A stretch of 56,067 nucleotides of DNA from Thermoplasmata archaeon (GTDB taxonomy: Archaea; Thermoplasmatota; Thermoplasmata; Thermoplasmatales; Thermoplasmataceae). The notes below the pieces were generated by a model. That model was not told where the DNA came from. It searched no databases and saw only the letters and a list, made by a program, of their open reading frames with translations. The stretch spans positions 1 to 56,067 of the forward strand of contig JAKATM010000001.1 of the NCBI GenBank assembly GCA_021818765.1, read 5' to 3'. Positions 1 to 56,067 of the stretch are shown in pieces (the first letter of the stretch is position 1; each line of letters begins with the position of its first letter). The position numbers and the translations under genes are program-made.

Positions 1-341
1 AATGTGAACGGTCTTAGAATTAGATCAGACAATGGATCACAGCTGACATCATCAGGATACGAGAAGCATCTCAGAACATTTGGGATAAAGCATGAGACAA
101 TAGATGCACACACTCCCGTGAGGAAGACAACATTGAATCATACTTCGGAAGATTCAAGGATGACTACATCTACACAAGGGAATTCGTCAGTTTTGAAGAT
201 TTTCGAAAGTACATTGAATGGGCTGTATCCGATTACAACACAAAGAGACCGCATTCGTCATTGAATTATATGACACCGGAAGAGTTTGAATCAGCAATTG
301 CGAATGAAGATTTTAGGAAAAGCTCATTTTTTGAAAAATAA
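1..341 (+). pseudogene. C-terminal part of a DDE (rve/integrase-core) IS transposase, cut by the window edge and frameshifted
   Basis: Frame 1 (1-117) reads ..RSDNGSQLTSSGYEKHLRTFGIKHETIDAHTP. Frame 3 (120-338) continues EEDNIESYFGRFKDDYIYTREFVSFEDFRKYIEWAVSDYNTKRPHSSLNYMTPEEFESAI.. and ends at TAA 339-341. Joined, this is a typical rve core C-terminus (DNGSQ, HTPE-DN-IE-F, KRPHSSL). The frame changes at about 118-119. Confidence 0.7.
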
Positions 342-367
342 TGAAACAAAAATAACATAGTTAATAG

Positions 368-440
368 TGGGCCTGCCCGGATTTGGACCGGGGTCGCCAA
401 CTCCCGAAGCTGGTAGGATACCAAACTACCCCACAGACCC
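368..440 (-). tRNA. tRNA-Pro (anticodon CGG)
   Basis: The reverse complement folds by hand into a 73-nt cloverleaf. Acceptor stem GGGTCTG/CAGGCCC with one G-U pair. D arm with A14, GG and A21. Anticodon stem CCAGC/GTTGG with loop TTCGGGA (anticodon CGG, G37). 4-nt variable loop. T stem CCCGG/CCGGG. Discriminator A, no encoded CCA. The T loop reads TCCAAAT instead of the canonical TTCAAAT. Confidence 0.85.
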
Positions 441-460
441 AGTTTACAGGCTATTTTTAG

Positions 461-472
461 ACTGGATATAAT
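461..472 (-). promoter_or_regulatory. TATA-like box upstream of tRNA-Pro
   Basis: The minus strand reads ATTATATCCAGT, 21-32 nt upstream of the mature tRNA 5' end at 440. Position and composition fit an archaeal TATA box. Confidence 0.3.
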
Positions 473-719
473 GTTTTCAATCTTCAATAGGCTCGATCCA
501 CTTGTTCTTTCAGAAAATAGCAAAATGACAAACCACTCCTATTTTTGAAACTGAAATAGTGTAAATAATTCTGGACACTACGCTAAGCATCGCAGAATAT
601 CAATTGAATCATGCGTACAAAAAACATATGAGTAACGCATTATGACTACCTGAAAGATGTTTGAGCCTGTCACTAAATCTATATTTCGCTGAGGAACCAA
701 CGACGCGGAGACTGGCATA

Positions 720-1268
720 ATGATGTATTCTCATTTGCTCATTAATGGGGACAAAACCGTACTGATCAATCCAGTGGCAATGCCATGGCTCGTGCATATG
801 ATCAAGATCCTCACATATCCTGTGGCTATAATAATGACAAACTACGCGCATTTAAGGGGGAGTCCAATGCTATCCAGACAACTTAATGTTTCACTATTTA
901 TTCCTGATATAGAAACGAATGATGAAGATGAAAAATTAGTAAACATGTTTCTTGACTTGCACAATATACAAGGTGCCACACGATATAACGAGTTGACGGA
1001 TCTACCGCTGGGAATTAAGGGACACTCCATCCCTGGCCGACATGAAATGCCCCTCAAGTTTGGAGATTTTATGGTAGTTGGAGATTCGGCTTATGGTTTG
1101 AATGGAAAACTGACTTTTTACCCTACTAGGATCTGGCCTGACGAAGATGGGATTAAAACAAGTGCAACTGCAGCAGCACTAACTCCGCTAATAAAGAAGA
1201 CATCAGCAGATGGGCTGCTTTCTGGGCGTATCGGAGATATCGTATCAGGGCTTCAAAATTTGCTTTAA
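720..1268 (+). CDS. Metallo-beta-lactamase-fold-like protein with a degenerate metal-binding motif
   Basis: 182 aa. ..DKTVLINP.., ..AIIMTNYAHLRG.., ..GHSIPGRHE.. and ..VVGDSAYG.. line up with the MBL-fold motifs (VLIDpG, THxHxDH, GHTpG, GD), but the HxHxDH site is not conserved (TNYAHL). I judge the overlapping minus-strand ORF 609-851 spurious. Confidence 0.4.
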   Translation: MMYSHLLINGDKTVLINPVAMPWLVHMIKILTYPVAIIMTNYAHLRGSPMLSRQLNVSLFIPDIETNDEDEKLVNMFLDLHNIQGATRYNELTDLPLGIKGHSIPGRHEMPLKFGDFMVVGDSAYGLNGKLTFYPTRIWPDEDGIKTSATAAALTPLIKKTSADGLLSGRIGDIVSGLQNLL

Positions 1269-1527
1269 GTGTTTAGTTTGTCATATGTTTTCAATACTTT
1301 ATCCGTCAGATGTGTTTTAGGTTGGAAATATGGATTGCAGGAGTAAGAATATGTTGAGATTACACATATGTTCTCTAAAATAATGAACGTTAAAGCGAGT
1401 CTAGCAAATTACCATCCGCTTTTCATGGGCGTACATTGACGTCCTTAAGAAGAGAATTGGATGTTACGAAGAACGCTTTAGATGTTTTTCATAAAGGATA
1501 TGAACCAATCACCAATTACTATCTAAT

Positions 1528-2160
1528 ATGACCCTAAATCTTGAAGATTACCTCCTTGTTATGTGGGAATTCAGGGAGTCATTCACGAAAGTCAGTGAAG
1601 TTGACATATCGAAGAGGCTCAAGATAAGTGCACCCACTGTAACCGAATACATCAGCAAGATGGAGCAGATGGGGTTGGTCAAGAGGGCTTCCAGAGAAGT
1701 AACATTTACAACATCAGGTGTAAAGTTTACTGTACCTATCGTCAGGGCACATCGCATTGCGGAAGTTTTCGCCCAGAAGATACTTGAGGTCCCTTGGGAG
1801 GAAGCCCATAAGGCTGTTATGGATCTGGAACACCTTTTCTCAGGTTCATATGGCGATAACCTCTTCAAGCACCTCGGATACCCGGAAACATGTCCGCATG
1901 GTAATCCAACCGCAGTCACTACGAAAGATAACTCCACGAATCCCATGCTCCTTGACGAGGGCACATACGTGTTCGGAAAGGTTGTTTTTGAGGACTACGA
2001 CATGCTCAGAAAGCTTTCTTCCGTCTCCATCCTACCAGGAACATTGGTTAAGCTTACAAAGGACCCTGAATGCAGGATCGAGTCACCCAACGGGGAGATT
2101 ACGCTGAACGACAGGGAATCCATGATGGTTCGGCTGAGAAAGCAAAAAACCAGGAAATAA
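1528..2160 (+). CDS. DtxR/MntR-family metal-dependent transcriptional repressor with C-terminal FeoA (SH3-like) domain
   Basis: 210 aa. N-terminal wHTH (ISKRLKISAPTVTEYISKMEQMGLV), DtxR-type dimerisation/metal-site region (RAHRIAEVF..VPWEEAH..DLEH..CPHG) and a FeoA-like tail (GTYVFGKV..LPGTLVKL). Confidence 0.85.
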   Translation: MTLNLEDYLLVMWEFRESFTKVSEVDISKRLKISAPTVTEYISKMEQMGLVKRASREVTFTTSGVKFTVPIVRAHRIAEVFAQKILEVPWEEAHKAVMDLEHLFSGSYGDNLFKHLGYPETCPHGNPTAVTTKDNSTNPMLLDEGTYVFGKVVFEDYDMLRKLSSVSILPGTLVKLTKDPECRIESPNGEITLNDRESMMVRLRKQKTRK

Positions 2161-2204
2161 GCAGAAGGCGGCAGATTTGCGCCTTAAGCCTGAAATATTT
2201 CCGG

Positions 2205-3215
2205 CTAAAGCTCCCTGCCTGCTCTCTGCTGATCCTCAGCCCTCTGGTCATATGGATACGTTACATCAAGCCTGCTTGCCAGGTTAATGTCATCAACCTG
2301 CTTAGCATTAAGGAACCATCCTGTTGCTCCAATATTGTCAGATAGCTGATCCAGGTTCCTGACGCCGATGATAGGTGCAGTGACTGCAGGATTCGATATG
2401 ACCCAGTTGAGTGCCACCTGCGCCATGGTCCTTCCTGTCTCCTTTGCTATCTCCTCTAGCTTCGCGATTACATTCTTCGTCCTCTCGTTTTCGTATCTCT
2501 TGTAATAATCTGGAGAGGAGGAATCGCCTACCCTGGTTCCTTTCGGAGCTGTTGACATTGAATCCTTGTATTTTCCCGTCAATATGCCGCCGGCAAGCGG
2601 GCTCCATGGAATTACGGCAATGTTTTCCGCCAGTGCCATGGGCAGCAGCTCGAACTCCGTCGCCCTTACAAGTATGTTGTAGTGAGGCTGCAGGCTTACG
2701 GGCTCATGCCATCCTCTCTGCCTGCATAGCTGCAGGGCTTTCTCGAACTGCCATGCCCGGAAGTTGCTTATCCCAACATATCGCACTATGCCATCCTCAA
2801 CCATCCTGTTCAGGGTCGAAAACGTCTCTTCGAGCGGAGTCAGCGGATCCCATGCATGAAGCTGCAGAAGATCAACATAGTCGGTCTTGAGCCTGGTCAG
2901 GCTTTCCCTGATTGCCCGGTATAGATGCTTTCGAGACAGCCCAACGCCGTTCGCATGATCGGATGTCTTGAATCGTGCCTTGGTAGCAACAAAGACGCTT
3001 TCCCTGTCCCTGCCAGCGAGCCATGTACCAATGATTTCCTCTGATTTCCCTGATGAATATACATTCGCTGTATCAATAAAGTTCCCACCATTATCTGAAA
3101 AGTGTGACAGTATCTTATGGCTCATCTCCTCGTCAGCCTGCCATCCAAAAGTCATGGTCCCAAGGCAAAGCTCGCTCACGACTGCTCCCGTTTTACCAAA
3201 TTTTTTCATTCTCAT
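2205..3215 (-). CDS. Aldo/keto reductase family oxidoreductase
   Basis: 336 aa. KKFGKTGAVVSELCLGTMTFG, GGNFIDTANVYSSGKSEEIIG and DLLQLHAWD are classic AKR signatures. Confidence 0.9.
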   Translation of the reverse strand: MRMKKFGKTGAVVSELCLGTMTFGWQADEEMSHKILSHFSDNGGNFIDTANVYSSGKSEEIIGTWLAGRDRESVFVATKARFKTSDHANGVGLSRKHLYRAIRESLTRLKTDYVDLLQLHAWDPLTPLEETFSTLNRMVEDGIVRYVGISNFRAWQFEKALQLCRQRGWHEPVSLQPHYNILVRATEFELLPMALAENIAVIPWSPLAGGILTGKYKDSMSTAPKGTRVGDSSSPDYYKRYENERTKNVIAKLEEIAKETGRTMAQVALNWVISNPAVTAPIIGVRNLDQLSDNIGATGWFLNAKQVDDINLASRLDVTYPYDQRAEDQQRAGREL

Positions 3216-3346
3216 AAGGTCAGATCGCTTCTTTCGTTATACCTTTATCGTCCATAAAAGAGCATGGGGATTGCATTTTCAGTAGCCATTACAATATGAG
3301 CACATGGCTGCAATATCTTAATTTGCACTCTAAAGATTAACATCGC

Positions 3347-4837
3347 ATGATCAAGCTTGACGGGATTTCCCTGACTGTTGAAGACGTGGTTAGAGTGGCG
3401 ATTAACAACGAAAAAGTAGAGCTCTCTGAATCTGGTAAGGAGAACGTAATAAGGTCCAGGAAAAATCTCGAAAAGCTTGTTTCCTCTGGAAAGACTATAT
3501 ACGGGATCAACACAGGATTCGGGAATCTTATGGACATAAAGATCCATGACGAGGACCTGTTGAAGCTCCAGGAGAACCTCATAAGGAGCCACTCATCCGG
3601 AGTGGGCGATCCGCTGCCCATTGAAGAAGTGCGGGCAATGATGCTTATTCGCGCAAATAGCCTGGTAAAGGGTTTTTCAGGCGTAACTTTGGATTTGATT
3701 GACTCTATTCTTGCATTCCTCAATACAGGGATAACGCCGGTTGTTCCACGCTACGGATCGGTAGGGGCATCAGGTGATCTTGCTCCGCTTGCGCACATTG
3801 CCTTGTGCATCATGGGTGAGTCGAATGTTTACTACAAAGGCGAAAGAATGGGCACGGAGAAGGCAATGAAGATAACTGGAATCAAGCCACATACATTCAG
3901 GGAGAAGGAGGGTGTAGCATTCATAAACGGCACCTCCTCGATTTCAGGACTTCTTGCTTTATCAATACATGATTCGAGGAGGGTTCTGAATGCCTCCCTG
4001 GCTGCATCCTCGATATCCCTCCAGGCGCTGAAGGGCACCGACAAGGCATTCACGGAATGGGTCATTGCCACAAGATCACATAATGGGCAGTCGGCCGTCG
4101 CCTCTTCAATGCGTAAGCTCCTTTCCGGCTATGTTGGCAATGCAGCCAGGGTCCAGGACGCATATTCACTGAGATGCATACCGCAGGTATACGGTGCAGT
4201 GCTTGATACAATTAACTATGCGGAGAAGGTCCTGACAACAGAGATAAATTCTGTTACTGATAATCCGATCCTGAATGAGGAAGAAGCAGTTTCGGCAGGC
4301 AATTTCCATGGTGAGCCGGTTGCGCTTGTGGCAGATTTCCTTGCAATAGCCATGACAGATCTGGGAAACATGATGGAACGGAGAATATTCAGGCTGACCA
4401 CCAGTTATCTAAGCGGACTGCCTCCCTTTCTGACGAAGGAGAGCGGATTGAATTCCGGTTTCATGATACCGCAATACACTGCAGCCGCTTTATGCAACAT
4501 GAACAAGGTTCTTTCCCACCCAGCGTCATCCGATACGATACCGACATCGGCAGATCAGGAAGATCATGTAAGCATGGGTATGAACGGATCCCTCAAGCTC
4601 CGGGATGTCATAAAGAATGTCCGCTACATTGCGGCAATAGAGATGCTGACTGCATGTCAAGCAATTGATTTTTCGGTCTCGAATATATCGGCAATGGCAA
4701 AGAAATTGATTTCAATGATCAGGAAGCACGTATCGCACGCAGAAGTCGACAGGCCGCATGGCCCGGACATCGAAAGGATCAATGCACTCATCCAGACAGA
4801 AGAGTTCTTATCAATGCTTGCGAAAATAATGACCTGA
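3347..4837 (+). CDS. hutH: Histidine ammonia-lyase
   Basis: 496 aa. Aromatic amino acid ammonia-lyase family with the MIO-forming GASGDLAPLAH motif. Length and N-terminus fit HutH rather than PAL/TAL. Confidence 0.85.
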   Translation: MIKLDGISLTVEDVVRVAINNEKVELSESGKENVIRSRKNLEKLVSSGKTIYGINTGFGNLMDIKIHDEDLLKLQENLIRSHSSGVGDPLPIEEVRAMMLIRANSLVKGFSGVTLDLIDSILAFLNTGITPVVPRYGSVGASGDLAPLAHIALCIMGESNVYYKGERMGTEKAMKITGIKPHTFREKEGVAFINGTSSISGLLALSIHDSRRVLNASLAASSISLQALKGTDKAFTEWVIATRSHNGQSAVASSMRKLLSGYVGNAARVQDAYSLRCIPQVYGAVLDTINYAEKVLTTEINSVTDNPILNEEEAVSAGNFHGEPVALVADFLAIAMTDLGNMMERRIFRLTTSYLSGLPPFLTKESGLNSGFMIPQYTAAALCNMNKVLSHPASSDTIPTSADQEDHVSMGMNGSLKLRDVIKNVRYIAAIEMLTACQAIDFSVSNISAMAKKLISMIRKHVSHAEVDRPHGPDIERINALIQTEEFLSMLAKIMT

Positions 4838-5056
4838 GACAAATCTCTCTTGTGGGATGAAACGTGCAGTCAGCGAGATGAGACAGTTTATTCCTCTGAG
4901 GTAAAGGATCAGTTTTAAGACTTGTAATTGCTTGTCGTCATGGTGAGAAGACTTTACCATTTCCTGGTCCCTTTTTGATAGTGTTCATGATCTGATAAAT
5001 GTAAAGGCACTTTGAGAAATTTGGTTGAAAAATAAGTTCTAAGGGTAAAAGAGAAA

Positions 5057-6247
5057 TTATAGAAGATTAGATTCCTCTTCCATGATTGTCTTCATCTGCG
5101 ATTTCATCTGCCCGGATCCGAGGTCAGCCTCAAAGACTAGGTAGTTCTGCTTCATTCCAATGGCAAAGGTTATGTTGGGCCCGTTGGGACCAGATATATT
5201 CAATTCAAAGAATTTCAAACCGTTGTACGTTTGATTCTCTATGTAAAGACCATCTGGGTTACCCTTTAGAGATTGGTTTAGTAAAGCCGTTATATTCATA
5301 TAAGCCTGTGATACGACTGAGGATGAAGCTGCTTGAAGGTATCCTAGTGCAAAGGTCACGTTCTGGCTAGAGGATGAAAAGGTCTCCAAAGCGAATCCAG
5401 ATACTGCAGTTCCATTGTTTGTAATATTGAAAACAGGACCATAGGTGCTCCTCTCTGAATTGAATGTGCTGGTGTTCTTGGCATTTTTCAGTGCGAGGTT
5501 AGGATTTATGATGTTCACGCTTATATTGAAATCGGAAATGTATGAAGTTCCAAGAACAGATGTTACGTTTGACGTGCCAACCAGTTTTTCTGCCTGAACG
5601 AAGTTTAACTTGTATGCATTAAGTATTGAGATTTCGGTTGAAACCATTCCAGTGAATGCGGCCATAGTTCTATTTCTCAACCCGTGGTAGAATCCAAGTA
5701 TAAGGTAATTGGAGTATACCGCGTAGATGGCCGCAGAGTAATTTTGGTCGGTCTTGTTGAATCCGTAGACGAAGAAAGATCCTGAAACCTCACCAATTGT
5801 AACATTCCTTAGATGGTCGTTGGAGATATTGCTAAAAATTGTTGAATTGGTCAGGTTGGCATAATTTGTGGATGAAAATGCCGCATATCCGAATACCAGA
5901 TCACTATCATTCATCGTTGCAAAAAGAACAGCTTGCGCATAACTTACATGAATGTAAGAAGCATTTACGGGCAAGCCAGATGACGTTGATCCGGAGAGAG
6001 AATTGGCCGCGCTTCCAAGGTCTGAAAGGTTTGTGACTCCAGCGGTTAGGTTCATAACCTCATACCAGCCGCCAGTCATTGAGGTATTCACTTCAGATGT
6101 TGCCAGTACGCGCATGCCGGGGGAAGTATCCGGCAAAGCGGATGAGCTTTTTAATGACAGTATCTGCGGGTCTTTCACTGCTATGAATCCCACAGCGGCA
6201 ATCACGACTACGATTACCACGACTAAAACTACTATTGATGACTTCAC
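5057..6247 (-). CDS. Membrane-anchored extracellular protein, extremely rich in N-glycosylation sequons
   Basis: 396 aa. N-terminal hydrophobic anchor or signal (KSSIVVLVVVIVVVIAAVGFIAV) followed by an S/T/N-rich, beta-rich ectodomain. I count more than 20 N-x-S/T sequons by eye (NTS, NLT, NLS, NAS, NDS, NST, NIS, NVT, NKT, NYS, NRT, NIT, NGT, NQS, NQT and others). Confidence 0.6.
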   Translation of the reverse strand: MKSSIVVLVVVIVVVIAAVGFIAVKDPQILSLKSSSALPDTSPGMRVLATSEVNTSMTGGWYEVMNLTAGVTNLSDLGSAANSLSGSTSSGLPVNASYIHVSYAQAVLFATMNDSDLVFGYAAFSSTNYANLTNSTIFSNISNDHLRNVTIGEVSGSFFVYGFNKTDQNYSAAIYAVYSNYLILGFYHGLRNRTMAAFTGMVSTEISILNAYKLNFVQAEKLVGTSNVTSVLGTSYISDFNISVNIINPNLALKNAKNTSTFNSERSTYGPVFNITNNGTAVSGFALETFSSSSQNVTFALGYLQAASSSVVSQAYMNITALLNQSLKGNPDGLYIENQTYNGLKFFELNISGPNGPNITFAIGMKQNYLVFEADLGSGQMKSQMKTIMEEESNLL

Positions 6248-6381
6248 ATGGTCAAATGTATCCTGTTATATATACACTTTACAGTTGTCTCGAGTGCAAG
6301 AGATTCTTGAATACAGGGTTATTTCCGATACACACAATTTCGAGCGGATCCAATATTTTGACGGCTATACCGATGCCAAGC

Positions 6382-6392
6382 TTAAAAATATA
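6382..6392 (+). promoter_or_regulatory. TATA-like box for the small ORF at 6413
   Basis: TTAAAAATATA is centred about 26 nt upstream of ATG 6413. This spacing fits a leaderless archaeal transcript. Confidence 0.35.
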
Positions 6393-6412
6393 GAATGTAA
6401 CATTGTTGAAAT

Positions 6413-6538
6413 ATGAGAAAGAAGGTTGCAGAGAAGCTTGTGGATATCAAGATGGAAGAATACGAGGTCATAGTGAAGACTGCCATGAAGCACCCCACTT
6501 CTGCAAAAGTACTGGTTCCAAAACACTGGATCGGATAG
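6413..6538 (+). CDS. Small ORF (41 aa) with an AbrB/DUF2080-like VPKxWIG motif, ending at an in-frame TAG
   Basis: Not in the ORF track because it is under 60 aa. ATG 6413 gives MRKKVAEKLVDIKMEEYEVIVKTAMKHPTSAKVLVPKHWIG, then TAG at 6536-6538. The same frame stays open for 23 more codons (NIGAGRIEPENQGEEKIDLWITG) to TAG 6608-6610. A TATA-like box lies at about -26. Confidence 0.4.
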   Translation: MRKKVAEKLVDIKMEEYEVIVKTAMKHPTSAKVLVPKHWIG

Positions 6539-6830
6539 AATATTGGGGCTGGCAGGATCGAGCCAGAGAATCAAGGGGAAGAAAAGATCGATTTGTGGAT
6601 TACCGGATAGATTACTACCATCCAAAGAGAGATCTCAGTACAGGTAAATCCTTTCCCCAGTAATGAAATTCCCAGCCTCATACCAATGATGATTTCGCGG
6701 AGATTTGTTACCAAGCAACATCGATGCCCGGATTCGAATGCACTTTATTTGTGCAGGTTTAGCATGCTTGTCGCATGGCATAAAACATTATGCAGGATTA
6801 ACCTGATTAGCTAGCTGCACATTTACGATC

Positions 6831-7418
6831 ATGGATATCCGAAAAGCGAGAACCGTAATGCTTTATTTCGGCATATTTGCAATGATTTCTGCCGCGGCCT
6901 GGATCTCAACGGCAATTGCCATAAACCCTTCATTCGATTTCTACACGGGTGCACTGAGCCAGCTGGGCTCCCCAGGGGCAAACAGTCCTTGGGTGTACAA
7001 TGTGGGCTTAATGTTCACTTCTGTTTTACTGTTTGTTTTTGCATGCTCCCTTCTTCTCCATTCGAAGAACAGGGTTGAGTCAGCCGGTAGCTCGTTCCTT
7101 ATGATCTCATCACTTTTCCTTGCCCTTATTGGAATATATCATGGCGGTACATATCCTCATGATTTTGTATCGCTCTGGTTCTTCATACTGGGAGATATTT
7201 CTATAATAACATGGGGTATAGGTCTCATTATCGATGACAGGAAGTGGGCTGTCTATGTCCTTGTCCTTGCTCTCCTAGCATCTTCCTTGGGTTTTGGACT
7301 TCCATGGCCTTCTAGCGCCGAGCTCGAAACGTTCGGAACCGCTGCGATAGGGTTGTGGGCAGTACTAATGATCCTGCATTTGAGAAAAAGTACAAACCAG
7401 GCAGTGCAGGTAAACTAA
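6831..7418 (+). CDS. Polytopic membrane protein, DUF998-like
   Basis: 195 aa with about 6 predicted TM helices. The motif ..GALSQLGSPGANSPW.. after TM1 resembles the conserved S-x-LG of DUF998 proteins. This assignment is from memory. Confidence 0.5.
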   Translation: MDIRKARTVMLYFGIFAMISAAAWISTAIAINPSFDFYTGALSQLGSPGANSPWVYNVGLMFTSVLLFVFACSLLLHSKNRVESAGSSFLMISSLFLALIGIYHGGTYPHDFVSLWFFILGDISIITWGIGLIIDDRKWAVYVLVLALLASSLGFGLPWPSSAELETFGTAAIGLWAVLMILHLRKSTNQAVQVN

Positions 7419-7915
7419 TTCCAATATATCCTGAACGGGAGGAAAGTGAAATTGGGCTGTCTTGAAAGGGCGTTCAAGGAGATAATGTGGAACCAAGGTT
7501 ATAGCTAGTTTACTTTAAAAGTAAGGGAATCAGAGAGTGATAAATGAATGGATGAGTTCAGAGTTTATGTGTGCAAATTTTTTGTGATTTCGAAAGGATT
7601 CTGCCTGATCTCGATCAACTTTCTCCTTAAGGTGCACCCTACCTGCCATCTACCCCTCAGCCATTTCCATAAGGGTGGAACACCGGTTCCTGAGTGGTGT
7701 TTGCTCAGAATAGGACGATCTCACCCTCTCTTCCCTTTCCCTGGTCTCCGCTTTTGTTAAAAATTAAATATAAACGGGCAAATTATAAATATCTTCAACC
7801 TGTGAAGGTTCATATGATGCGCAGGAGCAATAGGATGATCATGTTCGCCGTTGTTATGGGCAGAATAACTGGGCATACTTTGCGGAGAATCCTGTTTGCT
7901 TAGGAGATTGAAAAA

Positions 7916-8350
7916 TTGTCTCAAGATAACAATAAAAAATCTATTTGGTTTACTCCGTTGAATAAACAACAAACATATCTACTGCTCGCAATTATAAGCG
8001 TTCCATTTACTATTATCATCATATACCTTCAGTATTTGTCGCTTTACATCCAGGACCCTCTTTTGGCCCGTCTTATCCAGATATACCCGTATACCCCACC
8101 ATCATTCTATGGATATTTCCTGCCTTTCATAGGTGTCATGCTTGTAATGATGTCTTTGCCCATTATCATTTATTTGAGAAAAAAGGGAAGAATATTAACA
8201 AGCATAATAATGATAATCGGTGCATTTTCCACCTTTTTCTTTTATCACTATAATGTACTGGGCTTCCTCTTCTACACAGCTTATGGTGCTCTTGTCTTAT
8301 ACAAGGAAAAACCCAATACGCATGATTTGCAAATGGAGCCATCGGGGTAA
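7916..8350 (+). CDS. Hypothetical membrane protein
   Basis: 144 aa with a TTG start, about 4 hydrophobic helices and an AT-rich sequence. No recognisable motif. Confidence 0.4.
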   Translation: MSQDNNKKSIWFTPLNKQQTYLLLAIISVPFTIIIIYLQYLSLYIQDPLLARLIQIYPYTPPSFYGYFLPFIGVMLVMMSLPIIIYLRKKGRILTSIIMIIGAFSTFFFYHYNVLGFLFYTAYGALVLYKEKPNTHDLQMEPSG

Positions 8351-8395
8351 ATTCTCTTAGTGGACAAAACAAAAATTCCTTTCACTCCTTCAAAT

Positions 8396-8408
8396 AAATA
8401 TATATAAT
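8396..8408 (+). promoter_or_regulatory. TATA box of thrS
   Basis: AAATATATATAAT is centred about 25 nt upstream of ATG 8427, which implies a leaderless or near-leaderless mRNA. Confidence 0.4.
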
Positions 8409-8426
8409 GAAGGATATTGCACCGTT

Positions 8427-10436
8427 ATGCACGAATCATCCACACAAATTCCGATCAAGAAAGGGCAGCGTTTTGCGGACGCTCTCGGCCGCAAGGACGG
8501 CGATATCGTTGCTGCAAGGTTCAATGGCGCACTGTTTGATCTATCCAGTATTTCGCCCTCAGATGGTACATTCGAGGCAGTCAATATCCACTCTAAGGAT
8601 GGCATGAAGATACTCAGGCATTCTGCCGCTCACCTTATGGCACAGGCAACCCTTCAGATCTATCCGGACGCGCGCCTTAATGCAGGTCCCCCGACAGAGG
8701 ATGGTTTTTATTACGACATAATGATGGATCCTATATCCTCCGAGGATCTTGGCAATATAGAGAAGGTTATGAAGAAGCTGGCAGAGGAAAATATACCAAT
8801 TGTGAGGGAGGAAAAGTCGAAGGATGACCTTCTAAAGTTGTTCCATGACAATCCTTTCAAGATCGACAAGATTAGAGATAACGTGCCTGATGGTTCCAAA
8901 TCATCCATATATGTGCAGGGAAGCTTCAAGGACTTCTGCACCGGCCCTCATGTCCCATCGACCGGTTACCTGAAAAATGTGAAGCTTCTTTCACTGGCAT
9001 CGACCAACTATAAAGGTGACGAGAAAAGGGAGAAGCTTGTTCGCATCTACGGCACCGTGTTTCCGTCGGATAAGGAACTGAGGGATTACCTGAAGATGCG
9101 TGAAGAGGCCCTGAAGCGTGATCACCGCAAGGTTGGCCAGGAAATGGATCTTTTCGTGTTCAGCTCCGAACGGGCCCCTGGGTTTCCACTTTACACCCCA
9201 AATGGTACCGTCATAAGGAATGAGCTCATCTCCTTCATGCATGAACTGAACGCTAGGAACGGCTGGCAGGAAGTCTCCACACCGCACATCTTTACGGATA
9301 CAATGTGGAAGCAATCCGGGCATTACGCGAAGTACAAGGATAACATGTACACATTTGAGTTCAAGGATGGAACCGGTTACGCGGTTAAGCCGATGAACTG
9401 CCCCGGACACATAACCATTTTTGAAAGGGAGCCGCACAGCTACAGGGATCTACCAGTAAAGTATTCGGAGCCGGGCCAGGTATACAGATACGAGAAGTCG
9501 GGCGAGGTCGGAGGTCTAACAAGGCCAAGGACTTTCACTATCGACGATGGTCATGGTTTCATGCGGGCAGATCAGCTTGTGGACGAAATAAAGAGCATTA
9601 TAGAAATGACAAGGGAGACATTCAGGCTCCTTGGAGAGAGCAAGCTGGATTTTGAGCTGAGCGTTATGGACGAGGATCATCCGGAAAACTACCTCATCGA
9701 GTATGTCTGCCAGAATTGCGGTACCGTTTTCCATGCAAGGAAGGTTGCTGGAGAGGGCGAACTTCAGTGCCCCAGCTGCGGATCCGACAGCATTAGCCCG
9801 GATCTATCCAAATGGAAGGAGGCAACGGAAAGCCTCCGTACTGCCCTGAAGGAATCAGGCATCTCATACGAAGAGCTGAAGGGGGAAGCCGCATTCTACG
9901 GTCCCAAGATTGATGTTCACGTGGCAGACGCAATAGGTAGGAAGTGGCAGTGTTCCACCATCCAGGTCGACTTCATGATGCCAATCAACTTCAACCTTCA
10001 GTACGTGAACCAGGCCGGAAAGAAGGAAAACCTGGTAATGCTTCACCGTGCGGTCTTCGGCAGTTACGAGAGATTCATGGCTATACTCATTGAAAATTTT
10101 GCGGGAAACCTGCCCACATGGATCTCGCCAATGCAGGTTTTCATAGCGCCTGTATCGGAGAAGTATCTCGAATACAGCGAAAAGGTTCTTGCCGACATGC
10201 TCAGGAATGGGATAAGAGCGCACCTCGACAGGGGTACCGAGACACTGAACAAGAAGCTGAAGATGATAAGGAGCAAGCGTCCATCCTATATTGTAGTGGT
10301 TGGTGAAAGGGAGCTTGAATCCGGGAAGATTACCGTCCGGAACAGGAAAAACGAGCAGAAAGAGATGACTGTGCCAGTATTCATTGATGCAATTGGCAAG
10401 GAAATAAGGGAGAGATCTCCCGTCCAGGCTATCTGA
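8427..10436 (+). CDS. thrS: Threonyl-tRNA synthetase (bacterial-type N2 editing domain) with a CxxC..CxxC insertion in the catalytic core
   Basis: 669 aa. TGS-like N-terminus, editing-domain motifs HSAAHLMAQA and CTGPHV, class II core (KPMNCPGH, YRYEKSGEVGGLTRPRTFTIDDGH, GEAAFYGPKIDV) and an anticodon-binding C-terminus. An extra segment YVCQNCGTVFHARKVAGEGELQCPSCGS is present. Confidence 0.95.
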   Translation: MHESSTQIPIKKGQRFADALGRKDGDIVAARFNGALFDLSSISPSDGTFEAVNIHSKDGMKILRHSAAHLMAQATLQIYPDARLNAGPPTEDGFYYDIMMDPISSEDLGNIEKVMKKLAEENIPIVREEKSKDDLLKLFHDNPFKIDKIRDNVPDGSKSSIYVQGSFKDFCTGPHVPSTGYLKNVKLLSLASTNYKGDEKREKLVRIYGTVFPSDKELRDYLKMREEALKRDHRKVGQEMDLFVFSSERAPGFPLYTPNGTVIRNELISFMHELNARNGWQEVSTPHIFTDTMWKQSGHYAKYKDNMYTFEFKDGTGYAVKPMNCPGHITIFEREPHSYRDLPVKYSEPGQVYRYEKSGEVGGLTRPRTFTIDDGHGFMRADQLVDEIKSIIEMTRETFRLLGESKLDFELSVMDEDHPENYLIEYVCQNCGTVFHARKVAGEGELQCPSCGSDSISPDLSKWKEATESLRTALKESGISYEELKGEAAFYGPKIDVHVADAIGRKWQCSTIQVDFMMPINFNLQYVNQAGKKENLVMLHRAVFGSYERFMAILIENFAGNLPTWISPMQVFIAPVSEKYLEYSEKVLADMLRNGIRAHLDRGTETLNKKLKMIRSKRPSYIVVVGERELESGKITVRNRKNEQKEMTVPVFIDAIGKEIRERSPVQAI

Positions 10437-10442
10437 GCAGGA

Positions 10443-11495
10443 TCATCCGGGTGATGAGGCTGGTGTTCCTGCCTTTGCCTTTCTTATCTCCTCGGTGAGC
10501 TTCGGAAGTGCCTTCGATGCATCTGCATTTATGAAGTAGTCTGAGAACTTCACGATTGGTGCCTCGGGGTCTGTGTTGATCGAGATAATTGTCTCGCTAG
10601 CCTTCATTCCGACTATGTGCTGTATCTTTCCCGATATACCTGCGGCAATGTACAGTTTCGGCCTCACGGTCTGGCCGGTCTGGCCGACCTGGTGCTCGTA
10701 CGGAATCCATCCAAGATCCACTACGGGTCTTGATGCGCCCACCTGACCTCCAAGAGAATCAGCCAGGTCCTTAACAAGCTTGAATCCTGATGCATTTCCA
10801 AGTCCAAGTCCACCGGATACGATGATCTTTGCCGATGTCAGGTCAAGCCGATCCTTCTGCTTGAATTCAATCGTTTTATGCTCTCCGGCGTATTTTGCCA
10901 TCTTCACCTTCTTGATTGTGACTTCGCATTTGTGGTTCTCTACCTTATCGGGCATTTTGTAGCTTCCCGGTCGTGACGTGATCATCTGCGGCCTGTGCCT
11001 CTTGCACAGTATCTGGTCGATTGTCTTGTCCCCGAACGATGGTCTCCATGCTATCAGCAGGCGGTTAGGCACGTCGACGTCGAGTTCAATGCAGTCAGCT
11101 GCAACGCCGGTTCTCGTCCTGATGGCGATCCTGGAGACAAGGTCCCTGCCCTCCCTGCTTCCTGAAATCAGGAATATGTTGGGCTTGTAGTTTTCCACAA
11201 AAGACGTTATGAACTCAGTGTACGCAACGCTTGAGAATCCGCTGAAATCGGTTACCTCAGCCCCGAGGAAAACGTCGCAGCCGTATGATTCTGCTTCTGC
11301 AGCTATTCCCTTCAGGTTCTTTCCTACGGCAACCCCAACGGCTTTCTCATTGAGCTTGTGTGCAAGCTCTTCAGCCTTTCCGAGCATCTCCAGGGAACCC
11401 CTTGTCAGCTTCCCGTTCTTGTGCTCCAGATATACGAAAACGTCATGGTATTCCTCCGGATGTTCCGGCACCACGCAGTTGATAAGTTCGACCAT
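10443..11495 (-). CDS. etfA: Electron transfer flavoprotein alpha subunit (FixB/EtfA)
   Basis: 350 aa. C-terminal FAD-binding region (IVSGGLGLG.., ASRPVVDLGW.P...QVGQTG..V.PKLYIAAGISGKIQH) is typical of EtfA. The start shares 1 nt with the etfB stop (TAATG). Confidence 0.9.
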   Translation of the reverse strand: MVELINCVVPEHPEEYHDVFVYLEHKNGKLTRGSLEMLGKAEELAHKLNEKAVGVAVGKNLKGIAAEAESYGCDVFLGAEVTDFSGFSSVAYTEFITSFVENYKPNIFLISGSREGRDLVSRIAIRTRTGVAADCIELDVDVPNRLLIAWRPSFGDKTIDQILCKRHRPQMITSRPGSYKMPDKVENHKCEVTIKKVKMAKYAGEHKTIEFKQKDRLDLTSAKIIVSGGLGLGNASGFKLVKDLADSLGGQVGASRPVVDLGWIPYEHQVGQTGQTVRPKLYIAAGISGKIQHIVGMKASETIISINTDPEAPIVKFSDYFINADASKALPKLTEEIRKAKAGTPASSPG

Positions 11496-12295
11496 TATGC
11501 ATCATCCCCGATCTTGATTATACCTTTTTTCACGAGTTCATCGACAAGTGCAGGTATTTCCTCCAACTTGACGGGCTTGGATTCCCTCTTCCTCTCCTCC
11601 GGTATCTTCAGGGCGCCTACAAGCGTTGGTGATCCTTTCAGTCCGACCCAGTCCACCGGAAGGCTCAGTGTGTCATGATCCCACTTCTCCACCCCTTTCT
11701 TGATTGCGTCGACCTTCAGCCTTAGCTTGGACCTCCTCGGAAGGTTTGAGTTTATCAGCACTGTAACGAGGACGGGCGGTTTTGTACTCACGACCTCTAT
11801 ACCGTCTTCCAGTTCCCTTTCAGCGATAAGCATTCCGGATTCAATCCTGGAATCTACTGTATATGTGACCTGGTCTATTTCAAGAAATTCTGCAACTCCT
11901 GGACCTACATGCCCTGTGCCTGAATCGGTAGTGCTCTCCCCTGAAAATATAATGTCAAAATCCCCAATCTTCTTTACCGCTGCGGCAAGCGTAAGCGATG
12001 TTGCGTACGTATCTGCTGCTGCGAAGACCCTGTCAGTTATAAGTATGCCGCGATCGGCTCCTCTTCCCATGCACTCTATGATTGCATTTTCCGCCTGGGG
12101 AGGGCCCATTGATATGACTGTGATCTCGCCGCCCTCTTTTTCCTTTATCCTCAATGCTGCCTCGAGGGCGTTTTCATCGGAAGGGTTGATGATTCCCCTG
12201 GCCTGTGACCTGTTCAGCGTGTACTTCACCGGATCGATGAATATCTCTTCTGCATCCGGCACCTGTTTCATCATCACTATCATTTTGAGCGCCAC
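11495..12295 (-). CDS. etfB: Electron transfer flavoprotein beta subunit (FixA/EtfB)
   Basis: 266 aa. MKQVPD...NPSDENALEAALRIKE and DIIFSGESTTDSGTGHVGPGVAEFL are typical of EtfB. Confidence 0.9.
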   Translation of the reverse strand: MALKMIVMMKQVPDAEEIFIDPVKYTLNRSQARGIINPSDENALEAALRIKEKEGGEITVISMGPPQAENAIIECMGRGADRGILITDRVFAAADTYATSLTLAAAVKKIGDFDIIFSGESTTDSGTGHVGPGVAEFLEIDQVTYTVDSRIESGMLIAERELEDGIEVVSTKPPVLVTVLINSNLPRRSKLRLKVDAIKKGVEKWDHDTLSLPVDWVGLKGSPTLVGALKIPEERKRESKPVKLEEIPALVDELVKKGIIKIGDDA

Positions 12296-12299
12296 GATA

Positions 12300-12581
12300 T
12301 CACCCGTACTTGTACTTCACTCCATGGCCGCCCTTCGGGTTAGACCATGCCACTGAACCGTGCGAGCATGCAAAGAAGCAAGTTCCGCATTCGACGCAAT
12401 CCTCGTACTTGAAGTTGAGCTTACCCTCGATCAGTGTAAAGCAGCTTGCCGGGCATGCAAAAGTGCAGAAGTGATCCGGACAGACTGCACATATATCCGG
12501 CTTGATCGTTATGTGCTCATATCCCTTATCGGTCTTGTAATTCAACAGTGACAGCTTTTCCTCAATTTGCATTTTATTCAC
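12300..12581 (-). CDS. fixX: Ferredoxin-like protein FixX
   Basis: 93 aa with cysteine clusters CAVCPDHFCTFACP and CVECGTCFFAC. It sits between fixC and etfB. Confidence 0.85.
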   Translation of the reverse strand: MNKMQIEEKLSLLNYKTDKGYEHITIKPDICAVCPDHFCTFACPASCFTLIEGKLNFKYEDCVECGTCFFACSHGSVAWSNPKGGHGVKYKYG

Positions 12582-13876
12582 ATCCTCCTGACGGCACGGT
12601 ATGCTTCCATAATGAGCTGAGACTTTGACATGCCAGTTCCCGCCGATGACTCCAGCAGGATTTCATATAGATGCCTCTTTGGCTGGCCTGTCTCGTAGAA
12701 CAGGTTGAAGAATACATTCTCCGCCATTTTCGGGACAGCCCTGTGCATCAGGTTGCTCCATGTAACTCCCTCTATCCCCTTGAATGTCTTCAGGTCCTCA
12801 AGAACATAATTTGATGACAACCTGTCGTCATAAGACTTCAGAAAATCGGCAGAATAGTTGTTCTTAGACTTGGCGGCAATAGCCGTTTCGGCAGCTGCAA
12901 TTCCAGACGTGATTGCATAGTTCATTCCCTGGATGACGAGCCCGTTGCTGAAAGAGAGGCTTGCGGAATCTCCTGCTATCATGTATCCATCGCCACTCAG
13001 CCTCGGCACAGACTGTATGCCACCCTCGCATACAAGGTGTGCACTGTATTCGTCAACCTTTCCGCCCTCGATATAGGGTGCAATGAACGGGTGGGTGACA
13101 AACTGCTCCATGATATTGTATGAATATACGCTGTTGTTGGCCCTGAGATCAGCAGCGTTTACCACAACGCCAATAGAGATAGAATCCTTGTTTGTATAGA
13201 GGAATCCGCCCGCCTTCACGCCATCAGGGAGGAATCCAAGCACATATTCGCCTGCATATCCCTGTGATCCTCTCAGGTTGAACCTCTCATTTATTGTAGC
13301 CTCCGGAAGCTTCACTACCTCCTTTATGCCTATGGCAACGTCGCGGTCCCCGATGGGCTTCCTCAAGCCGGAATCTATTGCAACCCTTGGATTTGCCCCT
13401 TCGGCAAGGATGACGACATCAGATGTTATCACGTCTCCATCCTGCTCAACCCCAATGACCTTCTTATCCTTGAATGCCACCTTATCCACAGTGATGCCGG
13501 TGACAAGGGTTGCACCGGATGCTTTCGCCTTGTTTGCCAGGAACTGGTCAAACTTTGCCCTGAGCACTGAGTACCCGGTCTTGTTTTTCTCGAATTTCTT
13601 CGACCTGAAATCAATGGAGATAAGCGAATCCTCTGTAAGAAGACCCGTCCCCTTTGACAGTACGTATCTCTCCATAGGGGCAGTTTTCTCCCAGTCGGGT
13701 ATTACCTGCGCAAGTTCGTTTCCCCAGAGTATGCCTCCGGAGACATTCTTGCTTCCCGGAGGATCTGATCTCTCCACAAGCAGAACGTTAAGACCGGAAG
13801 AGGCAAGCTTTATTGCAGTTGATGAACCTGCGGGGCCAGCCCCGACAACAATAGCATCAAATTCGCTCATCCTCAC
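12578..13876 (-). CDS. fixC: FAD-dependent ETF:quinone oxidoreductase-like protein FixC
   Basis: 432 aa with an N-terminal dinucleotide fold (FDAIVVGAGPAGSSTAIKLA). The length and the 4-nt overlap with fixX fit FixC. Confidence 0.85.
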   Translation of the reverse strand: MRMSEFDAIVVGAGPAGSSTAIKLASSGLNVLLVERSDPPGSKNVSGGILWGNELAQVIPDWEKTAPMERYVLSKGTGLLTEDSLISIDFRSKKFEKNKTGYSVLRAKFDQFLANKAKASGATLVTGITVDKVAFKDKKVIGVEQDGDVITSDVVILAEGANPRVAIDSGLRKPIGDRDVAIGIKEVVKLPEATINERFNLRGSQGYAGEYVLGFLPDGVKAGGFLYTNKDSISIGVVVNAADLRANNSVYSYNIMEQFVTHPFIAPYIEGGKVDEYSAHLVCEGGIQSVPRLSGDGYMIAGDSASLSFSNGLVIQGMNYAITSGIAAAETAIAAKSKNNYSADFLKSYDDRLSSNYVLEDLKTFKGIEGVTWSNLMHRAVPKMAENVFFNLFYETGQPKRHLYEILLESSAGTGMSKSQLIMEAYRAVRRM

Positions 13877-14133
13877 TAAATGGCATGGTCGTTAAAAAAG
13901 GTTGCAATGGTATGTTAATGCCCAAGTTAAAGTCCCAATTACTTTTCGGGCAATTTTAAAAAGATGATGCCCATATCACATGATCATCCATCCTGCCAGG
14001 TGAGTCCAGTAATCTCATTTATTCTCGAAAATTTTTTTGTGTCAGCATTAAGCCGCAAGAGTTCAGTGCTTATTTGTCTTTTTATATCCAGCATACAAAA
14101 CAGTCCTGGAAAAATTGATTTCAGGCAATTTAC

Positions 14134-14802
14134 TTGCGGAGTGAATTGAAAGATCACGCCCAGATATACAAGAGGCTGAATGAGTATTTCGGGGATCTTC
14201 ACTGGTGGCCTGCAGAGACCAATGACGAGATCCTGATCGGAAGCATCCTGACTCAGAATACTTCATGGAAGAATGTTGAAAAGGCAATTTTGACTCTTAA
14301 GGAGGAGAACCTGCTCTCCCTGCCCGCTATCGCCGGAGCAAATGAGGAAGCAATCGCACTGAGGATCTGGAGTTCCGGTTTCTTCAGGCAGAAGGGTTCC
14401 AGGATTAAGAGCATAGCGGCAACAATAGTCGATCAGTACGGCAGTATTGATGCAATGCAGTCGCTTACAACGCAAGATCTTGCTGATTTCTTCGGCGGCC
14501 TCAAGGGAATCGGGCAGGAAACACTTGATTCAATTCTTCTATACGTTTTCAACCGGCCGGTCATGGTTATAGATTCCTACACGAGGAGAATTATTTCCCG
14601 GCTTGATTACCCGGAAGAGGCTGGTGATGCTGAGATAAGGGAAAAAGCACTCTCTGATCTCATGCATTCTGTCGGAACCCTGAAAAATTATCATGCATGT
14701 CTTGTTGAACTGGGCAAGAGGTTCTGCAGAAAATCGCCTGAGTGTGCCGGATGCCCCTTGAACAGCGACTGCAATTACGCTATGGTCTTAAGTTCCCCAT
14801 AG
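14134..14802 (+). CDS. Endonuclease III-related HhH-GPD DNA glycosylase with a 4Fe-4S loop
   Basis: 222 aa. WWPAETNDEILIGSILTQNTSWKNVEKA, the helix-hairpin-helix LKGIGQETLDSILLY and a C-terminal CRKSPECAGCPLNSDC. TTG start at 14134 or 14146. Confidence 0.8.
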   Translation: MRSELKDHAQIYKRLNEYFGDLHWWPAETNDEILIGSILTQNTSWKNVEKAILTLKEENLLSLPAIAGANEEAIALRIWSSGFFRQKGSRIKSIAATIVDQYGSIDAMQSLTTQDLADFFGGLKGIGQETLDSILLYVFNRPVMVIDSYTRRIISRLDYPEEAGDAEIREKALSDLMHSVGTLKNYHACLVELGKRFCRKSPECAGCPLNSDCNYAMVLSSP

Positions 14803-15998
14803 CCAATAAGGCGCCACCTGTTGGAAATCCTTCTTCCAATGGCAACCCGTGTGCCGACGTTTGCTGCAACCGGGTACCTGAGGCTGACTTCAATGTCATC
14901 CTTTCTTGCGGAGTTCACTATTGCAACGGTATTTGCCGTGCCTACTGTGAGCATGAGGCTCTCCTTGCTCTTTATCGGCGTGATAGTCTGCTCCTCGGCA
15001 AAACCTACCACCCTTGTAAGCAGGTGTGTTTCAACCACTGCATCTGATACCACTGGAGGCGCCTTCCCGACGTTACCGACAATCCTGCCTGTAAAGGAGT
15101 CGTTCTTTGTAAGGAATGGATCAAGTTTGGTGCCGACTGCGGCCAGCCCTCCCGGTCTTATCCTGTCGAGGCTGCTGGTTCCTGCCCTTAGGCTCGTTAT
15201 CTCGGTTATCACGTTTTCCCATGTCTGCTTGTTGCCTCGCGTTATCTGAATACCGGGCGATATCTCGATCTCCTGCCCAACCCGCAATTCACCCGTCACC
15301 AGTGAACCGCCTAGGACACCCCCGACAAGCTTGACAGGGTTTGTTCCTGGCTTGTTGACGTCAAAAGACCTAGCAACATACATCATTGGATCCTTCGAAG
15401 GATCAAATACAGGAGAAGGTATCCTCTCCTCGATTGCCTTGAAGAGCGAGTCTATGTTCACATTGTGATAGGCGCTCACCGGTATTATCGGTGCATCCTC
15501 CGCCACACTTCCCTTGAGGAAAACCTTTATTTCATTGTAGTTTTCTATCGCCTTCTCCCTTGTGACGAGATCTATCTTGTTCTGTGCCACTACTATGTTC
15601 CTGATACCCATGATCTCGAGCGCTGTCAGGTGTTCCCTGGTCTGCGGCTGTGGACATTTTTCGTTCGCGGCTATTACAAGTAGGGCACCGTTCATAATGG
15701 ATGAGCCGGCAAGCATCGTGGCCATCAGTGTCTCATGCCCGGGTGCATCAACAATTGAAATTGATCTTGAGACTGTGCATTTTCCTTCTTCAGGGGTCCT
15801 GGAGTAATATACCTCGCCGTTCTCGTTTGTGCACTTATAAATTGTCACGTCGGCATAACCGAGCTTGATCGAAATTCCCCTCTTTATCTCCTCGGAGTGC
15901 GTGTCGGTCTTTGTTCCTGTCAGGGCCTGAGTAAGCGTGCTCTTCCCATGATCGACGTGGCCGACCATTCCTATGTTAACACTTGGTTGAGAATCCAT
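14775..15998 (-). CDS. eif2g: Translation initiation factor aIF2 gamma subunit
   Basis: 407 aa. GTPase motifs GHVDHGKST, DAPGHE and NKID, followed by EF-Tu-like domains II/III. The start shares 1 nt with the rps6e stop (TGATG). Confidence 0.95.
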   Translation of the reverse strand: MDSQPSVNIGMVGHVDHGKSTLTQALTGTKTDTHSEEIKRGISIKLGYADVTIYKCTNENGEVYYSRTPEEGKCTVSRSISIVDAPGHETLMATMLAGSSIMNGALLVIAANEKCPQPQTREHLTALEIMGIRNIVVAQNKIDLVTREKAIENYNEIKVFLKGSVAEDAPIIPVSAYHNVNIDSLFKAIEERIPSPVFDPSKDPMMYVARSFDVNKPGTNPVKLVGGVLGGSLVTGELRVGQEIEISPGIQITRGNKQTWENVITEITSLRAGTSSLDRIRPGGLAAVGTKLDPFLTKNDSFTGRIVGNVGKAPPVVSDAVVETHLLTRVVGFAEEQTITPIKSKESLMLTVGTANTVAIVNSARKDDIEVSLRYPVAANVGTRVAIGRRISNRWRLIGYGELKTIA

Positions 15999-16393
15999 CA
16001 GTTGCTTACCTTTGCCTCTTCCCCTTCAAGAGGGTTGGGGCCATACTGTATTATCTTAAGATTGAGCTGCGAAATATCTGTCCCGACGATTGCTCCCCGT
16101 ACAGTAACACGCTTCCTCTTGCCGTCTTTTCCGGCTTTTCCCCTCGTATAGGTTTTCAAGATCTTCTTCTTACCGGAAAGCTGAAGGTCGGATCTCATTG
16201 CAAAACCGTCAACTGAGGTCCCTCCAGTCAATTTCAGCCTGTATCCTGGTAGATTAAAGAATATACCATCAAGTTCTTCTCCTATCTTTCTTCCTGCTAG
16301 CGAGCCCAGGTTCTCCGGAGAGACTTCTCTCTTGTGTGTCTTGCCGGTCTTTGGATCCGCAATTAGTGCTACAGCATTTGCCATTATTTTCAC
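15998..16393 (-). CDS. rps6e: 30S ribosomal protein S6e
   Basis: 131 aa. ..DPKTGKTHKREV....GRKIGEELDG......GYRLKLTGGTSVDGFAMR.. is typical of S6e. Confidence 0.9.
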   Translation of the reverse strand: MKIMANAVALIADPKTGKTHKREVSPENLGSLAGRKIGEELDGIFFNLPGYRLKLTGGTSVDGFAMRSDLQLSGKKKILKTYTRGKAGKDGKRKRVTVRGAIVGTDISQLNLKIIQYGPNPLEGEEAKVSN

Positions 16394-16707
16394 TCCTGAT
16401 CAACGTTGGTCTAAGGTGCCCCTTATTTTTCATGAGTTAATAAATAATCTGATACCTGACCCAATGTCGCAAGCTACCGGGCAGCTTCGACCATGGAGCC
16501 ATGGCATTCCTCATTCGACAATGCACAATTTATTCTGGAAATATGAGAAAATGTTCCAAATGGAAATGGGTTAAGTTGAAAGCGACTCGAAGTATACGAG
16601 TACCTGAACATGCTTTCCAATGACAAGTGTTATGATGTTACCGAAATATGTCAGCCGCTGTTTGATCGGAAGTGAAAGTAGTTTTATCCAACTGATCATT
16701 ACACCCT

Positions 16708-18306
16708 GTGATCGTTCTCGGGATTGAAGGTACCGCTCATACAGTGGGATGCGGCATTCTGGATGGAAACAGGATACTTGCAAGTGTGTCCTCGACATAT
16801 TCACCCACAAAGGGCGGGATCCACCCCAGGGAAGCTGCTGTACACCATTCTGAGAACGTTGTCCCAGTCATTAAGAAATCACTGGATAAAGCGGGCATTT
16901 CAATTGAAGATGTCGACCTGATAGCGTTTTCAATGGGACCCGGTCTCGGACCCTGCCTGAGAGTTGTTGCAACAGCTGCGAGGACCCTTTCGCTCAGGCA
17001 TAAAATTCCGCTTGTTGGGGTCAACCACCCCCTGGGACATATTGAGATCGGGAGGATGCTCTCTGGTGCTTACGACCCCGTGATGTTATACGTATCGGGG
17101 GGAAACACCCAGATCATTGCCCACATGCAGGGCCGGTATCGCGTTTTTGGAGAGACGATCGACATTGGCCTGGGGAACATGCTTGATAAGATTGCAAGGG
17201 ACTTCGGGTATCCTTTTCCGGGCGGCCCAAAAATAGAGGCACTGGCTTCTTCCGGTAGCAAGCTTCTCGATCTTCCATATTCAGTTATGGGCATGGATAC
17301 CTCCTTCTCGGGAATATATACTGCCGCTAAGAGGCACAAAGAGCTCGGCGAATCTGATCAGGACGTGTGCTACAGCATTCAGGAGACTGCGTTTGCGATG
17401 CTTGTAGAGGTAACGGAAAGAGCACTGGACTATCTTGGAAAGAGTGAAATACTTCTCGCCGGCGGAGTTGCGAGGAATAAGCGGCTCAGGGAGATGATTG
17501 CCATGATGAGCCAGGAAAATGGCTGCAAGCCTTACCTGACTGATCCTGAATATTGCATGGACAACGGTGCAATGATAGCGAGAGCCGGCCAGCTCATGTA
17601 TGAAAATGGGCAGCGGCAGGAAATTGCAGATACTGCGGTTGTTCAGAACTACAGGATAGACGAGGTCGAGGCAGGATGGGTCAATTCAGAGAGCAGGCCG
17701 AGGCAGATGCAGGGTGCAGAGGCAGTGATCCGGAAAACCATGTATGTTGGCAGAGAAGCCATATCAAAGACCCGTGTCCGGAAAGGTTATCGTGACTCCA
17801 GGCTTGACTCAAGGATAAGATCCTCAAGGCTGAGAAATGAGGTTTCCATAGCGCTGAGAATGCATGAAATCGGCATCGACACACCAACCATATATTCACT
17901 CAGATCCGATTCATCTAGAATTATCATGCAGTGGATAGATGGGATTAGCCTGAGAGATGCCCTGGCTTCCATGGATGATCCGCAGCCAGTGATGCACAAC
18001 CTCGGTGAACTCGTGGCCAGGATGCACTCAAACTTGATTGCACATGGAGACCTTACGACAAGCAACATGATTGTCGACCGGAGCGGCAGGATGTACTTCA
18101 TTGATGCAAGCATGGGTACCTATCCCGCAGAAATGGAGGGGCTCTCACAGGATCTTTTCCTGCTGAAGGAGTCACTGGCAAGCATGCATGGGGACCTGCC
18201 TTCACTGTGGCGCCACTTTCTTGACTCGTACCGGACAAATATCAGATTCGCGGATGAAGTCCTTTGCAATCTGAAAACGATAGAAGCCAGGAGAAGATAT
18301 GTGTGA
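16708..18306 (+). CDS. kae1-bud32: Fused Kae1 (tRNA t6A threonylcarbamoyltransferase) and Bud32 kinase
   Basis: 532 aa with a GTG start. The N-terminal 320 aa or so is Kae1/OSGEP-like (LGIEGTAHT, VNHPLGHIE, GGVARNKRLR). The C-terminal 200 aa or so is Bud32/RIO-type kinase-like (..HGDLTTSNMIV.., YFIDASMG). Confidence 0.9.
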   Translation: MIVLGIEGTAHTVGCGILDGNRILASVSSTYSPTKGGIHPREAAVHHSENVVPVIKKSLDKAGISIEDVDLIAFSMGPGLGPCLRVVATAARTLSLRHKIPLVGVNHPLGHIEIGRMLSGAYDPVMLYVSGGNTQIIAHMQGRYRVFGETIDIGLGNMLDKIARDFGYPFPGGPKIEALASSGSKLLDLPYSVMGMDTSFSGIYTAAKRHKELGESDQDVCYSIQETAFAMLVEVTERALDYLGKSEILLAGGVARNKRLREMIAMMSQENGCKPYLTDPEYCMDNGAMIARAGQLMYENGQRQEIADTAVVQNYRIDEVEAGWVNSESRPRQMQGAEAVIRKTMYVGREAISKTRVRKGYRDSRLDSRIRSSRLRNEVSIALRMHEIGIDTPTIYSLRSDSSRIIMQWIDGISLRDALASMDDPQPVMHNLGELVARMHSNLIAHGDLTTSNMIVDRSGRMYFIDASMGTYPAEMEGLSQDLFLLKESLASMHGDLPSLWRHFLDSYRTNIRFADEVLCNLKTIEARRRYV

Positions 18307-18851
18307 TACTGGTAACAAGCAACCGGCATAAATTTGAGGAAATTTCGGCCATGTTCAGAATTGCCGAAATCCCGCTTGAATGGAAGCATGTGAAATATGA
18401 GGAGATTCAGGAGGATACCACTGAAATGATATCATACCGGAGCTGCGTCGAGGTAAGAAAGGATCTGCATGACGATTTCTTTCTTGAGGATACGGGGCTT
18501 TACGTACCGGCGCTCCATGGTTTTCCAGGTCCGTATTCAGCTTATGTGAACAACACAATAGGTTATGCGGGTCTCCAGCGGCTTGTTGATGGAAAAGAGA
18601 GGACTGCATACTTCAAGACAGTCATTTCACTGAGCATGAATGGTGCGATTATGCAGTTCGGCGGTGTCCTAAAGGGTGCTATATCAGATCAGGCGAAGGG
18701 ATCAACGGGTTTCGGGTTTGACCCGGTGTTTTTACCCGATGGTGAGGTCCTGACCCTGGCGGAGATGGATGTTGAGACGAAGAATCGACTCTCTCACAGG
18801 GGCAGGGCCGTATCTGCACTTATAAAATACCTTATCTCGTTGAAGTTTTAG
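18303..18851 (+). CDS. Non-canonical purine NTP pyrophosphatase (HAM1/RdgB, ITPase)
   Basis: VTSNRHKFEE.., ..FGFDPVFLP.. and ..KNRLSHRGRA.. are HAM1-family motifs. The longest ORF starts at 18264 inside kae1. GTG 18303 gives the canonical M-ILVTSN N-terminus and overlaps the kae1 stop (GTGA). Confidence 0.8.
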   Translation: MILVTSNRHKFEEISAMFRIAEIPLEWKHVKYEEIQEDTTEMISYRSCVEVRKDLHDDFFLEDTGLYVPALHGFPGPYSAYVNNTIGYAGLQRLVDGKERTAYFKTVISLSMNGAIMQFGGVLKGAISDQAKGSTGFGFDPVFLPDGEVLTLAEMDVETKNRLSHRGRAVSALIKYLISLKF

Positions 18852-19020
18852 GAATGTTTTGCAATAAATGATCTGAACGCGGACTGGAGAATAAGATTAA
18901 GTCCGGATATCCTTTTATCCCGCCCGCGGCTGAATAATCCATGCAATTAAACACATTATGAATATTACCATTGGTAATAATTAATACAGGAAGCACATTT
19001 AATGGGATCCGCTAACAAAA

Positions 19021-19030
19021 TTTTTAATAT
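19021..19030 (+). promoter_or_regulatory. TATA box of the SAM synthetase gene
   Basis: TTTTTAATAT preceded by a purine-rich AACAAAA (BRE-like), about 30 nt upstream of ATG 19058. Confidence 0.35.
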
Positions 19031-19057
19031 CGAGCTTAAATAAGCGACGGATAAATA

Positions 19058-20254
19058 ATGGCAAGAAACATATCGATCGAGCAGCTTAACAAGGTACCGA
19101 CACACAAGAGTGACGTTGAAATTGTTGAGAGAAAGGGAATCGGTCATCCAGACAGTATCTGCGATGGCATAGCCGAGGCAGTCAGCAGGGAACTTAGCAA
19201 GTATTACCTTAAGGAATACGGAAGGGTTCTGCATCACAATACGGATCAGCTCGAGGCAGTGGGCGGGCAGTCAAAACCCAAGTATGGCGGAGGAAAGATA
19301 CTTGAGCCAAGCTACATCATATTGAGCGGTAGGGCAACCTCGCAGGTGGATGGCGAGAGCATACCGGTAAAGTCTATCTCGATAGGAGCGACCAAGGAAT
19401 ACCTGAGATCAAACTTCAAGCATCTCAATATCGATACCGACGTGATCATAGACTCGATGATAGGCCATGGATCAGTCGATCTCAGGGGGCTATTCGACAC
19501 CGGCAAGCTGAAATCAAATGATACGTCATTTGGTGTTGGTTTCGCACCCTTCTCGGATACGGAGAAGCTTGTTCTTGCAACAGAGAAATACATTAACGGC
19601 GACATGAAGAAAACTCTTCCCGCAGTAGGATACGACGTCAAGGTTATGGGATTCAGGGAGAAGAACACAATCAACCTGACAGTTGCGGCTGCCTTTGTGG
19701 ACAAGTACGTGAAGGATCATAGCGAGTACCAGAGCATTAAGGAGCAGCTCAGGTCAAAGGTCCTGGACAACGCAACGAAGTTGACGGACAAGAAGGTCCA
19801 GGTCTTCGTAAATACGGGCGACTCCGAAGCCGAGCATGTTGAGTACCTTACTGTGACAGGACTATCCATGGAGAATGGGGATGATGGATCGGTCGGCAGG
19901 GGAAACAGGGTAAACGGCCTTATCACCCCGTACAGGGCGATGAGCATGGAGGCAGCGGCCGGGAAGAACCCCGTCACTCATGTTGGGAAGCTCTATAACG
20001 TTCTATCAAACATCATAGCTGCTGACATTGTAAAGGAGGCAGGCGGCGACATAGAGGAAGTACTGGTGAGAATCGTATCCCAGATTGGAAGAGAAATTTC
20101 AGATCCACATGTCGCGAGCGTGCAGGCAATATACGCAAGCGGAGTCCAGGCATCTAAATATGAAAGCAAGATCAGGTCGATCGTTGACGGTCATCTCAAC
20201 AGGATATCTGGCCTGACAAACCAGTTTGTAGAAGGTAAGCTGTCAGTATTCTGA
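19058..20254 (+). CDS. mat: Archaeal-type S-adenosylmethionine synthetase
   Basis: 398 aa. ..VEIVERKGIGHPDSICDGIAEAVSRELSKYY.. is the hallmark N-terminus of the archaeal MAT family. Confidence 0.95.
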   Translation: MARNISIEQLNKVPTHKSDVEIVERKGIGHPDSICDGIAEAVSRELSKYYLKEYGRVLHHNTDQLEAVGGQSKPKYGGGKILEPSYIILSGRATSQVDGESIPVKSISIGATKEYLRSNFKHLNIDTDVIIDSMIGHGSVDLRGLFDTGKLKSNDTSFGVGFAPFSDTEKLVLATEKYINGDMKKTLPAVGYDVKVMGFREKNTINLTVAAAFVDKYVKDHSEYQSIKEQLRSKVLDNATKLTDKKVQVFVNTGDSEAEHVEYLTVTGLSMENGDDGSVGRGNRVNGLITPYRAMSMEAAAGKNPVTHVGKLYNVLSNIIAADIVKEAGGDIEEVLVRIVSQIGREISDPHVASVQAIYASGVQASKYESKIRSIVDGHLNRISGLTNQFVEGKLSVF

Positions 20255-20260
20255 TCTCAC

Positions 20261-20536
20261 ATGTCCGGAATGGTTGCGAAAAAGGTTATTTTTTCGGGCC
20301 ACGTCCAGGGTGTGTCTTTCAGGAGACAGGCTAAGGATGCTGCCGACAAGGCAGGCATTTCAGGCTGGATCTGCAACCTTGCAGACGGAACTGTCGAGGC
20401 CCTCTTTTGCGGCGAGGAACCCTCCGTCTACAAGGTAATTAATTTTTGCGTCCACGATATGAGGAGGGCAGAAGTTTCATCATATACAGTAAAGGATGCG
20501 GAATGCCCCGATGGGAAGGAATTCACGATCCTTTGA
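20261..20536 (+). CDS. acyP: Acylphosphatase
   Basis: 91 aa. ..SGHVQGVSFRRQAKDAADKAGISGWICNLADGTVE.. is the acylphosphatase signature. Confidence 0.9.
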   Translation: MSGMVAKKVIFSGHVQGVSFRRQAKDAADKAGISGWICNLADGTVEALFCGEEPSVYKVINFCVHDMRRAEVSSYTVKDAECPDGKEFTIL

Positions 20537-20538
20537 GA

Positions 20539-21768
20539 TCATTGCAAAACTTCAAAGTGGTACCCTACGGACTTGACCTTTTCAAGAAGTTCTGCGGCAT
20601 GTTTCGATCCTCTTACATTCACTGTGAAGGTTATGCTCTGGAAGCCGATAGGGGTGGTTTCGTCCAGGTTGTCAACCTCCGCATGATATATATTTCCTCC
20701 AGCCTCAGAGATCGCCGCTGCAATCCTGTATAGTGTTCCGGGCCTATCTGGAATCTTGAAACCAATCCTGATCAGCCTCGATTCATGTTCAAGCGACTTG
20801 TAGATAATCTTCGAGAGCAGGAGCAAATTTATGTTACCGCCGGAAAGGACAACCACAGCCTTCTTCCCGGAGATGTCCACCTTACCCCCCAATATTGCCG
20901 CGAGGCCGGCGGCTCCTGCCGGCTCAACAACTATTTTGTTGTGCTCAAGAAGGTGGTAGAGGGCAAGGGCAATTGTCTCGTCGGATACAGAAATTATCTT
21001 GTCAACGTATTTCTGTATAACAGAGAAGGTGATGTTCCCAGGACGCCTTATCGCAATACCATCTGCTATTGTCTCGCCGGTTACATGCTCAACAATATTT
21101 CCTGCCTCAAAGGATGCCATTACCGAATCATAATTTTCGGACTGAACCCCTATCACGGTAACTTTGGGATTGATCGTCTTTGCCGCAAGGGCTATTCCAG
21201 ATATCAAGCCACCCCCACCAACCGGCACTATAATGAGGTCAGCATCTGGAATATCCTCCATGATTTCCAGCCCAATAGTACCCTGCCCGGCGATGATCGA
21301 TGCGTCGTTGAATCCTTCTATGAATGTCCTGCCCTCTTCTGCTGAAAGCCTGAGCGCATGGTCCCTTGCCTCCGCGTAGTCTGATCCGTAAAGGTCAATC
21401 AGTGCCCCATATCGCTCAACCGCGCTGATCTTAGCAGGCGTTGTATATTTTGGCATAACTATCTTGCAGTTGATTCCGCTTATCCTGGAAGCAAGAGCGA
21501 CACCCTGTGCATGGTTCCCTGCACTGACGGCTATAACACCCGCTTTCTTCTCTTCTGATGTAAGTTTCGATATCTTGAACAGGGCTCCCCTGATCTTGAA
21601 TGAACCAGTTTTTTGCAGGTTTTCCAGTTTGTAATAAACAGACCCCCCAAATTTCTTTCCAATTGTTTCCGAGGAGTCTGTCTGTGTGCGATTTATTTTC
21701 CCCTTGAGAAATTTAGCCGCCTCAAGAATGTCCTCGAAGCCGGGTTGTTGTACAGGATCAACCATCAA
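20539..21768 (-). CDS. ilvA: Threonine ammonia-lyase (PLP-dependent) with one C-terminal ACT-like domain
   Basis: 409 aa. PLP lysine motif (..QKTGSFKIRGA..), SAGNHAQGVA and the GGGGLISG glycine loop, plus a C-terminal regulatory domain of about 80 aa. It could equally be annotated tdcB-like. Confidence 0.85.
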   Translation of the reverse strand: MMVDPVQQPGFEDILEAAKFLKGKINRTQTDSSETIGKKFGGSVYYKLENLQKTGSFKIRGALFKISKLTSEEKKAGVIAVSAGNHAQGVALASRISGINCKIVMPKYTTPAKISAVERYGALIDLYGSDYAEARDHALRLSAEEGRTFIEGFNDASIIAGQGTIGLEIMEDIPDADLIIVPVGGGGLISGIALAAKTINPKVTVIGVQSENYDSVMASFEAGNIVEHVTGETIADGIAIRRPGNITFSVIQKYVDKIISVSDETIALALYHLLEHNKIVVEPAGAAGLAAILGGKVDISGKKAVVVLSGGNINLLLLSKIIYKSLEHESRLIRIGFKIPDRPGTLYRIAAAISEAGGNIYHAEVDNLDETTPIGFQSITFTVNVRGSKHAAELLEKVKSVGYHFEVLQ

Positions 21769-21897
21769 TCAATCAGTTGGGATTTGCACTTGATTTATAT
21801 TACTTTTTGCTAAGAGCGAATTTGGGCATGCAGGATAATCATCCATTCACGAGTCACCGATCCGTTCCACTTTTATGAGAAGAAAAGTTACCATGTT

Positions 21898-22881
21898 ATG
21901 AAGTTTGGAGTTATCGGTCTCGGAAACCATGCAATAAACAGGGTGATGCCAGCCATCATGTTGTCTGGCAACTCCATAGAGGCTGTTTACAGCAGGAACC
22001 CGGAAAAGGCTGAGAGGATAGGGAGGAAGTTTGGCGGCAAGGCGTTCGATAATTTGGAGCAAATGCTCTCGTCCGACTTGGATGCGTTATACATTGCTTC
22101 CCCGAATAATCTCCATTATGAAAATGCGTTGGCGGCGCTTGATCATGGAAAGCATGTGCTGCTGGAAAAGCCCATGACGCTCAGTTACGAAGATTCTAAG
22201 AAGCTTGTCAACAAAGCCGATCAGGATCATCTGTCCCTGGCAATTGGTTTTCACCTGAGGTTGCACCCTGCGGTTGAACAGATAAAGAGACATGTGCTGA
22301 ACGGCGATCTTGGCGACATCACAACCGTGGATGCATGCTGGGGCGGTTTCAGCTCCTCGAGCAGGACAGTAACCGAAGACTCCGACAACAGATGGTGGAG
22401 CGACGAGGCGTTGGTAGGAGGCGGTTCCATAATGGGAACCGGCGTTCATGTATTTGATGCATTGAACAACATCATGGGCATGCATCCAGACAGGATATCG
22501 AGCTTCAGGGACCCGAGAGGTTCGATAATAGATTCAACCACCTCAACAATAATGAGTTACGGGGCAACCATCGCCCATGCAGTATCATCGCGCAAGATGT
22601 TTTTGCCGGACAACTCGCTTCGAATAACCGGAACAGAAGGATCTGTTATCTGTACAGGTCTCTTCTCCACAGAGATCAGGTCTTCCCTCAACGTGAACGG
22701 CAGGATCAGGAGATTCCGGTCCGGCAATGTATACAGGAAGGAGATTGATGCATTCGTGGATCTTGTCAATGGAAGGCATTCAGCAATAGCGACTGGAAGG
22801 GATGGATCGGTGGTGGTAAGAATGACTGAGCTTGCAATCAGGTCGGATTTGGAGGAAAGGTCTTTCCCTGTCGATCTGTGA
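21898..22881 (+). CDS. Gfo/Idh/MocA family NAD(P)-dependent oxidoreductase
   Basis: 327 aa. MKFGVIGLGNHAINRVMPA.. Rossmann N-terminus and the ..HVLLEKPM.. motif. Confidence 0.85.
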   Translation: MKFGVIGLGNHAINRVMPAIMLSGNSIEAVYSRNPEKAERIGRKFGGKAFDNLEQMLSSDLDALYIASPNNLHYENALAALDHGKHVLLEKPMTLSYEDSKKLVNKADQDHLSLAIGFHLRLHPAVEQIKRHVLNGDLGDITTVDACWGGFSSSSRTVTEDSDNRWWSDEALVGGGSIMGTGVHVFDALNNIMGMHPDRISSFRDPRGSIIDSTTSTIMSYGATIAHAVSSRKMFLPDNSLRITGTEGSVICTGLFSTEIRSSLNVNGRIRRFRSGNVYRKEIDAFVDLVNGRHSAIATGRDGSVVVRMTELAIRSDLEERSFPVDL

Positions 22882-23020
22882 TCAAGGTTATTTGCCATCA
22901 GGACAGGAGCCTTCCAGATCTGTCCTTAAAGCAGCACTATCCGCAGATATCAGACAGGTGCCATCTTTTTTACAACCATATAAGGTAAAATTTATTTAAA
23001 TCAATTGGGAATTATACCTT

Positions 23021-23299
23021 ATGGCAGATGAGAAGGACTATCTGGAGTGGTTTGACTGGACGCCGGGTATACTTCGTGCTATCTGGGAAATCAAGGAATA
23101 TTCCAGGGTAAGGCTAAAAAATTTGCCTGAAAGGGACAAGAGTGCGCTTGAGAAGGTCAGGGATTATCTTCTTTCAATGGGCTTGGTAGAGGAATCTCCT
23201 GATGGGGACCTTAGCCTGACAGATTCTGGAGAAAAGGTTTACAGGAAGCTGCAGGAAATAAACGAAATAATGAAGGACAGCATCGACTTTGAGGAGTAA
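23021..23299 (+). CDS. Small hypothetical protein, possible winged-helix DNA-binding protein
   Basis: 92 aa. ..LEKVRDYLLSMGLVEESPDGDLSLTDSGEKVYRKL.. resembles the recognition helix plus wing of MarR/TrmB-like wHTH proteins. The similarity is weak. Confidence 0.4.
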   Translation: MADEKDYLEWFDWTPGILRAIWEIKEYSRVRLKNLPERDKSALEKVRDYLLSMGLVEESPDGDLSLTDSGEKVYRKLQEINEIMKDSIDFEE

Positions 23300-23350
23300 A
23301 CACTCTTTGGACTAAAACGTTCATGAGAATGCTGCGGATAATGATTTGAT

Positions 23351-23857
23351 ATGGCTAGTCTAGTTGAAATATTGACGGTGGAACATCTTGCCATAAGCAG
23401 GACGGGAGTTATCCGTGGTTCCTACGATCCAGAAGGTTTTGTCTCTTTCAGGGCATATATGAAAGAGTGCCACATCGAGATAGAAGAGAAGATTTGCTTT
23501 CCTATCCTGGAAGCATATCCATTCAACGATGCAAAAACATTCTCCGCTAATGTCGAAAGGATAAAAGCTGATCACAAGCTGATCGATACGCTCGCAGGAA
23601 ACATAATCAAGTGGAGCAATGACGGGAAGACGGAAATGCTTGAAGGCCGTCTGCCACTCTTTTACAAGCTGCTGACTGAGCATAACACAGAGGAGGAGAA
23701 TGACCTATTTCCAAGGTGGGATTCCATAGACAGCCAAATTCTCCGGTCTTCATCGAAGGACGCGATGTCCATTATCGACTCATTTGGCAGGAAGGAATAC
23801 ATGAAGATAATAGGGTACAACGATTCTTCCTTTTCTTACTTCTTCGGATTGAAGTAA
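23351..23857 (+). CDS. Hemerythrin-like (HHE cation-binding) domain protein
   Basis: 168 aa. Four spaced His/Glu motifs fit the hemerythrin four-helix pattern: TVEHLAI, CHIEIEEKICFPILE, IKADHKLI and TEHNTEEENDLFPRW. Confidence 0.55.
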   Translation: MASLVEILTVEHLAISRTGVIRGSYDPEGFVSFRAYMKECHIEIEEKICFPILEAYPFNDAKTFSANVERIKADHKLIDTLAGNIIKWSNDGKTEMLEGRLPLFYKLLTEHNTEEENDLFPRWDSIDSQILRSSSKDAMSIIDSFGRKEYMKIIGYNDSSFSYFFGLK

Positions 23858-24014
23858 ACTAGATTCCCCGCTTCTTTATATTGGTCACATCGAACCTGTG
23901 ACTTAGTTTCTTTGCCATTGTTGCAAAGGCTGGAATAATCTCCTCTTTCTCGTTTTCTGCGCTTCGCCCATAACCCTTCCTCTAATTCGGAATAAAAGGT
24001 GTTAAAAAGGGTGC

Positions 24015-24722
24015 GTGCATCTCCGCCTGATGTCGGAGACAGGCGATAATGCATCCAGGGAATATTCTTCCGAGGTCTTGTTCATGATAAAGGACTTCAG
24101 GACAGATCTTTTATTATACAGGGAGAGAGCCGCCCTGCTTATCCCGGACAGATATCAGAGGAACACTTTTGTGATCACTAATGACGGTGAATCCATCCGC
24201 TATTTCCTGAAGAGCACTTCTCAGACGGGGTTGTCATACATGAAGGCGTTCTTCAGCAAACTTTACATGTGCAACTTTGAAATGATGGACCCACCCGGGT
24301 TCGAACCGCTGAGGACGGTTGTTCTAAAAACAGCGCTAAGGAATTTCAGGGGAAGGCAAAAATACAGTGCCGGTTTCGTCAGAACACTTACGGGCGGGCT
24401 CTCCTCCGTGAGGGATCTCATGTACACTGTGGAAGTGATTGTTGAATCATCCAACAGGCTGTCGGCAAGAAGACGGCATTACGGTTTCTCTGTCCGCATA
24501 ACGCTGTCAGGTGATCCCGTCACATTCGATTCGGCTATATCGGTGATCAGGGAATCACTCAGGGAGATGAAAGAGGATAAGGGTCCGGTTCTTAAGCTGA
24601 CTGAGAGAAAGAGATTCAGGCTGCTCAGAAACCTCCTGAAAGACCCATTCCAGCTTAGCAGCGTCATAAGGATACCGGAGGATGAGGGGCTCCTTATTTC
24701 CGGTCCGGTTGCTCAAGCTTGA
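24015..24722 (+). CDS. Hypothetical protein
   Basis: 235 aa from GTG 24015. ATG 24030, preceded by an A/T box at about 24002-24008, is an alternative start. No motif recognised. The 3' end overlaps the convergent hbd-like gene by 29 nt. Confidence 0.45.
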   Translation: MHLRLMSETGDNASREYSSEVLFMIKDFRTDLLLYRERAALLIPDRYQRNTFVITNDGESIRYFLKSTSQTGLSYMKAFFSKLYMCNFEMMDPPGFEPLRTVVLKTALRNFRGRQKYSAGFVRTLTGGLSSVRDLMYTVEVIVESSNRLSARRRHYGFSVRITLSGDPVTFDSAISVIRESLREMKEDKGPVLKLTERKRFRLLRNLLKDPFQLSSVIRIPEDEGLLISGPVAQA

Positions 24723-25581
24723 TTCCGTAGTACTGGTACCATCCTCCCTTGCTCCCTTTCTTGTTCCCAAGATAGCCTGCCAGAACCAGCTTTTTCAGAA
24801 TTGTGGGAGGGGCGTAGTCTGGTCTTTTGGTCTCTTCGTACATGTACTCGGCCACATGAAGCATTGTGTCGAGCCCGATAAAGTCTGAGAGTTCGAACGG
24901 TCCCATTGGGAAACCAAAGGCTAGTTTTGACATCCTGTCGATTTCGGATATTCCCGCAACGCCTGATTCAAACATTCTGTAGGATTCCATGAGCCAGCTG
25001 TTCAGGAACCGGGTCGTAAAAAAACCCGGGCCGTCGTTAACGATAATCGGCACCTTCTCCGCAGATTCGGATATGCTCACAATGGAATGGATTGCATCTT
25101 CTGTTGTCTCAGGGCCTTTAACAACCTCGACTAGCTTCATGACCTGTGGAGGGTTGAACCAGTGCATTCCAATAAAGTTCTTTCCCCGGGTAGTATAGGA
25201 AGAGAGGCTGCTTATCATTATGCCGGATGTGTTGGATGCAAATATTGCACTTTTTTTCACGATACTATCGAGTTTCTTAAAAAGTGCGCCCTTGACCTTC
25301 TCATCCTCTGTTATCGCCTCAATGATCAGATCACAGTCCTTCAGGTCTTCCTGGTTTATCGTGACACTTATTCTGGATAGGGTCTGGTCAGCTTCCTCCT
25401 TTTTCATTTTTCCAGCGGATACAGCCTTCTCCAGGCCGAACCTTCCAGATTTTATCATCTGCATTCCGTTCTGGAGGAAATCCGTAGAAATGTCGTTCAT
25501 AATCACCGTGTATCCGTATCTTGCAAGCGTCTGCGCAATTCCGTGACCCATTATACCCGAGCCGATTACACCTATTTTCAT
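24694..25581 (-). CDS. 3-hydroxyacyl-CoA (3-hydroxybutyryl-CoA) dehydrogenase
   Basis: The Rossmann N-terminus MKIGVIGSGIMGHGIAQT lies at the proposed start 25581; the longest ORF runs to 25683. Also SNTSG, HWFNPP and a C-terminal all-helical domain. Confidence 0.9.
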   Translation of the reverse strand: MKIGVIGSGIMGHGIAQTLARYGYTVIMNDISTDFLQNGMQMIKSGRFGLEKAVSAGKMKKEEADQTLSRISVTINQEDLKDCDLIIEAITEDEKVKGALFKKLDSIVKKSAIFASNTSGIMISSLSSYTTRGKNFIGMHWFNPPQVMKLVEVVKGPETTEDAIHSIVSISESAEKVPIIVNDGPGFFTTRFLNSWLMESYRMFESGVAGISEIDRMSKLAFGFPMGPFELSDFIGLDTMLHVAEYMYEETKRPDYAPPTILKKLVLAGYLGNKKGSKGGWYQYYGIKLEQPDRK

Positions 25582-25927
25582 GTTTTCTGAGTCCTGCATG
25601 CATGGTAATTGATTAGTTAGATGATAATTATTGCATGCTGCTCGATAGGCTCTATTAATAAGAACAAGGAGAGAGAATGTCAATATAGATAAAGAATTGA
25701 ATTTCTTAGTTTACATCAAACCTCTTCAGTTAAACTTCTCAAAAAGTAAGGTGAAATAACCTGTTTATCTTTAACCAAAAATGGGATCCATGATACTCTC
25801 CCTGACCTTTGCAGCAACAGTTGCAAAATCTAACGAACTAATCGTCTTTCCTAGATTGGCTTTACTTGGTACCAATACCACTTTCTCTCTATACACGCTG
25901 TTGAGGCGAGCTTGTCTGATGGGTGGA

Positions 25928-26302
25928 CTAATTTATTTTGTGAGAAGTGTCGTCAATGGACTTGGAAAAGTTATTTTGCTGCTTTTCTATCAATTCCAGT
26001 TCATTTATCGCAGTTACATACTTATTAATGGTTTCCAGCCCTTTTACTGTAATTTTAATGACTATTCTCCTTGAGGTGAAGAAAGAATGCTCACTTACAG
26101 AAATAAGTCCTGAAGAACTTAACTTTGTTATATGGTTTCCAAGGCTTCCCTTCGCGAGTCCTGTTAGCTTGGAAAGCTCAGTGAATCCTAGTTTTCTGTT
26201 CATCGAAAGACAAATTAAGATGAGAAGACGCGATGAAGATTTCAGTATTCTATCATTAAAAATAGACGAGAGTACCTTTAATGAATCTTCTTCACTCGTC
26301 AT
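25928..26302 (-). CDS. Winged-helix (ArsR-like) transcriptional regulator
   Basis: 124 aa. ..SRLLILICLSMNRKLGFTELSKLTGLAKGSLGNHITKLSSSGLISV.. matches the ArsR-type HTH pattern. It is the last gene of the ABC cassette, with an 11-nt overlap. Confidence 0.7.
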   Translation of the reverse strand: MTSEEDSLKVLSSIFNDRILKSSSRLLILICLSMNRKLGFTELSKLTGLAKGSLGNHITKLSSSGLISVSEHSFFTSRRIVIKITVKGLETINKYVTAINELELIEKQQNNFSKSIDDTSHKIN

Positions 26303-26939
26303 CTGTGATTATCACACTCTGATAATTGGCATTGTATATTCCTGCCAGCCCACATGCAAACCAAGCAATTGCTTCAGCTAACCATACAATGGTTAAAATA
26401 AGGTAATCCCTGGCTACTATGCTAAGAGCAGAAACAATGCACGCTAGAACAAAGCTGGATATGGCTGCCCACGTTTCCAAGTGCATCCGTGCCATGCTCT
26501 TTTTTAGGCCGTTCATTATTGACCATGGAACATAAACTGCCAGGAATGCATACAATAAGACAAGATAGCTATAGAACCCAGCCAGGGCGGCCCCGGATAG
26601 AATGCCTAAGATAATTAAAACGGACAAGGCAGTTAAGGTTCTGTATCTTTTCCATTTCGCTCTCATCATAATATTTGAGGCTCTGGCGGCTTTGCTGAAT
26701 ACATTAGCAGTAAAAACCATTACAATAACTGACCCAGCGATGTATGGAAGCAGAAGCAACCAAGGATACATGCTTATATATTGATAGAAGAACCCGGAAA
26801 ATGTGAATAAGAAAAATGCCGAGCCCCACCCAATATAATACAGTCCAAGAGTTCGCCTCAATAGGTAATCCTCGAATTCCAATGCCTTTTCAATTAGCGA
26901 CCTGCTTTCATTCAAGTATTCCAGATTTTTGGAAATCAT
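26292..26939 (-). CDS. Hypothetical polytopic membrane protein
   Basis: 215 aa with about 5-6 TM helices and no motif recognised. It overlaps both neighbours (ATGA overlap at 26936-26939). Confidence 0.55.
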   Translation of the reverse strand: MISKNLEYLNESRSLIEKALEFEDYLLRRTLGLYYIGWGSAFFLFTFSGFFYQYISMYPWLLLLPYIAGSVIVMVFTANVFSKAARASNIMMRAKWKRYRTLTALSVLIILGILSGAALAGFYSYLVLLYAFLAVYVPWSIMNGLKKSMARMHLETWAAISSFVLACIVSALSIVARDYLILTIVWLAEAIAWFACGLAGIYNANYQSVIITDDE

Positions 26940-27742
26940 ACCTGTCTCATCGCCTCAATGTCCTGGGCCTTGATATGCTTGAATAAATAAATATCTATTA
27001 CAAATATAATAAGTTCCCATAACATAAGCCCCGCTATGAGCAGTTGCCAACTCAATCTTTGCGGATTTGATGATACAAAACTATTTAGTGGACTGCTGCT
27101 CAAGAATGCCGCCTGAATCAGGCTTGGTGCAGAGTCCCATGGGGATACGTAGATAAGAATTTTTGATGCGCTTCCAAATAGCAACTGGTAACTCAACCCG
27201 AAAACCAGCACCATAGGTATGAATGATAAAAACTGCACGAATTTAATCCTTGAAAAAGAGATTACCAACAAAACAAGCATTACGCTAATTGACATGAAGA
27301 ACAATCCAATAAATATCTCAACTGAGAATGTTTTCAAAAAAGATAGATAGTCAGGGAAAACATCTACTTTCGAAGACAAGTAAAACATCGATGAAGTGAA
27401 AAGGATACCTATCACTATGAGAAATACAGAAACTAAGATCCAGGCAAGCATTAAGTCAAGCAGATATCGCCGTTTGGAGAGTTTAGTAAATTTGAACGAA
27501 AAAATTAAGGAGTTTGATGACCATGCAATAGAGGTAGCTAATGTTATGGAGACCGCGGAAAATGAGACAAGTGATATTATAGCATAGTATGACGCCGTAA
27601 TGTATTTGGCATTTATTGATGTTATGGAGCCATTGTAAAATACAAACGCGCCCAGTATCGCCCACATGAAACTGAAAAATCCTCCCCAAAACCAGAGAAG
27701 TTTATTCGTCATTAAAGCTTGAAAATAATATCTTGCGATCAT
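26936..27742 (-). CDS. ABC-2-type transporter permease-like membrane protein
   Basis: 268 aa with about 6 TM helices. It lies immediately downstream of the ABC ATPase and overlaps it by 4 nt (ATGA). Confidence 0.6.
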   Translation of the reverse strand: MIARYYFQALMTNKLLWFWGGFFSFMWAILGAFVFYNGSITSINAKYITASYYAIISLVSFSAVSITLATSIAWSSNSLIFSFKFTKLSKRRYLLDLMLAWILVSVFLIVIGILFTSSMFYLSSKVDVFPDYLSFLKTFSVEIFIGLFFMSISVMLVLLVISFSRIKFVQFLSFIPMVLVFGLSYQLLFGSASKILIYVSPWDSAPSLIQAAFLSSSPLNSFVSSNPQRLSWQLLIAGLMLWELIIFVIDIYLFKHIKAQDIEAMRQV

Positions 27743-28533
27743 CTTATCACTTCCTGAATCGAGCTTTCTAAATCCGTAGATGACAATAGTGAGGCATCCC
27801 CTTTATCCAATGTAACAGAAAATATACCGTATTTAGACCGAATAACAGAAAGGGCTGCTGGAACTTCGCCCCTTGTTAGGTACAGCCTGTTGATATCAGT
27901 AGAACTGAATCTACCGTAAATCTGCCCGTCAGCTATTAGGTATAAGCCCCAACCTGGAAGAGACTTTAAAGCTGTAAAATCGTGAGTGTTAATGAGAAGG
28001 CTGCCTTTAAAGTTCTTCAAGTCCTCTATCATCATCAGTCTCCTTCTCGCATCAAGGTTCTCGAAAGGTTCGTCAAGGAGGGCAAGTTTGTTTCCAAGCT
28101 CAATTGCCATTATGTCGAAGAATGCCTTATTCTGACCTGTGCTGAGTTCCCTCGTTTTCTTGGGGAGTATCTCGGATAAATCATACTTCTCAATGTGGGC
28201 CAAAACATTTTTCTGTTCTATTTCCATAATTGAACAATACATTTTTATTACGTTCTTGATGGGAAGATCAACAAGACGATAGACTGTATCCAAATTGCAA
28301 GCGACACCTGATGTTCTGCCAGTGAATTTAGTATCAGCGCCCATTATCTTTATAATTCCATGTGTTATTTTAGCAAGGCCAAAGACCGCTTTTATTATCG
28401 TAGTTTTACCAGATCCATTGGGTCCGACTATTGCGACCTTTTCGGACTTAATCTGAAGACTGATGTTTGATAGTATAGCCTTCTCCTTATTGGAATACCC
28501 CAGGTCAACATCAACTAACTCCATTTCAGACAT
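27739..28533 (-). CDS. ABC transporter ATP-binding protein
   Basis: 264 aa. Walker A GPNGSGKTT, signature LSTGQNKAF, Walker B LALLDEPFENLD and H-loop INTHD. Confidence 0.9.
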   Translation of the reverse strand: MSEMELVDVDLGYSNKEKAILSNISLQIKSEKVAIVGPNGSGKTTIIKAVFGLAKITHGIIKIMGADTKFTGRTSGVACNLDTVYRLVDLPIKNVIKMYCSIMEIEQKNVLAHIEKYDLSEILPKKTRELSTGQNKAFFDIMAIELGNKLALLDEPFENLDARRRLMMIEDLKNFKGSLLINTHDFTALKSLPGWGLYLIADGQIYGRFSSTDINRLYLTRGEVPAALSVIRSKYGIFSVTLDKGDASLLSSTDLESSIQEVIR

Positions 28534-28765
28534 ATCAGGAGATTTGGCAGAAATATTAGAATAGATTCCGGAGTCTAAATTTTCGACTCCTAATTTAGCT
28601 GCAGGTTTAGCACAGGATCAACTATATTTATAGCCATAATAGCGCTAGTGAGAAACTGCTTAAGGATTAGGGCCTAACTAATGACAACAGAAATTATCCA
28701 TTCCTGAGGTTGGAAACTGTTTATCGTCCCGGCTTAAAAGTCGGCTGTTTAGTACTAATATCTTT

Positions 28766-29842
28766 ATGCTCACGCGAAATATCCGTCAGGTAATTATGTA
28801 TTTTAATCCTAGAACCATCAAGATTTTTGAATGGATTGGTGAGAATAGCAGGAAATGCAAATATAATCTATCCAAAAATAACATGCCCGATTATATAGCA
28901 AGGAAATCAGGAATTGATTTTTCTTTCGAATCTTATGAAAAGAACCGTTCTTCGGCCGAGAACCTTTTCGTTGAGGCAGTCTCGAAACTATACAATGTGC
29001 CGCAGGGATGCGTTACTCCAACTATTTCCGGATCAGAGGCAATATATGTTGCGCTCCTTCACATCCGCAGGATGTCGGGAAAGATCACAATATTCTTACC
29101 GGAATACGAACCAATATTTTCCGTCGCCGAGTCGCTCGGCTTTGAGGTTCTCTACAAGGAACTGAGCTCGATTAACCTTGAGGATACCGAGCAGCCGTTT
29201 GCATGTTCACTGCCCAACAACCCCATAGGAACTTCCAATCCGGTCATGCTGGAAGGGGCGTCCCAGGACGAAGTATCGATCCCGCTAAGATATTTTGACG
29301 AGACCTTCTCTGAGTTCAGGAGCACAAAGGGACAAACCGTTTTCCACGAAGGAAGATCGATCATAACGTCATCGACCATGGTCAAGTATTACGGCCTCTC
29401 CGACCTGAAGGTCGGGTGGATCCTTGCGGATTCAGCCGAGAGGGAGTTCTTTAAAAATGTGATGAACGCAATCACTCCATCCATACCGCCATATTCCCTG
29501 TGGATTTCATACCAGGCACTGCAGGAGAAGAGTTACTTTGACAAGGAAGTCCAGGACCTGGTGAAAACAAACACGGAGATAATCGATGGTTTTATCGAGG
29601 ATACACACGGTCTTACCTGGGAAAAACCGGACGGGACACCGTTTGGCTTCGTTCACATGAGGAGGAGGAACTCAAGGGAACTGTGCCAGGACATACTTGA
29701 CAAGACGGGTGTTCTATTGGGCCCCGGAAAATATTTCGGAGACGATACCAGTTTCAGGATATGCTACACATTGCAACCAGAAGACGTGAAGAAAGGGGTT
29801 AAGCTGCTGGGTGACTATTTCAAGGATCATTCGATGAAGTGA
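28766..29842 (+). CDS. Class I/II PLP-dependent aminotransferase family protein (HisC/CobD-like)
   Basis: 358 aa. ..SGSEAIYVAL.., ..LPNNPIGT.., ..FDETFSEF.. and the PLP-lysine region SSTMVKYYGLSDLKVGWI. The start could instead be the ATG at 28796. Confidence 0.75.
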   Translation: MLTRNIRQVIMYFNPRTIKIFEWIGENSRKCKYNLSKNNMPDYIARKSGIDFSFESYEKNRSSAENLFVEAVSKLYNVPQGCVTPTISGSEAIYVALLHIRRMSGKITIFLPEYEPIFSVAESLGFEVLYKELSSINLEDTEQPFACSLPNNPIGTSNPVMLEGASQDEVSIPLRYFDETFSEFRSTKGQTVFHEGRSIITSSTMVKYYGLSDLKVGWILADSAEREFFKNVMNAITPSIPPYSLWISYQALQEKSYFDKEVQDLVKTNTEIIDGFIEDTHGLTWEKPDGTPFGFVHMRRRNSRELCQDILDKTGVLLGPGKYFGDDTSFRICYTLQPEDVKKGVKLLGDYFKDHSMK

Positions 29843-29866
29843 TATCTCTTAATACAGAGTGAAAAA

Positions 29867-30178
29867 TCAGTCCTTTTTCTGTATTATCAGCTTCAGCCCG
29901 TCGACGTCTTTTATGATAGCCTTGTCTCCTGGCTCAAGCTTCTCCTTCGGGTCGAACGGGGAGGCAGCCCAGACCTGTGAATCGACAACCACCTCTATCC
30001 TTTCCGGAGAGACGGATTTTATGATGCCATGTCGGCCTATCATCGCTTCCACGCCCGTGAATCCGGATGCACCGAACGGGTACCTGGTCAGAAGCCTCCC
30101 AAGCCATGCGCCTATGAAGAGACTCCCTGCCGTATCGAGTACTATTATCAGTATGAGAAAGGTCTCAGTGATTGGCAC
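29867..30178 (-). CDS. NfeD-like membrane protein (C-terminal OB-fold domain)
   Basis: 103 aa. One or two N-terminal TM helices, then ..GRHGIIKSVSPERIEVVVDSQVWAASPFD...LEPGDKAIIKDVDGLKLII, typical of the NfeD C-terminal domain. Confidence 0.6.
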   Translation of the reverse strand: MPITETFLILIIVLDTAGSLFIGAWLGRLLTRYPFGASGFTGVEAMIGRHGIIKSVSPERIEVVVDSQVWAASPFDPKEKLEPGDKAIIKDVDGLKLIIQKKD

Positions 30179-30282
30179 GTTTCATAATTATTTGTTGGGA
30201 TATATTGTTATCTGTCCTCCCTGGCGATACTCATCTTTGGCTTAACCGGATCCCAGGATCTAGCACCGAACTGGATTGATGT

Positions 30283-32205
30283 CTACTGGTGCTCTTCGGG
30301 CAGTGTGTACTTCCTCTCAGCACCGAACGGCTTGAACTGCTTGCCGTTGCCGCGGTAGAACTTTGAGAAGAACTCAACATAGAGAAGCCTTGCCCCCTGG
30401 ATCCCTGGTTCGAATATAGCGATTGCAAGGTTGAAGATCTGCCCCAATATCAGGATCACTCCGCCAAGGATTATGAAAACAAAACCCTTGTCCAGGTTTG
30501 AAAGGAATATGCGGTTCACAACATACGCAAGTATCACGGATGCAAGCAGTATCCCGACTATCCTGGTGTATGAAAGAATGTGCGATATGAGCGACGGGAC
30601 CTCAATCATTCCACGCCCTCTCTCAAACACAGCAACCACCACAATGCCCAAAATCGCGACGTAGACGGGTATTGCCGTGAGCGGACCCGTAACTGGATCC
30701 AGGGAAATGGGCACCTTGTGCAGGAAGTCAAGTCCCGTAATGGCGACGCCCCATGCAAGCATGAGCCACCCTCCGGAGCTGATCGCCTTGTGATCCTCGC
30801 CGTGCGATATTGCATTGAGGATCCCGAGTACGAAGCCGAATGATACCATTGCGAGTCCTATGTAACCAGAAACAAGAAGCAGCTTGGCAATTCCGTAGGA
30901 ATCGATCGGGTTCAGGATCGTGAAGGGAAGTATCTGGAACCCGAAGAAGCCGTTGAAAATGAATCCAACTATGATTGCTATTATTGATGATGGTATCAGC
31001 ACCTTGCCAAGGACGAGAAGCGGCCCTTTTCCAAGTATCTTGACGGCAAATGCCGATATTCTCTTTGGAACTATTGAGAAGGTCTCCGGGTGGTTTATCT
31101 TCCTGACCATCCATATGGCGAACAGGAGTATAACCAGGCCATAGCCCATGTCGCCAACCATTAAACCGAAGAAGAACGGAAATATGAATGCAAATATCAT
31201 GGTTGGATCAAATTCGCTTTCGACCGGAAGTGAGTAGAAACGGATGAAAAACTCAAAGACGCGGAACCTTTTCCAGTTTGAGAGCGCCGTCGGCGGCTCC
31301 TCGCTGGTTTTTACCGTGCTTACAAGGCATGAGCCCCCCGTCGCTCTGTCCAGTATGCCTGTCACCTTTCCAGCATCCTTCACCTTCATCCATCCTTCCA
31401 TGGCGAATGCTTCTGACGTCGATAACGCCCTCTGGGCAGCCTCAAGCTTGCTTACTTCAATGCGAAGCTGTTCCTCCAGCACCGCGATCTTTTCATAATA
31501 CGTTTTTGCTAGTGAAAGATATTCTTCGTTTATTTTTGCAAGCGCCTCTTCCCTTGCCTTCAGGCTGGAAACCAGGTCCTCATAGTATCCAGCCGGTGTT
31601 CCCTTGAGTTCCGGTATGTGCAGGAGCTGGTAACCCATCTCGGTCGCAAACTTCGCGAGATCCTTTTCCGCCATTACCGGGATGGTGACGACGTACTGCC
31701 CGTTTGGGGTGGGAACGACAGACGGCGAAGAAGGGAGCTGCCTTATTGCATCCGGGTCTATGTCATGCATGGCGCTTGTAATGATGTATGATTTCGTGAA
31801 TGCAGTGTTGAAGATAGAGAGATCAACCTCCATTCCTATCAACGGCTGGATCGTCTCCATGCGGTTGTGAATATCCTTGATATCCGTGCTGATATCGGTC
31901 TCTGTCTCTTTCAGAACGCGGAGTTCATCTGTCAGATCTATGGATTTTGCCCCTTCCAGCGCCTCTTCCAGGGATGAGAATTTTTTCTTCGTTGAAACTG
32001 GTTGTTTTGGGAGGACACCCATGTATGATTTCAGTTTCTGGAGCTCTGCGTTTGCTCCCTCGACCAGGGATGTAAGATCGGATGTCTTCATGTACTGCAG
32101 CAGATCCTTGTTCACCGGTTCAAGCTGCATTACCCTCATGTCATGCAGTATCGAGACGACACGTTCCCTGTATTTTATCAGGGAAATTATCCGAATCTTT
32201 TCCAT
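30283..32205 (-). CDS. atpI: A-type ATP synthase subunit I (stator/a subunit)
   Basis: 640 aa. Soluble coiled-coil N-terminal half and a polytopic C-terminal half. Length and architecture are typical of archaeal subunit I. Confidence 0.9.
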   Translation of the reverse strand: MEKIRIISLIKYRERVVSILHDMRVMQLEPVNKDLLQYMKTSDLTSLVEGANAELQKLKSYMGVLPKQPVSTKKKFSSLEEALEGAKSIDLTDELRVLKETETDISTDIKDIHNRMETIQPLIGMEVDLSIFNTAFTKSYIITSAMHDIDPDAIRQLPSSPSVVPTPNGQYVVTIPVMAEKDLAKFATEMGYQLLHIPELKGTPAGYYEDLVSSLKAREEALAKINEEYLSLAKTYYEKIAVLEEQLRIEVSKLEAAQRALSTSEAFAMEGWMKVKDAGKVTGILDRATGGSCLVSTVKTSEEPPTALSNWKRFRVFEFFIRFYSLPVESEFDPTMIFAFIFPFFFGLMVGDMGYGLVILLFAIWMVRKINHPETFSIVPKRISAFAVKILGKGPLLVLGKVLIPSSIIAIIVGFIFNGFFGFQILPFTILNPIDSYGIAKLLLVSGYIGLAMVSFGFVLGILNAISHGEDHKAISSGGWLMLAWGVAITGLDFLHKVPISLDPVTGPLTAIPVYVAILGIVVVAVFERGRGMIEVPSLISHILSYTRIVGILLASVILAYVVNRIFLSNLDKGFVFIILGGVILILGQIFNLAIAIFEPGIQGARLLYVEFFSKFYRGNGKQFKPFGAERKYTLPEEHQ

Positions 32206-32229
32206 TTTTTCCGGCCGGATAGACGTTGC

Positions 32230-32553
32230 TTACTCCTCCATGAACTTCTTTATTGCTCCCAGCAGTATTGCGGATGCCTCTTTCTTATCCAAGATCACCC
32301 TCATATGGGACGCCCTCTGCCTTGCCGCCTTCAGCGCATTTTCTTCCGCTTCACGCAGTCGCTGGACCTCCTCGTCAAGTTTTTCCCGGCGTTCCGATTT
32401 CAGCCTGGAAATTTCGGCTTCTATGTCCTGCTGGGATTTCCTGGCCAGGTTCTCGTAGTTTTCCTTCAACTTCATGCTTTCTTCGTTAAATTCCGCATTT
32501 GATTTCTCTTCTGCTTCCTTGATTTTCTTAAGTATCTCTATATCGTCCGCCAT
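32230..32553 (-). CDS. atpH: A-type ATP synthase subunit H
   Basis: 107 aa, highly charged and predicted coiled coil (ILKKIKEAEEKS...AEISRLKSERREKLDEEVQRLREAEE). It lies directly upstream of atpI. Confidence 0.75.
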   Translation of the reverse strand: MADDIEILKKIKEAEEKSNAEFNEESMKLKENYENLARKSQQDIEAEISRLKSERREKLDEEVQRLREAEENALKAARQRASHMRVILDKKEASAILLGAIKKFMEE

Positions 32554-32723
32554 CAGATCACTCCTGTAAATACCATGAGAAGCACGACGCCCGTTACGCT
32601 CAGGTTAATGGTCCATATGATCGCCCTTATAAGCCGGAACTTCCGCACTGCCGGACTGTTCAGAACATCCGGGCTCATCTTATAGAAAAATACGCGCTTG
32701 CCATTCTTGTCGTATAGTGCCAT
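32553..32723 (-). CDS. Unannotated 56-aa small membrane protein between atpD and atpH
   Basis: Hand translation gives MALYDKNGKRVFFYKMSPDVLNSPAVRKFRLIRAIIWTINLSVTGVVLLMVFTGVI. The ATG shares 1 nt with the atpD stop (TGATG at 32721-32725). Its own TGA shares 1 nt with the atpH ATG (TGATG at 32551-32555). One C-terminal TM helix. Absent from the ORF track because it is under 60 aa. Confidence 0.55.
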   Translation of the reverse strand: MALYDKNGKRVFFYKMSPDVLNSPAVRKFRLIRAIIWTINLSVTGVVLLMVFTGVI

Positions 32724-33373
32724 CAGAGAGCACCTCCGCCCATTGCATTCTTCGCCTCAAGGTTTCTCTTGACTGCCTTCAGCATGCTGAAGGTTTCCCT
32801 CTCCATCTCGTCCAGCCTCATCCTGATGTACTTTGCATTGGCAACCAGCCCGGGTATCAGGATGTTCTCGATCGCATTTGATCTCCTCTTTGTCCTGTCT
32901 ATTTCATGCAGGAGCTTCCGCATCGAATTTTCCTTTTCCGCAATTTCCAGGAGGGCCCTGAAAATTTTCTCGAACTTGATGATAGAATCGTTGATGACGG
33001 TTGGGATGGAAACGGCACGGTATATTTCGGACAGCAGGCTCTCATGGTATACCACGTTGAGGGTTGGTATCCTGACACCCATTACGTTCTTTGTTGCAAC
33101 GTTTGCATCCGTGTCGACCGACATTGCAGCAATCCGTTCAAGATTTACGAGACCGGAAAGAGCCTCTGCAAGCCTGACTGTCTCAAGTGAGGCGCCCATG
33201 TCAGAACGGATGTTTTCCCTCATGCCCCTCACAGTCCTGCTGATTGCAAAAAACTCCATGACAAGTGATGTTCTCTTCATCTTCAGCAGATCCAGGCCCT
33301 TCCTGGCTAAACGTATTCGCCTGGTCACGTTTATAAGCTCAATCCTGGTCGGCCTGATCTCTGTTGATGCCAT
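32723..33373 (-). CDS. atpD: A-type ATP synthase subunit D
   Basis: 216 aa. ..IRPTRIELINVTRRIRLARKGLDLLKMKRTSLVMEF.. is typical of V/A-type subunit D. Confidence 0.9.
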   Translation of the reverse strand: MASTEIRPTRIELINVTRRIRLARKGLDLLKMKRTSLVMEFFAISRTVRGMRENIRSDMGASLETVRLAEALSGLVNLERIAAMSVDTDANVATKNVMGVRIPTLNVVYHESLLSEIYRAVSIPTVINDSIIKFEKIFRALLEIAEKENSMRKLLHEIDRTKRRSNAIENILIPGLVANAKYIRMRLDEMERETFSMLKAVKRNLEAKNAMGGGAL

Positions 33374-33378
33374 CTATC

Positions 33379-34770
33379 TCACTTTTTCCATTTGCCGTAC
33401 TTTGCAACGTGATCTTTCTTGACCCTCTTCATCTCCTGCTCAGGCAGCGAAGACAATAAATCCCAGCCTAAATCGAGAGTCTGTTCAATTGTTCTGTCCT
33501 CGTCCTTGCCCTGGTTGACGAACCTTTTCTCAAAAGATTCGGCGAATGCGAGGTAAAGCTTATCAGTCTTTCCAAGGGCCTCCTCGCCCACTATTGCGCT
33601 CAAAGACCTGAGATCCTTTCCCGTAGCATAGGCGGAATAAAGCTGATCAGAGACTCCCCTGTGATCCTCCCTTGTTCTCCCGGATCCGATACCCTGGTTC
33701 ATCAGCCTTGAAAGTGATGGAAGGACGTCAATTGGTGGATATACACCATTTCTCTGCAGGTCCCTGCTCATTGCTATCTGACCCTCCGTTATGTAACCGG
33801 TGAGATCTGGTATAGGGTGTGTCCTGTCGTCGCCTGGCATCGTTAAAATTGGTATCTGTGTGATTGAGCCGTTCTTTCCCTTGATCTTTCCAGCGCGTTC
33901 GTATATCGTGCTTAGATCGGTGTACATGTAACCTGGGTAACCCCTTCTTCCTGGCACCTCTTCCCTGGCAGATGATATCTCACGCAGCGCCTCGCAGTAA
34001 TTTGTCATGTCCGTAAGGATCACAAGTATATGCATCTCCTTCTCGTATGCAAGATATTCAGCTGCGGTGAGGGCCGCTCTCGGCAGGATGATCCTCTCCA
34101 TTGACGGATCGGAGGAAATATTGAGGAACATTACGGCCCTTGAAATTGCACCCGTTTCGGTGAACTGGTTTATGAAGAAATTTGCCTCCTCGCTTGTTAT
34201 ACCCATGGCACCGAATACAACCGCGAAGCTCTCGTCTTTCCCAACAACCTTTGCCTGCTTGGCTATCTGTGCTGCAAGCTCGTTGTGCGGCAAACCGGAG
34301 GCGGAGAAGAGAGGAAGCTTCTGCCCCCTCACAAGGGTGTTCATGCCGTCGATTGTCGATATACCGGTCTGGATAAACTCGGACGGCTCCTCTCTTGAAT
34401 ATGGGTTTATTGCGTTGCCGACAATGTCAACCTTTTCTCCCGTAATGGGTGTTCCTCCGTCTATAGGGGAGGCAAAACCGTTCAAGACGCGGCCAAGCAT
34501 GTCATCCGACACCTGTATCCTGGCAGTGGACCCCGAAAAGCGCACAGAAGTTTCTGTAGTGTTCATTCCTGTCGTTGATCCGAAAACCTGTATTACGGCC
34601 ATCCCTCTCCTTGTTTCAAGCACCTGGCCAAGCCTGGTTTCGCCGTTTTCAAGGTTTATCTGGACAAGTTCATTATATGATGCATTAGGAACCTCTTCCA
34701 CGAAAAGAAGAGGGCCAGTTATCTGTGTTATTGTCTTGTAGTTAACTTGCGGCAATCTGTTCACCTCCAA
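33379..34770 (-). CDS. atpB: A-type ATP synthase subunit B
   Basis: 463 aa. ..[15 protein letters not shown].. and ..[14 protein letters not shown].. are typical. A TTG at 34755 preceded by GGAGGTGA is an alternative start. Confidence 0.95.
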
Positions 34771-37585
34771 GCATGGAAGAGAAGTCTGAATCCATCTCCT
34801 TCCATAGAGAAGCGAAGAAGTCTTTCACGTCGTTTTCCTTGACCTCTTTCATCCTTGATATTTTTGATCTCGAAGGCAGCCGCTGGAGCTGATCCATCGT
34901 GTTTCCCCTGTCGATGGCCTTTTCCTGTTTCTTTCCAAGTTCAATTATGCTCTTCAGCATGCGGTATTGCTTATCGAGGGAGCAGTAAGTATCTATGTCG
35001 TCAAAGGCACTCTGCTGGAGGAAATCCTCCCGGATCATCCTTGCTATGTCGAGTACGGATTTTTCCTTTTCAGGTAGTGCGTCGTAACCAACCAGCTGGA
35101 CGATTTCCTGTAATTCTGATTCCTTCTGCAGTAAGCTCATTGCGTCGGAATAGACGGAGTTCCAGTCTTCGGCAACGTTTTTGGAATACCATGGAACAAG
35201 ATCATTCTTGTATAATGAATAACTGTTCAGCCAGTTTATCGAAGGGAAGTGCCTCCTTGAAGCCAGCGATGCATCCAGTGCCCAGAAAACTCTTGTTACC
35301 CTGAGCGTGTTCTGCGAAACGGGCTCCGAAATATCTCCACCGGGAGGTGATACGGCACCGACGAGCGTGATCGAGCCCTTCCTCTTTTCGGGAGACTGTA
35401 CAATCGCAAACCCGGACCTTTCATAAAACTCCGACAGGCGGCGTCCAAGATAGGCAGGATAACCTTCCTCGCCGGGCATCTCCTCCAGCCTTCCCGATAT
35501 CTCCCTCAGCGCCTCTGCCCATCTTGAGGTGCTATCTGCCATCAGTGCTATGTTATATCCCATATCCCTGTAATATTCGGCAATGGATATTCCCGTATAT
35601 ATGCTGGCTTCCCTGGCAGCAACAGGCATGTTTGACGTGTTGGCAATAAGTACTGTGCGTTCCATGAGCGGCTTTCCACTCTTTGGATCAAGGAGTTCCG
35701 GGAATGTCGTTAGGATCTCGGTCATCTCGTTTCCACGCTCTCCGCAGCCAACGTACACGACAATATCACTGTCAGCCCATTTTGAGAGCTGGTGCTGAAC
35801 AACGGTATTATGCAGTATCAGCCCTCCATATCCGCCGATAAAGTTCTGTCCATATTCTGGTACAGATAGATCGTAAACGTCTACCGTTCCATATTCGGTG
35901 CTTATCTCTGATATCGCGTCAGCAAAAATTTCGCTCTCTCCCAATGATAAGTGGCTACTTACGTCATAATCAAGAAGGGTTCCAGTTTGGCTTCCTGCAG
36001 CATCTTTGCATGGGGAGAGATCATCAGATGCATTCCCTCCCATGTTTCGCCTCGGCAGTGCGTCTTCAGTATCAGGCGAATTGCCCTGATTAACCCTGCT
36101 ACCCATCTCCTGGATGGATACTGCAAATGTTTCAGTCCGTTGGAAATCATGGTTAATTATTCCCATGAAGCTGGTGAAACTGGATGGTTCGCTTATGAGG
36201 ACCTCGTATGCAATCCGGTCGCCTGATTTTATCAATCTAGTCTCATGCATTATGCCATATCCCGTAAGCATGTAAGAGATTTGAGCACACACCCATTTGC
36301 TGGCTGCCTTCAGGCTCGCAATATTCTTTTCAAGGCGCCCGAAGGCCGCAAAATATGAGCCAATGAAGGATGAGATTACATCTTCAGCGGATCTCATGAC
36401 CATATCCGGTATCCTCCCGTCACTGGCCGAAATACCAGCATCAAGAACGTTTCCGAATTCTGCCTGTTTTGTGGTGTTCACGGATTCAGGGTAAACTGTT
36501 TCCAGTTTTCGATCAAAGCGGGTATGCATTGGGGCGGCTATTAAGTCTCCGACGGTAAGATCGCTTGCACGGGTTTCGACGATATTTCCCTCGTTCGCAA
36601 CACGGAACAATTTGTGTACAGGAGTTACCCTTACCTCCCTTCCGCTCTTGGTTTGAATCCTGACAACTGAACTGCTCTTACCCTTATAAAGCAGGGATGA
36701 TTGACTCTTCACAATCTTCCCATTGTGGAATGAGAAGAGTTCCACTGGCTTCTGGAGATACAGTATTTCCTCGTCTCCATTAACTCTTCTTAGTGCGTTT
36801 CCAGAGTGCTTCAAGAAAAGATCCCTTATCCCAATCAAGGACCCATCGCCAAGAAGAATCGGAGTGTCCCCGGTAACGCACTTTCCAGATCCAAATGGAC
36901 CGGGTACTGCCACTGTGCCTCCTTTTGCTACAGGGAAAAGTGAGTCTATTACCCTCTGGCCTGTGATCAGCGGCTCGGCTGGAGGAAGTTTGCCTAGAAC
37001 CTTTCTGGACTGCCTGACTGGCCAGGTTTGGATCATCCTGAGCGGCACTGTCTTGTTACCTGACTTAAGCTTGCCAATTTCCTCATCCACGGTGAAGTCG
37101 CCTTCCGAAATGCTGCTGATTGTGCCGGATGTGCCAAGCGGGACCATCACCTTATGCAAGATAAGATCCGTTTCCTGGACATGGCCAAGGACCGTACCGG
37201 GTGTAACCTCGTCACCCTTTTTCACGAGGGGAGTGAAATGCCATTTTTTCTTCCGGTCAAGCGGCGGAGCCGTTAAACCCCTGGTTATGAAGTCACCGCT
37301 CATCGTTCGAAGAACATCCAGTGGCCGCTGTATCCCGTCATAGATTGAGGTCAGGAGACCAGGACCAAGCTCAACGGAGAGTGGAAGCTCGGTGTTTTCT
37401 ATGTTTTCGCCCGGCTTTATGCCGCTGGTATCCTCGTAAACCTGTATAGTTGCAACATTTCCAACTATCCTTATGATTTCTCCAACAAGGCCCATTTCTC
37501 CGACCCGGACAACATCAAACATCTTTGCATTCTTAATGTCTTCGCCGTCTATAACTGGTCCTGAAACTTTTACTATTTTTCCCAT
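34742..37585 (-). CDS. atpA: A-type ATP synthase catalytic subunit A, interrupted by a 358-aa intein in the P-loop
   Basis: 947 aa. The N-extein (235 aa) ends ..VPGPFGSGK. The C-extein (354 aa) starts [28 protein letters not shown]. The exteins sum to 589 aa, the normal size of subunit A. Confidence 0.95.
35807..36880 (-). mobile_element. Intein in the atpA P-loop (GSGK/TV junction, the VMA-b type insertion site)
   Basis: Starts [13 protein letters not shown] (block A). Contains [10 protein letters not shown] (block B, TxxH) and [18 protein letters not shown] (block F). Ends GGLILHN followed by +1 Thr (block G). 358 aa. The central region has only degenerate LAGLIDADG-like helices ([18 protein letters not shown]). 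Confidence 0.9.
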
Positions 37586-37589
37586 TTTA

Positions 37590-37916
37590 TCACGTTCCTA
37601 TGTCTACGCCTAGAATCCTCTTTGCCAATTTCCCAACTGATTCCTCGTCATGCCCGCCCGGCATCGGTATGAACAGGACAAGAGGGTTTGTGGAAACCTC
37701 AATGTGGTCAAGGAGCTTCCTCTCCAGCCTGGATTTTATCTTCTCTGAAACCAGCAGGAGCGAGTACTCGCCTGATCGATAGAGCCGGTTAAATGTCTCA
37801 ACATCGTTGCTTTCATTTACCTCAAAGGCACTTTCCATTCCTATCAGCCGGAACCCCAGTACGAGTTCACGTTCGCCTATAACCGCAATTTTCCCAGTGT
37901 TCTGATCCTTATCCAT
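37590..37916 (-). CDS. atpF: A-type ATP synthase subunit F
   Basis: 108 aa. ..KIAVIGERELVLGFRLIG.. is typical of V/A subunit F. It lies between atpC and atpA. Confidence 0.85.
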   Translation of the reverse strand: MDKDQNTGKIAVIGERELVLGFRLIGMESAFEVNESNDVETFNRLYRSGEYSLLLVSEKIKSRLERKLLDHIEVSTNPLVLFIPMPGGHDEESVGKLAKRILGVDIGT

Positions 37917-37918
37917 AT

Positions 37919-38980
37919 TTACACCAGAATTATCATTTCCCTGATCCTTTCTTCGGATAAATTGTATAGCTTTGCCGCAATAATTGCCCTCAGGTTCTCC
38001 CTTTCCAGTTCTGATCTCAGGATGAAATAGAATATGGAGTTCAGCGAAACTGGAAGAGATGACATCCTTGAGATATATTTGGATACAATACCCTGCTTCA
38101 GGGCTACCTCAAAATGATAAAGTAAACCGGATCTGGAGTATCTCTCGTATGCTGCAGTGAGGTCGTAATAAGGCTTGAAGTGGCCGGCTGCATCTTCGAT
38201 GCTCTGCATTCTTATTGCCTCTTCATAAACGTTTGCAGGAATGTTTCCCCGCAGGAACAGGAATCTGCTGACCTGATCCTGCGGAACTGAAAGTTGTATT
38301 GCCTTGAGGACGGAGAGAATGTTGTACGAATCAATTGTTTCGCGGACATATTCCCTGATGTTGTTCTCATCGCCGTTATAGAATTTCAGGCTGTCCAGCA
38401 TTGTGCCGAAATGATAACTATCCATCGCGGAATACAGTGCTGTAACGTCTTTTGATTTTCTATATTCCTCAAGGTGAACCAGCAGGTATGTCCCAATGCC
38501 GTACCTGGTAAGATAGTCGATAACAGCATCAACGCTTCCGAGGGATATCATGATCCTGAAATCCTCCTGCGTCATGTTGCCAGCAAAGATACCGAGTGGA
38601 AGGTTCCTGAATCCAATGAGAAATGAATCAGTTTCAGTTGCCTGGTATCCGAGTGTTTTTGAGGATATTATCGATTTTATATTCTCAATATCCCATTTCA
38701 TGAAATATGCTTTCAGGAAAGGCCTGGCATTAGGCGGGGGAGAAAACTGTGCCAGCCTGTTTTTTTTTATGAGGTGCCTGTTGACCGCGAAATCCAGAAG
38801 CTCAGGCATCCTGTACAGTGAGGCAAGCTGCTCGATGTCCTCCTTGTAAGAAGTCTCTCTCAGCGATGCTTCAATGCCCTCCAGATCGCGCATTATGAGA
38901 TCATTTATAAGCTGGTTTGAAAGGAAATCTCCCAGCGAGACCTTGAGTCTTCCGTAAGAACCCGTATAAGTGCGATCCAC
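37919..38980 (-). CDS. atpC: A-type ATP synthase subunit C (V0 d homologue)
   Basis: 353 aa, all-helical. Size and position between atpE and atpF fit subunit C. Confidence 0.85.
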   Translation of the reverse strand: MDRTYTGSYGRLKVSLGDFLSNQLINDLIMRDLEGIEASLRETSYKEDIEQLASLYRMPELLDFAVNRHLIKKNRLAQFSPPPNARPFLKAYFMKWDIENIKSIISSKTLGYQATETDSFLIGFRNLPLGIFAGNMTQEDFRIMISLGSVDAVIDYLTRYGIGTYLLVHLEEYRKSKDVTALYSAMDSYHFGTMLDSLKFYNGDENNIREYVRETIDSYNILSVLKAIQLSVPQDQVSRFLFLRGNIPANVYEEAIRMQSIEDAAGHFKPYYDLTAAYERYSRSGLLYHFEVALKQGIVSKYISRMSSLPVSLNSIFYFILRSELERENLRAIIAAKLYNLSEERIREMIILV

Positions 38981-39550
38981 CTATTCTCCACCTATCCTCA
39001 CTGCCACTTCCGCAATCAGGTTCTCCTTGATTGCCTCCATTATTGTGTCCATAGTTAGGTCAAGTTCCTTTTTGCCGTCCGATGAAACCGCAAATATTCC
39101 CCCTGTAAAGCGTGAAGCTTTCTGAAGCTTGTGGACTCCCTTTGTCTCGCCAAGGGACTCCAAATCACTTTCAGAAGCGAATATTTTGCAGTCCTTGCCT
39201 AGCAGTTCCCTTGCGCTCTTTACCATGGATGCCAGAATTTTCTTGTATTCTTTTGTTTTGTAAAATGAGGTGGCAAGTTCGTCAAAAAGCAAAAGGGCGT
39301 CCGAGATGAGGTGGTCCTTTCGCTCCTTTAAAATTCTTCTCTCCTCAATCTCCAGCGCAGTAGAATACCTGGCTCGAGCCTCTTCCAGTTGCCTGGCAAG
39401 CATGGCTTCAGACTCTGCCCTGATATTATTTATCTGCTTCTCTGTGGATATTACAAGCTCTCCGGTTTTCTTGTCATATTCCTGCCTTAGAGCATCAATT
39501 CTCTCTTTTCGATTGTTCTCGATTTCGGAGAGGATGCTTTCTAGTCCCAT
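38981..39550 (-). CDS. atpE: A-type ATP synthase subunit E
   Basis: 189 aa. Long charged N-terminal helix (..ILSEIENNRKERIDALRQEYDKK..) and a globular C-terminus (GGIFAVSSDGKKELDLT), typical of subunit E. Confidence 0.85.
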   Translation of the reverse strand: MGLESILSEIENNRKERIDALRQEYDKKTGELVISTEKQINNIRAESEAMLARQLEEARARYSTALEIEERRILKERKDHLISDALLLFDELATSFYKTKEYKKILASMVKSARELLGKDCKIFASESDLESLGETKGVHKLQKASRFTGGIFAVSSDGKKELDLTMDTIMEAIKENLIAEVAVRIGGE

Positions 39551-39559
39551 TGGGTACCT

Positions 39560-39820
39560 TCAGAATATTCCAAGCAGGAGTACCAACCCAAGGACAAAAC
39601 CTATGATCCAGAGAGTTTCGGGTATTACAAAGAATACAAGCACCTGTCCAAATTTCTCCGGTTTCTCGGCAATAATTCCCATTCCTGCAGCTCCTATTCC
39701 TTGCTGTGCCATTCCAGTCCCGATAAGACCCCCAGCAATTGCAATACCTGCTGCTATAGCTAATAATCCTGCATCTGTGATCGCCAAAATATAACCCCTC
39801 TTAGCCTGATTCCTATACAT
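39560..39820 (-). CDS. atpK: A-type ATP synthase proteolipid subunit K (c)
   Basis: Two-helix proteolipid (..AIAAGIAIAGGLIGTGMAQQGIGAAGMGIIAEKPEKFGQVLVFFVIPETLWIIGFV..) with the conserved carboxylate in PE(T). A TATA-like TTTTATATA abuts ATG 39820, so the TTG at 39787 (preceded by AGAGGGG) may be the real start. Confidence 0.85.
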   Translation of the reverse strand: MYRNQAKRGYILAITDAGLLAIAAGIAIAGGLIGTGMAQQGIGAAGMGIIAEKPEKFGQVLVFFVIPETLWIIGFVLGLVLLLGIF

Positions 39821-39969
39821 TATATAAAAGTGAGTGCAAATAGTGGGCGATGCTTTTATTTAAGGTAGTAATTCTATAGACCACTAAATTGAGCATTTTA
39901 GCGCATTAAGAATGAAACATGTGGCTCGTTGCATCTACGCTTTAATATATCAATTTAACCTGCAAGTTT

Positions 39970-40884
39970 ATGACTTTAGATCCGGATGTAAAGAAATTCA
40001 TGGAAATTATGAAGGGCATGCCATCTTTTGACCCGAGCATGCCTGTAGAAAAAGCAAGGAAAATGGAACTGTCCGAGATGGCGAATATGCCTAGGGAAGA
40101 TGTCAGGAGTGTAACTGAACATAAACTTCCAGGTTCCAGAATTTGGCTCAGGGAATATCTTCCGTATAAATCATCATCTGGTGGTGCAGTGCTCTACATT
40201 CACGGCGGCGGATATGTATTCGGTAGTGTGGAGACATACGATCCTTTCGTGAGACATTTCTGCAATCTCTCAGGGATGAGGATATTCTCTCTCGAATACA
40301 GGCTGGCACCGGAAAACAAGTTCCCTGCCGCTCATGATGATTCCTTCTGTGCGTATCAATGGCTTCTGAAGAACGCTTCAGACCTGATGGTGGATACCAG
40401 CAGGATTAGCGTTATGGGTGACAGCGCAGGCGGCTCGCTTGCGGCATACGTAACACACAATTCTGTCGTAACAAAAACAAGGGCACCAGCGTCACAGATC
40501 CTCTTATACCCGGCGCTCGGAGATTCTGCATCGACTGCATCATTCAGGGAAAACGGGAGTGGATATCTTCTTACGACTGAGATGATGACTTGGTTTTGGG
40601 AGCAATATAGAGGCCATGGCATTCCGGAGAAGGAATTGCAGAGATACCAGGTGAAGCCGGAAGGTGAGCCCGATAGTTTTCCACTATCCATTGTAGTGAC
40701 AGCGGAGTATGACCCACTGAGGGATGCTGGCGAACAATATGCACAAAGCATGATGGGGTTTGGTGCCAAGGTTCTCAGCATAAGGGCAAACGGAATGATT
40801 CACGGCTTCATGACAAACTATGTTATGATCCCAACCGCGGAAGAATACCTGAAGGCACTATCTGCTATGATCCCAAGGCGATGA
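39970..40884 (+). CDS. Alpha/beta hydrolase, HSL-family carboxylesterase
   Basis: 304 aa. Oxyanion HGGGY, nucleophile elbow GDSAGG, and DPLRD and HGF for the catalytic Asp and His. Confidence 0.9.
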   Translation: MTLDPDVKKFMEIMKGMPSFDPSMPVEKARKMELSEMANMPREDVRSVTEHKLPGSRIWLREYLPYKSSSGGAVLYIHGGGYVFGSVETYDPFVRHFCNLSGMRIFSLEYRLAPENKFPAAHDDSFCAYQWLLKNASDLMVDTSRISVMGDSAGGSLAAYVTHNSVVTKTRAPASQILLYPALGDSASTASFRENGSGYLLTTEMMTWFWEQYRGHGIPEKELQRYQVKPEGEPDSFPLSIVVTAEYDPLRDAGEQYAQSMMGFGAKVLSIRANGMIHGFMTNYVMIPTAEEYLKALSAMIPRR

Positions 40885-41004
40885 TTCGTCAGCCGATGTA
40901 TGATCGAAATGTGAGCAAAAAATTAACCTTCATACATTTGATGTATCGATGAATCAAGAAGTCCCGATTGAAAAGGTATTAATTTTTTCAGCAATTAGGG
41001 TTGC

Positions 41005-42714
41005 ATGGTTGATTCGTCTTCTTTCTGGTCCGAAAAGTTGAAAAACATCGAAGGAAGAAACAAAAGTGAAGATCCACAGTACGCAAAGTGGAAAAAAGAG
41101 GTTCTGGGAAAGTGGAACCCGGGATCAGAAGAAAAGGAATTCACAAATTCCTCAGGCATCCCGATAAAGGAACTTTACGGACCCGGAGATCTCTATGGAA
41201 ATCTAAACGAAAGACTCGGCTATCCTGGGACGTTTCCATTCACGCGTGGGATATACCCAGATATGTACAGGGGACGTTTTTGGACCATGCGGATGTTCTC
41301 CGGGTTCGGCACACCCGAAGATACAAACAGGCGGCTGAAGTACCTCATACAGCATGGTGAGTCCGGACTGAGCATTGCTTTTGACATGCCCACCCTCTAC
41401 GGGTATGATTGCAACAATGAAAGGGCCGAGGGCGAGGTTGGAAAGTGCGGCGTCAATGTAAGCACACTGAAAGACATGGAAGTGCTGTTTGACGGCATTG
41501 ATCTCGGGAAGGTGAGCACTTCAATGACCATTAATGCGCCTGCGATAGTCCTGCTGGCAATGTACATGGCAGTCGCAAAGAAACAGGGTGTGCCGCTTGA
41601 CAGAATTTCAGGTACAGTCCAGGCGGACATCCTGAAGGAGTACATAGCACAGAAGGAGTGGATTTTCCCACCGGAGGTGCATCTAAGGATGATACGCGAC
41701 ATGATGGTTTTCTGCACTGAAAGTGCACCACGCTGGAACTACATCAGCATCTCCGGGTATCATATCCGCGAGGCAGGGGCCAGCGCTGTCCAGGAACTTG
41801 CTTTCACCTTGGCAGATGGTTTTCATTACGTTGAGATGGGCCTGAACGCAGGGCTCAGTGCTGATGACTTTGCACCCCGCCTTTCATTCTTCTTCAATTC
41901 TTCCATTAACTTCTTTGAGGAAATTGCAAAGATGAGGGCCGCAAGAAGAATCTGGGCAACCATTCTCCGGGAAAAGTATGGAGCAAAGAACCCAAGAAGC
42001 ATGATGCTCAAATTCCACACCCAGACCTCGGGATACACGCTCACATGGCAACAGCCCCTGAACAATATAATCCGGACGACAATAGAGGCAATGGCAGGTG
42101 TCCTCGGAGGGACGCAGAGCCTTCATACGAACTCCTATGATGAGGCATGGGCCCTTCCTTCAGAGAAAGCGGTCAAAGTTGCGCTCAGAACGCAACAGAT
42201 TATTGCGGAGGAGTCGGGAATTGCCGATACGGTTGATCCCCTGGGAGGTTCATATTACGTGGAGTGGCTGACAGACGAGATGGAAAAACAGGCATATTCT
42301 TACTTTGACAGGATAGATAAGGCAGGCGGTATACTGAAAGCGATCAAGACAGGCTACATCCAGAAGGAAATTGCCAATACATCCTACAGGAGGCAGCTGA
42401 GGATAGAGGAGGGAAAGGAGATAATGGTTGGCGTAAACAAATACGTCGAAGAGAACGAGCCTCCGATAAAGATACTCAGGATAAGCAAGAAGGCACAGCT
42501 TTCACAGAGGAAGAGGCTGAATGACATCCTGGCATCAAGGGACCAGGAGAAAGTAAGGCGCTCCTTGGAAAGGCTTGAGGATGCAATGAAGGATGAAAAC
42601 ATCAACCTGATGCCTTACATGATCGAGGCAGTTGAATCGTATGCAACAATTGAGGAGATAAGCAACATAGGTAGGAGGTTATATGGCGGCTGGAAAGAAC
42701 CTGTCATTGTTTAG
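41005..42714 (+). CDS. Methylmalonyl-CoA mutase, large (substrate-binding) subunit
   Basis: 569 aa. ..YPGTFPFTRGIYPDMYRGRFWTMRMFSGFGT.. and ..ISISGYHIREAGA.. are hallmark MCM barrel motifs. Confidence 0.95.
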   Translation: MVDSSSFWSEKLKNIEGRNKSEDPQYAKWKKEVLGKWNPGSEEKEFTNSSGIPIKELYGPGDLYGNLNERLGYPGTFPFTRGIYPDMYRGRFWTMRMFSGFGTPEDTNRRLKYLIQHGESGLSIAFDMPTLYGYDCNNERAEGEVGKCGVNVSTLKDMEVLFDGIDLGKVSTSMTINAPAIVLLAMYMAVAKKQGVPLDRISGTVQADILKEYIAQKEWIFPPEVHLRMIRDMMVFCTESAPRWNYISISGYHIREAGASAVQELAFTLADGFHYVEMGLNAGLSADDFAPRLSFFFNSSINFFEEIAKMRAARRIWATILREKYGAKNPRSMMLKFHTQTSGYTLTWQQPLNNIIRTTIEAMAGVLGGTQSLHTNSYDEAWALPSEKAVKVALRTQQIIAEESGIADTVDPLGGSYYVEWLTDEMEKQAYSYFDRIDKAGGILKAIKTGYIQKEIANTSYRRQLRIEEGKEIMVGVNKYVEENEPPIKILRISKKAQLSQRKRLNDILASRDQEKVRRSLERLEDAMKDENINLMPYMIEAVESYATIEEISNIGRRLYGGWKEPVIV

Positions 42715-43135
42715 GGACAAGCCGGTGAAAGTTCTGCTGGCCAAGCCTGGCATTGATGGCCATGATCGCGGTATGTTTGTCCTGGCAAAGGCATTCAGGG
42801 ATGCAGGAATGGATGTCCTTTACGCAGGTCTTTTGCCGACGCCAGAAGAGGTCGTCGACACAGCGATAAATGAGGATGTCGATGTCATTGCGCTCAGTCT
42901 CCTGAATGGAGCTCATCTTGTTGTTTTCAAGAAGGTCGCTGATCTCATGAAGAAGAGAGGGATAGACGATATAGCCATAGTTGGCGGTGGCACAATACCT
43001 GATGCCGACCGACCAAAGCTTGAGAAACTCGGCATAACTGGAAACTATGGCCCAGGAACTCCACTGAAGACAATTATTGATCATATCATGATGAGAGCGG
43101 AAGAGGCCAGGTCCAGGAAACTGGGGATCGCATGA
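42683..43135 (+). CDS. Methylmalonyl-CoA mutase, small cobalamin-binding subunit
   Basis: B12-binding motif KVLLAKPGIDGHDRGMFVLAKAF (DxHxxG). ATG 42683 overlaps the large-subunit gene by 32 nt. TTG 42707 or GTG 42725 are alternative starts. Confidence 0.9.
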   Translation: MAAGKNLSLFRDKPVKVLLAKPGIDGHDRGMFVLAKAFRDAGMDVLYAGLLPTPEEVVDTAINEDVDVIALSLLNGAHLVVFKKVADLMKKRGIDDIAIVGGGTIPDADRPKLEKLGITGNYGPGTPLKTIIDHIMMRAEEARSRKLGIA

Positions 43136-44088
43136 CCCGGACACCGGAGGAGATTGTGGATGGGATTCGCGCAGGCGATATCCGTTCTATATCCAGGGCA
43201 ATAACACTTGTGGAGGATCATAACTCGCTCATAACAGGACGCAAGATCATCAAATCAATATACGGAATGACGGGCAAAGCAGGAATAATTGGTATAACCG
43301 GACCACCTGGAGTTGGGAAGAGCACAATCATCGGGAACCTCTCTTCTATGCTCAAGTCAACGGGCAAAAGGGTTGCCGTGATAGCAATCGATGCATCCAG
43401 CCCGTTCACAAACGGTTCATTCCTGGGAAACCGAATCAGGATGCAGGACAAGCTGTATCGGGACGGAATATACATGCGGTCTCTTTCAAGCAGGGGTTCA
43501 AGCGGTGGCCTGTCAAGAAGCACATGGGATGCAGTTCGCGTGCTCGATGCCGCCGGTTTCGACAGGATCATCGTGGAGACAGTAGGTGCCGGCCAGGCTG
43601 ATCTTGACATACTGGGCATGGCGCATACCATTGCAGTCGCACTTGCTCCCGGCCTGGGTGACGAGATTCAAGCAATCAAGGCAGGTTTGATGGAGATTGC
43701 CAGTATTTTTATCATAAACAAGATGGATCGAGACGGTGCTTTCATGGCCATGAAAGACATAGAGGACAGCCTCGCCCTCACACCCCAGAATGAGTGGAAG
43801 ATACCTGTGGTGGGGCTTAATTCGATAAACCTCGAAGGGTATGAAGAACTTATAGCCGATATAGAGAACCATCTTGCATTTGTTAGAAAGAGCCCTGTAA
43901 ACGCAAAAAGGCGCTTCTTCCATGAGGTGAAGGCAGCCCTTATGGCAGAATCCGAATTGAGGATCAATGCGCTGACAGAGAGTTCAATGTCGGGGCTGAC
44001 CGATCTTGAGAGAGATGTAAGGAACAAGGTGGATCCATACACGGTGGCGGAAGAGATATCAAAATCGGTGCTTGGCGACATTGCATAA
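43132..44088 (+). CDS. meaB: Methylmalonyl-CoA mutase-associated G3E GTPase (MeaB/ArgK)
   Basis: 318 aa. P-loop GITGPPGVGKST, ..ETVGAGQ.. and NKMD. ATGA overlap with the preceding gene. Confidence 0.9.
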   Translation: MTRTPEEIVDGIRAGDIRSISRAITLVEDHNSLITGRKIIKSIYGMTGKAGIIGITGPPGVGKSTIIGNLSSMLKSTGKRVAVIAIDASSPFTNGSFLGNRIRMQDKLYRDGIYMRSLSSRGSSGGLSRSTWDAVRVLDAAGFDRIIVETVGAGQADLDILGMAHTIAVALAPGLGDEIQAIKAGLMEIASIFIINKMDRDGAFMAMKDIEDSLALTPQNEWKIPVVGLNSINLEGYEELIADIENHLAFVRKSPVNAKRRFFHEVKAALMAESELRINALTESSMSGLTDLERDVRNKVDPYTVAEEISKSVLGDIA

Positions 44089-44156
44089 TTATTTCTTTAG
44101 CGCTGTAGCGCTTTAAAGGATCAGGAATAGTATCTAAGGAATAGGCGAACGCTGGA

Positions 44157-44819
44157 TCAGGCTTTTATTCTCCTGCTCCTCCGCTTACTCAGGTCCTTGA
44201 CTATAGCCTGGTATTTTGGGCTCTCTTTTGTATAGCTATCAAGATTAGCAATGAATTTAGCGCTGTCCAGAACGTTAAAGCCTACGTTAATGAAGTCCCT
44301 TATATTTGCCTCCTGCACCTCGCTCGTTTTTGAAGAGATGCAGTCCTGGATTATGACCGTATCAAAATCGTTCATGTCGGCATCATATGCAGTTGCCCTT
44401 ATGCAGTTTGGCGTTTGGGTTCCGGTTATAGCAACAGCGTCAACCCGAAGTCTCCTGAGAATAAGATCAAGTTCAGTGCGGAAAAATGCGCTCCATTTCT
44501 TCTTAACTATAACGTAGTCACCGTTTTCCGGCTTAAGTGGACCATAGAACTCTCCGGATGTCGGTCCGGTGGAACTTATTGATAATGGCCTTCCGTTGTC
44601 ATTCCAGAATTTCCACCGGCTTACCTCTACATCGGATCCATCGTCCCTATATCCTCTTGCAATGAAAAAGATCGGTATTCCCTTGCTCCTGCATGCCTCT
44701 ATTACCATCTTTATTCTTGGAACAGTTTCCGTTGCCCCGGGGACGCAGAGCGGCGAGTCTTTTTCAACAAATGCATTGATCATGTCAATAACGATAAGAG
44801 CTATCATATTGCACCTCAA
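44157..44819 (-). CDS. Isochorismatase-family cysteine hydrolase (amidase-like)
   Basis: 220 aa. ..IALIVIDMINAF.. (catalytic Asp region) and ..VAITGTQTPNCIRATAYDA.. (catalytic Cys), as in nicotinamidase, N-carbamoylsarcosine amidase and RutB-type enzymes. Confidence 0.8.
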   Translation of the reverse strand: MRCNMIALIVIDMINAFVEKDSPLCVPGATETVPRIKMVIEACRSKGIPIFFIARGYRDDGSDVEVSRWKFWNDNGRPLSISSTGPTSGEFYGPLKPENGDYVIVKKKWSAFFRTELDLILRRLRVDAVAITGTQTPNCIRATAYDADMNDFDTVIIQDCISSKTSEVQEANIRDFINVGFNVLDSAKFIANLDSYTKESPKYQAIVKDLSKRRSRRIKA

Positions 44820-44900
44820 TAGTTATCCCTGATGGCAATTTCAATCTTATGCAGTCGAGATTCATGAATATATGACAACATATGAAATTTCAAACCGACA

Positions 44901-45686
44901 TCAATAAAGGAAATTAGAGGCAGTGTAATACATGCCTGCAACCATGTCAAATCCTGAGGTGTGACCGATTCTTTTCAGGTCAAAGATCTTGTCATCCGTG
45001 TTAGCTCCGCAGTCCATTGCATGAAGTACTTCCAGTAGTGGCTGCGGGAAATAACCGTCAAGTCCGTCCAGAAGCATAGTTCTCGAAAATGCATTATTAT
45101 ATCTGGATATAAGAGGGCGAAGACTTTCAGTGCTAAGTCCAGTAAGCTGCATTACGGCAATAGATCCCAGAATAAAGTCATCCCCGGAGGGTGTCAACCC
45201 GAACCCGATTCCCAAAAGAGTTCTCGTGGCATCCTCTACCGATCTGCACGTTCGAATCCTCTTCGCCTGTTCTTCCAGGACAGCTGCCTCAAATCCTTCC
45301 GCTGGTCGTTCAACGATATATCCTTCGGCTAAAAGGACAGCACCCATTATGCTTCTTTCCCGGGGAATAATGTGATTCCTGAGCGAGTTCCTGATAGCCA
45401 AGGTACTTGCTCCGCCTTCTGGATGGAGAGCGAGGTCAATCCTGTTAGTCATGAGGGCTTCAAAGCTGTCGGTATGCAGTATGTCGCCGTCGAATTCTGC
45501 ATTGCTAATCGCTGGAATCCGATCCGTATCCAGGACAACTGATGATGCCGTGAGGATACCTTTCCTATTTAGAAGAGTGACCACGCGTCCACCAAACTCA
45601 AGGTTAACTGCCCTCAATGAACTGTGAAGAATGCTTCCAGTGCCGGAGGGTGGGGCTCGAAGACCGGTTTTCAGAACTTCAATCAT
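44901..45686 (-). CDS. DUF2877 protein (E. coli YlbF/AllH-like)
   Basis: 261 aa. ..LLGIGFGLTPSGDDFILG.. and ..IGHTSGFDMVAG.. match my recollection of the DUF2877 signature. ATGA overlap with the DUF1116 gene. Confidence 0.65.
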   Translation of the reverse strand: MIEVLKTGLRAPPSGTGSILHSSLRAVNLEFGGRVVTLLNRKGILTASSVVLDTDRIPAISNAEFDGDILHTDSFEALMTNRIDLALHPEGGASTLAIRNSLRNHIIPRERSIMGAVLLAEGYIVERPAEGFEAAVLEEQAKRIRTCRSVEDATRTLLGIGFGLTPSGDDFILGSIAVMQLTGLSTESLRPLISRYNNAFSRTMLLDGLDGYFPQPLLEVLHAMDCGANTDDKIFDLKRIGHTSGFDMVAGMYYTASNFLY

Positions 45687-46921
45687 AGACCATATGCTGC
45701 TGCGTACTCCTTCAGGGCATCATTGAAAGCTTTGAGTGGTGGATGCGATATTCCACCTCCGATCTGCCCTATGCCAGCTTGCTTGTGTGCTATTCCCGTG
45801 TTAATCGTTGGTAATATATTTGTCTCGTTCACCTTCAGTATGTCAATACCGAGAGGTGCACCACGGAAATCCATTGCCGGAATCAAGATATCCTTGCTCT
45901 GTCCGTACGTTATCTTGTAACCAAGCTCCGTCGCATGGATTGCATCTTTCACAGTTCCGCCCACAAACCTCGTAACTGATGGGGCGGCTGCTGAAGACAA
46001 CCCTCCAAGGCCAAGCGTTTCCATTATGGCGCTGTCGCCAAAGTCTCCGGCAGCATCTTTCTGGCTGAAACCTGCGAAAAAGAGACCGACAGGCGGTTCA
46101 ACCCTTCCGGTGAACCATTTTCCCTTCAGTCCACTGACCTGTATACCGAAATTGACGCCGTTCCTGGTCATCCTTGTAACAACTGTGGAATACTTGATCC
46201 CATCTGCGGGGTCTGCAAGTGCTTTCATTGCCGGCATTGCAAGGTTCAGGAAAAATTGCTCCCTCTCGGCAATGAATTTAAAAATTTCCCTGGCATTAGG
46301 AAGCTCTAGAAGATTCCCAGATATGGCTGACAGGAATAACAGAGACGATGCCCTGTATCTCTGGTGAAGCTCGTCTCCCATCTGAACACCCTCGGCTGCG
46401 ATGTTCTTCAGGTCAACAGGGTTTTTCTTTACAACTTCCTTAAGCGCCGGACCTAATTTCTCGTTCATCCAGTTCAGGCGCTCCAATACTTCCTTTCCAG
46501 TAGCTCCGAACCTAAGGATCTTTCCCCTGCCCTCATGAAGGTTGCAGTAGGTCCTGTTCCCAAATTCAGGGTTCTCTATCACAGCGACGTACATTCCAGA
46601 AGTTGTTATTCCTGCCATCGGGCCGACTGAGTTCATCTCATGGCAGGGCTTGAATTCAAAATCACCCTTCCTTGCCATTTTATCCGCCTGCTCCAGGCTA
46701 TCTGCCTTGCCTTCGAACATTAAGGCACCCTGCACCGCTGCTTTCATTGGATCGATCATGTCAGCATATGCAATCGGTGGACCTGCATGCAGAATGGTGT
46801 TTTCCTTCATACCTGGAATAACCTTTCCAGCGTAATTGAAATCTCTCAGCATCGCTTTGCCCCTGTTCATAATGTCAAATGCCTTCTTGTTTGCCTTCTC
46901 TATTTCATCACTAACATCCAT
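45683..46921 (-). CDS. DUF1116 protein (E. coli YlbE/AllG-like)
   Basis: 412 aa. N-terminus ..ANKKAFDIMNRGKAMLRDFNYAGKVIPGMKENTILHAGPPI.. resembles YlbE-family proteins. It lies between the fdrA and DUF2877 genes, as in enterobacterial fdrA-ylbE-ylbF. Confidence 0.7.
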   Translation of the reverse strand: MDVSDEIEKANKKAFDIMNRGKAMLRDFNYAGKVIPGMKENTILHAGPPIAYADMIDPMKAAVQGALMFEGKADSLEQADKMARKGDFEFKPCHEMNSVGPMAGITTSGMYVAVIENPEFGNRTYCNLHEGRGKILRFGATGKEVLERLNWMNEKLGPALKEVVKKNPVDLKNIAAEGVQMGDELHQRYRASSLLFLSAISGNLLELPNAREIFKFIAEREQFFLNLAMPAMKALADPADGIKYSTVVTRMTRNGVNFGIQVSGLKGKWFTGRVEPPVGLFFAGFSQKDAAGDFGDSAIMETLGLGGLSSAAAPSVTRFVGGTVKDAIHATELGYKITYGQSKDILIPAMDFRGAPLGIDILKVNETNILPTINTGIAHKQAGIGQIGGGISHPPLKAFNDALKEYAAAYGL

Positions 46922-46926
46922 TTACA

Positions 46927-47088
46927 TCACTTCCTTCCTAGTTTCTTCAATATTGATGATATGTCCTTATCTATCTTGGCTGGGGGAGACCAGTCCAGAT
47001 TATAGTGCTCTATTCCCTGGTCCTCCAGCGGTTTCACAAACCAGCTTGTTCCGACGTTAAAAACTTTCAGTTTCTTTTCCTCTTTCAT
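46927..47088 (-). CDS. Unannotated 53-aa ORF between fdrA and the DUF1116 gene (possible detached FdrA C-terminal segment)
   Basis: Hand translation gives MKEEKKLKVFNVGTSWFVKPLEDQGIEHYNLDWSPPAKIDKDISSILKKLGRK. The ATG at 47088 is preceded by GAGGTGA, which overlaps the fdrA stop. Its own stop lies 5 nt before the DUF1116 ATG. Under 60 aa, so not in the ORF track. Confidence 0.55.
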   Translation of the reverse strand: MKEEKKLKVFNVGTSWFVKPLEDQGIEHYNLDWSPPAKIDKDISSILKKLGRK

Positions 47089-47093
47089 TTTGT

Positions 47094-48557
47094 TCACCTC
47101 ATCAGGCTTGCAGCATACTCAGCTGCCCTTGCTGCTGATCTGAACACTACGACGCCTTTATCTTCAAGCCTTTTTCTAATCGACTGGTACCCCTGACTAT
47201 CTCTCTCTGTTCCGCAGATCGATGCGACTAAAACCGGTCCCTCATTCATCTTGTCAAGACCTGCTATAGGATCTTGAGCGGAACCGTAGCCAAGGATGAT
47301 GTCGAAAAGTATGACTCTGACATCCTTGCGATTACTATCCCTTACGAGGAAAGAGTTCCTGGAAACTGGGTCGATCATTGGATGTGGCTTTCCAGCAACG
47401 TACTCCTCAGCGCCGGTATCAATGCACACATTCAGTTTGTCGAAATCCTTTTCGACCTTGTATTGGTTGTCTGTAGGGGCGTTTGAATAGACATGCACTC
47501 CTTTCTCATGAAGGATGGCCTGTGCCTGGTAACACAGACTTCCGCCGACGAAAAAACCTCGAAGTAGTTTTCTCTCTTTTCCGGGTTCCTTGACCTTCGG
47601 GAAGGCCTCCTGTTGAACCTTGTCTCCTTTACCAATCTTGTTCATGAGGTGGGATACGGCATCATCTATGTTACCTGTTACATACGTGTTACCAGAGGTA
47701 TATTGCTTATCGCTTCCTAGAGAGATGAACACTGAAGGTATGTTACCCATGGATTCGAGCAGTATCCTTTGAACGGAGGGATCCGGTTTTTTGCACACAA
47801 GTGCAATTGCAGAGCATCGTTCTTTTAGAAAATTTAGCGCCTGCTTTGACATAATACCATTTATCGACTCCTTTAGGTCATTACTTCCAACACCGATAGC
47901 ATAAGAAACACCCAATCCGTTTCTGTCCATTAAAACTGACAGCTCCTGGATGCCTGTTCCAGATGATCCTATTATGCCTATGTCACCAGTTGTCCCAAGT
48001 GCGTTGGAGAATCCCAGTCCCTTTCCTTGTATGATAGATGTTCCGCAATCCGGACCCATCACAAAAAGACCCTTGCTGGCACCCTTAGATTTGAGTTTTA
48101 GCTCCTGTTCAATAGGAACGTTGCTGCTGAATATATGAACATTTGCACCAGAATCAAGGCTCTTATCCGCGACATCATAGGCATACTCGCCGGGTGTTGA
48201 TATAAAGACCACTGGAAAATCCTCTGTAGAAATCAGGTCCGGCAGGCCGTCAAGGGTGTAGCTGGCCTTATGCTGGACAATACCTGTATCTATCAGGTTG
48301 ATAGCGCTTTTTATTGCCTCTTCGCATATCTGATCCGAGTTAGCTTCAACTGCAATGATTATCGAATTGCCGCTAATGCCTGATGGGGGGTGAAAACCGG
48401 CCATCGCCAGAAATGAAATGTTTTCGGCTGTTGCAACCATACAACTGGCCTTGGATATGCCTTGAATCTTTTCTATCTCCCTGCTGATCTGCATCAGCAG
48501 TACCGAATCAATATATCTTCCCTCTATTACATGATATTTCTCTTTCAAATTTACCAC
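47094..48557 (-). CDS. fdrA: FdrA-family protein (acyl-CoA synthetase/succinyl-CoA synthetase-alpha-like fold; AllF-like)
   Basis: 487 aa with a GTG start. ..YIDSVLLMQISREI.., ..MGPDCGTSII.G..LGF.N.., ..IGIIGSSGTGIQE.. and ..GKPHPMIDP.. match FdrA-family features as I recall them. Confidence 0.75.
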   Translation of the reverse strand: MVNLKEKYHVIEGRYIDSVLLMQISREIEKIQGISKASCMVATAENISFLAMAGFHPPSGISGNSIIIAVEANSDQICEEAIKSAINLIDTGIVQHKASYTLDGLPDLISTEDFPVVFISTPGEYAYDVADKSLDSGANVHIFSSNVPIEQELKLKSKGASKGLFVMGPDCGTSIIQGKGLGFSNALGTTGDIGIIGSSGTGIQELSVLMDRNGLGVSYAIGVGSNDLKESINGIMSKQALNFLKERCSAIALVCKKPDPSVQRILLESMGNIPSVFISLGSDKQYTSGNTYVTGNIDDAVSHLMNKIGKGDKVQQEAFPKVKEPGKERKLLRGFFVGGSLCYQAQAILHEKGVHVYSNAPTDNQYKVEKDFDKLNVCIDTGAEEYVAGKPHPMIDPVSRNSFLVRDSNRKDVRVILFDIILGYGSAQDPIAGLDKMNEGPVLVASICGTERDSQGYQSIRKRLEDKGVVVFRSAARAAEYAASLMR

Positions 48558-48619
48558 CTGAATGCAGAATTAGATAGTATTGCAATTCCATACATAATCT
48601 TAATATGAAAAATATTTAA

Positions 48620-48637
48620 GTGGATCACAAGATCCAC
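48620..48637 (-). promoter_or_regulatory. 7-bp hairpin followed by an A/T tract between the membrane gene and fdrA
   Basis: GTGGATC-ACAA-GATCCAC. On the coding (minus) strand it is followed by TTAAATATTTTTCATATTA. This could be a partial terminator or attenuator, or the A/T tract could be a TATA box for fdrA. Confidence 0.25.
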
Positions 48638-48670
48638 CGTACCTTTGTTGCACTGACAAGGAATGCGCTA

Positions 48671-49228
48671 CTAGGCAGGTACCTCCTTGATCATAGCCAT
48701 CCTTACCTGAAGGTATCCGAAAATCGGCCCTATAGCGTTAACCACGAAAGATGAGATGAAGGCCGCGTAGATATTCCCAGGTATAAAGCCAAAGCCGCCA
48801 AAGTAAGTGCTGAAGAATGTTGCAAACCCATAGAATATGGCAGGCGTATATTTTATCGGATTCCAGTATCTGGTGCCCCATAGTATAGGCTGGTTTACCA
48901 GGAAGATGATTATCCCATCATAGAAAATCATTAATGGAAGGTTTGCAGCATGCGGGTTAACTATATTCATCAGGGAGCCACCGGCAAATCCCCAAATGTC
49001 TCCCCAAAGTATGGCCACATACATCTTCTTGAATGTTGGCATTGCCTGCCCCTTTCCACCTCCGCCTGCGGCAAAATATCCTGCCCATGTGATGAACACA
49101 CCCCAGGGCGGGAACATCAGGGCATAAGGTTTGGGAAGTACCCCTGAGATTACAAACGCTGCCGTCAATCCAGCCAAAAAGGCTCCAGTTATAGCTGTCG
49201 GTATTATTTCCTTTGTTTTTGTTGCCAC
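48671..49228 (-). CDS. Polytopic membrane protein, tentatively DUF1097 (YcdZ-like)
   Basis: 185 aa with about 5-6 TM helices. ..ITWAGYFAAGGGGKG.. resembles the W-x-G-F..YFA..GG-x-KG segment I recall from E. coli YcdZ. It lies 7 nt downstream of the amidohydrolase gene. Confidence 0.45.
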   Translation of the reverse strand: MATKTKEIIPTAITGAFLAGLTAAFVISGVLPKPYALMFPPWGVFITWAGYFAAGGGGKGQAMPTFKKMYVAILWGDIWGFAGGSLMNIVNPHAANLPLMIFYDGIIIFLVNQPILWGTRYWNPIKYTPAIFYGFATFFSTYFGGFGFIPGNIYAAFISSFVVNAIGPIFGYLQVRMAMIKEVPA

Positions 49229-49235
49229 TACTCTA

Positions 49236-50486
49236 TCACATCCAGTTTTTGAGCTCTAAAAGCTCGCTTCTGTAGACTACTTTTCCTTTTTTGATAACGT
49301 ATTTCCTCACGGGAACATCGAGGAATATATCAGACATTGCCTTTGTTCCTAGCACGACCAGGTCGGCTTGTTTTCCAACTGCCATTCCGTAATTGTCGGA
49401 TATCCTGAGTATCTTTGCTGCATTCTCTGTTATCATCTTAAGAAGCAATTTCTGATCAGATATGGAACCAAGCTGCGCTGCGTGCTCGAATAGTGAACCT
49501 ATCATCAACAGGTCTCCCCTTCCGAAAGGCGTGAAGGCATTTCTGATGTTGTTTGAAGAGAAAGCCACGTTTACACCACCATCGACAAACGGTTTTGGAT
49601 TTATGACTCCTCTCCTGACCTTATTAACGTCCCCTCTGCCGCTCAGGTACATGTCGGTTGCCGGCAGCGGCACTATGTTGATGCCTGCTTTTGCCATCCT
49701 TGCGATTGTATCTTTCAAAAGTGCAGGATCAATACTTGATAGCGAGGTCATGTGCCCAACTGTGACTCTTCCCTGGTAACCTTCCTTTATCGTCTTTTCT
49801 ATTATGTAATCAATGGATCTATATCTGAGATCATCCGGATTATCTCCGAAGTCAGCATGGAAGTCGAGGTCCTTTTTATACTTCCTGGCAAGACCGAATA
49901 CGAGATCAACGTGCTTCTTCGTGTCTTCGTATGAATTCTCGTTATAAGGACAGCCCCCTACGACGTCTGCGCCGAGTTTCATGGCCTCTTCGAGAATTTC
50001 GAACGCCCCAGGCAGCTTGATTATTCCCTCCTGTGGGAAAGCCACCACCTGCATATCGACGGCATTAGCGTATTCCTTCTTGAGCTGAAGCATGACCTTG
50101 AAGCCTGTCAGTCCACCAAGAGGATCCGTGTCCGGATGCGCCCTTACATAAGTAGTGCCGTGTGCGATTAGCATTTCAAGCACAGCCCGGGATCTGGCAA
50201 GGACTTCATCGTACTGGAATCCTTTCTTCAGTTCACCAGTTATTTTGATTGCGCCTGCAAGCGTTCCCTCTAGATTTGGTTTAACTCTCTCTAGCAGTGC
50301 CTTGTCCAGATGAATGTGGCTTTCGATAAAAGACGGGACAACCACATCGCCGTTTACGTCTATTACATTGGCCGCGGACAAATTCTTGTCGATCTTAGAT
50401 ATCTTTCCTCCTGATATCCCAATATCAACCAAGTCCTTGTCGTCGTCAATTCTAGCCCTTTTTATAACGAGGTCAAAACCTGTCAT
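49236..50486 (-). CDS. Amidohydrolase-superfamily enzyme, cytosine deaminase (CodA)/AtzC-like
   Basis: 416 aa. ..VVPSFIESHIHLDKALL.. (HxH metal site followed by LDK/T as in CodA), ..DFHADF.., ..VTVGHMTSL.. and the late Asp region ..VAFSSNNIRNAFTPFG... Confidence 0.8.
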   Translation of the reverse strand: MTGFDLVIKRARIDDDKDLVDIGISGGKISKIDKNLSAANVIDVNGDVVVPSFIESHIHLDKALLERVKPNLEGTLAGAIKITGELKKGFQYDEVLARSRAVLEMLIAHGTTYVRAHPDTDPLGGLTGFKVMLQLKKEYANAVDMQVVAFPQEGIIKLPGAFEILEEAMKLGADVVGGCPYNENSYEDTKKHVDLVFGLARKYKKDLDFHADFGDNPDDLRYRSIDYIIEKTIKEGYQGRVTVGHMTSLSSIDPALLKDTIARMAKAGINIVPLPATDMYLSGRGDVNKVRRGVINPKPFVDGGVNVAFSSNNIRNAFTPFGRGDLLMIGSLFEHAAQLGSISDQKLLLKMITENAAKILRISDNYGMAVGKQADLVVLGTKAMSDIFLDVPVRKYVIKKGKVVYRSELLELKNWM

Positions 50487-50575
50487 ATTTCCCCTCCGGG
50501 ATTAAGTATTTTCAGCATGTATATTGAATTTTGTATTAGACCAGTTCAATGCCGGCATAAACATGCGTGTCATTC

Positions 50576-50584
50576 ACTGTCAGT
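50576..50584. promoter_or_regulatory. Palindromic 9-mer ACTGTCAGT, copy 1, in the divergent promoter region
   Basis: ACTG-T-CAGT with flanking ATAT. It forms an inverted pair with the copy at 50761-50769: the reverse complement of copy 1 plus flank, ATATACTGACAGT, versus TTATACTGTCAGT. Confidence 0.3.
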
Positions 50585-50760
50585 ATATCATCATTCAGGG
50601 TTGGCTCTTTAGAATGTGATTTTATTATTATATTTGACCATAGATAAAACAATGAAATAAGATCAAGTGCGATACGACAATCGACGACAATTATATTAGG
50701 TTTATAGTAATTATAAACACGAATTTTCAATTTTAATTGCTTTTATCCAAAGTATATTAT

Positions 50761-50769
50761 ACTGTCAGT
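50761..50769. promoter_or_regulatory. Palindromic 9-mer ACTGTCAGT, copy 2
   Basis: Identical 9-mer 185 nt from copy 1. It lies upstream of the carbamate kinase TATA-like box (AAATATTTAAA, about 50838-50848). Confidence 0.3.
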
Positions 50770-50885
50770 TTCAATGGTCGCCCAGCTTCCAGATCCGCAG
50801 AATTATGAAGAAAAGAGAACATTCCAGTTCCAGATCAAATATTTAAACCCGGCCGTATTGGGCTAACTTCTCATTGGGATCAATT

Positions 50886-51821
50886 ATGGAAAGAATCGTG
50901 ATAGCTTTTGGAGGAAACGCTCTTTTGAGGAGCGGGGACAAGGCGACGTATGAAATTCAGTTGAAAAGAGCAAAAGAAGCATTCGAGAAGCTTGCAAACG
51001 TTATCCAGAACAACGAAGTGGTGATTTCCCACGGAAACGGCCCTCAGGTTGGAGGGATACTGCTCCAGAATGAAGCGTCGAAGAATATCACTCCATCATT
51101 ACCGCTACATTCATGCGGAGCAATGTCACAAGGGCTCATTGGAGAAATACTTCTTAACGCATATGATTCGGTAAGGTCACGGATTGGCTTTGAAAAGAAT
51201 GCTTCAGTAATAGTGACAAGAACTCTTGTCGATAAAAATGATCCCGCTTTTACGAACCCGAGTAAACCGATTGGCCCATTCTATAAGAAAGAAGAGGCAG
51301 AGGAACTTGCAAGAATTAATGACTGGATTGTAAGGGAAGAAAAAGGAAAAGGCTATCGCAGGATAGTCGCATCTCCTCGGCCGCTGGAGATTGTGGAAAG
51401 ACCGGCGATAATATCGCTTCTTATGAGTGGGCTTCTCCCCATTGCGTCTGGGGGTGGAGGTATACCGGTAGTAAAGTCTGATCACGGGTATTCAGGTGCA
51501 GATGCAGTGATAGACAAAGATCTTGCTTCATCGTTCCTGGCAATTACACTAAAGGCACAAAGATTTGTCATTCTCACGGATGTGGAAAATGTAATTCTCG
51601 ATTTTAGAACCAGTAATGAAAAAAAGCTCGGTAGGTTATCTGCAGGAGAGCTTGATAAGTACTACAAGGAGGGCCATTTCCCTGGAGGAAGCATGGGGCC
51701 AAAGGTCAGGGCAGTTGTAGAGTTTGTTAAGAAGACGGGCGGACACGCATCAATAGGCAGCCTGGATCAAGCCGAAGATGTTGTCATCGAAAAATCAGGA
51801 ACACAGGTATTTCCCGATTAA
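50886..51821 (+). CDS. arcC: Carbamate kinase
   Basis: MERIVIAFGGNALL.., ..VISHGNGPQVG.. and ..GGGGIPV.. are carbamate kinase signatures. ATG 50886 is preferred over the TTG at 50874 used by the ORF track. Confidence 0.9.
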   Translation: MERIVIAFGGNALLRSGDKATYEIQLKRAKEAFEKLANVIQNNEVVISHGNGPQVGGILLQNEASKNITPSLPLHSCGAMSQGLIGEILLNAYDSVRSRIGFEKNASVIVTRTLVDKNDPAFTNPSKPIGPFYKKEEAEELARINDWIVREEKGKGYRRIVASPRPLEIVERPAIISLLMSGLLPIASGGGGIPVVKSDHGYSGADAVIDKDLASSFLAITLKAQRFVILTDVENVILDFRTSNEKKLGRLSAGELDKYYKEGHFPGGSMGPKVRAVVEFVKKTGGHASIGSLDQAEDVVIEKSGTQVFPD

Positions 51822-52033
51822 TTTTCTGCAAAGGAACTCCAGTAATAGCGCATCGGGTTTCTTTTCCCTTAAGCTCATCTCCGGATTTCGGGATCGATGC
51901 TTCCAGACAAACAAATAATCTGAAGGCAACCTGCATGAGTGTACATTGACATTACGCACAAGCGATTGTTCTTGAAATCCGCTAATTCCTGAAACATTAA
52001 ACTTATCATTCTTATCTGCATTTCCAGCTAAGA

Positions 52034-53023
52034 ATGACTATGCCTAGAGTTGCAATAGTTTCTCTTGGCGGGACAATTTCAATGGCCAAGAAGGTTGACG
52101 CAGGTGTGGTGCCGAACCTTGATGCGGAAAGCCTGGTAACATCTCTCCCAGAATTAAGGGCTATTGCGGAGATAAAGACAGTGCCATTCCGAATGGTTGC
52201 ATCTTCCGGCCTTAAGTTTTCTGATCTCCTTGCCTTGCGCGAGGAGTTGGATAATTTGCTCAAGAATGAGGTTGATGCTGTTGTGGTAACCCAGGGCACT
52301 GACACGATAGAGGAGACCTCTTTTCTTCTAAATCTTACTATCCAGTCAGATAAGCCGGTCGTGGTAACAGGAGCGATGAGAGACCCGACCACTCCCGGAT
52401 CTGATGGTCAAGCTAACCTTATAGCTGCCTTACGTGTAGCTGTGAGCGGCTTTACGAGTGGTCTAGGAACAGTTGTTGTAATGAACGATGATATACATCA
52501 TTCAAGATACGTCAAGAAAACCCATACATCAAACCCTGCAGCTTTCAGTTCTTTCCCGCTTGGCCCAATAGGCTGGATTTCAGAGGATCGTGTGAGGATA
52601 GCATTGAAACCGGCAACTGAAAGATTTAGGATAACAGTGGATGCGGGAAGTCCAGAAAAGGAGGTCCTTCTATTCACAGTGTCGTTAGGCGATTCCGGGA
52701 GGCTTCTCGGTCATGCGGGAGAATTTGGATACGATGGTATTATCCTGGAGGCAATGGGAGCCGGACACGTCTATCCATCGATCCTGGATACATTGGAAAA
52801 GCTAGCCTCTATAATGCCCGTTGTTTTCGCATCCAGGACAAGAAATGGGGAAGTACTTGAAAAGACCTATTCTTTCCGAGGAAGCGAAAGTGATCTGCTT
52901 AAGCGAGGCCTTATATCCGCAAGATCATTGGATCCACTAAAGGCCAGGATCCTTCTTTACCTGCTCCTAAGATCGGGAAGATCAAAGGAAGAGATCAGGA
53001 ATGTCTTCAATAACTGGACATGA
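52034..53023 (+). CDS. L-asparaginase (type I family)
   Basis: 329 aa. ..VAIVSLGGTISM.. (catalytic Thr motif) and ..VVTQGTDTIEETSFLL.. (second Thr motif). Confidence 0.85.
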   Translation: MTMPRVAIVSLGGTISMAKKVDAGVVPNLDAESLVTSLPELRAIAEIKTVPFRMVASSGLKFSDLLALREELDNLLKNEVDAVVVTQGTDTIEETSFLLNLTIQSDKPVVVTGAMRDPTTPGSDGQANLIAALRVAVSGFTSGLGTVVVMNDDIHHSRYVKKTHTSNPAAFSSFPLGPIGWISEDRVRIALKPATERFRITVDAGSPEKEVLLFTVSLGDSGRLLGHAGEFGYDGIILEAMGAGHVYPSILDTLEKLASIMPVVFASRTRNGEVLEKTYSFRGSESDLLKRGLISARSLDPLKARILLYLLLRSGRSKEEIRNVFNNWT

Positions 53024-53164
53024 TTAAATATAGTCAGGCATTGTGAAGTTTTACATGATCCCGCCACACGTCCTCGCATATACGCGTAAATGATAGAAAA
53101 AGTGTCGGGATTGTCTATCAGGATGGGATGAAACATGTTTTAAGTTTCAAACAATACTGGTTGC

Positions 53165-53611
53165 ATGAAGGTATCGTTCAGGCAGGAAAAAGGGAAAGGA
53201 TTCGTATCGACTGTTGAAGGGAAAGAGACGATCACAATAGATGACCATTATGCAAACAGGCCAGAGATCTACAGCCCGACTGAACTTCTGCTTTTTGCGG
53301 CTGGTGCATGCAGCGGACCTGATGTTCTCGGGATACTGGAGAAGATGAAGCAGCAGGTCGAAAGGTATGAGTGCGAGATATCAGGCGAGCGAATGACAGA
53401 ATTTCCAAAGATTTTCAAATTTGTGAACGTCCACTACAAAGCCTGGGGAAAGGTTAAGCCCGAGGCCCTGAAAAAGGCTGCTAACCTCTCTCTTTCAAAA
53501 TACTGTCATGTTGGAATAACACTCGCGCGAGCAGGCGTTGATGTGACATACTCCTATTCAGTGAACGGCCAGACCATTGAGGAATTTCAGCATCCTGTTA
53601 ATGAAGAATGA
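53165..53611 (+). CDS. OsmC/Ohr-family protein
   Basis: 148 aa. ..SPTELLLFAAGACSGPDVL.. and ..LSKYCHVGITL.. carry the two conserved Cys of the OsmC family. Confidence 0.8.
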   Translation: MKVSFRQEKGKGFVSTVEGKETITIDDHYANRPEIYSPTELLLFAAGACSGPDVLGILEKMKQQVERYECEISGERMTEFPKIFKFVNVHYKAWGKVKPEALKKAANLSLSKYCHVGITLARAGVDVTYSYSVNGQTIEEFQHPVNEE

Positions 53612-53645
53612 TCCCTCTATGGATCTTTGGCAAATGATGATCTGA

Positions 53646-55085
53646 TCACTTTCTTGGCCTCATTGTCGGGAAAGCAAGGAGCTCCTTGATTGAAATATTG
53701 TCAGTTAATATCATTGCAAGCCTGTCTATTGATAGGCCAATACCGGCTGTCGGGGGCATACCGAACTCGATGGCTTCCAGGAACTCCTCATCGGATGGCG
53801 GTGCCTCGGCATCTCCACGCTGTCTTTCCCTCTCCTGATCCTCAAACTTTTTCCGCTGCTCTATAGGATCTGTAAGTTCAGAATAACAGTTGCCCTCCTC
53901 CCTGCCTGCGATATATACCTCGAATCTTTCACTTAGTTTTGGGTTCCCCCTCTTATCTTTTGTGAGAGGACACATATAAGCCGGGAAGTCAAGGACGAAT
54001 GTGGGATCGCTGAGATTTGGCTTGATGTATTTATCGAAGAGCCCATCAGCAACATGATAGGCGTTGAATGTAGATGTTTTCAACCCTTCGCACCTGGCAA
54101 CTTCCCTTGACTCTTCATCAGTAAGGACCGACACGTCTATTCCTGAGAGTTTTTTAACCTCCTCGACCCAGTAGACCCTCTTGAACGGAGGGGTGAAATC
54201 AAGCTCCTTCCCCTGGTAAGTTATCTTGTAGGAACCGAATAGATTTTTGACCAGTGAGGAGAGCAGTTCCTCCGTCATGGTCATGAAGTCATTGTAATCC
54301 TTGTAAGCCTCGTAGAATTCTACCTGCGTAAATTCTGGATTATGTGTGGAATCTATATCCTCGTTCCTGAAGTCTTTACACACCTCATAGACCTTTTCCA
54401 TTCCACCTATGATTAGCCTCTTGAGGTAGAGTTCGTCAGAGACCCTGAGATAGAAATCTGCGTCAAGTGCTCTGTATCGCGTTACAAAAGGTTCTGCGTT
54501 TGCACCCCCATAGGTAGGCTGGAGAATGGGTGTTTCGAACTCAATGTAACCACGTGAATCAAGGAAATTTCGAAAGTAGCTGAGTATTTTGGCACGTGTG
54601 ATGAAATATTTCCTGATCTCGGGGTTTGCGGTAAGATCAAGATGCCTCTGCCTGTATCTCATCTCTGTGTCGCTCAGACCATGAAACTTTTCCGGCATGG
54701 GGCTCAATGATTTCGATAAAACGGTTATTTCTGCAGCTTCGATACTGATCTCCCCGCGTTTCGACTTATTTATGGTACCATAAATGCCAAGAATGTCACC
54801 CATGTCTATGAGATCGAGCAGCCCAATGGATTTCGCTGAAGTCATTTGCGGCGAGACCAGAACCTGAATCTTGTCGGATGCATCGAGAATGTCTATAAAG
54901 TAAAGCTGCCCCATGTGGCGGATGCTCATTGCCCTTCCAGCGATCGATGTCTTCCTTCCCTTCAGTGTTTCATAGTCTTTCTTGATATCGCCAGCATGCA
55001 TCTCCTGCTTGAAAGAATATGGATATGGATCTATTCCATTATCCAGCATCTTCTTTAGTTTTTCCTGCTTAAACCTGTCTATCAT
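53646..55085 (-). CDS. lysS: Lysyl-tRNA synthetase, class II
   Basis: 479 aa. N-terminal OB anticodon-binding domain (..IAGRAMSIRHMGQLYFIDI..) and a class II core (..FRNEDIDSTHNPEFTQVEFY.., ..GMPPTAGIGLSIDRLAMIL..). Confidence 0.95.
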   Translation of the reverse strand: MIDRFKQEKLKKMLDNGIDPYPYSFKQEMHAGDIKKDYETLKGRKTSIAGRAMSIRHMGQLYFIDILDASDKIQVLVSPQMTSAKSIGLLDLIDMGDILGIYGTINKSKRGEISIEAAEITVLSKSLSPMPEKFHGLSDTEMRYRQRHLDLTANPEIRKYFITRAKILSYFRNFLDSRGYIEFETPILQPTYGGANAEPFVTRYRALDADFYLRVSDELYLKRLIIGGMEKVYEVCKDFRNEDIDSTHNPEFTQVEFYEAYKDYNDFMTMTEELLSSLVKNLFGSYKITYQGKELDFTPPFKRVYWVEEVKKLSGIDVSVLTDEESREVARCEGLKTSTFNAYHVADGLFDKYIKPNLSDPTFVLDFPAYMCPLTKDKRGNPKLSERFEVYIAGREEGNCYSELTDPIEQRKKFEDQERERQRGDAEAPPSDEEFLEAIEFGMPPTAGIGLSIDRLAMILTDNISIKELLAFPTMRPRK

Positions 55086-55229
55086 TCCTGCACCATGTTC
55101 CCTTCTGCTGTAAGTACATCCTGTCTCTTATTATGCATCTATTCACCACATCAGCATACATTAAAAAAATGCCTTCCTTTCATTGCATGAAGAAAGATCA
55201 CCTGTTGATCGCATTTATACCGGGATTGT

Positions 55230-55838
55230 TTATTTCCTTATTCCCACAAGCCTAGTCCTGATTAGAGATCGTAGCCTTACGCCGGATATTTCATCATCGG
55301 CCATCTTTGAAGCCAGGACAACGGCAAGGATCGGTTTTCCACCCTCTTTTTTAATATCGGCGATAGTCCTCTTCAGTGTCTCACCAGTGCTTGCAACATC
55401 ATCAATTATTACTATGTTTTTTCCCTTCACGGAAGCAAAGTTGCTGCTGAAAACTCCCTCCTTTCTTGCCGGGTGAGGCCTGTAAACAATCAGCTCTTTA
55501 TCAAGAAAATATGAAGCCATTGTCGCAAAGGGGATGCCGTTGATTGTAATTCCAAGAATTGCATCAGCAATAATGTTCATTGAGGTAGATTCTTCCTCTA
55601 TTATATCGCAGATTGTCTCCGAGAACGCACTAATCCTGCTTCCGTAAACGCCTATTGTTCTCCATCCTATCTTTACATCCTGGACCGTTGATTCCTTCAG
55701 GAATTCCTTGCTGAGAAGCCATGCAACTGTATTGACCGAAAGATGTAACTCTGTAGATATCTCCTTATCGGACATTCCCCTATTCTTAAGCTCAAATGCG
55801 CGCTTGTAAAGCTCCTCGATACTTTTCATTCCAATCAC
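55230..55838 (-). CDS. Orotate phosphoribosyltransferase-like regulator (GfcR/PyrE-like with N-terminal HTH)
   Basis: 202 aa. N-terminal HTH (..[21 protein letters not shown]..) fused to a type I PRTase domain with the PRPP loop [15 protein letters not shown]. Confidence 0.75.
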
Positions 55839-55952
55839 TTTCTACTGTATTGTTATTATTAAGACATATTATATTTTACTTATCCTTTTATTTTAACATT
55901 GCAAGGATGTCATGCATATGGTTCCTTTCAATAGCTGATGTGCCGCTCCTAT

Positions 55953-56067
55953 CTAGAGGGAGGACTCAAGCTCTTTCCTGATTATTGCTGCGATTGCGAT
56001 AAGTTCATCCTTTGCGGATATTTTACGTTCCCATTTAAGCGGCCTCTCCGAAAAACGGCCCTTTCCT
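55953..56067 (-). CDS. 3' end of an unidentified gene (partial, continues beyond the window)
   Basis: The minus-strand frame reads ..GKGRFSERPLKWERKISAKDELIAIAAIIRKELESSL, then TAG at 55953-55955. Too short to assign. Confidence 0.3.
   Translation of the reverse strand, partial: GKGRFSERPLKWERKISAKDELIAIAAIIRKELESSL

Follow-up and report, generated by a model that had tools for sequence, protein, structure and literature searches.

A conserved Thermoplasmata gene cluster built around an oxamate carbamoyltransferase-like enzyme may yield ATP from an oxalurate-type compound

In Escherichia coli, purified AllF, AllG, and AllH constitute an oxamate carbamoyltransferase (OXTCase), of which FdrA (AllF) is a subunit and the carbamate kinase AllK the partner; its Km for oxamate is high, at 36.9 mM (Kim & Kim 2024, PMC11326118). 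A second E. coli set, yahE-yahF-yahG-(yahH)-yahI-yahJ, is uncharacterised and also brings DUF2877, FdrA-like, DUF1116, carbamate kinase-like, and amidohydrolase-superfamily genes together in one cluster. The Hpx branch of Klebsiella, with its oxamate amidohydrolase HpxW (PDB 5HFT), operates at the same oxalurate/oxamate node. Among archaea, allFGHK beside an isochorismatase-family gene is already known: these genes and biuH, which encodes an isochorismatase-family hydrolase, are co-located without upstream purine genes in metagenome-assembled genomes of ammonia-oxidising archaea (AOA) and in comammox Nitrospira (PMC12625717). Neither a CodA-like amidohydrolase nor DUF1097 nor Thermoplasmata appears in that study. 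Our literature search found no biochemical characterisation of archaeal versions of the module, in line with an earlier note on the DNA analysed here.

We analysed a 56,067-nucleotide stretch of Thermoplasmata DNA in its entirety (hereafter, the window). ORF calls and profile searches placed 10/10 genes at the coordinates and in the families that the earlier note had given:

49236-50486, minus strand: first gene of the operon, atypical CodA/AtzC-like amidohydrolase ("NN type"), 416 aa (Pfam Amidohydro_1/3)
48671-49228, minus strand: small polytopic membrane protein of the DUF1097 (YcdZ) family, 185 aa (PF06496, 54.3 bits, cutoff 24.6)
47094-48557, minus strand: AllF/FdrA-like subunit, succinyl-CoA-synthetase-alpha-like, 487 aa (Pfam CoA_binding and Ligase_CoA; NF004760)
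46927-47097, minus strand: free-standing junction module of ~50 aa, the mini-ORF (HMM and alignment to AllF and YahG)
45683-46921, minus strand: AllG/DUF1116 subunit, 412 aa (PF06545, 269.6 bits)
44901-45686, minus strand: AllH/DUF2877 subunit, 261 aa (PF11392, 71.4 bits)
44157-44819, minus strand: last gene of the operon, isochorismatase-family cysteine hydrolase, 220 aa (PF00857, 128.6 bits)
50487-50873, no strand: AT-rich divergent intergenic (promoter) region, 387 nt, 34% GC
50874-51821, plus strand: divergent carbamate kinase (TIGR00746, 368.5 bits, cutoff 358.25)
52034-53023, plus strand: L-asparaginase (family profile match)
53165-53611, plus strand: OsmC-family protein (family profile match)

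The minus-strand genes are as tightly packed as had been described, with gaps in operon order of 7, 113, -4, 5, -4, and 81 nt, and the carbamate kinase gene is divergent. The intergenic region, reported as AT-rich and ~400 bp long, is indeed low in GC compared to the window as a whole (46%). An Rfam search of this region returned no match, and it shares just two elements with that of a close relative, L001: a GGAGG-type motif preceding the ATG of the amidohydrolase gene and, towards the carbamate kinase gene, a TTTAAATATTTG box. With E. coli AllA, AllC, AllD, AllE, AllW, Gcl, and GlxK as tblastn queries, we obtained 0 matches in the 56-kb window; the earlier observation that the window has no allantoinase, AllC, or AllD stands, these searches covering AllC and AllD. 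Unlike in the E. coli all cluster, there is no allECD, allB, or allA near the archaeal cluster, which instead carries the NN-type amidohydrolase, DUF1097, and isochorismatase-family hydrolase genes.

The assignments to FdrA, DUF1116, and DUF2877 were all clear in profile searches. AllF covered positions 7-493 of 555 in the FdrA model (E = 1.6e-94), matched E. coli FdrA in the PDB (3DMY, 3.8e-57), and is 32% identical to E. coli AllF and 33% to YahF. AllG matched PDB 3CLQ (3.9e-113), with 46% identity to E. coli AllG and 43% to YahG. AllH is 34% identical to E. coli AllH over 129 aa, and a PDB search with it returned no relative. The carbamate kinase, which passed the curated equivalog cutoff, is 40% identical to E. 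coli AllK and 39% to YahI. The locus resembles the E. coli system in its three families, F-G-H order, ~50-aa module, adjoining carbamate kinase, and AllG clade, although the archaeal subunits are only 32-46% identical to their counterparts and the carbamate kinase gene is divergent, whereas that of E. coli lies downstream.

The mini-ORF (56 aa from a GTG start, 53 aa from an ATG at 47088) had no match in a Pfam search. It could be aligned to the N-terminal extension of long-form DUF1116 proteins and to YahG residues 8-41, and free-standing orthologues of 50-56 aa were found in relatives L002, L003, L084, L086, L088, and L094. With an HMM made from the archaeal copies, almost every one of 80 bacterial AllF-AllG loci proved to contain the module, as part of AllG, as part of AllF, or on its own; the second iteration of this HMM scored 55.3 bits against E. 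coli AllF 509-555 and 61.6 bits against YahG 4-54. The mini-ORF is therefore a true enzyme module of ~50 aa, which forms the C-terminus of E. coli AllF and the N-terminus of YahG and is a separate gene in the archaeal clade. Because the module has its own gene in the archaeal locus, the carbamoyltransferase would comprise four polypeptides, compared to three in E. coli.

The gene order recurs in independent archaeal contigs (L001/2, L003, L084/5, L086/7, L088, and L094) in which AllG is 62-87% identical to that of the window; chance did not bring these genes together. In archaea, the conserved core runs amidohydrolase–DUF1097–AllF–mini–AllG–AllH and is often joined by carbamate kinase and the isochorismatase-family hydrolase; neither was present within 10 kb in L088. 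Only the window and its relative L001/L002 (87% identity) have asparaginase and OsmC genes next to the cluster; L003, L084, L086, L088, and L094 lack them there. Because of this narrow distribution, they are probably bystanders rather than pathway members. Database names such as "cytosine deaminase" and "acyl-CoA synthetase FdrA" would make the genes unrelated neighbours: a pyrimidine-salvage cytosine deaminase, an acyl-CoA synthetase, and a carbamate kinase with an anabolic role. Synteny and active-site data contradict this reading, which is almost certainly wrong: the order of genes is kept over the whole range of AllG identity, the catalytic residues of cytosine deaminase are absent, and E. 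coli FdrA is a demonstrated carbamoyltransferase subunit (PMC11326118).

The amidohydrolase itself had been described as CodA-like and of cytosine deaminase type, and only the first half of that description held. Its top PDB matches were E. coli cytosine deaminase (8.8e-62) and AtzC (5e-53), and it shares their fold, and in alignment to cytosine deaminase it retains the HxH motif, Q156, H214, and H246. However, it scored 283.8 bits with the NCBIfam "cytosine deaminase" subfamily model, under the cutoff of 438, and carries a coupled change in which E217 is replaced by Phe next to a 3-aa insert (HADFGDN) and D313/D314 by Asn-Asn (SSNNI). Because Glu217 and Asp313 are missing, cytosine deaminase was ruled out as its identity. 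Of the 120 closest homologues, 118 showed the change, and in the other 2 the motif could not be located; among representatives of 50%-identity clusters, 54 of the top 150 had it. The replacement pattern, F/L/Y at 217 and N-N at 313/314, was strongly conserved among NN-type representatives, and 49/50 full-length ones retained the four metal/active-site histidines. NN-type amidohydrolases are a large separate branch that has lost both catalytic carboxylates while keeping the four histidines. In the yah cluster, by contrast, YahJ is only 24% identical to the window protein and keeps the catalytic Glu and Asp; the order there is H-F-G, the module is fused to YahG, and YahG belongs to the other AllG superclade.

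Since the residues lost are the metal-ligand/general-base Asp and the proton-shuttle Glu of cytosine deaminase, the NN-type protein may have a different chemistry or none. An inert protein could assist the carbamoyltransferase by binding a ligand or as a structural partner, much as the aspartate transcarbamoylase of Pseudomonas has an inactive dihydroorotase-like PyrC' subunit. Such a role would suit both the loss of the two acidic residues that cytosine deaminase cannot do without and the constant position of the gene beside AllF-G-H in the archaeal clade. We nevertheless regard it as very improbable, given the conserved histidines and replacement pattern, and the occurrence of NN-type proteins without AllF-G-H, beside HpxW-like genes or alone. 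TrzN, too, is an active hydrolase although its equivalent Asp is missing.

Directly downstream of the NN-type gene, in every archaeal locus examined as well as in beta-proteobacterial-type loci, lies the gene for the DUF1097 protein, which is probably a transporter. The isochorismatase-family protein scored ~57 bits with each of the RutB, BiuH, and PRK11440 hydrolase models (cutoffs 195-378); the BiuH score of 56.8 bits against a cutoff of 370 sets it apart from the biuH product of AOA and comammox bacteria. Its best PDB match was 3HU5 (function unknown, 1.3e-37) and the next was N-carbamoylsarcosine amidase (1NBA, 7.7e-21); the D/K/C motif positions were discernible in the alignment. Orthologues with 57-77% identity are retained at three different positions in the L001, L084, and L003 clusters. 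This cysteine hydrolase is a candidate amidase for the amide product. Carbamate kinase genes adjoin the cluster in L001, L084, L086, and L094, and the copies of the last three are only ~41% identical to that of the window; the kinases recruited beside the cluster come from different lineages.

In a neighbour-joining (NJ) tree of AllG, the archaeal clade formed a deep, separate branch; together with E. coli AllG and those enzymes that are linked to NN-type amidohydrolases, it split from YahG and XDH/cyclase-linked enzymes in 169/200 bootstraps (84%, NJ only). Related loci contain further partners. An OFOR inserted in the L003 cluster is clearly nearest to the oxalate oxidoreductase (OOR) of Moorella thermoacetica (PDB 5C4I), with 334 and 279 bits to OOR versus 210 and 185 to PFOR. 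No OOR-like gene is present in the window. In L003, however, Asp116, a residue of the OOR switch loop, is Ala. Beta-proteobacterial-type loci have HpxW-like genes (oxamate amidohydrolase family) adjoining the amidohydrolase-DUF1097 pair, and in Firmicute-type loci the NN-type gene is the last of operons with AllD (54% identity with the E. coli protein), AllFG-AllH, and carbamate kinase. Among 22 well-flanked NN-type metagenome loci, AllF/G was nearby in 7, and at least one of AllF/G, DUF1097, AllD, GGT, and AS-family amidase in 14. Oxalurate-, oxamate-, or oxalate-related partners (OOR-like, HpxW-like, and AllD) accompany the clusters of relatives. Because of these partners and the AllG clade, the archaeal carbamoyltransferase probably still works on oxalurate/oxamate rather than on a quite different substrate.

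The earlier note had leaned towards a different carbamoyl compound, derived from an imported N-heterocycle; malonurate (from pyrimidine), an allophanate- or biuret-derived compound, or another N-carbamoyl amide would qualify. The AllF/G family is clearly used in non-allantoin settings: frequent neighbours in the 80 closest bacterial AllG loci were PF04199 cyclase (47), XDH-like Mo-enzyme subunits (26-37), AS-family amidase (19), and xanthine/uracil permease (18), with thiolase and CoA-transferase also common. The uncharacterised YahEFG-YahI-YahJ set, the high Km of the E. coli enzyme, and the combination of allFGHK with biuH in AOA (PMC12625717) point the same way, as does literature that ties DUF1097 to pyrimidine and nucleoside systems, through the predicted CytR-regulon transporter "NupT" (PMC3454398) and a DUF1097 gene upstream of preTA-hydA in Anaerostipes (PMC11036815). 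Even so, we consider a different compound unlikely: archaeal AllG lies in the proven OXTCase clade and not in the YahG/XDH-linked one, the relatives' accessory genes all indicate oxalyl compounds, and the isochorismatase is far under the BiuH and RutB equivalog cutoffs.

We propose that DUF1097 would import a small external ureide or N-heterocycle, which the atypical amidohydrolase would convert in a single hydrolytic step to oxalurate or a very close N-acylurea. The four-polypeptide AllF-mini-AllG-AllH enzyme would phosphorolyse this compound to carbamoyl phosphate and oxamate, carbamate kinase would turn carbamoyl phosphate and ADP into ATP, NH3, and CO2, and the isochorismatase-type cysteine amidase would deamidate oxamate to oxalate. 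In L003, oxalate would then be oxidised by the OOR-like enzyme. The Klebsiella Hpx branch, in contrast, is hydrolytic without ATP gain, and the window has no HpxW-like gene. We consider the core idea, that phosphorolysis of a ureide feeds carbamate kinase, highly likely, while the full scheme, with ATP gained by phosphorolysis at the oxalurate/oxamate/oxalate node, is tentative, with a probability of about 0.4. All substrates, the flux direction, the transporter role, and the assignment of hydrolases to steps are those we infer. The entry substrate is a guess, because tblastn with the E. coli All queries found no enzyme that forms oxalurate by a known reaction in the 56-kb window.

The hydrolase roles could also be swapped: the NN-type protein would be a new kind of oxamate amidohydrolase, releasing oxalate and NH3 from oxamate, the isochorismatase would have a side role, DUF1097 would take up oxalurate or export oxalate, and AllF-mini-AllG-AllH with carbamate kinase would extract ATP. 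Minimal clusters (L088, L094, L112) contain only the amidohydrolase, the membrane protein, AllF-(mini-)AllG-AllH, and sometimes carbamate kinase; in Firmicute-type operons, where the amidohydrolase comes last, the known oxalurate-forming steps are already covered (M20 AllC-like protein, class-V aminotransferase, and AllD). The OOR-like genes of L003 require a source of oxalate, and Asn/Phe in place of three or four acidic active-site residues would fit anionic oxamate. Swapped roles are nonetheless doubtful, as they would leave the conserved isochorismatase without a function and give the bacterial three-gene operon GGT-amidohydrolase-DUF1097 a superfluous HpxW-like gene, and the dedicated membrane protein that accompanies the enzyme in all lineages would better suit an initial step coupled to uptake. 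The Thermoplasmata operon would probably gain ATP from an oxalurate-type nitrogen compound with the recently discovered carbamoyltransferase.

An ORF listing followed by Pfam and NCBIfam scans formed the basis of the gene assignments and bore out the ten-gene arrangement described in the earlier note, with seven ORFs on the minus strand (44157-50486) and three divergent ORFs on the plus strand (50874-53611). Consecutive minus-strand genes are spaced by 7, 113, -4, 5, -4 and 81 nt, and a 387-nt intergenic region with a GC content of 34% separates the carbamate kinase gene from the minus-strand operon.

Genes of the cluster in the window, with family matches
49236-50486, minus strand: amidohydrolase near the cytosine-deaminase models (283.8 bits, below the cutoff of 438)
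48671-49228, minus strand: DUF1097 (YcdZ) membrane protein (PF06496, 54.3 bits, cutoff 24.6)
47094-48557, minus strand: FdrA/AllF-like protein (NF004760, E 1.6e-94)
46927-47097, minus strand: mini-ORF, 53/56 aa, without a Pfam match
45683-46921, minus strand: AllG/DUF1116 (PF06545, 269.6 bits, cutoff 27)
44901-45686, minus strand: AllH/DUF2877 (PF11392, 71.4 bits, cutoff 25)
44157-44819, minus strand: isochorismatase family (PF00857, 128.6 bits)
50874-51821, plus strand: carbamate kinase (TIGR00746, 368.5 bits, above the equivalog cutoff of 358.25)
52034-53023, plus strand: L-asparaginase (family match, Pfam/NCBIfam)
53165-53611, plus strand: OsmC (family match, Pfam/NCBIfam)

A riboswitch in the intergenic regions was rejected, as an Rfam scan of 43500-54000 returned no RNA families. 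When the divergent promoter regions of the window and two related archaeal contigs (L001 and L084) were aligned, the shared sequence amounted to a GGAGG motif and a TATA-like box, with no convincing common operator.

Profile searches placed the three proposed carbamoyltransferase subunits in the FdrA, DUF1116 and DUF2877 families, as expected from the earlier note. AllG of the window shares 46% identity with E. coli AllG over 414 aa. The AllF-like protein matched both CoA_binding and Ligase_CoA above the Pfam cutoffs and aligned with PDB 3DMY (3.8e-57). Its score against NF004760, 317 bits, fell short of the curated 433, and the match leaves out the last ~60 model positions, roughly the place of a ~50-aa junction module in E. 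coli AllF (residues 509-555). No solved structural relative of AllH was found in the PDB search. E. coli AllFGH was characterized experimentally as a carbamoyltransferase operating with AllK in 2024 (PMC11326118). Counterparts of its AllF, AllG and AllH, the ~50-aa module and an adjoining carbamate kinase are all present in the window. The E. coli genes lie within an allantoin regulon (allB, allC, allE, allD), whereas tblastn searches of the 56-kb window with AllA, AllC, AllD, AllE, AllW, Gcl and GlxK gave no match, in agreement with the earlier note, which saw no allantoate amidohydrolase (AllC) or ureidoglycolate dehydrogenase (AllD) here.

The mini-ORF between allF and allG carries the pattern LKVFNVGTSWF...DWSPP...ILKKL and can be aligned to the N-terminal extension, ~55 aa in length, that long DUF1116 proteins (465-476 aa) carry, as well as to residues 8-41 of YahG. 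Every related archaeal locus examined encodes a free-standing 50-56-aa orthologue at the same place. A first HMM, built from seven archaeal copies only, picked up the module in almost every one of the best 80 listed bacterial AllF-AllG loci, fused to the AllG N-terminus in ~31 and to the AllF C-terminus in ~14, with the remaining matches free-standing or within AllF::AllG fusions. At E<=0.01 this HMM did not match E. coli AllF. After a second iteration, from which E. coli sequences were absent, the profile matched E. coli AllF at 509-555 (55.3 bits) and YahG at 4-54 (61.6 bits), and the AllF match indicates that the characterized E. coli enzyme has the module as its AllF tail. On these sequence grounds, we take the mini-ORF to be a genuine part of the carbamoyltransferase, and the enzyme of the archaeal clade is predicted to comprise four polypeptides. 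We found no description of a free-standing junction subunit in the literature searched.

The gene order amidohydrolase-DUF1097-AllF-mini-AllG-AllH is repeated in the related archaeal contigs L001/2, L003, L084/5, L086/7, L088 and L094, whose AllG proteins are 62-87% identical to that of the window. The amidohydrolase, DUF1097 and the mini-ORF are the conserved archaeal partners of the triad. An isochorismatase orthologue (57-77% identity) is kept within the cluster at three different positions, and carbamate kinase adjoins it in most related contigs. The window kinase is only ~41% identical to those of L084, L086 and L094, compared with 75% for AllG and 80% for the amidohydrolase of L084 (the latter measured on the cluster representative of the L084-contig protein), which suggests that kinases were recruited separately, more than once. 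Asparaginase and OsmC genes are present on the plus strand as previously noted, but they adjoin the cluster only in the window and L001/2; since conservation ends at this closest relative, we rejected them as pathway members. The L084 cluster contains an extra amidase-signature enzyme, and three OFOR genes are inserted in that of L003. The L003 OFOR alpha and beta subunits scored 334 and 279 bits against Moorella oxalate oxidoreductase versus 210 and 185 bits against a PFOR, and the Arg of the PIRPYT motif is retained where the PFOR has Thr.

The window proteins are at approximately equal distance from the E. coli AllFGHK and YahEFG-YahI sets. In a neighbor-joining tree of 100 AllG sequences, the archaeal clade grouped with E. 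coli AllG, Streptococcus zalophi and all enzymes linked to the amidohydrolase type found in the window, while YahG and the XDH/cyclase-linked enzymes lay apart. Bootstrapping (200 replicates, 50 of the taxa) recovered this split in 169/200 and the archaeal clade in 200/200. Archaeal AllG therefore probably belongs to the E. coli AllG clade rather than to the YahG paralogue clade, with moderate support from a distance-based method only. The E. coli K-12 yah cluster (335925-342507) encodes yahE (DUF2877), yahF (FdrA-like), yahG (DUF1116, long form), yahI (carbamate kinase-like) and yahJ (amidohydrolase). The literature searched yielded no functional study of this set.

A scan of genome contigs provided 80 bacterial AllG loci among the matches listed, at 44-51% identity. 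In these, a PF04199 'cyclase' gene is near 47, each of three XDH-like molybdoenzyme subunits near 26-37, an amidase-signature enzyme near 19, a xanthine/uracil permease near 18, a thiolase near 17 and a family III CoA-transferase near 16. The cyclase and XDH-like neighborhoods indicate that the AllF/G family is clearly not confined to allantoin catabolism. This recurrent bacterial cluster looks like an anaerobic N-heterocycle oxidation route ending in ureide phosphorolysis. Literature searches on ureidomalonate/malonamate and anaerobic pyrimidine clusters returned nothing relevant.

The amidohydrolase had been read as a cytosine-deaminase type, an assignment that did not survive closer inspection. 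Alignment with E. coli CodA showed that the metal-binding HxH, H214 and H246 and the substrate-binding Q156 are present, but Phe next to a 3-aa insertion (HADFGDN) replaces the catalytic Glu217, and Asn-Asn (SSNNI) replaces the catalytic Asp313/Asp314. The protein also failed the NCBIfam cytosine deaminase cutoffs (283.8 vs 438, 252.3 vs 483 and 209.4 vs 403). With these catalytic residues missing, a true cytosine or creatinine deaminase was rejected; a YahJ orthologue was likewise rejected at 24% identity, as YahJ retains both the Glu and the Asp. The same motifs occur in all but 2 of the best 120 homologues (in these 2 the motif was not located), including bacterial proteins at 50-54% identity.

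Among the best 150 of 1.84 billion cluster representatives, which were searched exhaustively, 54 have Asn as residue 313. Position 217 could be scored in 53 of these and was never Glu or Asp (Phe in 32, Leu in 11, Tyr in 6), and all four His were retained in 49/50 full-length sequences. In contrast, Glu or Asp was found at 217 in 66/87 Asp313 sequences. This NN type (Asn-Asn at 313/314) makes up a large and coherent group whose active site has been rebuilt, as opposed to a decaying gene. TrzN, which also lacks the corresponding Asp, is active, and by analogy the NN-type protein may be active as well. Proteins commonly annotated as 'cytosine deaminase' would therefore include a big branch that cannot be one. 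Neither this branch nor its pairing with DUF1097 was found in the literature searched.

Elsewhere, NN-type genes occur in operons of beta-proteobacterial and Firmicute type. The beta-proteobacterial type (L092 and L096-99) has the order two-component system-GGT-family gene-amidohydrolase-DUF1097, and by summed chain scores the GGT genes are closest to PDB 5HFT, the Klebsiella oxamate amidohydrolase HpxW (PMC12360370). In Firmicute-type loci, the amidohydrolase is the final gene of the operon. S. zalophi (L093) has the order AllF::AllG-AllH-MFS-SDF-AllD-membrane protein-amidohydrolase, with an AllD 54% identical to that of E. coli; the operons of two further loci include AllH-MFS-CK-SDF-AllD (L111) and M20-AllD-class V aminotransferase-SDF (L107). 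In Firmicute-type loci, the NN-type gene is immediately preceded by that of a Pfam-less polytopic membrane protein of ~450 aa (L093:8628-9980; L107:5591-6970; L111:5555-6976; L112:5637-6977), the four copies of which share 56-78% identity and probably represent an undescribed transporter family.

Among 80 loci sampled from metagenomes, 56 were of the NN type; AllF/G was near in 12/56 and DUF1097 adjoined in 9/56. For the 22 NN-type loci flanked by at least 3 kb on either side, 14 had one or more of AllF/G, DUF1097, AllD, GGT and an amidase-signature enzyme. The recurrent partners are all enzymes of the oxalurate/oxamate/oxalate node or membrane proteins, tying the NN-type branch genomically to this node and to dedicated membrane proteins.

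The isochorismatase-family protein aligns with 3HU5 at the VIDM..., ...VKKKWSAF... and ...TPNCIR... motifs, including the Asp, Lys and Cys positions that we take to be catalytic in isochorismatase-like cysteine hydrolases. It failed the curated equivalogs BiuH (56.8 vs 370) and RutB (57.6 vs 378). N-carbamoylsarcosine amidase (CSHase) was approached by PDB similarity only (1NBA, 7.7e-21), with no curated model matched. Assignment to any of the three was rejected, the scores being far under the BiuH and RutB cutoffs and the CSHase similarity distant.

The DUF1097 protein showed hydrophobic segments in a crude hydropathy scan and is a small polytopic, putative transporter. DUF1097 has been tied to pyrimidine and nucleoside systems (PMC3454398, PMC11036815), which would fit a small N-heterocyclic entry substrate. 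The same links favor the earlier reading, a possible one, that the carbamoyltransferase acts on a different ureide. Judged by the placement of the archaeal AllG clade and the accessory genes of its relatives, oxalurate and oxamate are the likeliest substrates.

That AllF-mini-AllG-AllH phosphorolyses a ureide to give carbamoyl phosphate, from which carbamate kinase forms ATP, is a prediction well supported by homology and synteny. The departure from E. coli lies in the source of oxalurate and the fate of oxamate. We infer all substrate assignments in what follows. With oxalurate and oxamate as the pair, the most economical scheme giving each gene a role is that DUF1097 would import an external compound, the NN-type amidohydrolase would convert it to oxalurate, the carbamoyltransferase and kinase would conserve energy, and the isochorismatase-type amidase would release the second nitrogen to leave oxalate, which some relatives may oxidize with their OOR-like genes. 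The bacterial operon would follow the same logic with hydrolytic HpxW-like cleavage in place of phosphorolysis, and the Firmicute operons would provide a second entry to an allantoin-derived oxalurate pool. The main rival to this scheme swaps the roles, making the NN-type amidohydrolase a new oxamate amidohydrolase.

Beyond the cluster, the window encodes a histidine/aromatic ammonia-lyase (3347-4837, plus strand), ETF alpha/beta with an ETF-QO-like flavoprotein (10443-13876, minus strand) and a split methylmalonyl-CoA mutase (mutase, B12-binding subunit and MeaB; 41005-44088, plus strand), which together point to a heterotroph degrading amino acids and organic acids. Archaeal genes include eIF2-gamma, a Kae1-Bud32 fusion and an archaeal SAM synthetase. 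A 947-aa A-type ATPase catalytic subunit (34742-37585, minus strand) contains an intein splicing domain at residues ~295 to ~593, and the sole tRNA gene is tRNA-Pro(CGG) (367-440, minus strand). The archaeal genes and this ATPase mark the window as archaeal, and near-identical proteins bear Thermoplasmata labels in public records. The stretch 25000-29000 has a GC content of 0.385-0.42 compared with ~0.46-0.50 around it and may be a foreign island; Pfam-less ORFs here include 26936-27742 and 24015-24722.

E. coli AllFGH/AllK, HpxW, OOR and CodA/AtzC are already described, as is the co-location of allFGHK with biuH, reported in 2025 without upstream purine genes in ammonia-oxidizing archaea and comammox Nitrospira (PMC12625717). 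The Thermoplasmata version of the cluster was not found in the literature searched. We tentatively propose, at a probability of roughly 0.3, that NN-type enzymes, with four His kept and Glu217/Asp313 replaced, act with a small transporter to funnel an unrecognized environmental ureide or N-heterocycle into oxalurate, which in Thermoplasmata would pass to a four-subunit carbamoyltransferase and carbamate kinase. If so, candidates for the feed would include parabanate and other oxidation products of purines or creatinine, and the route would be a novel archaeal form of substrate-level phosphorylation that draws on a nitrogen-rich compound. It was not until 2024 that the AllFGH carbamoyltransferase was identified, in a single organism, and its ~50-aa module, not remarked on before and able to exist as a subunit of its own, is relevant to reconstitution and structural work on the complex. 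A compact archaeal operon with carbamate kinase and no allantoin pathway nearby points to ATP being gained from scavenged oxalurate-type compounds.
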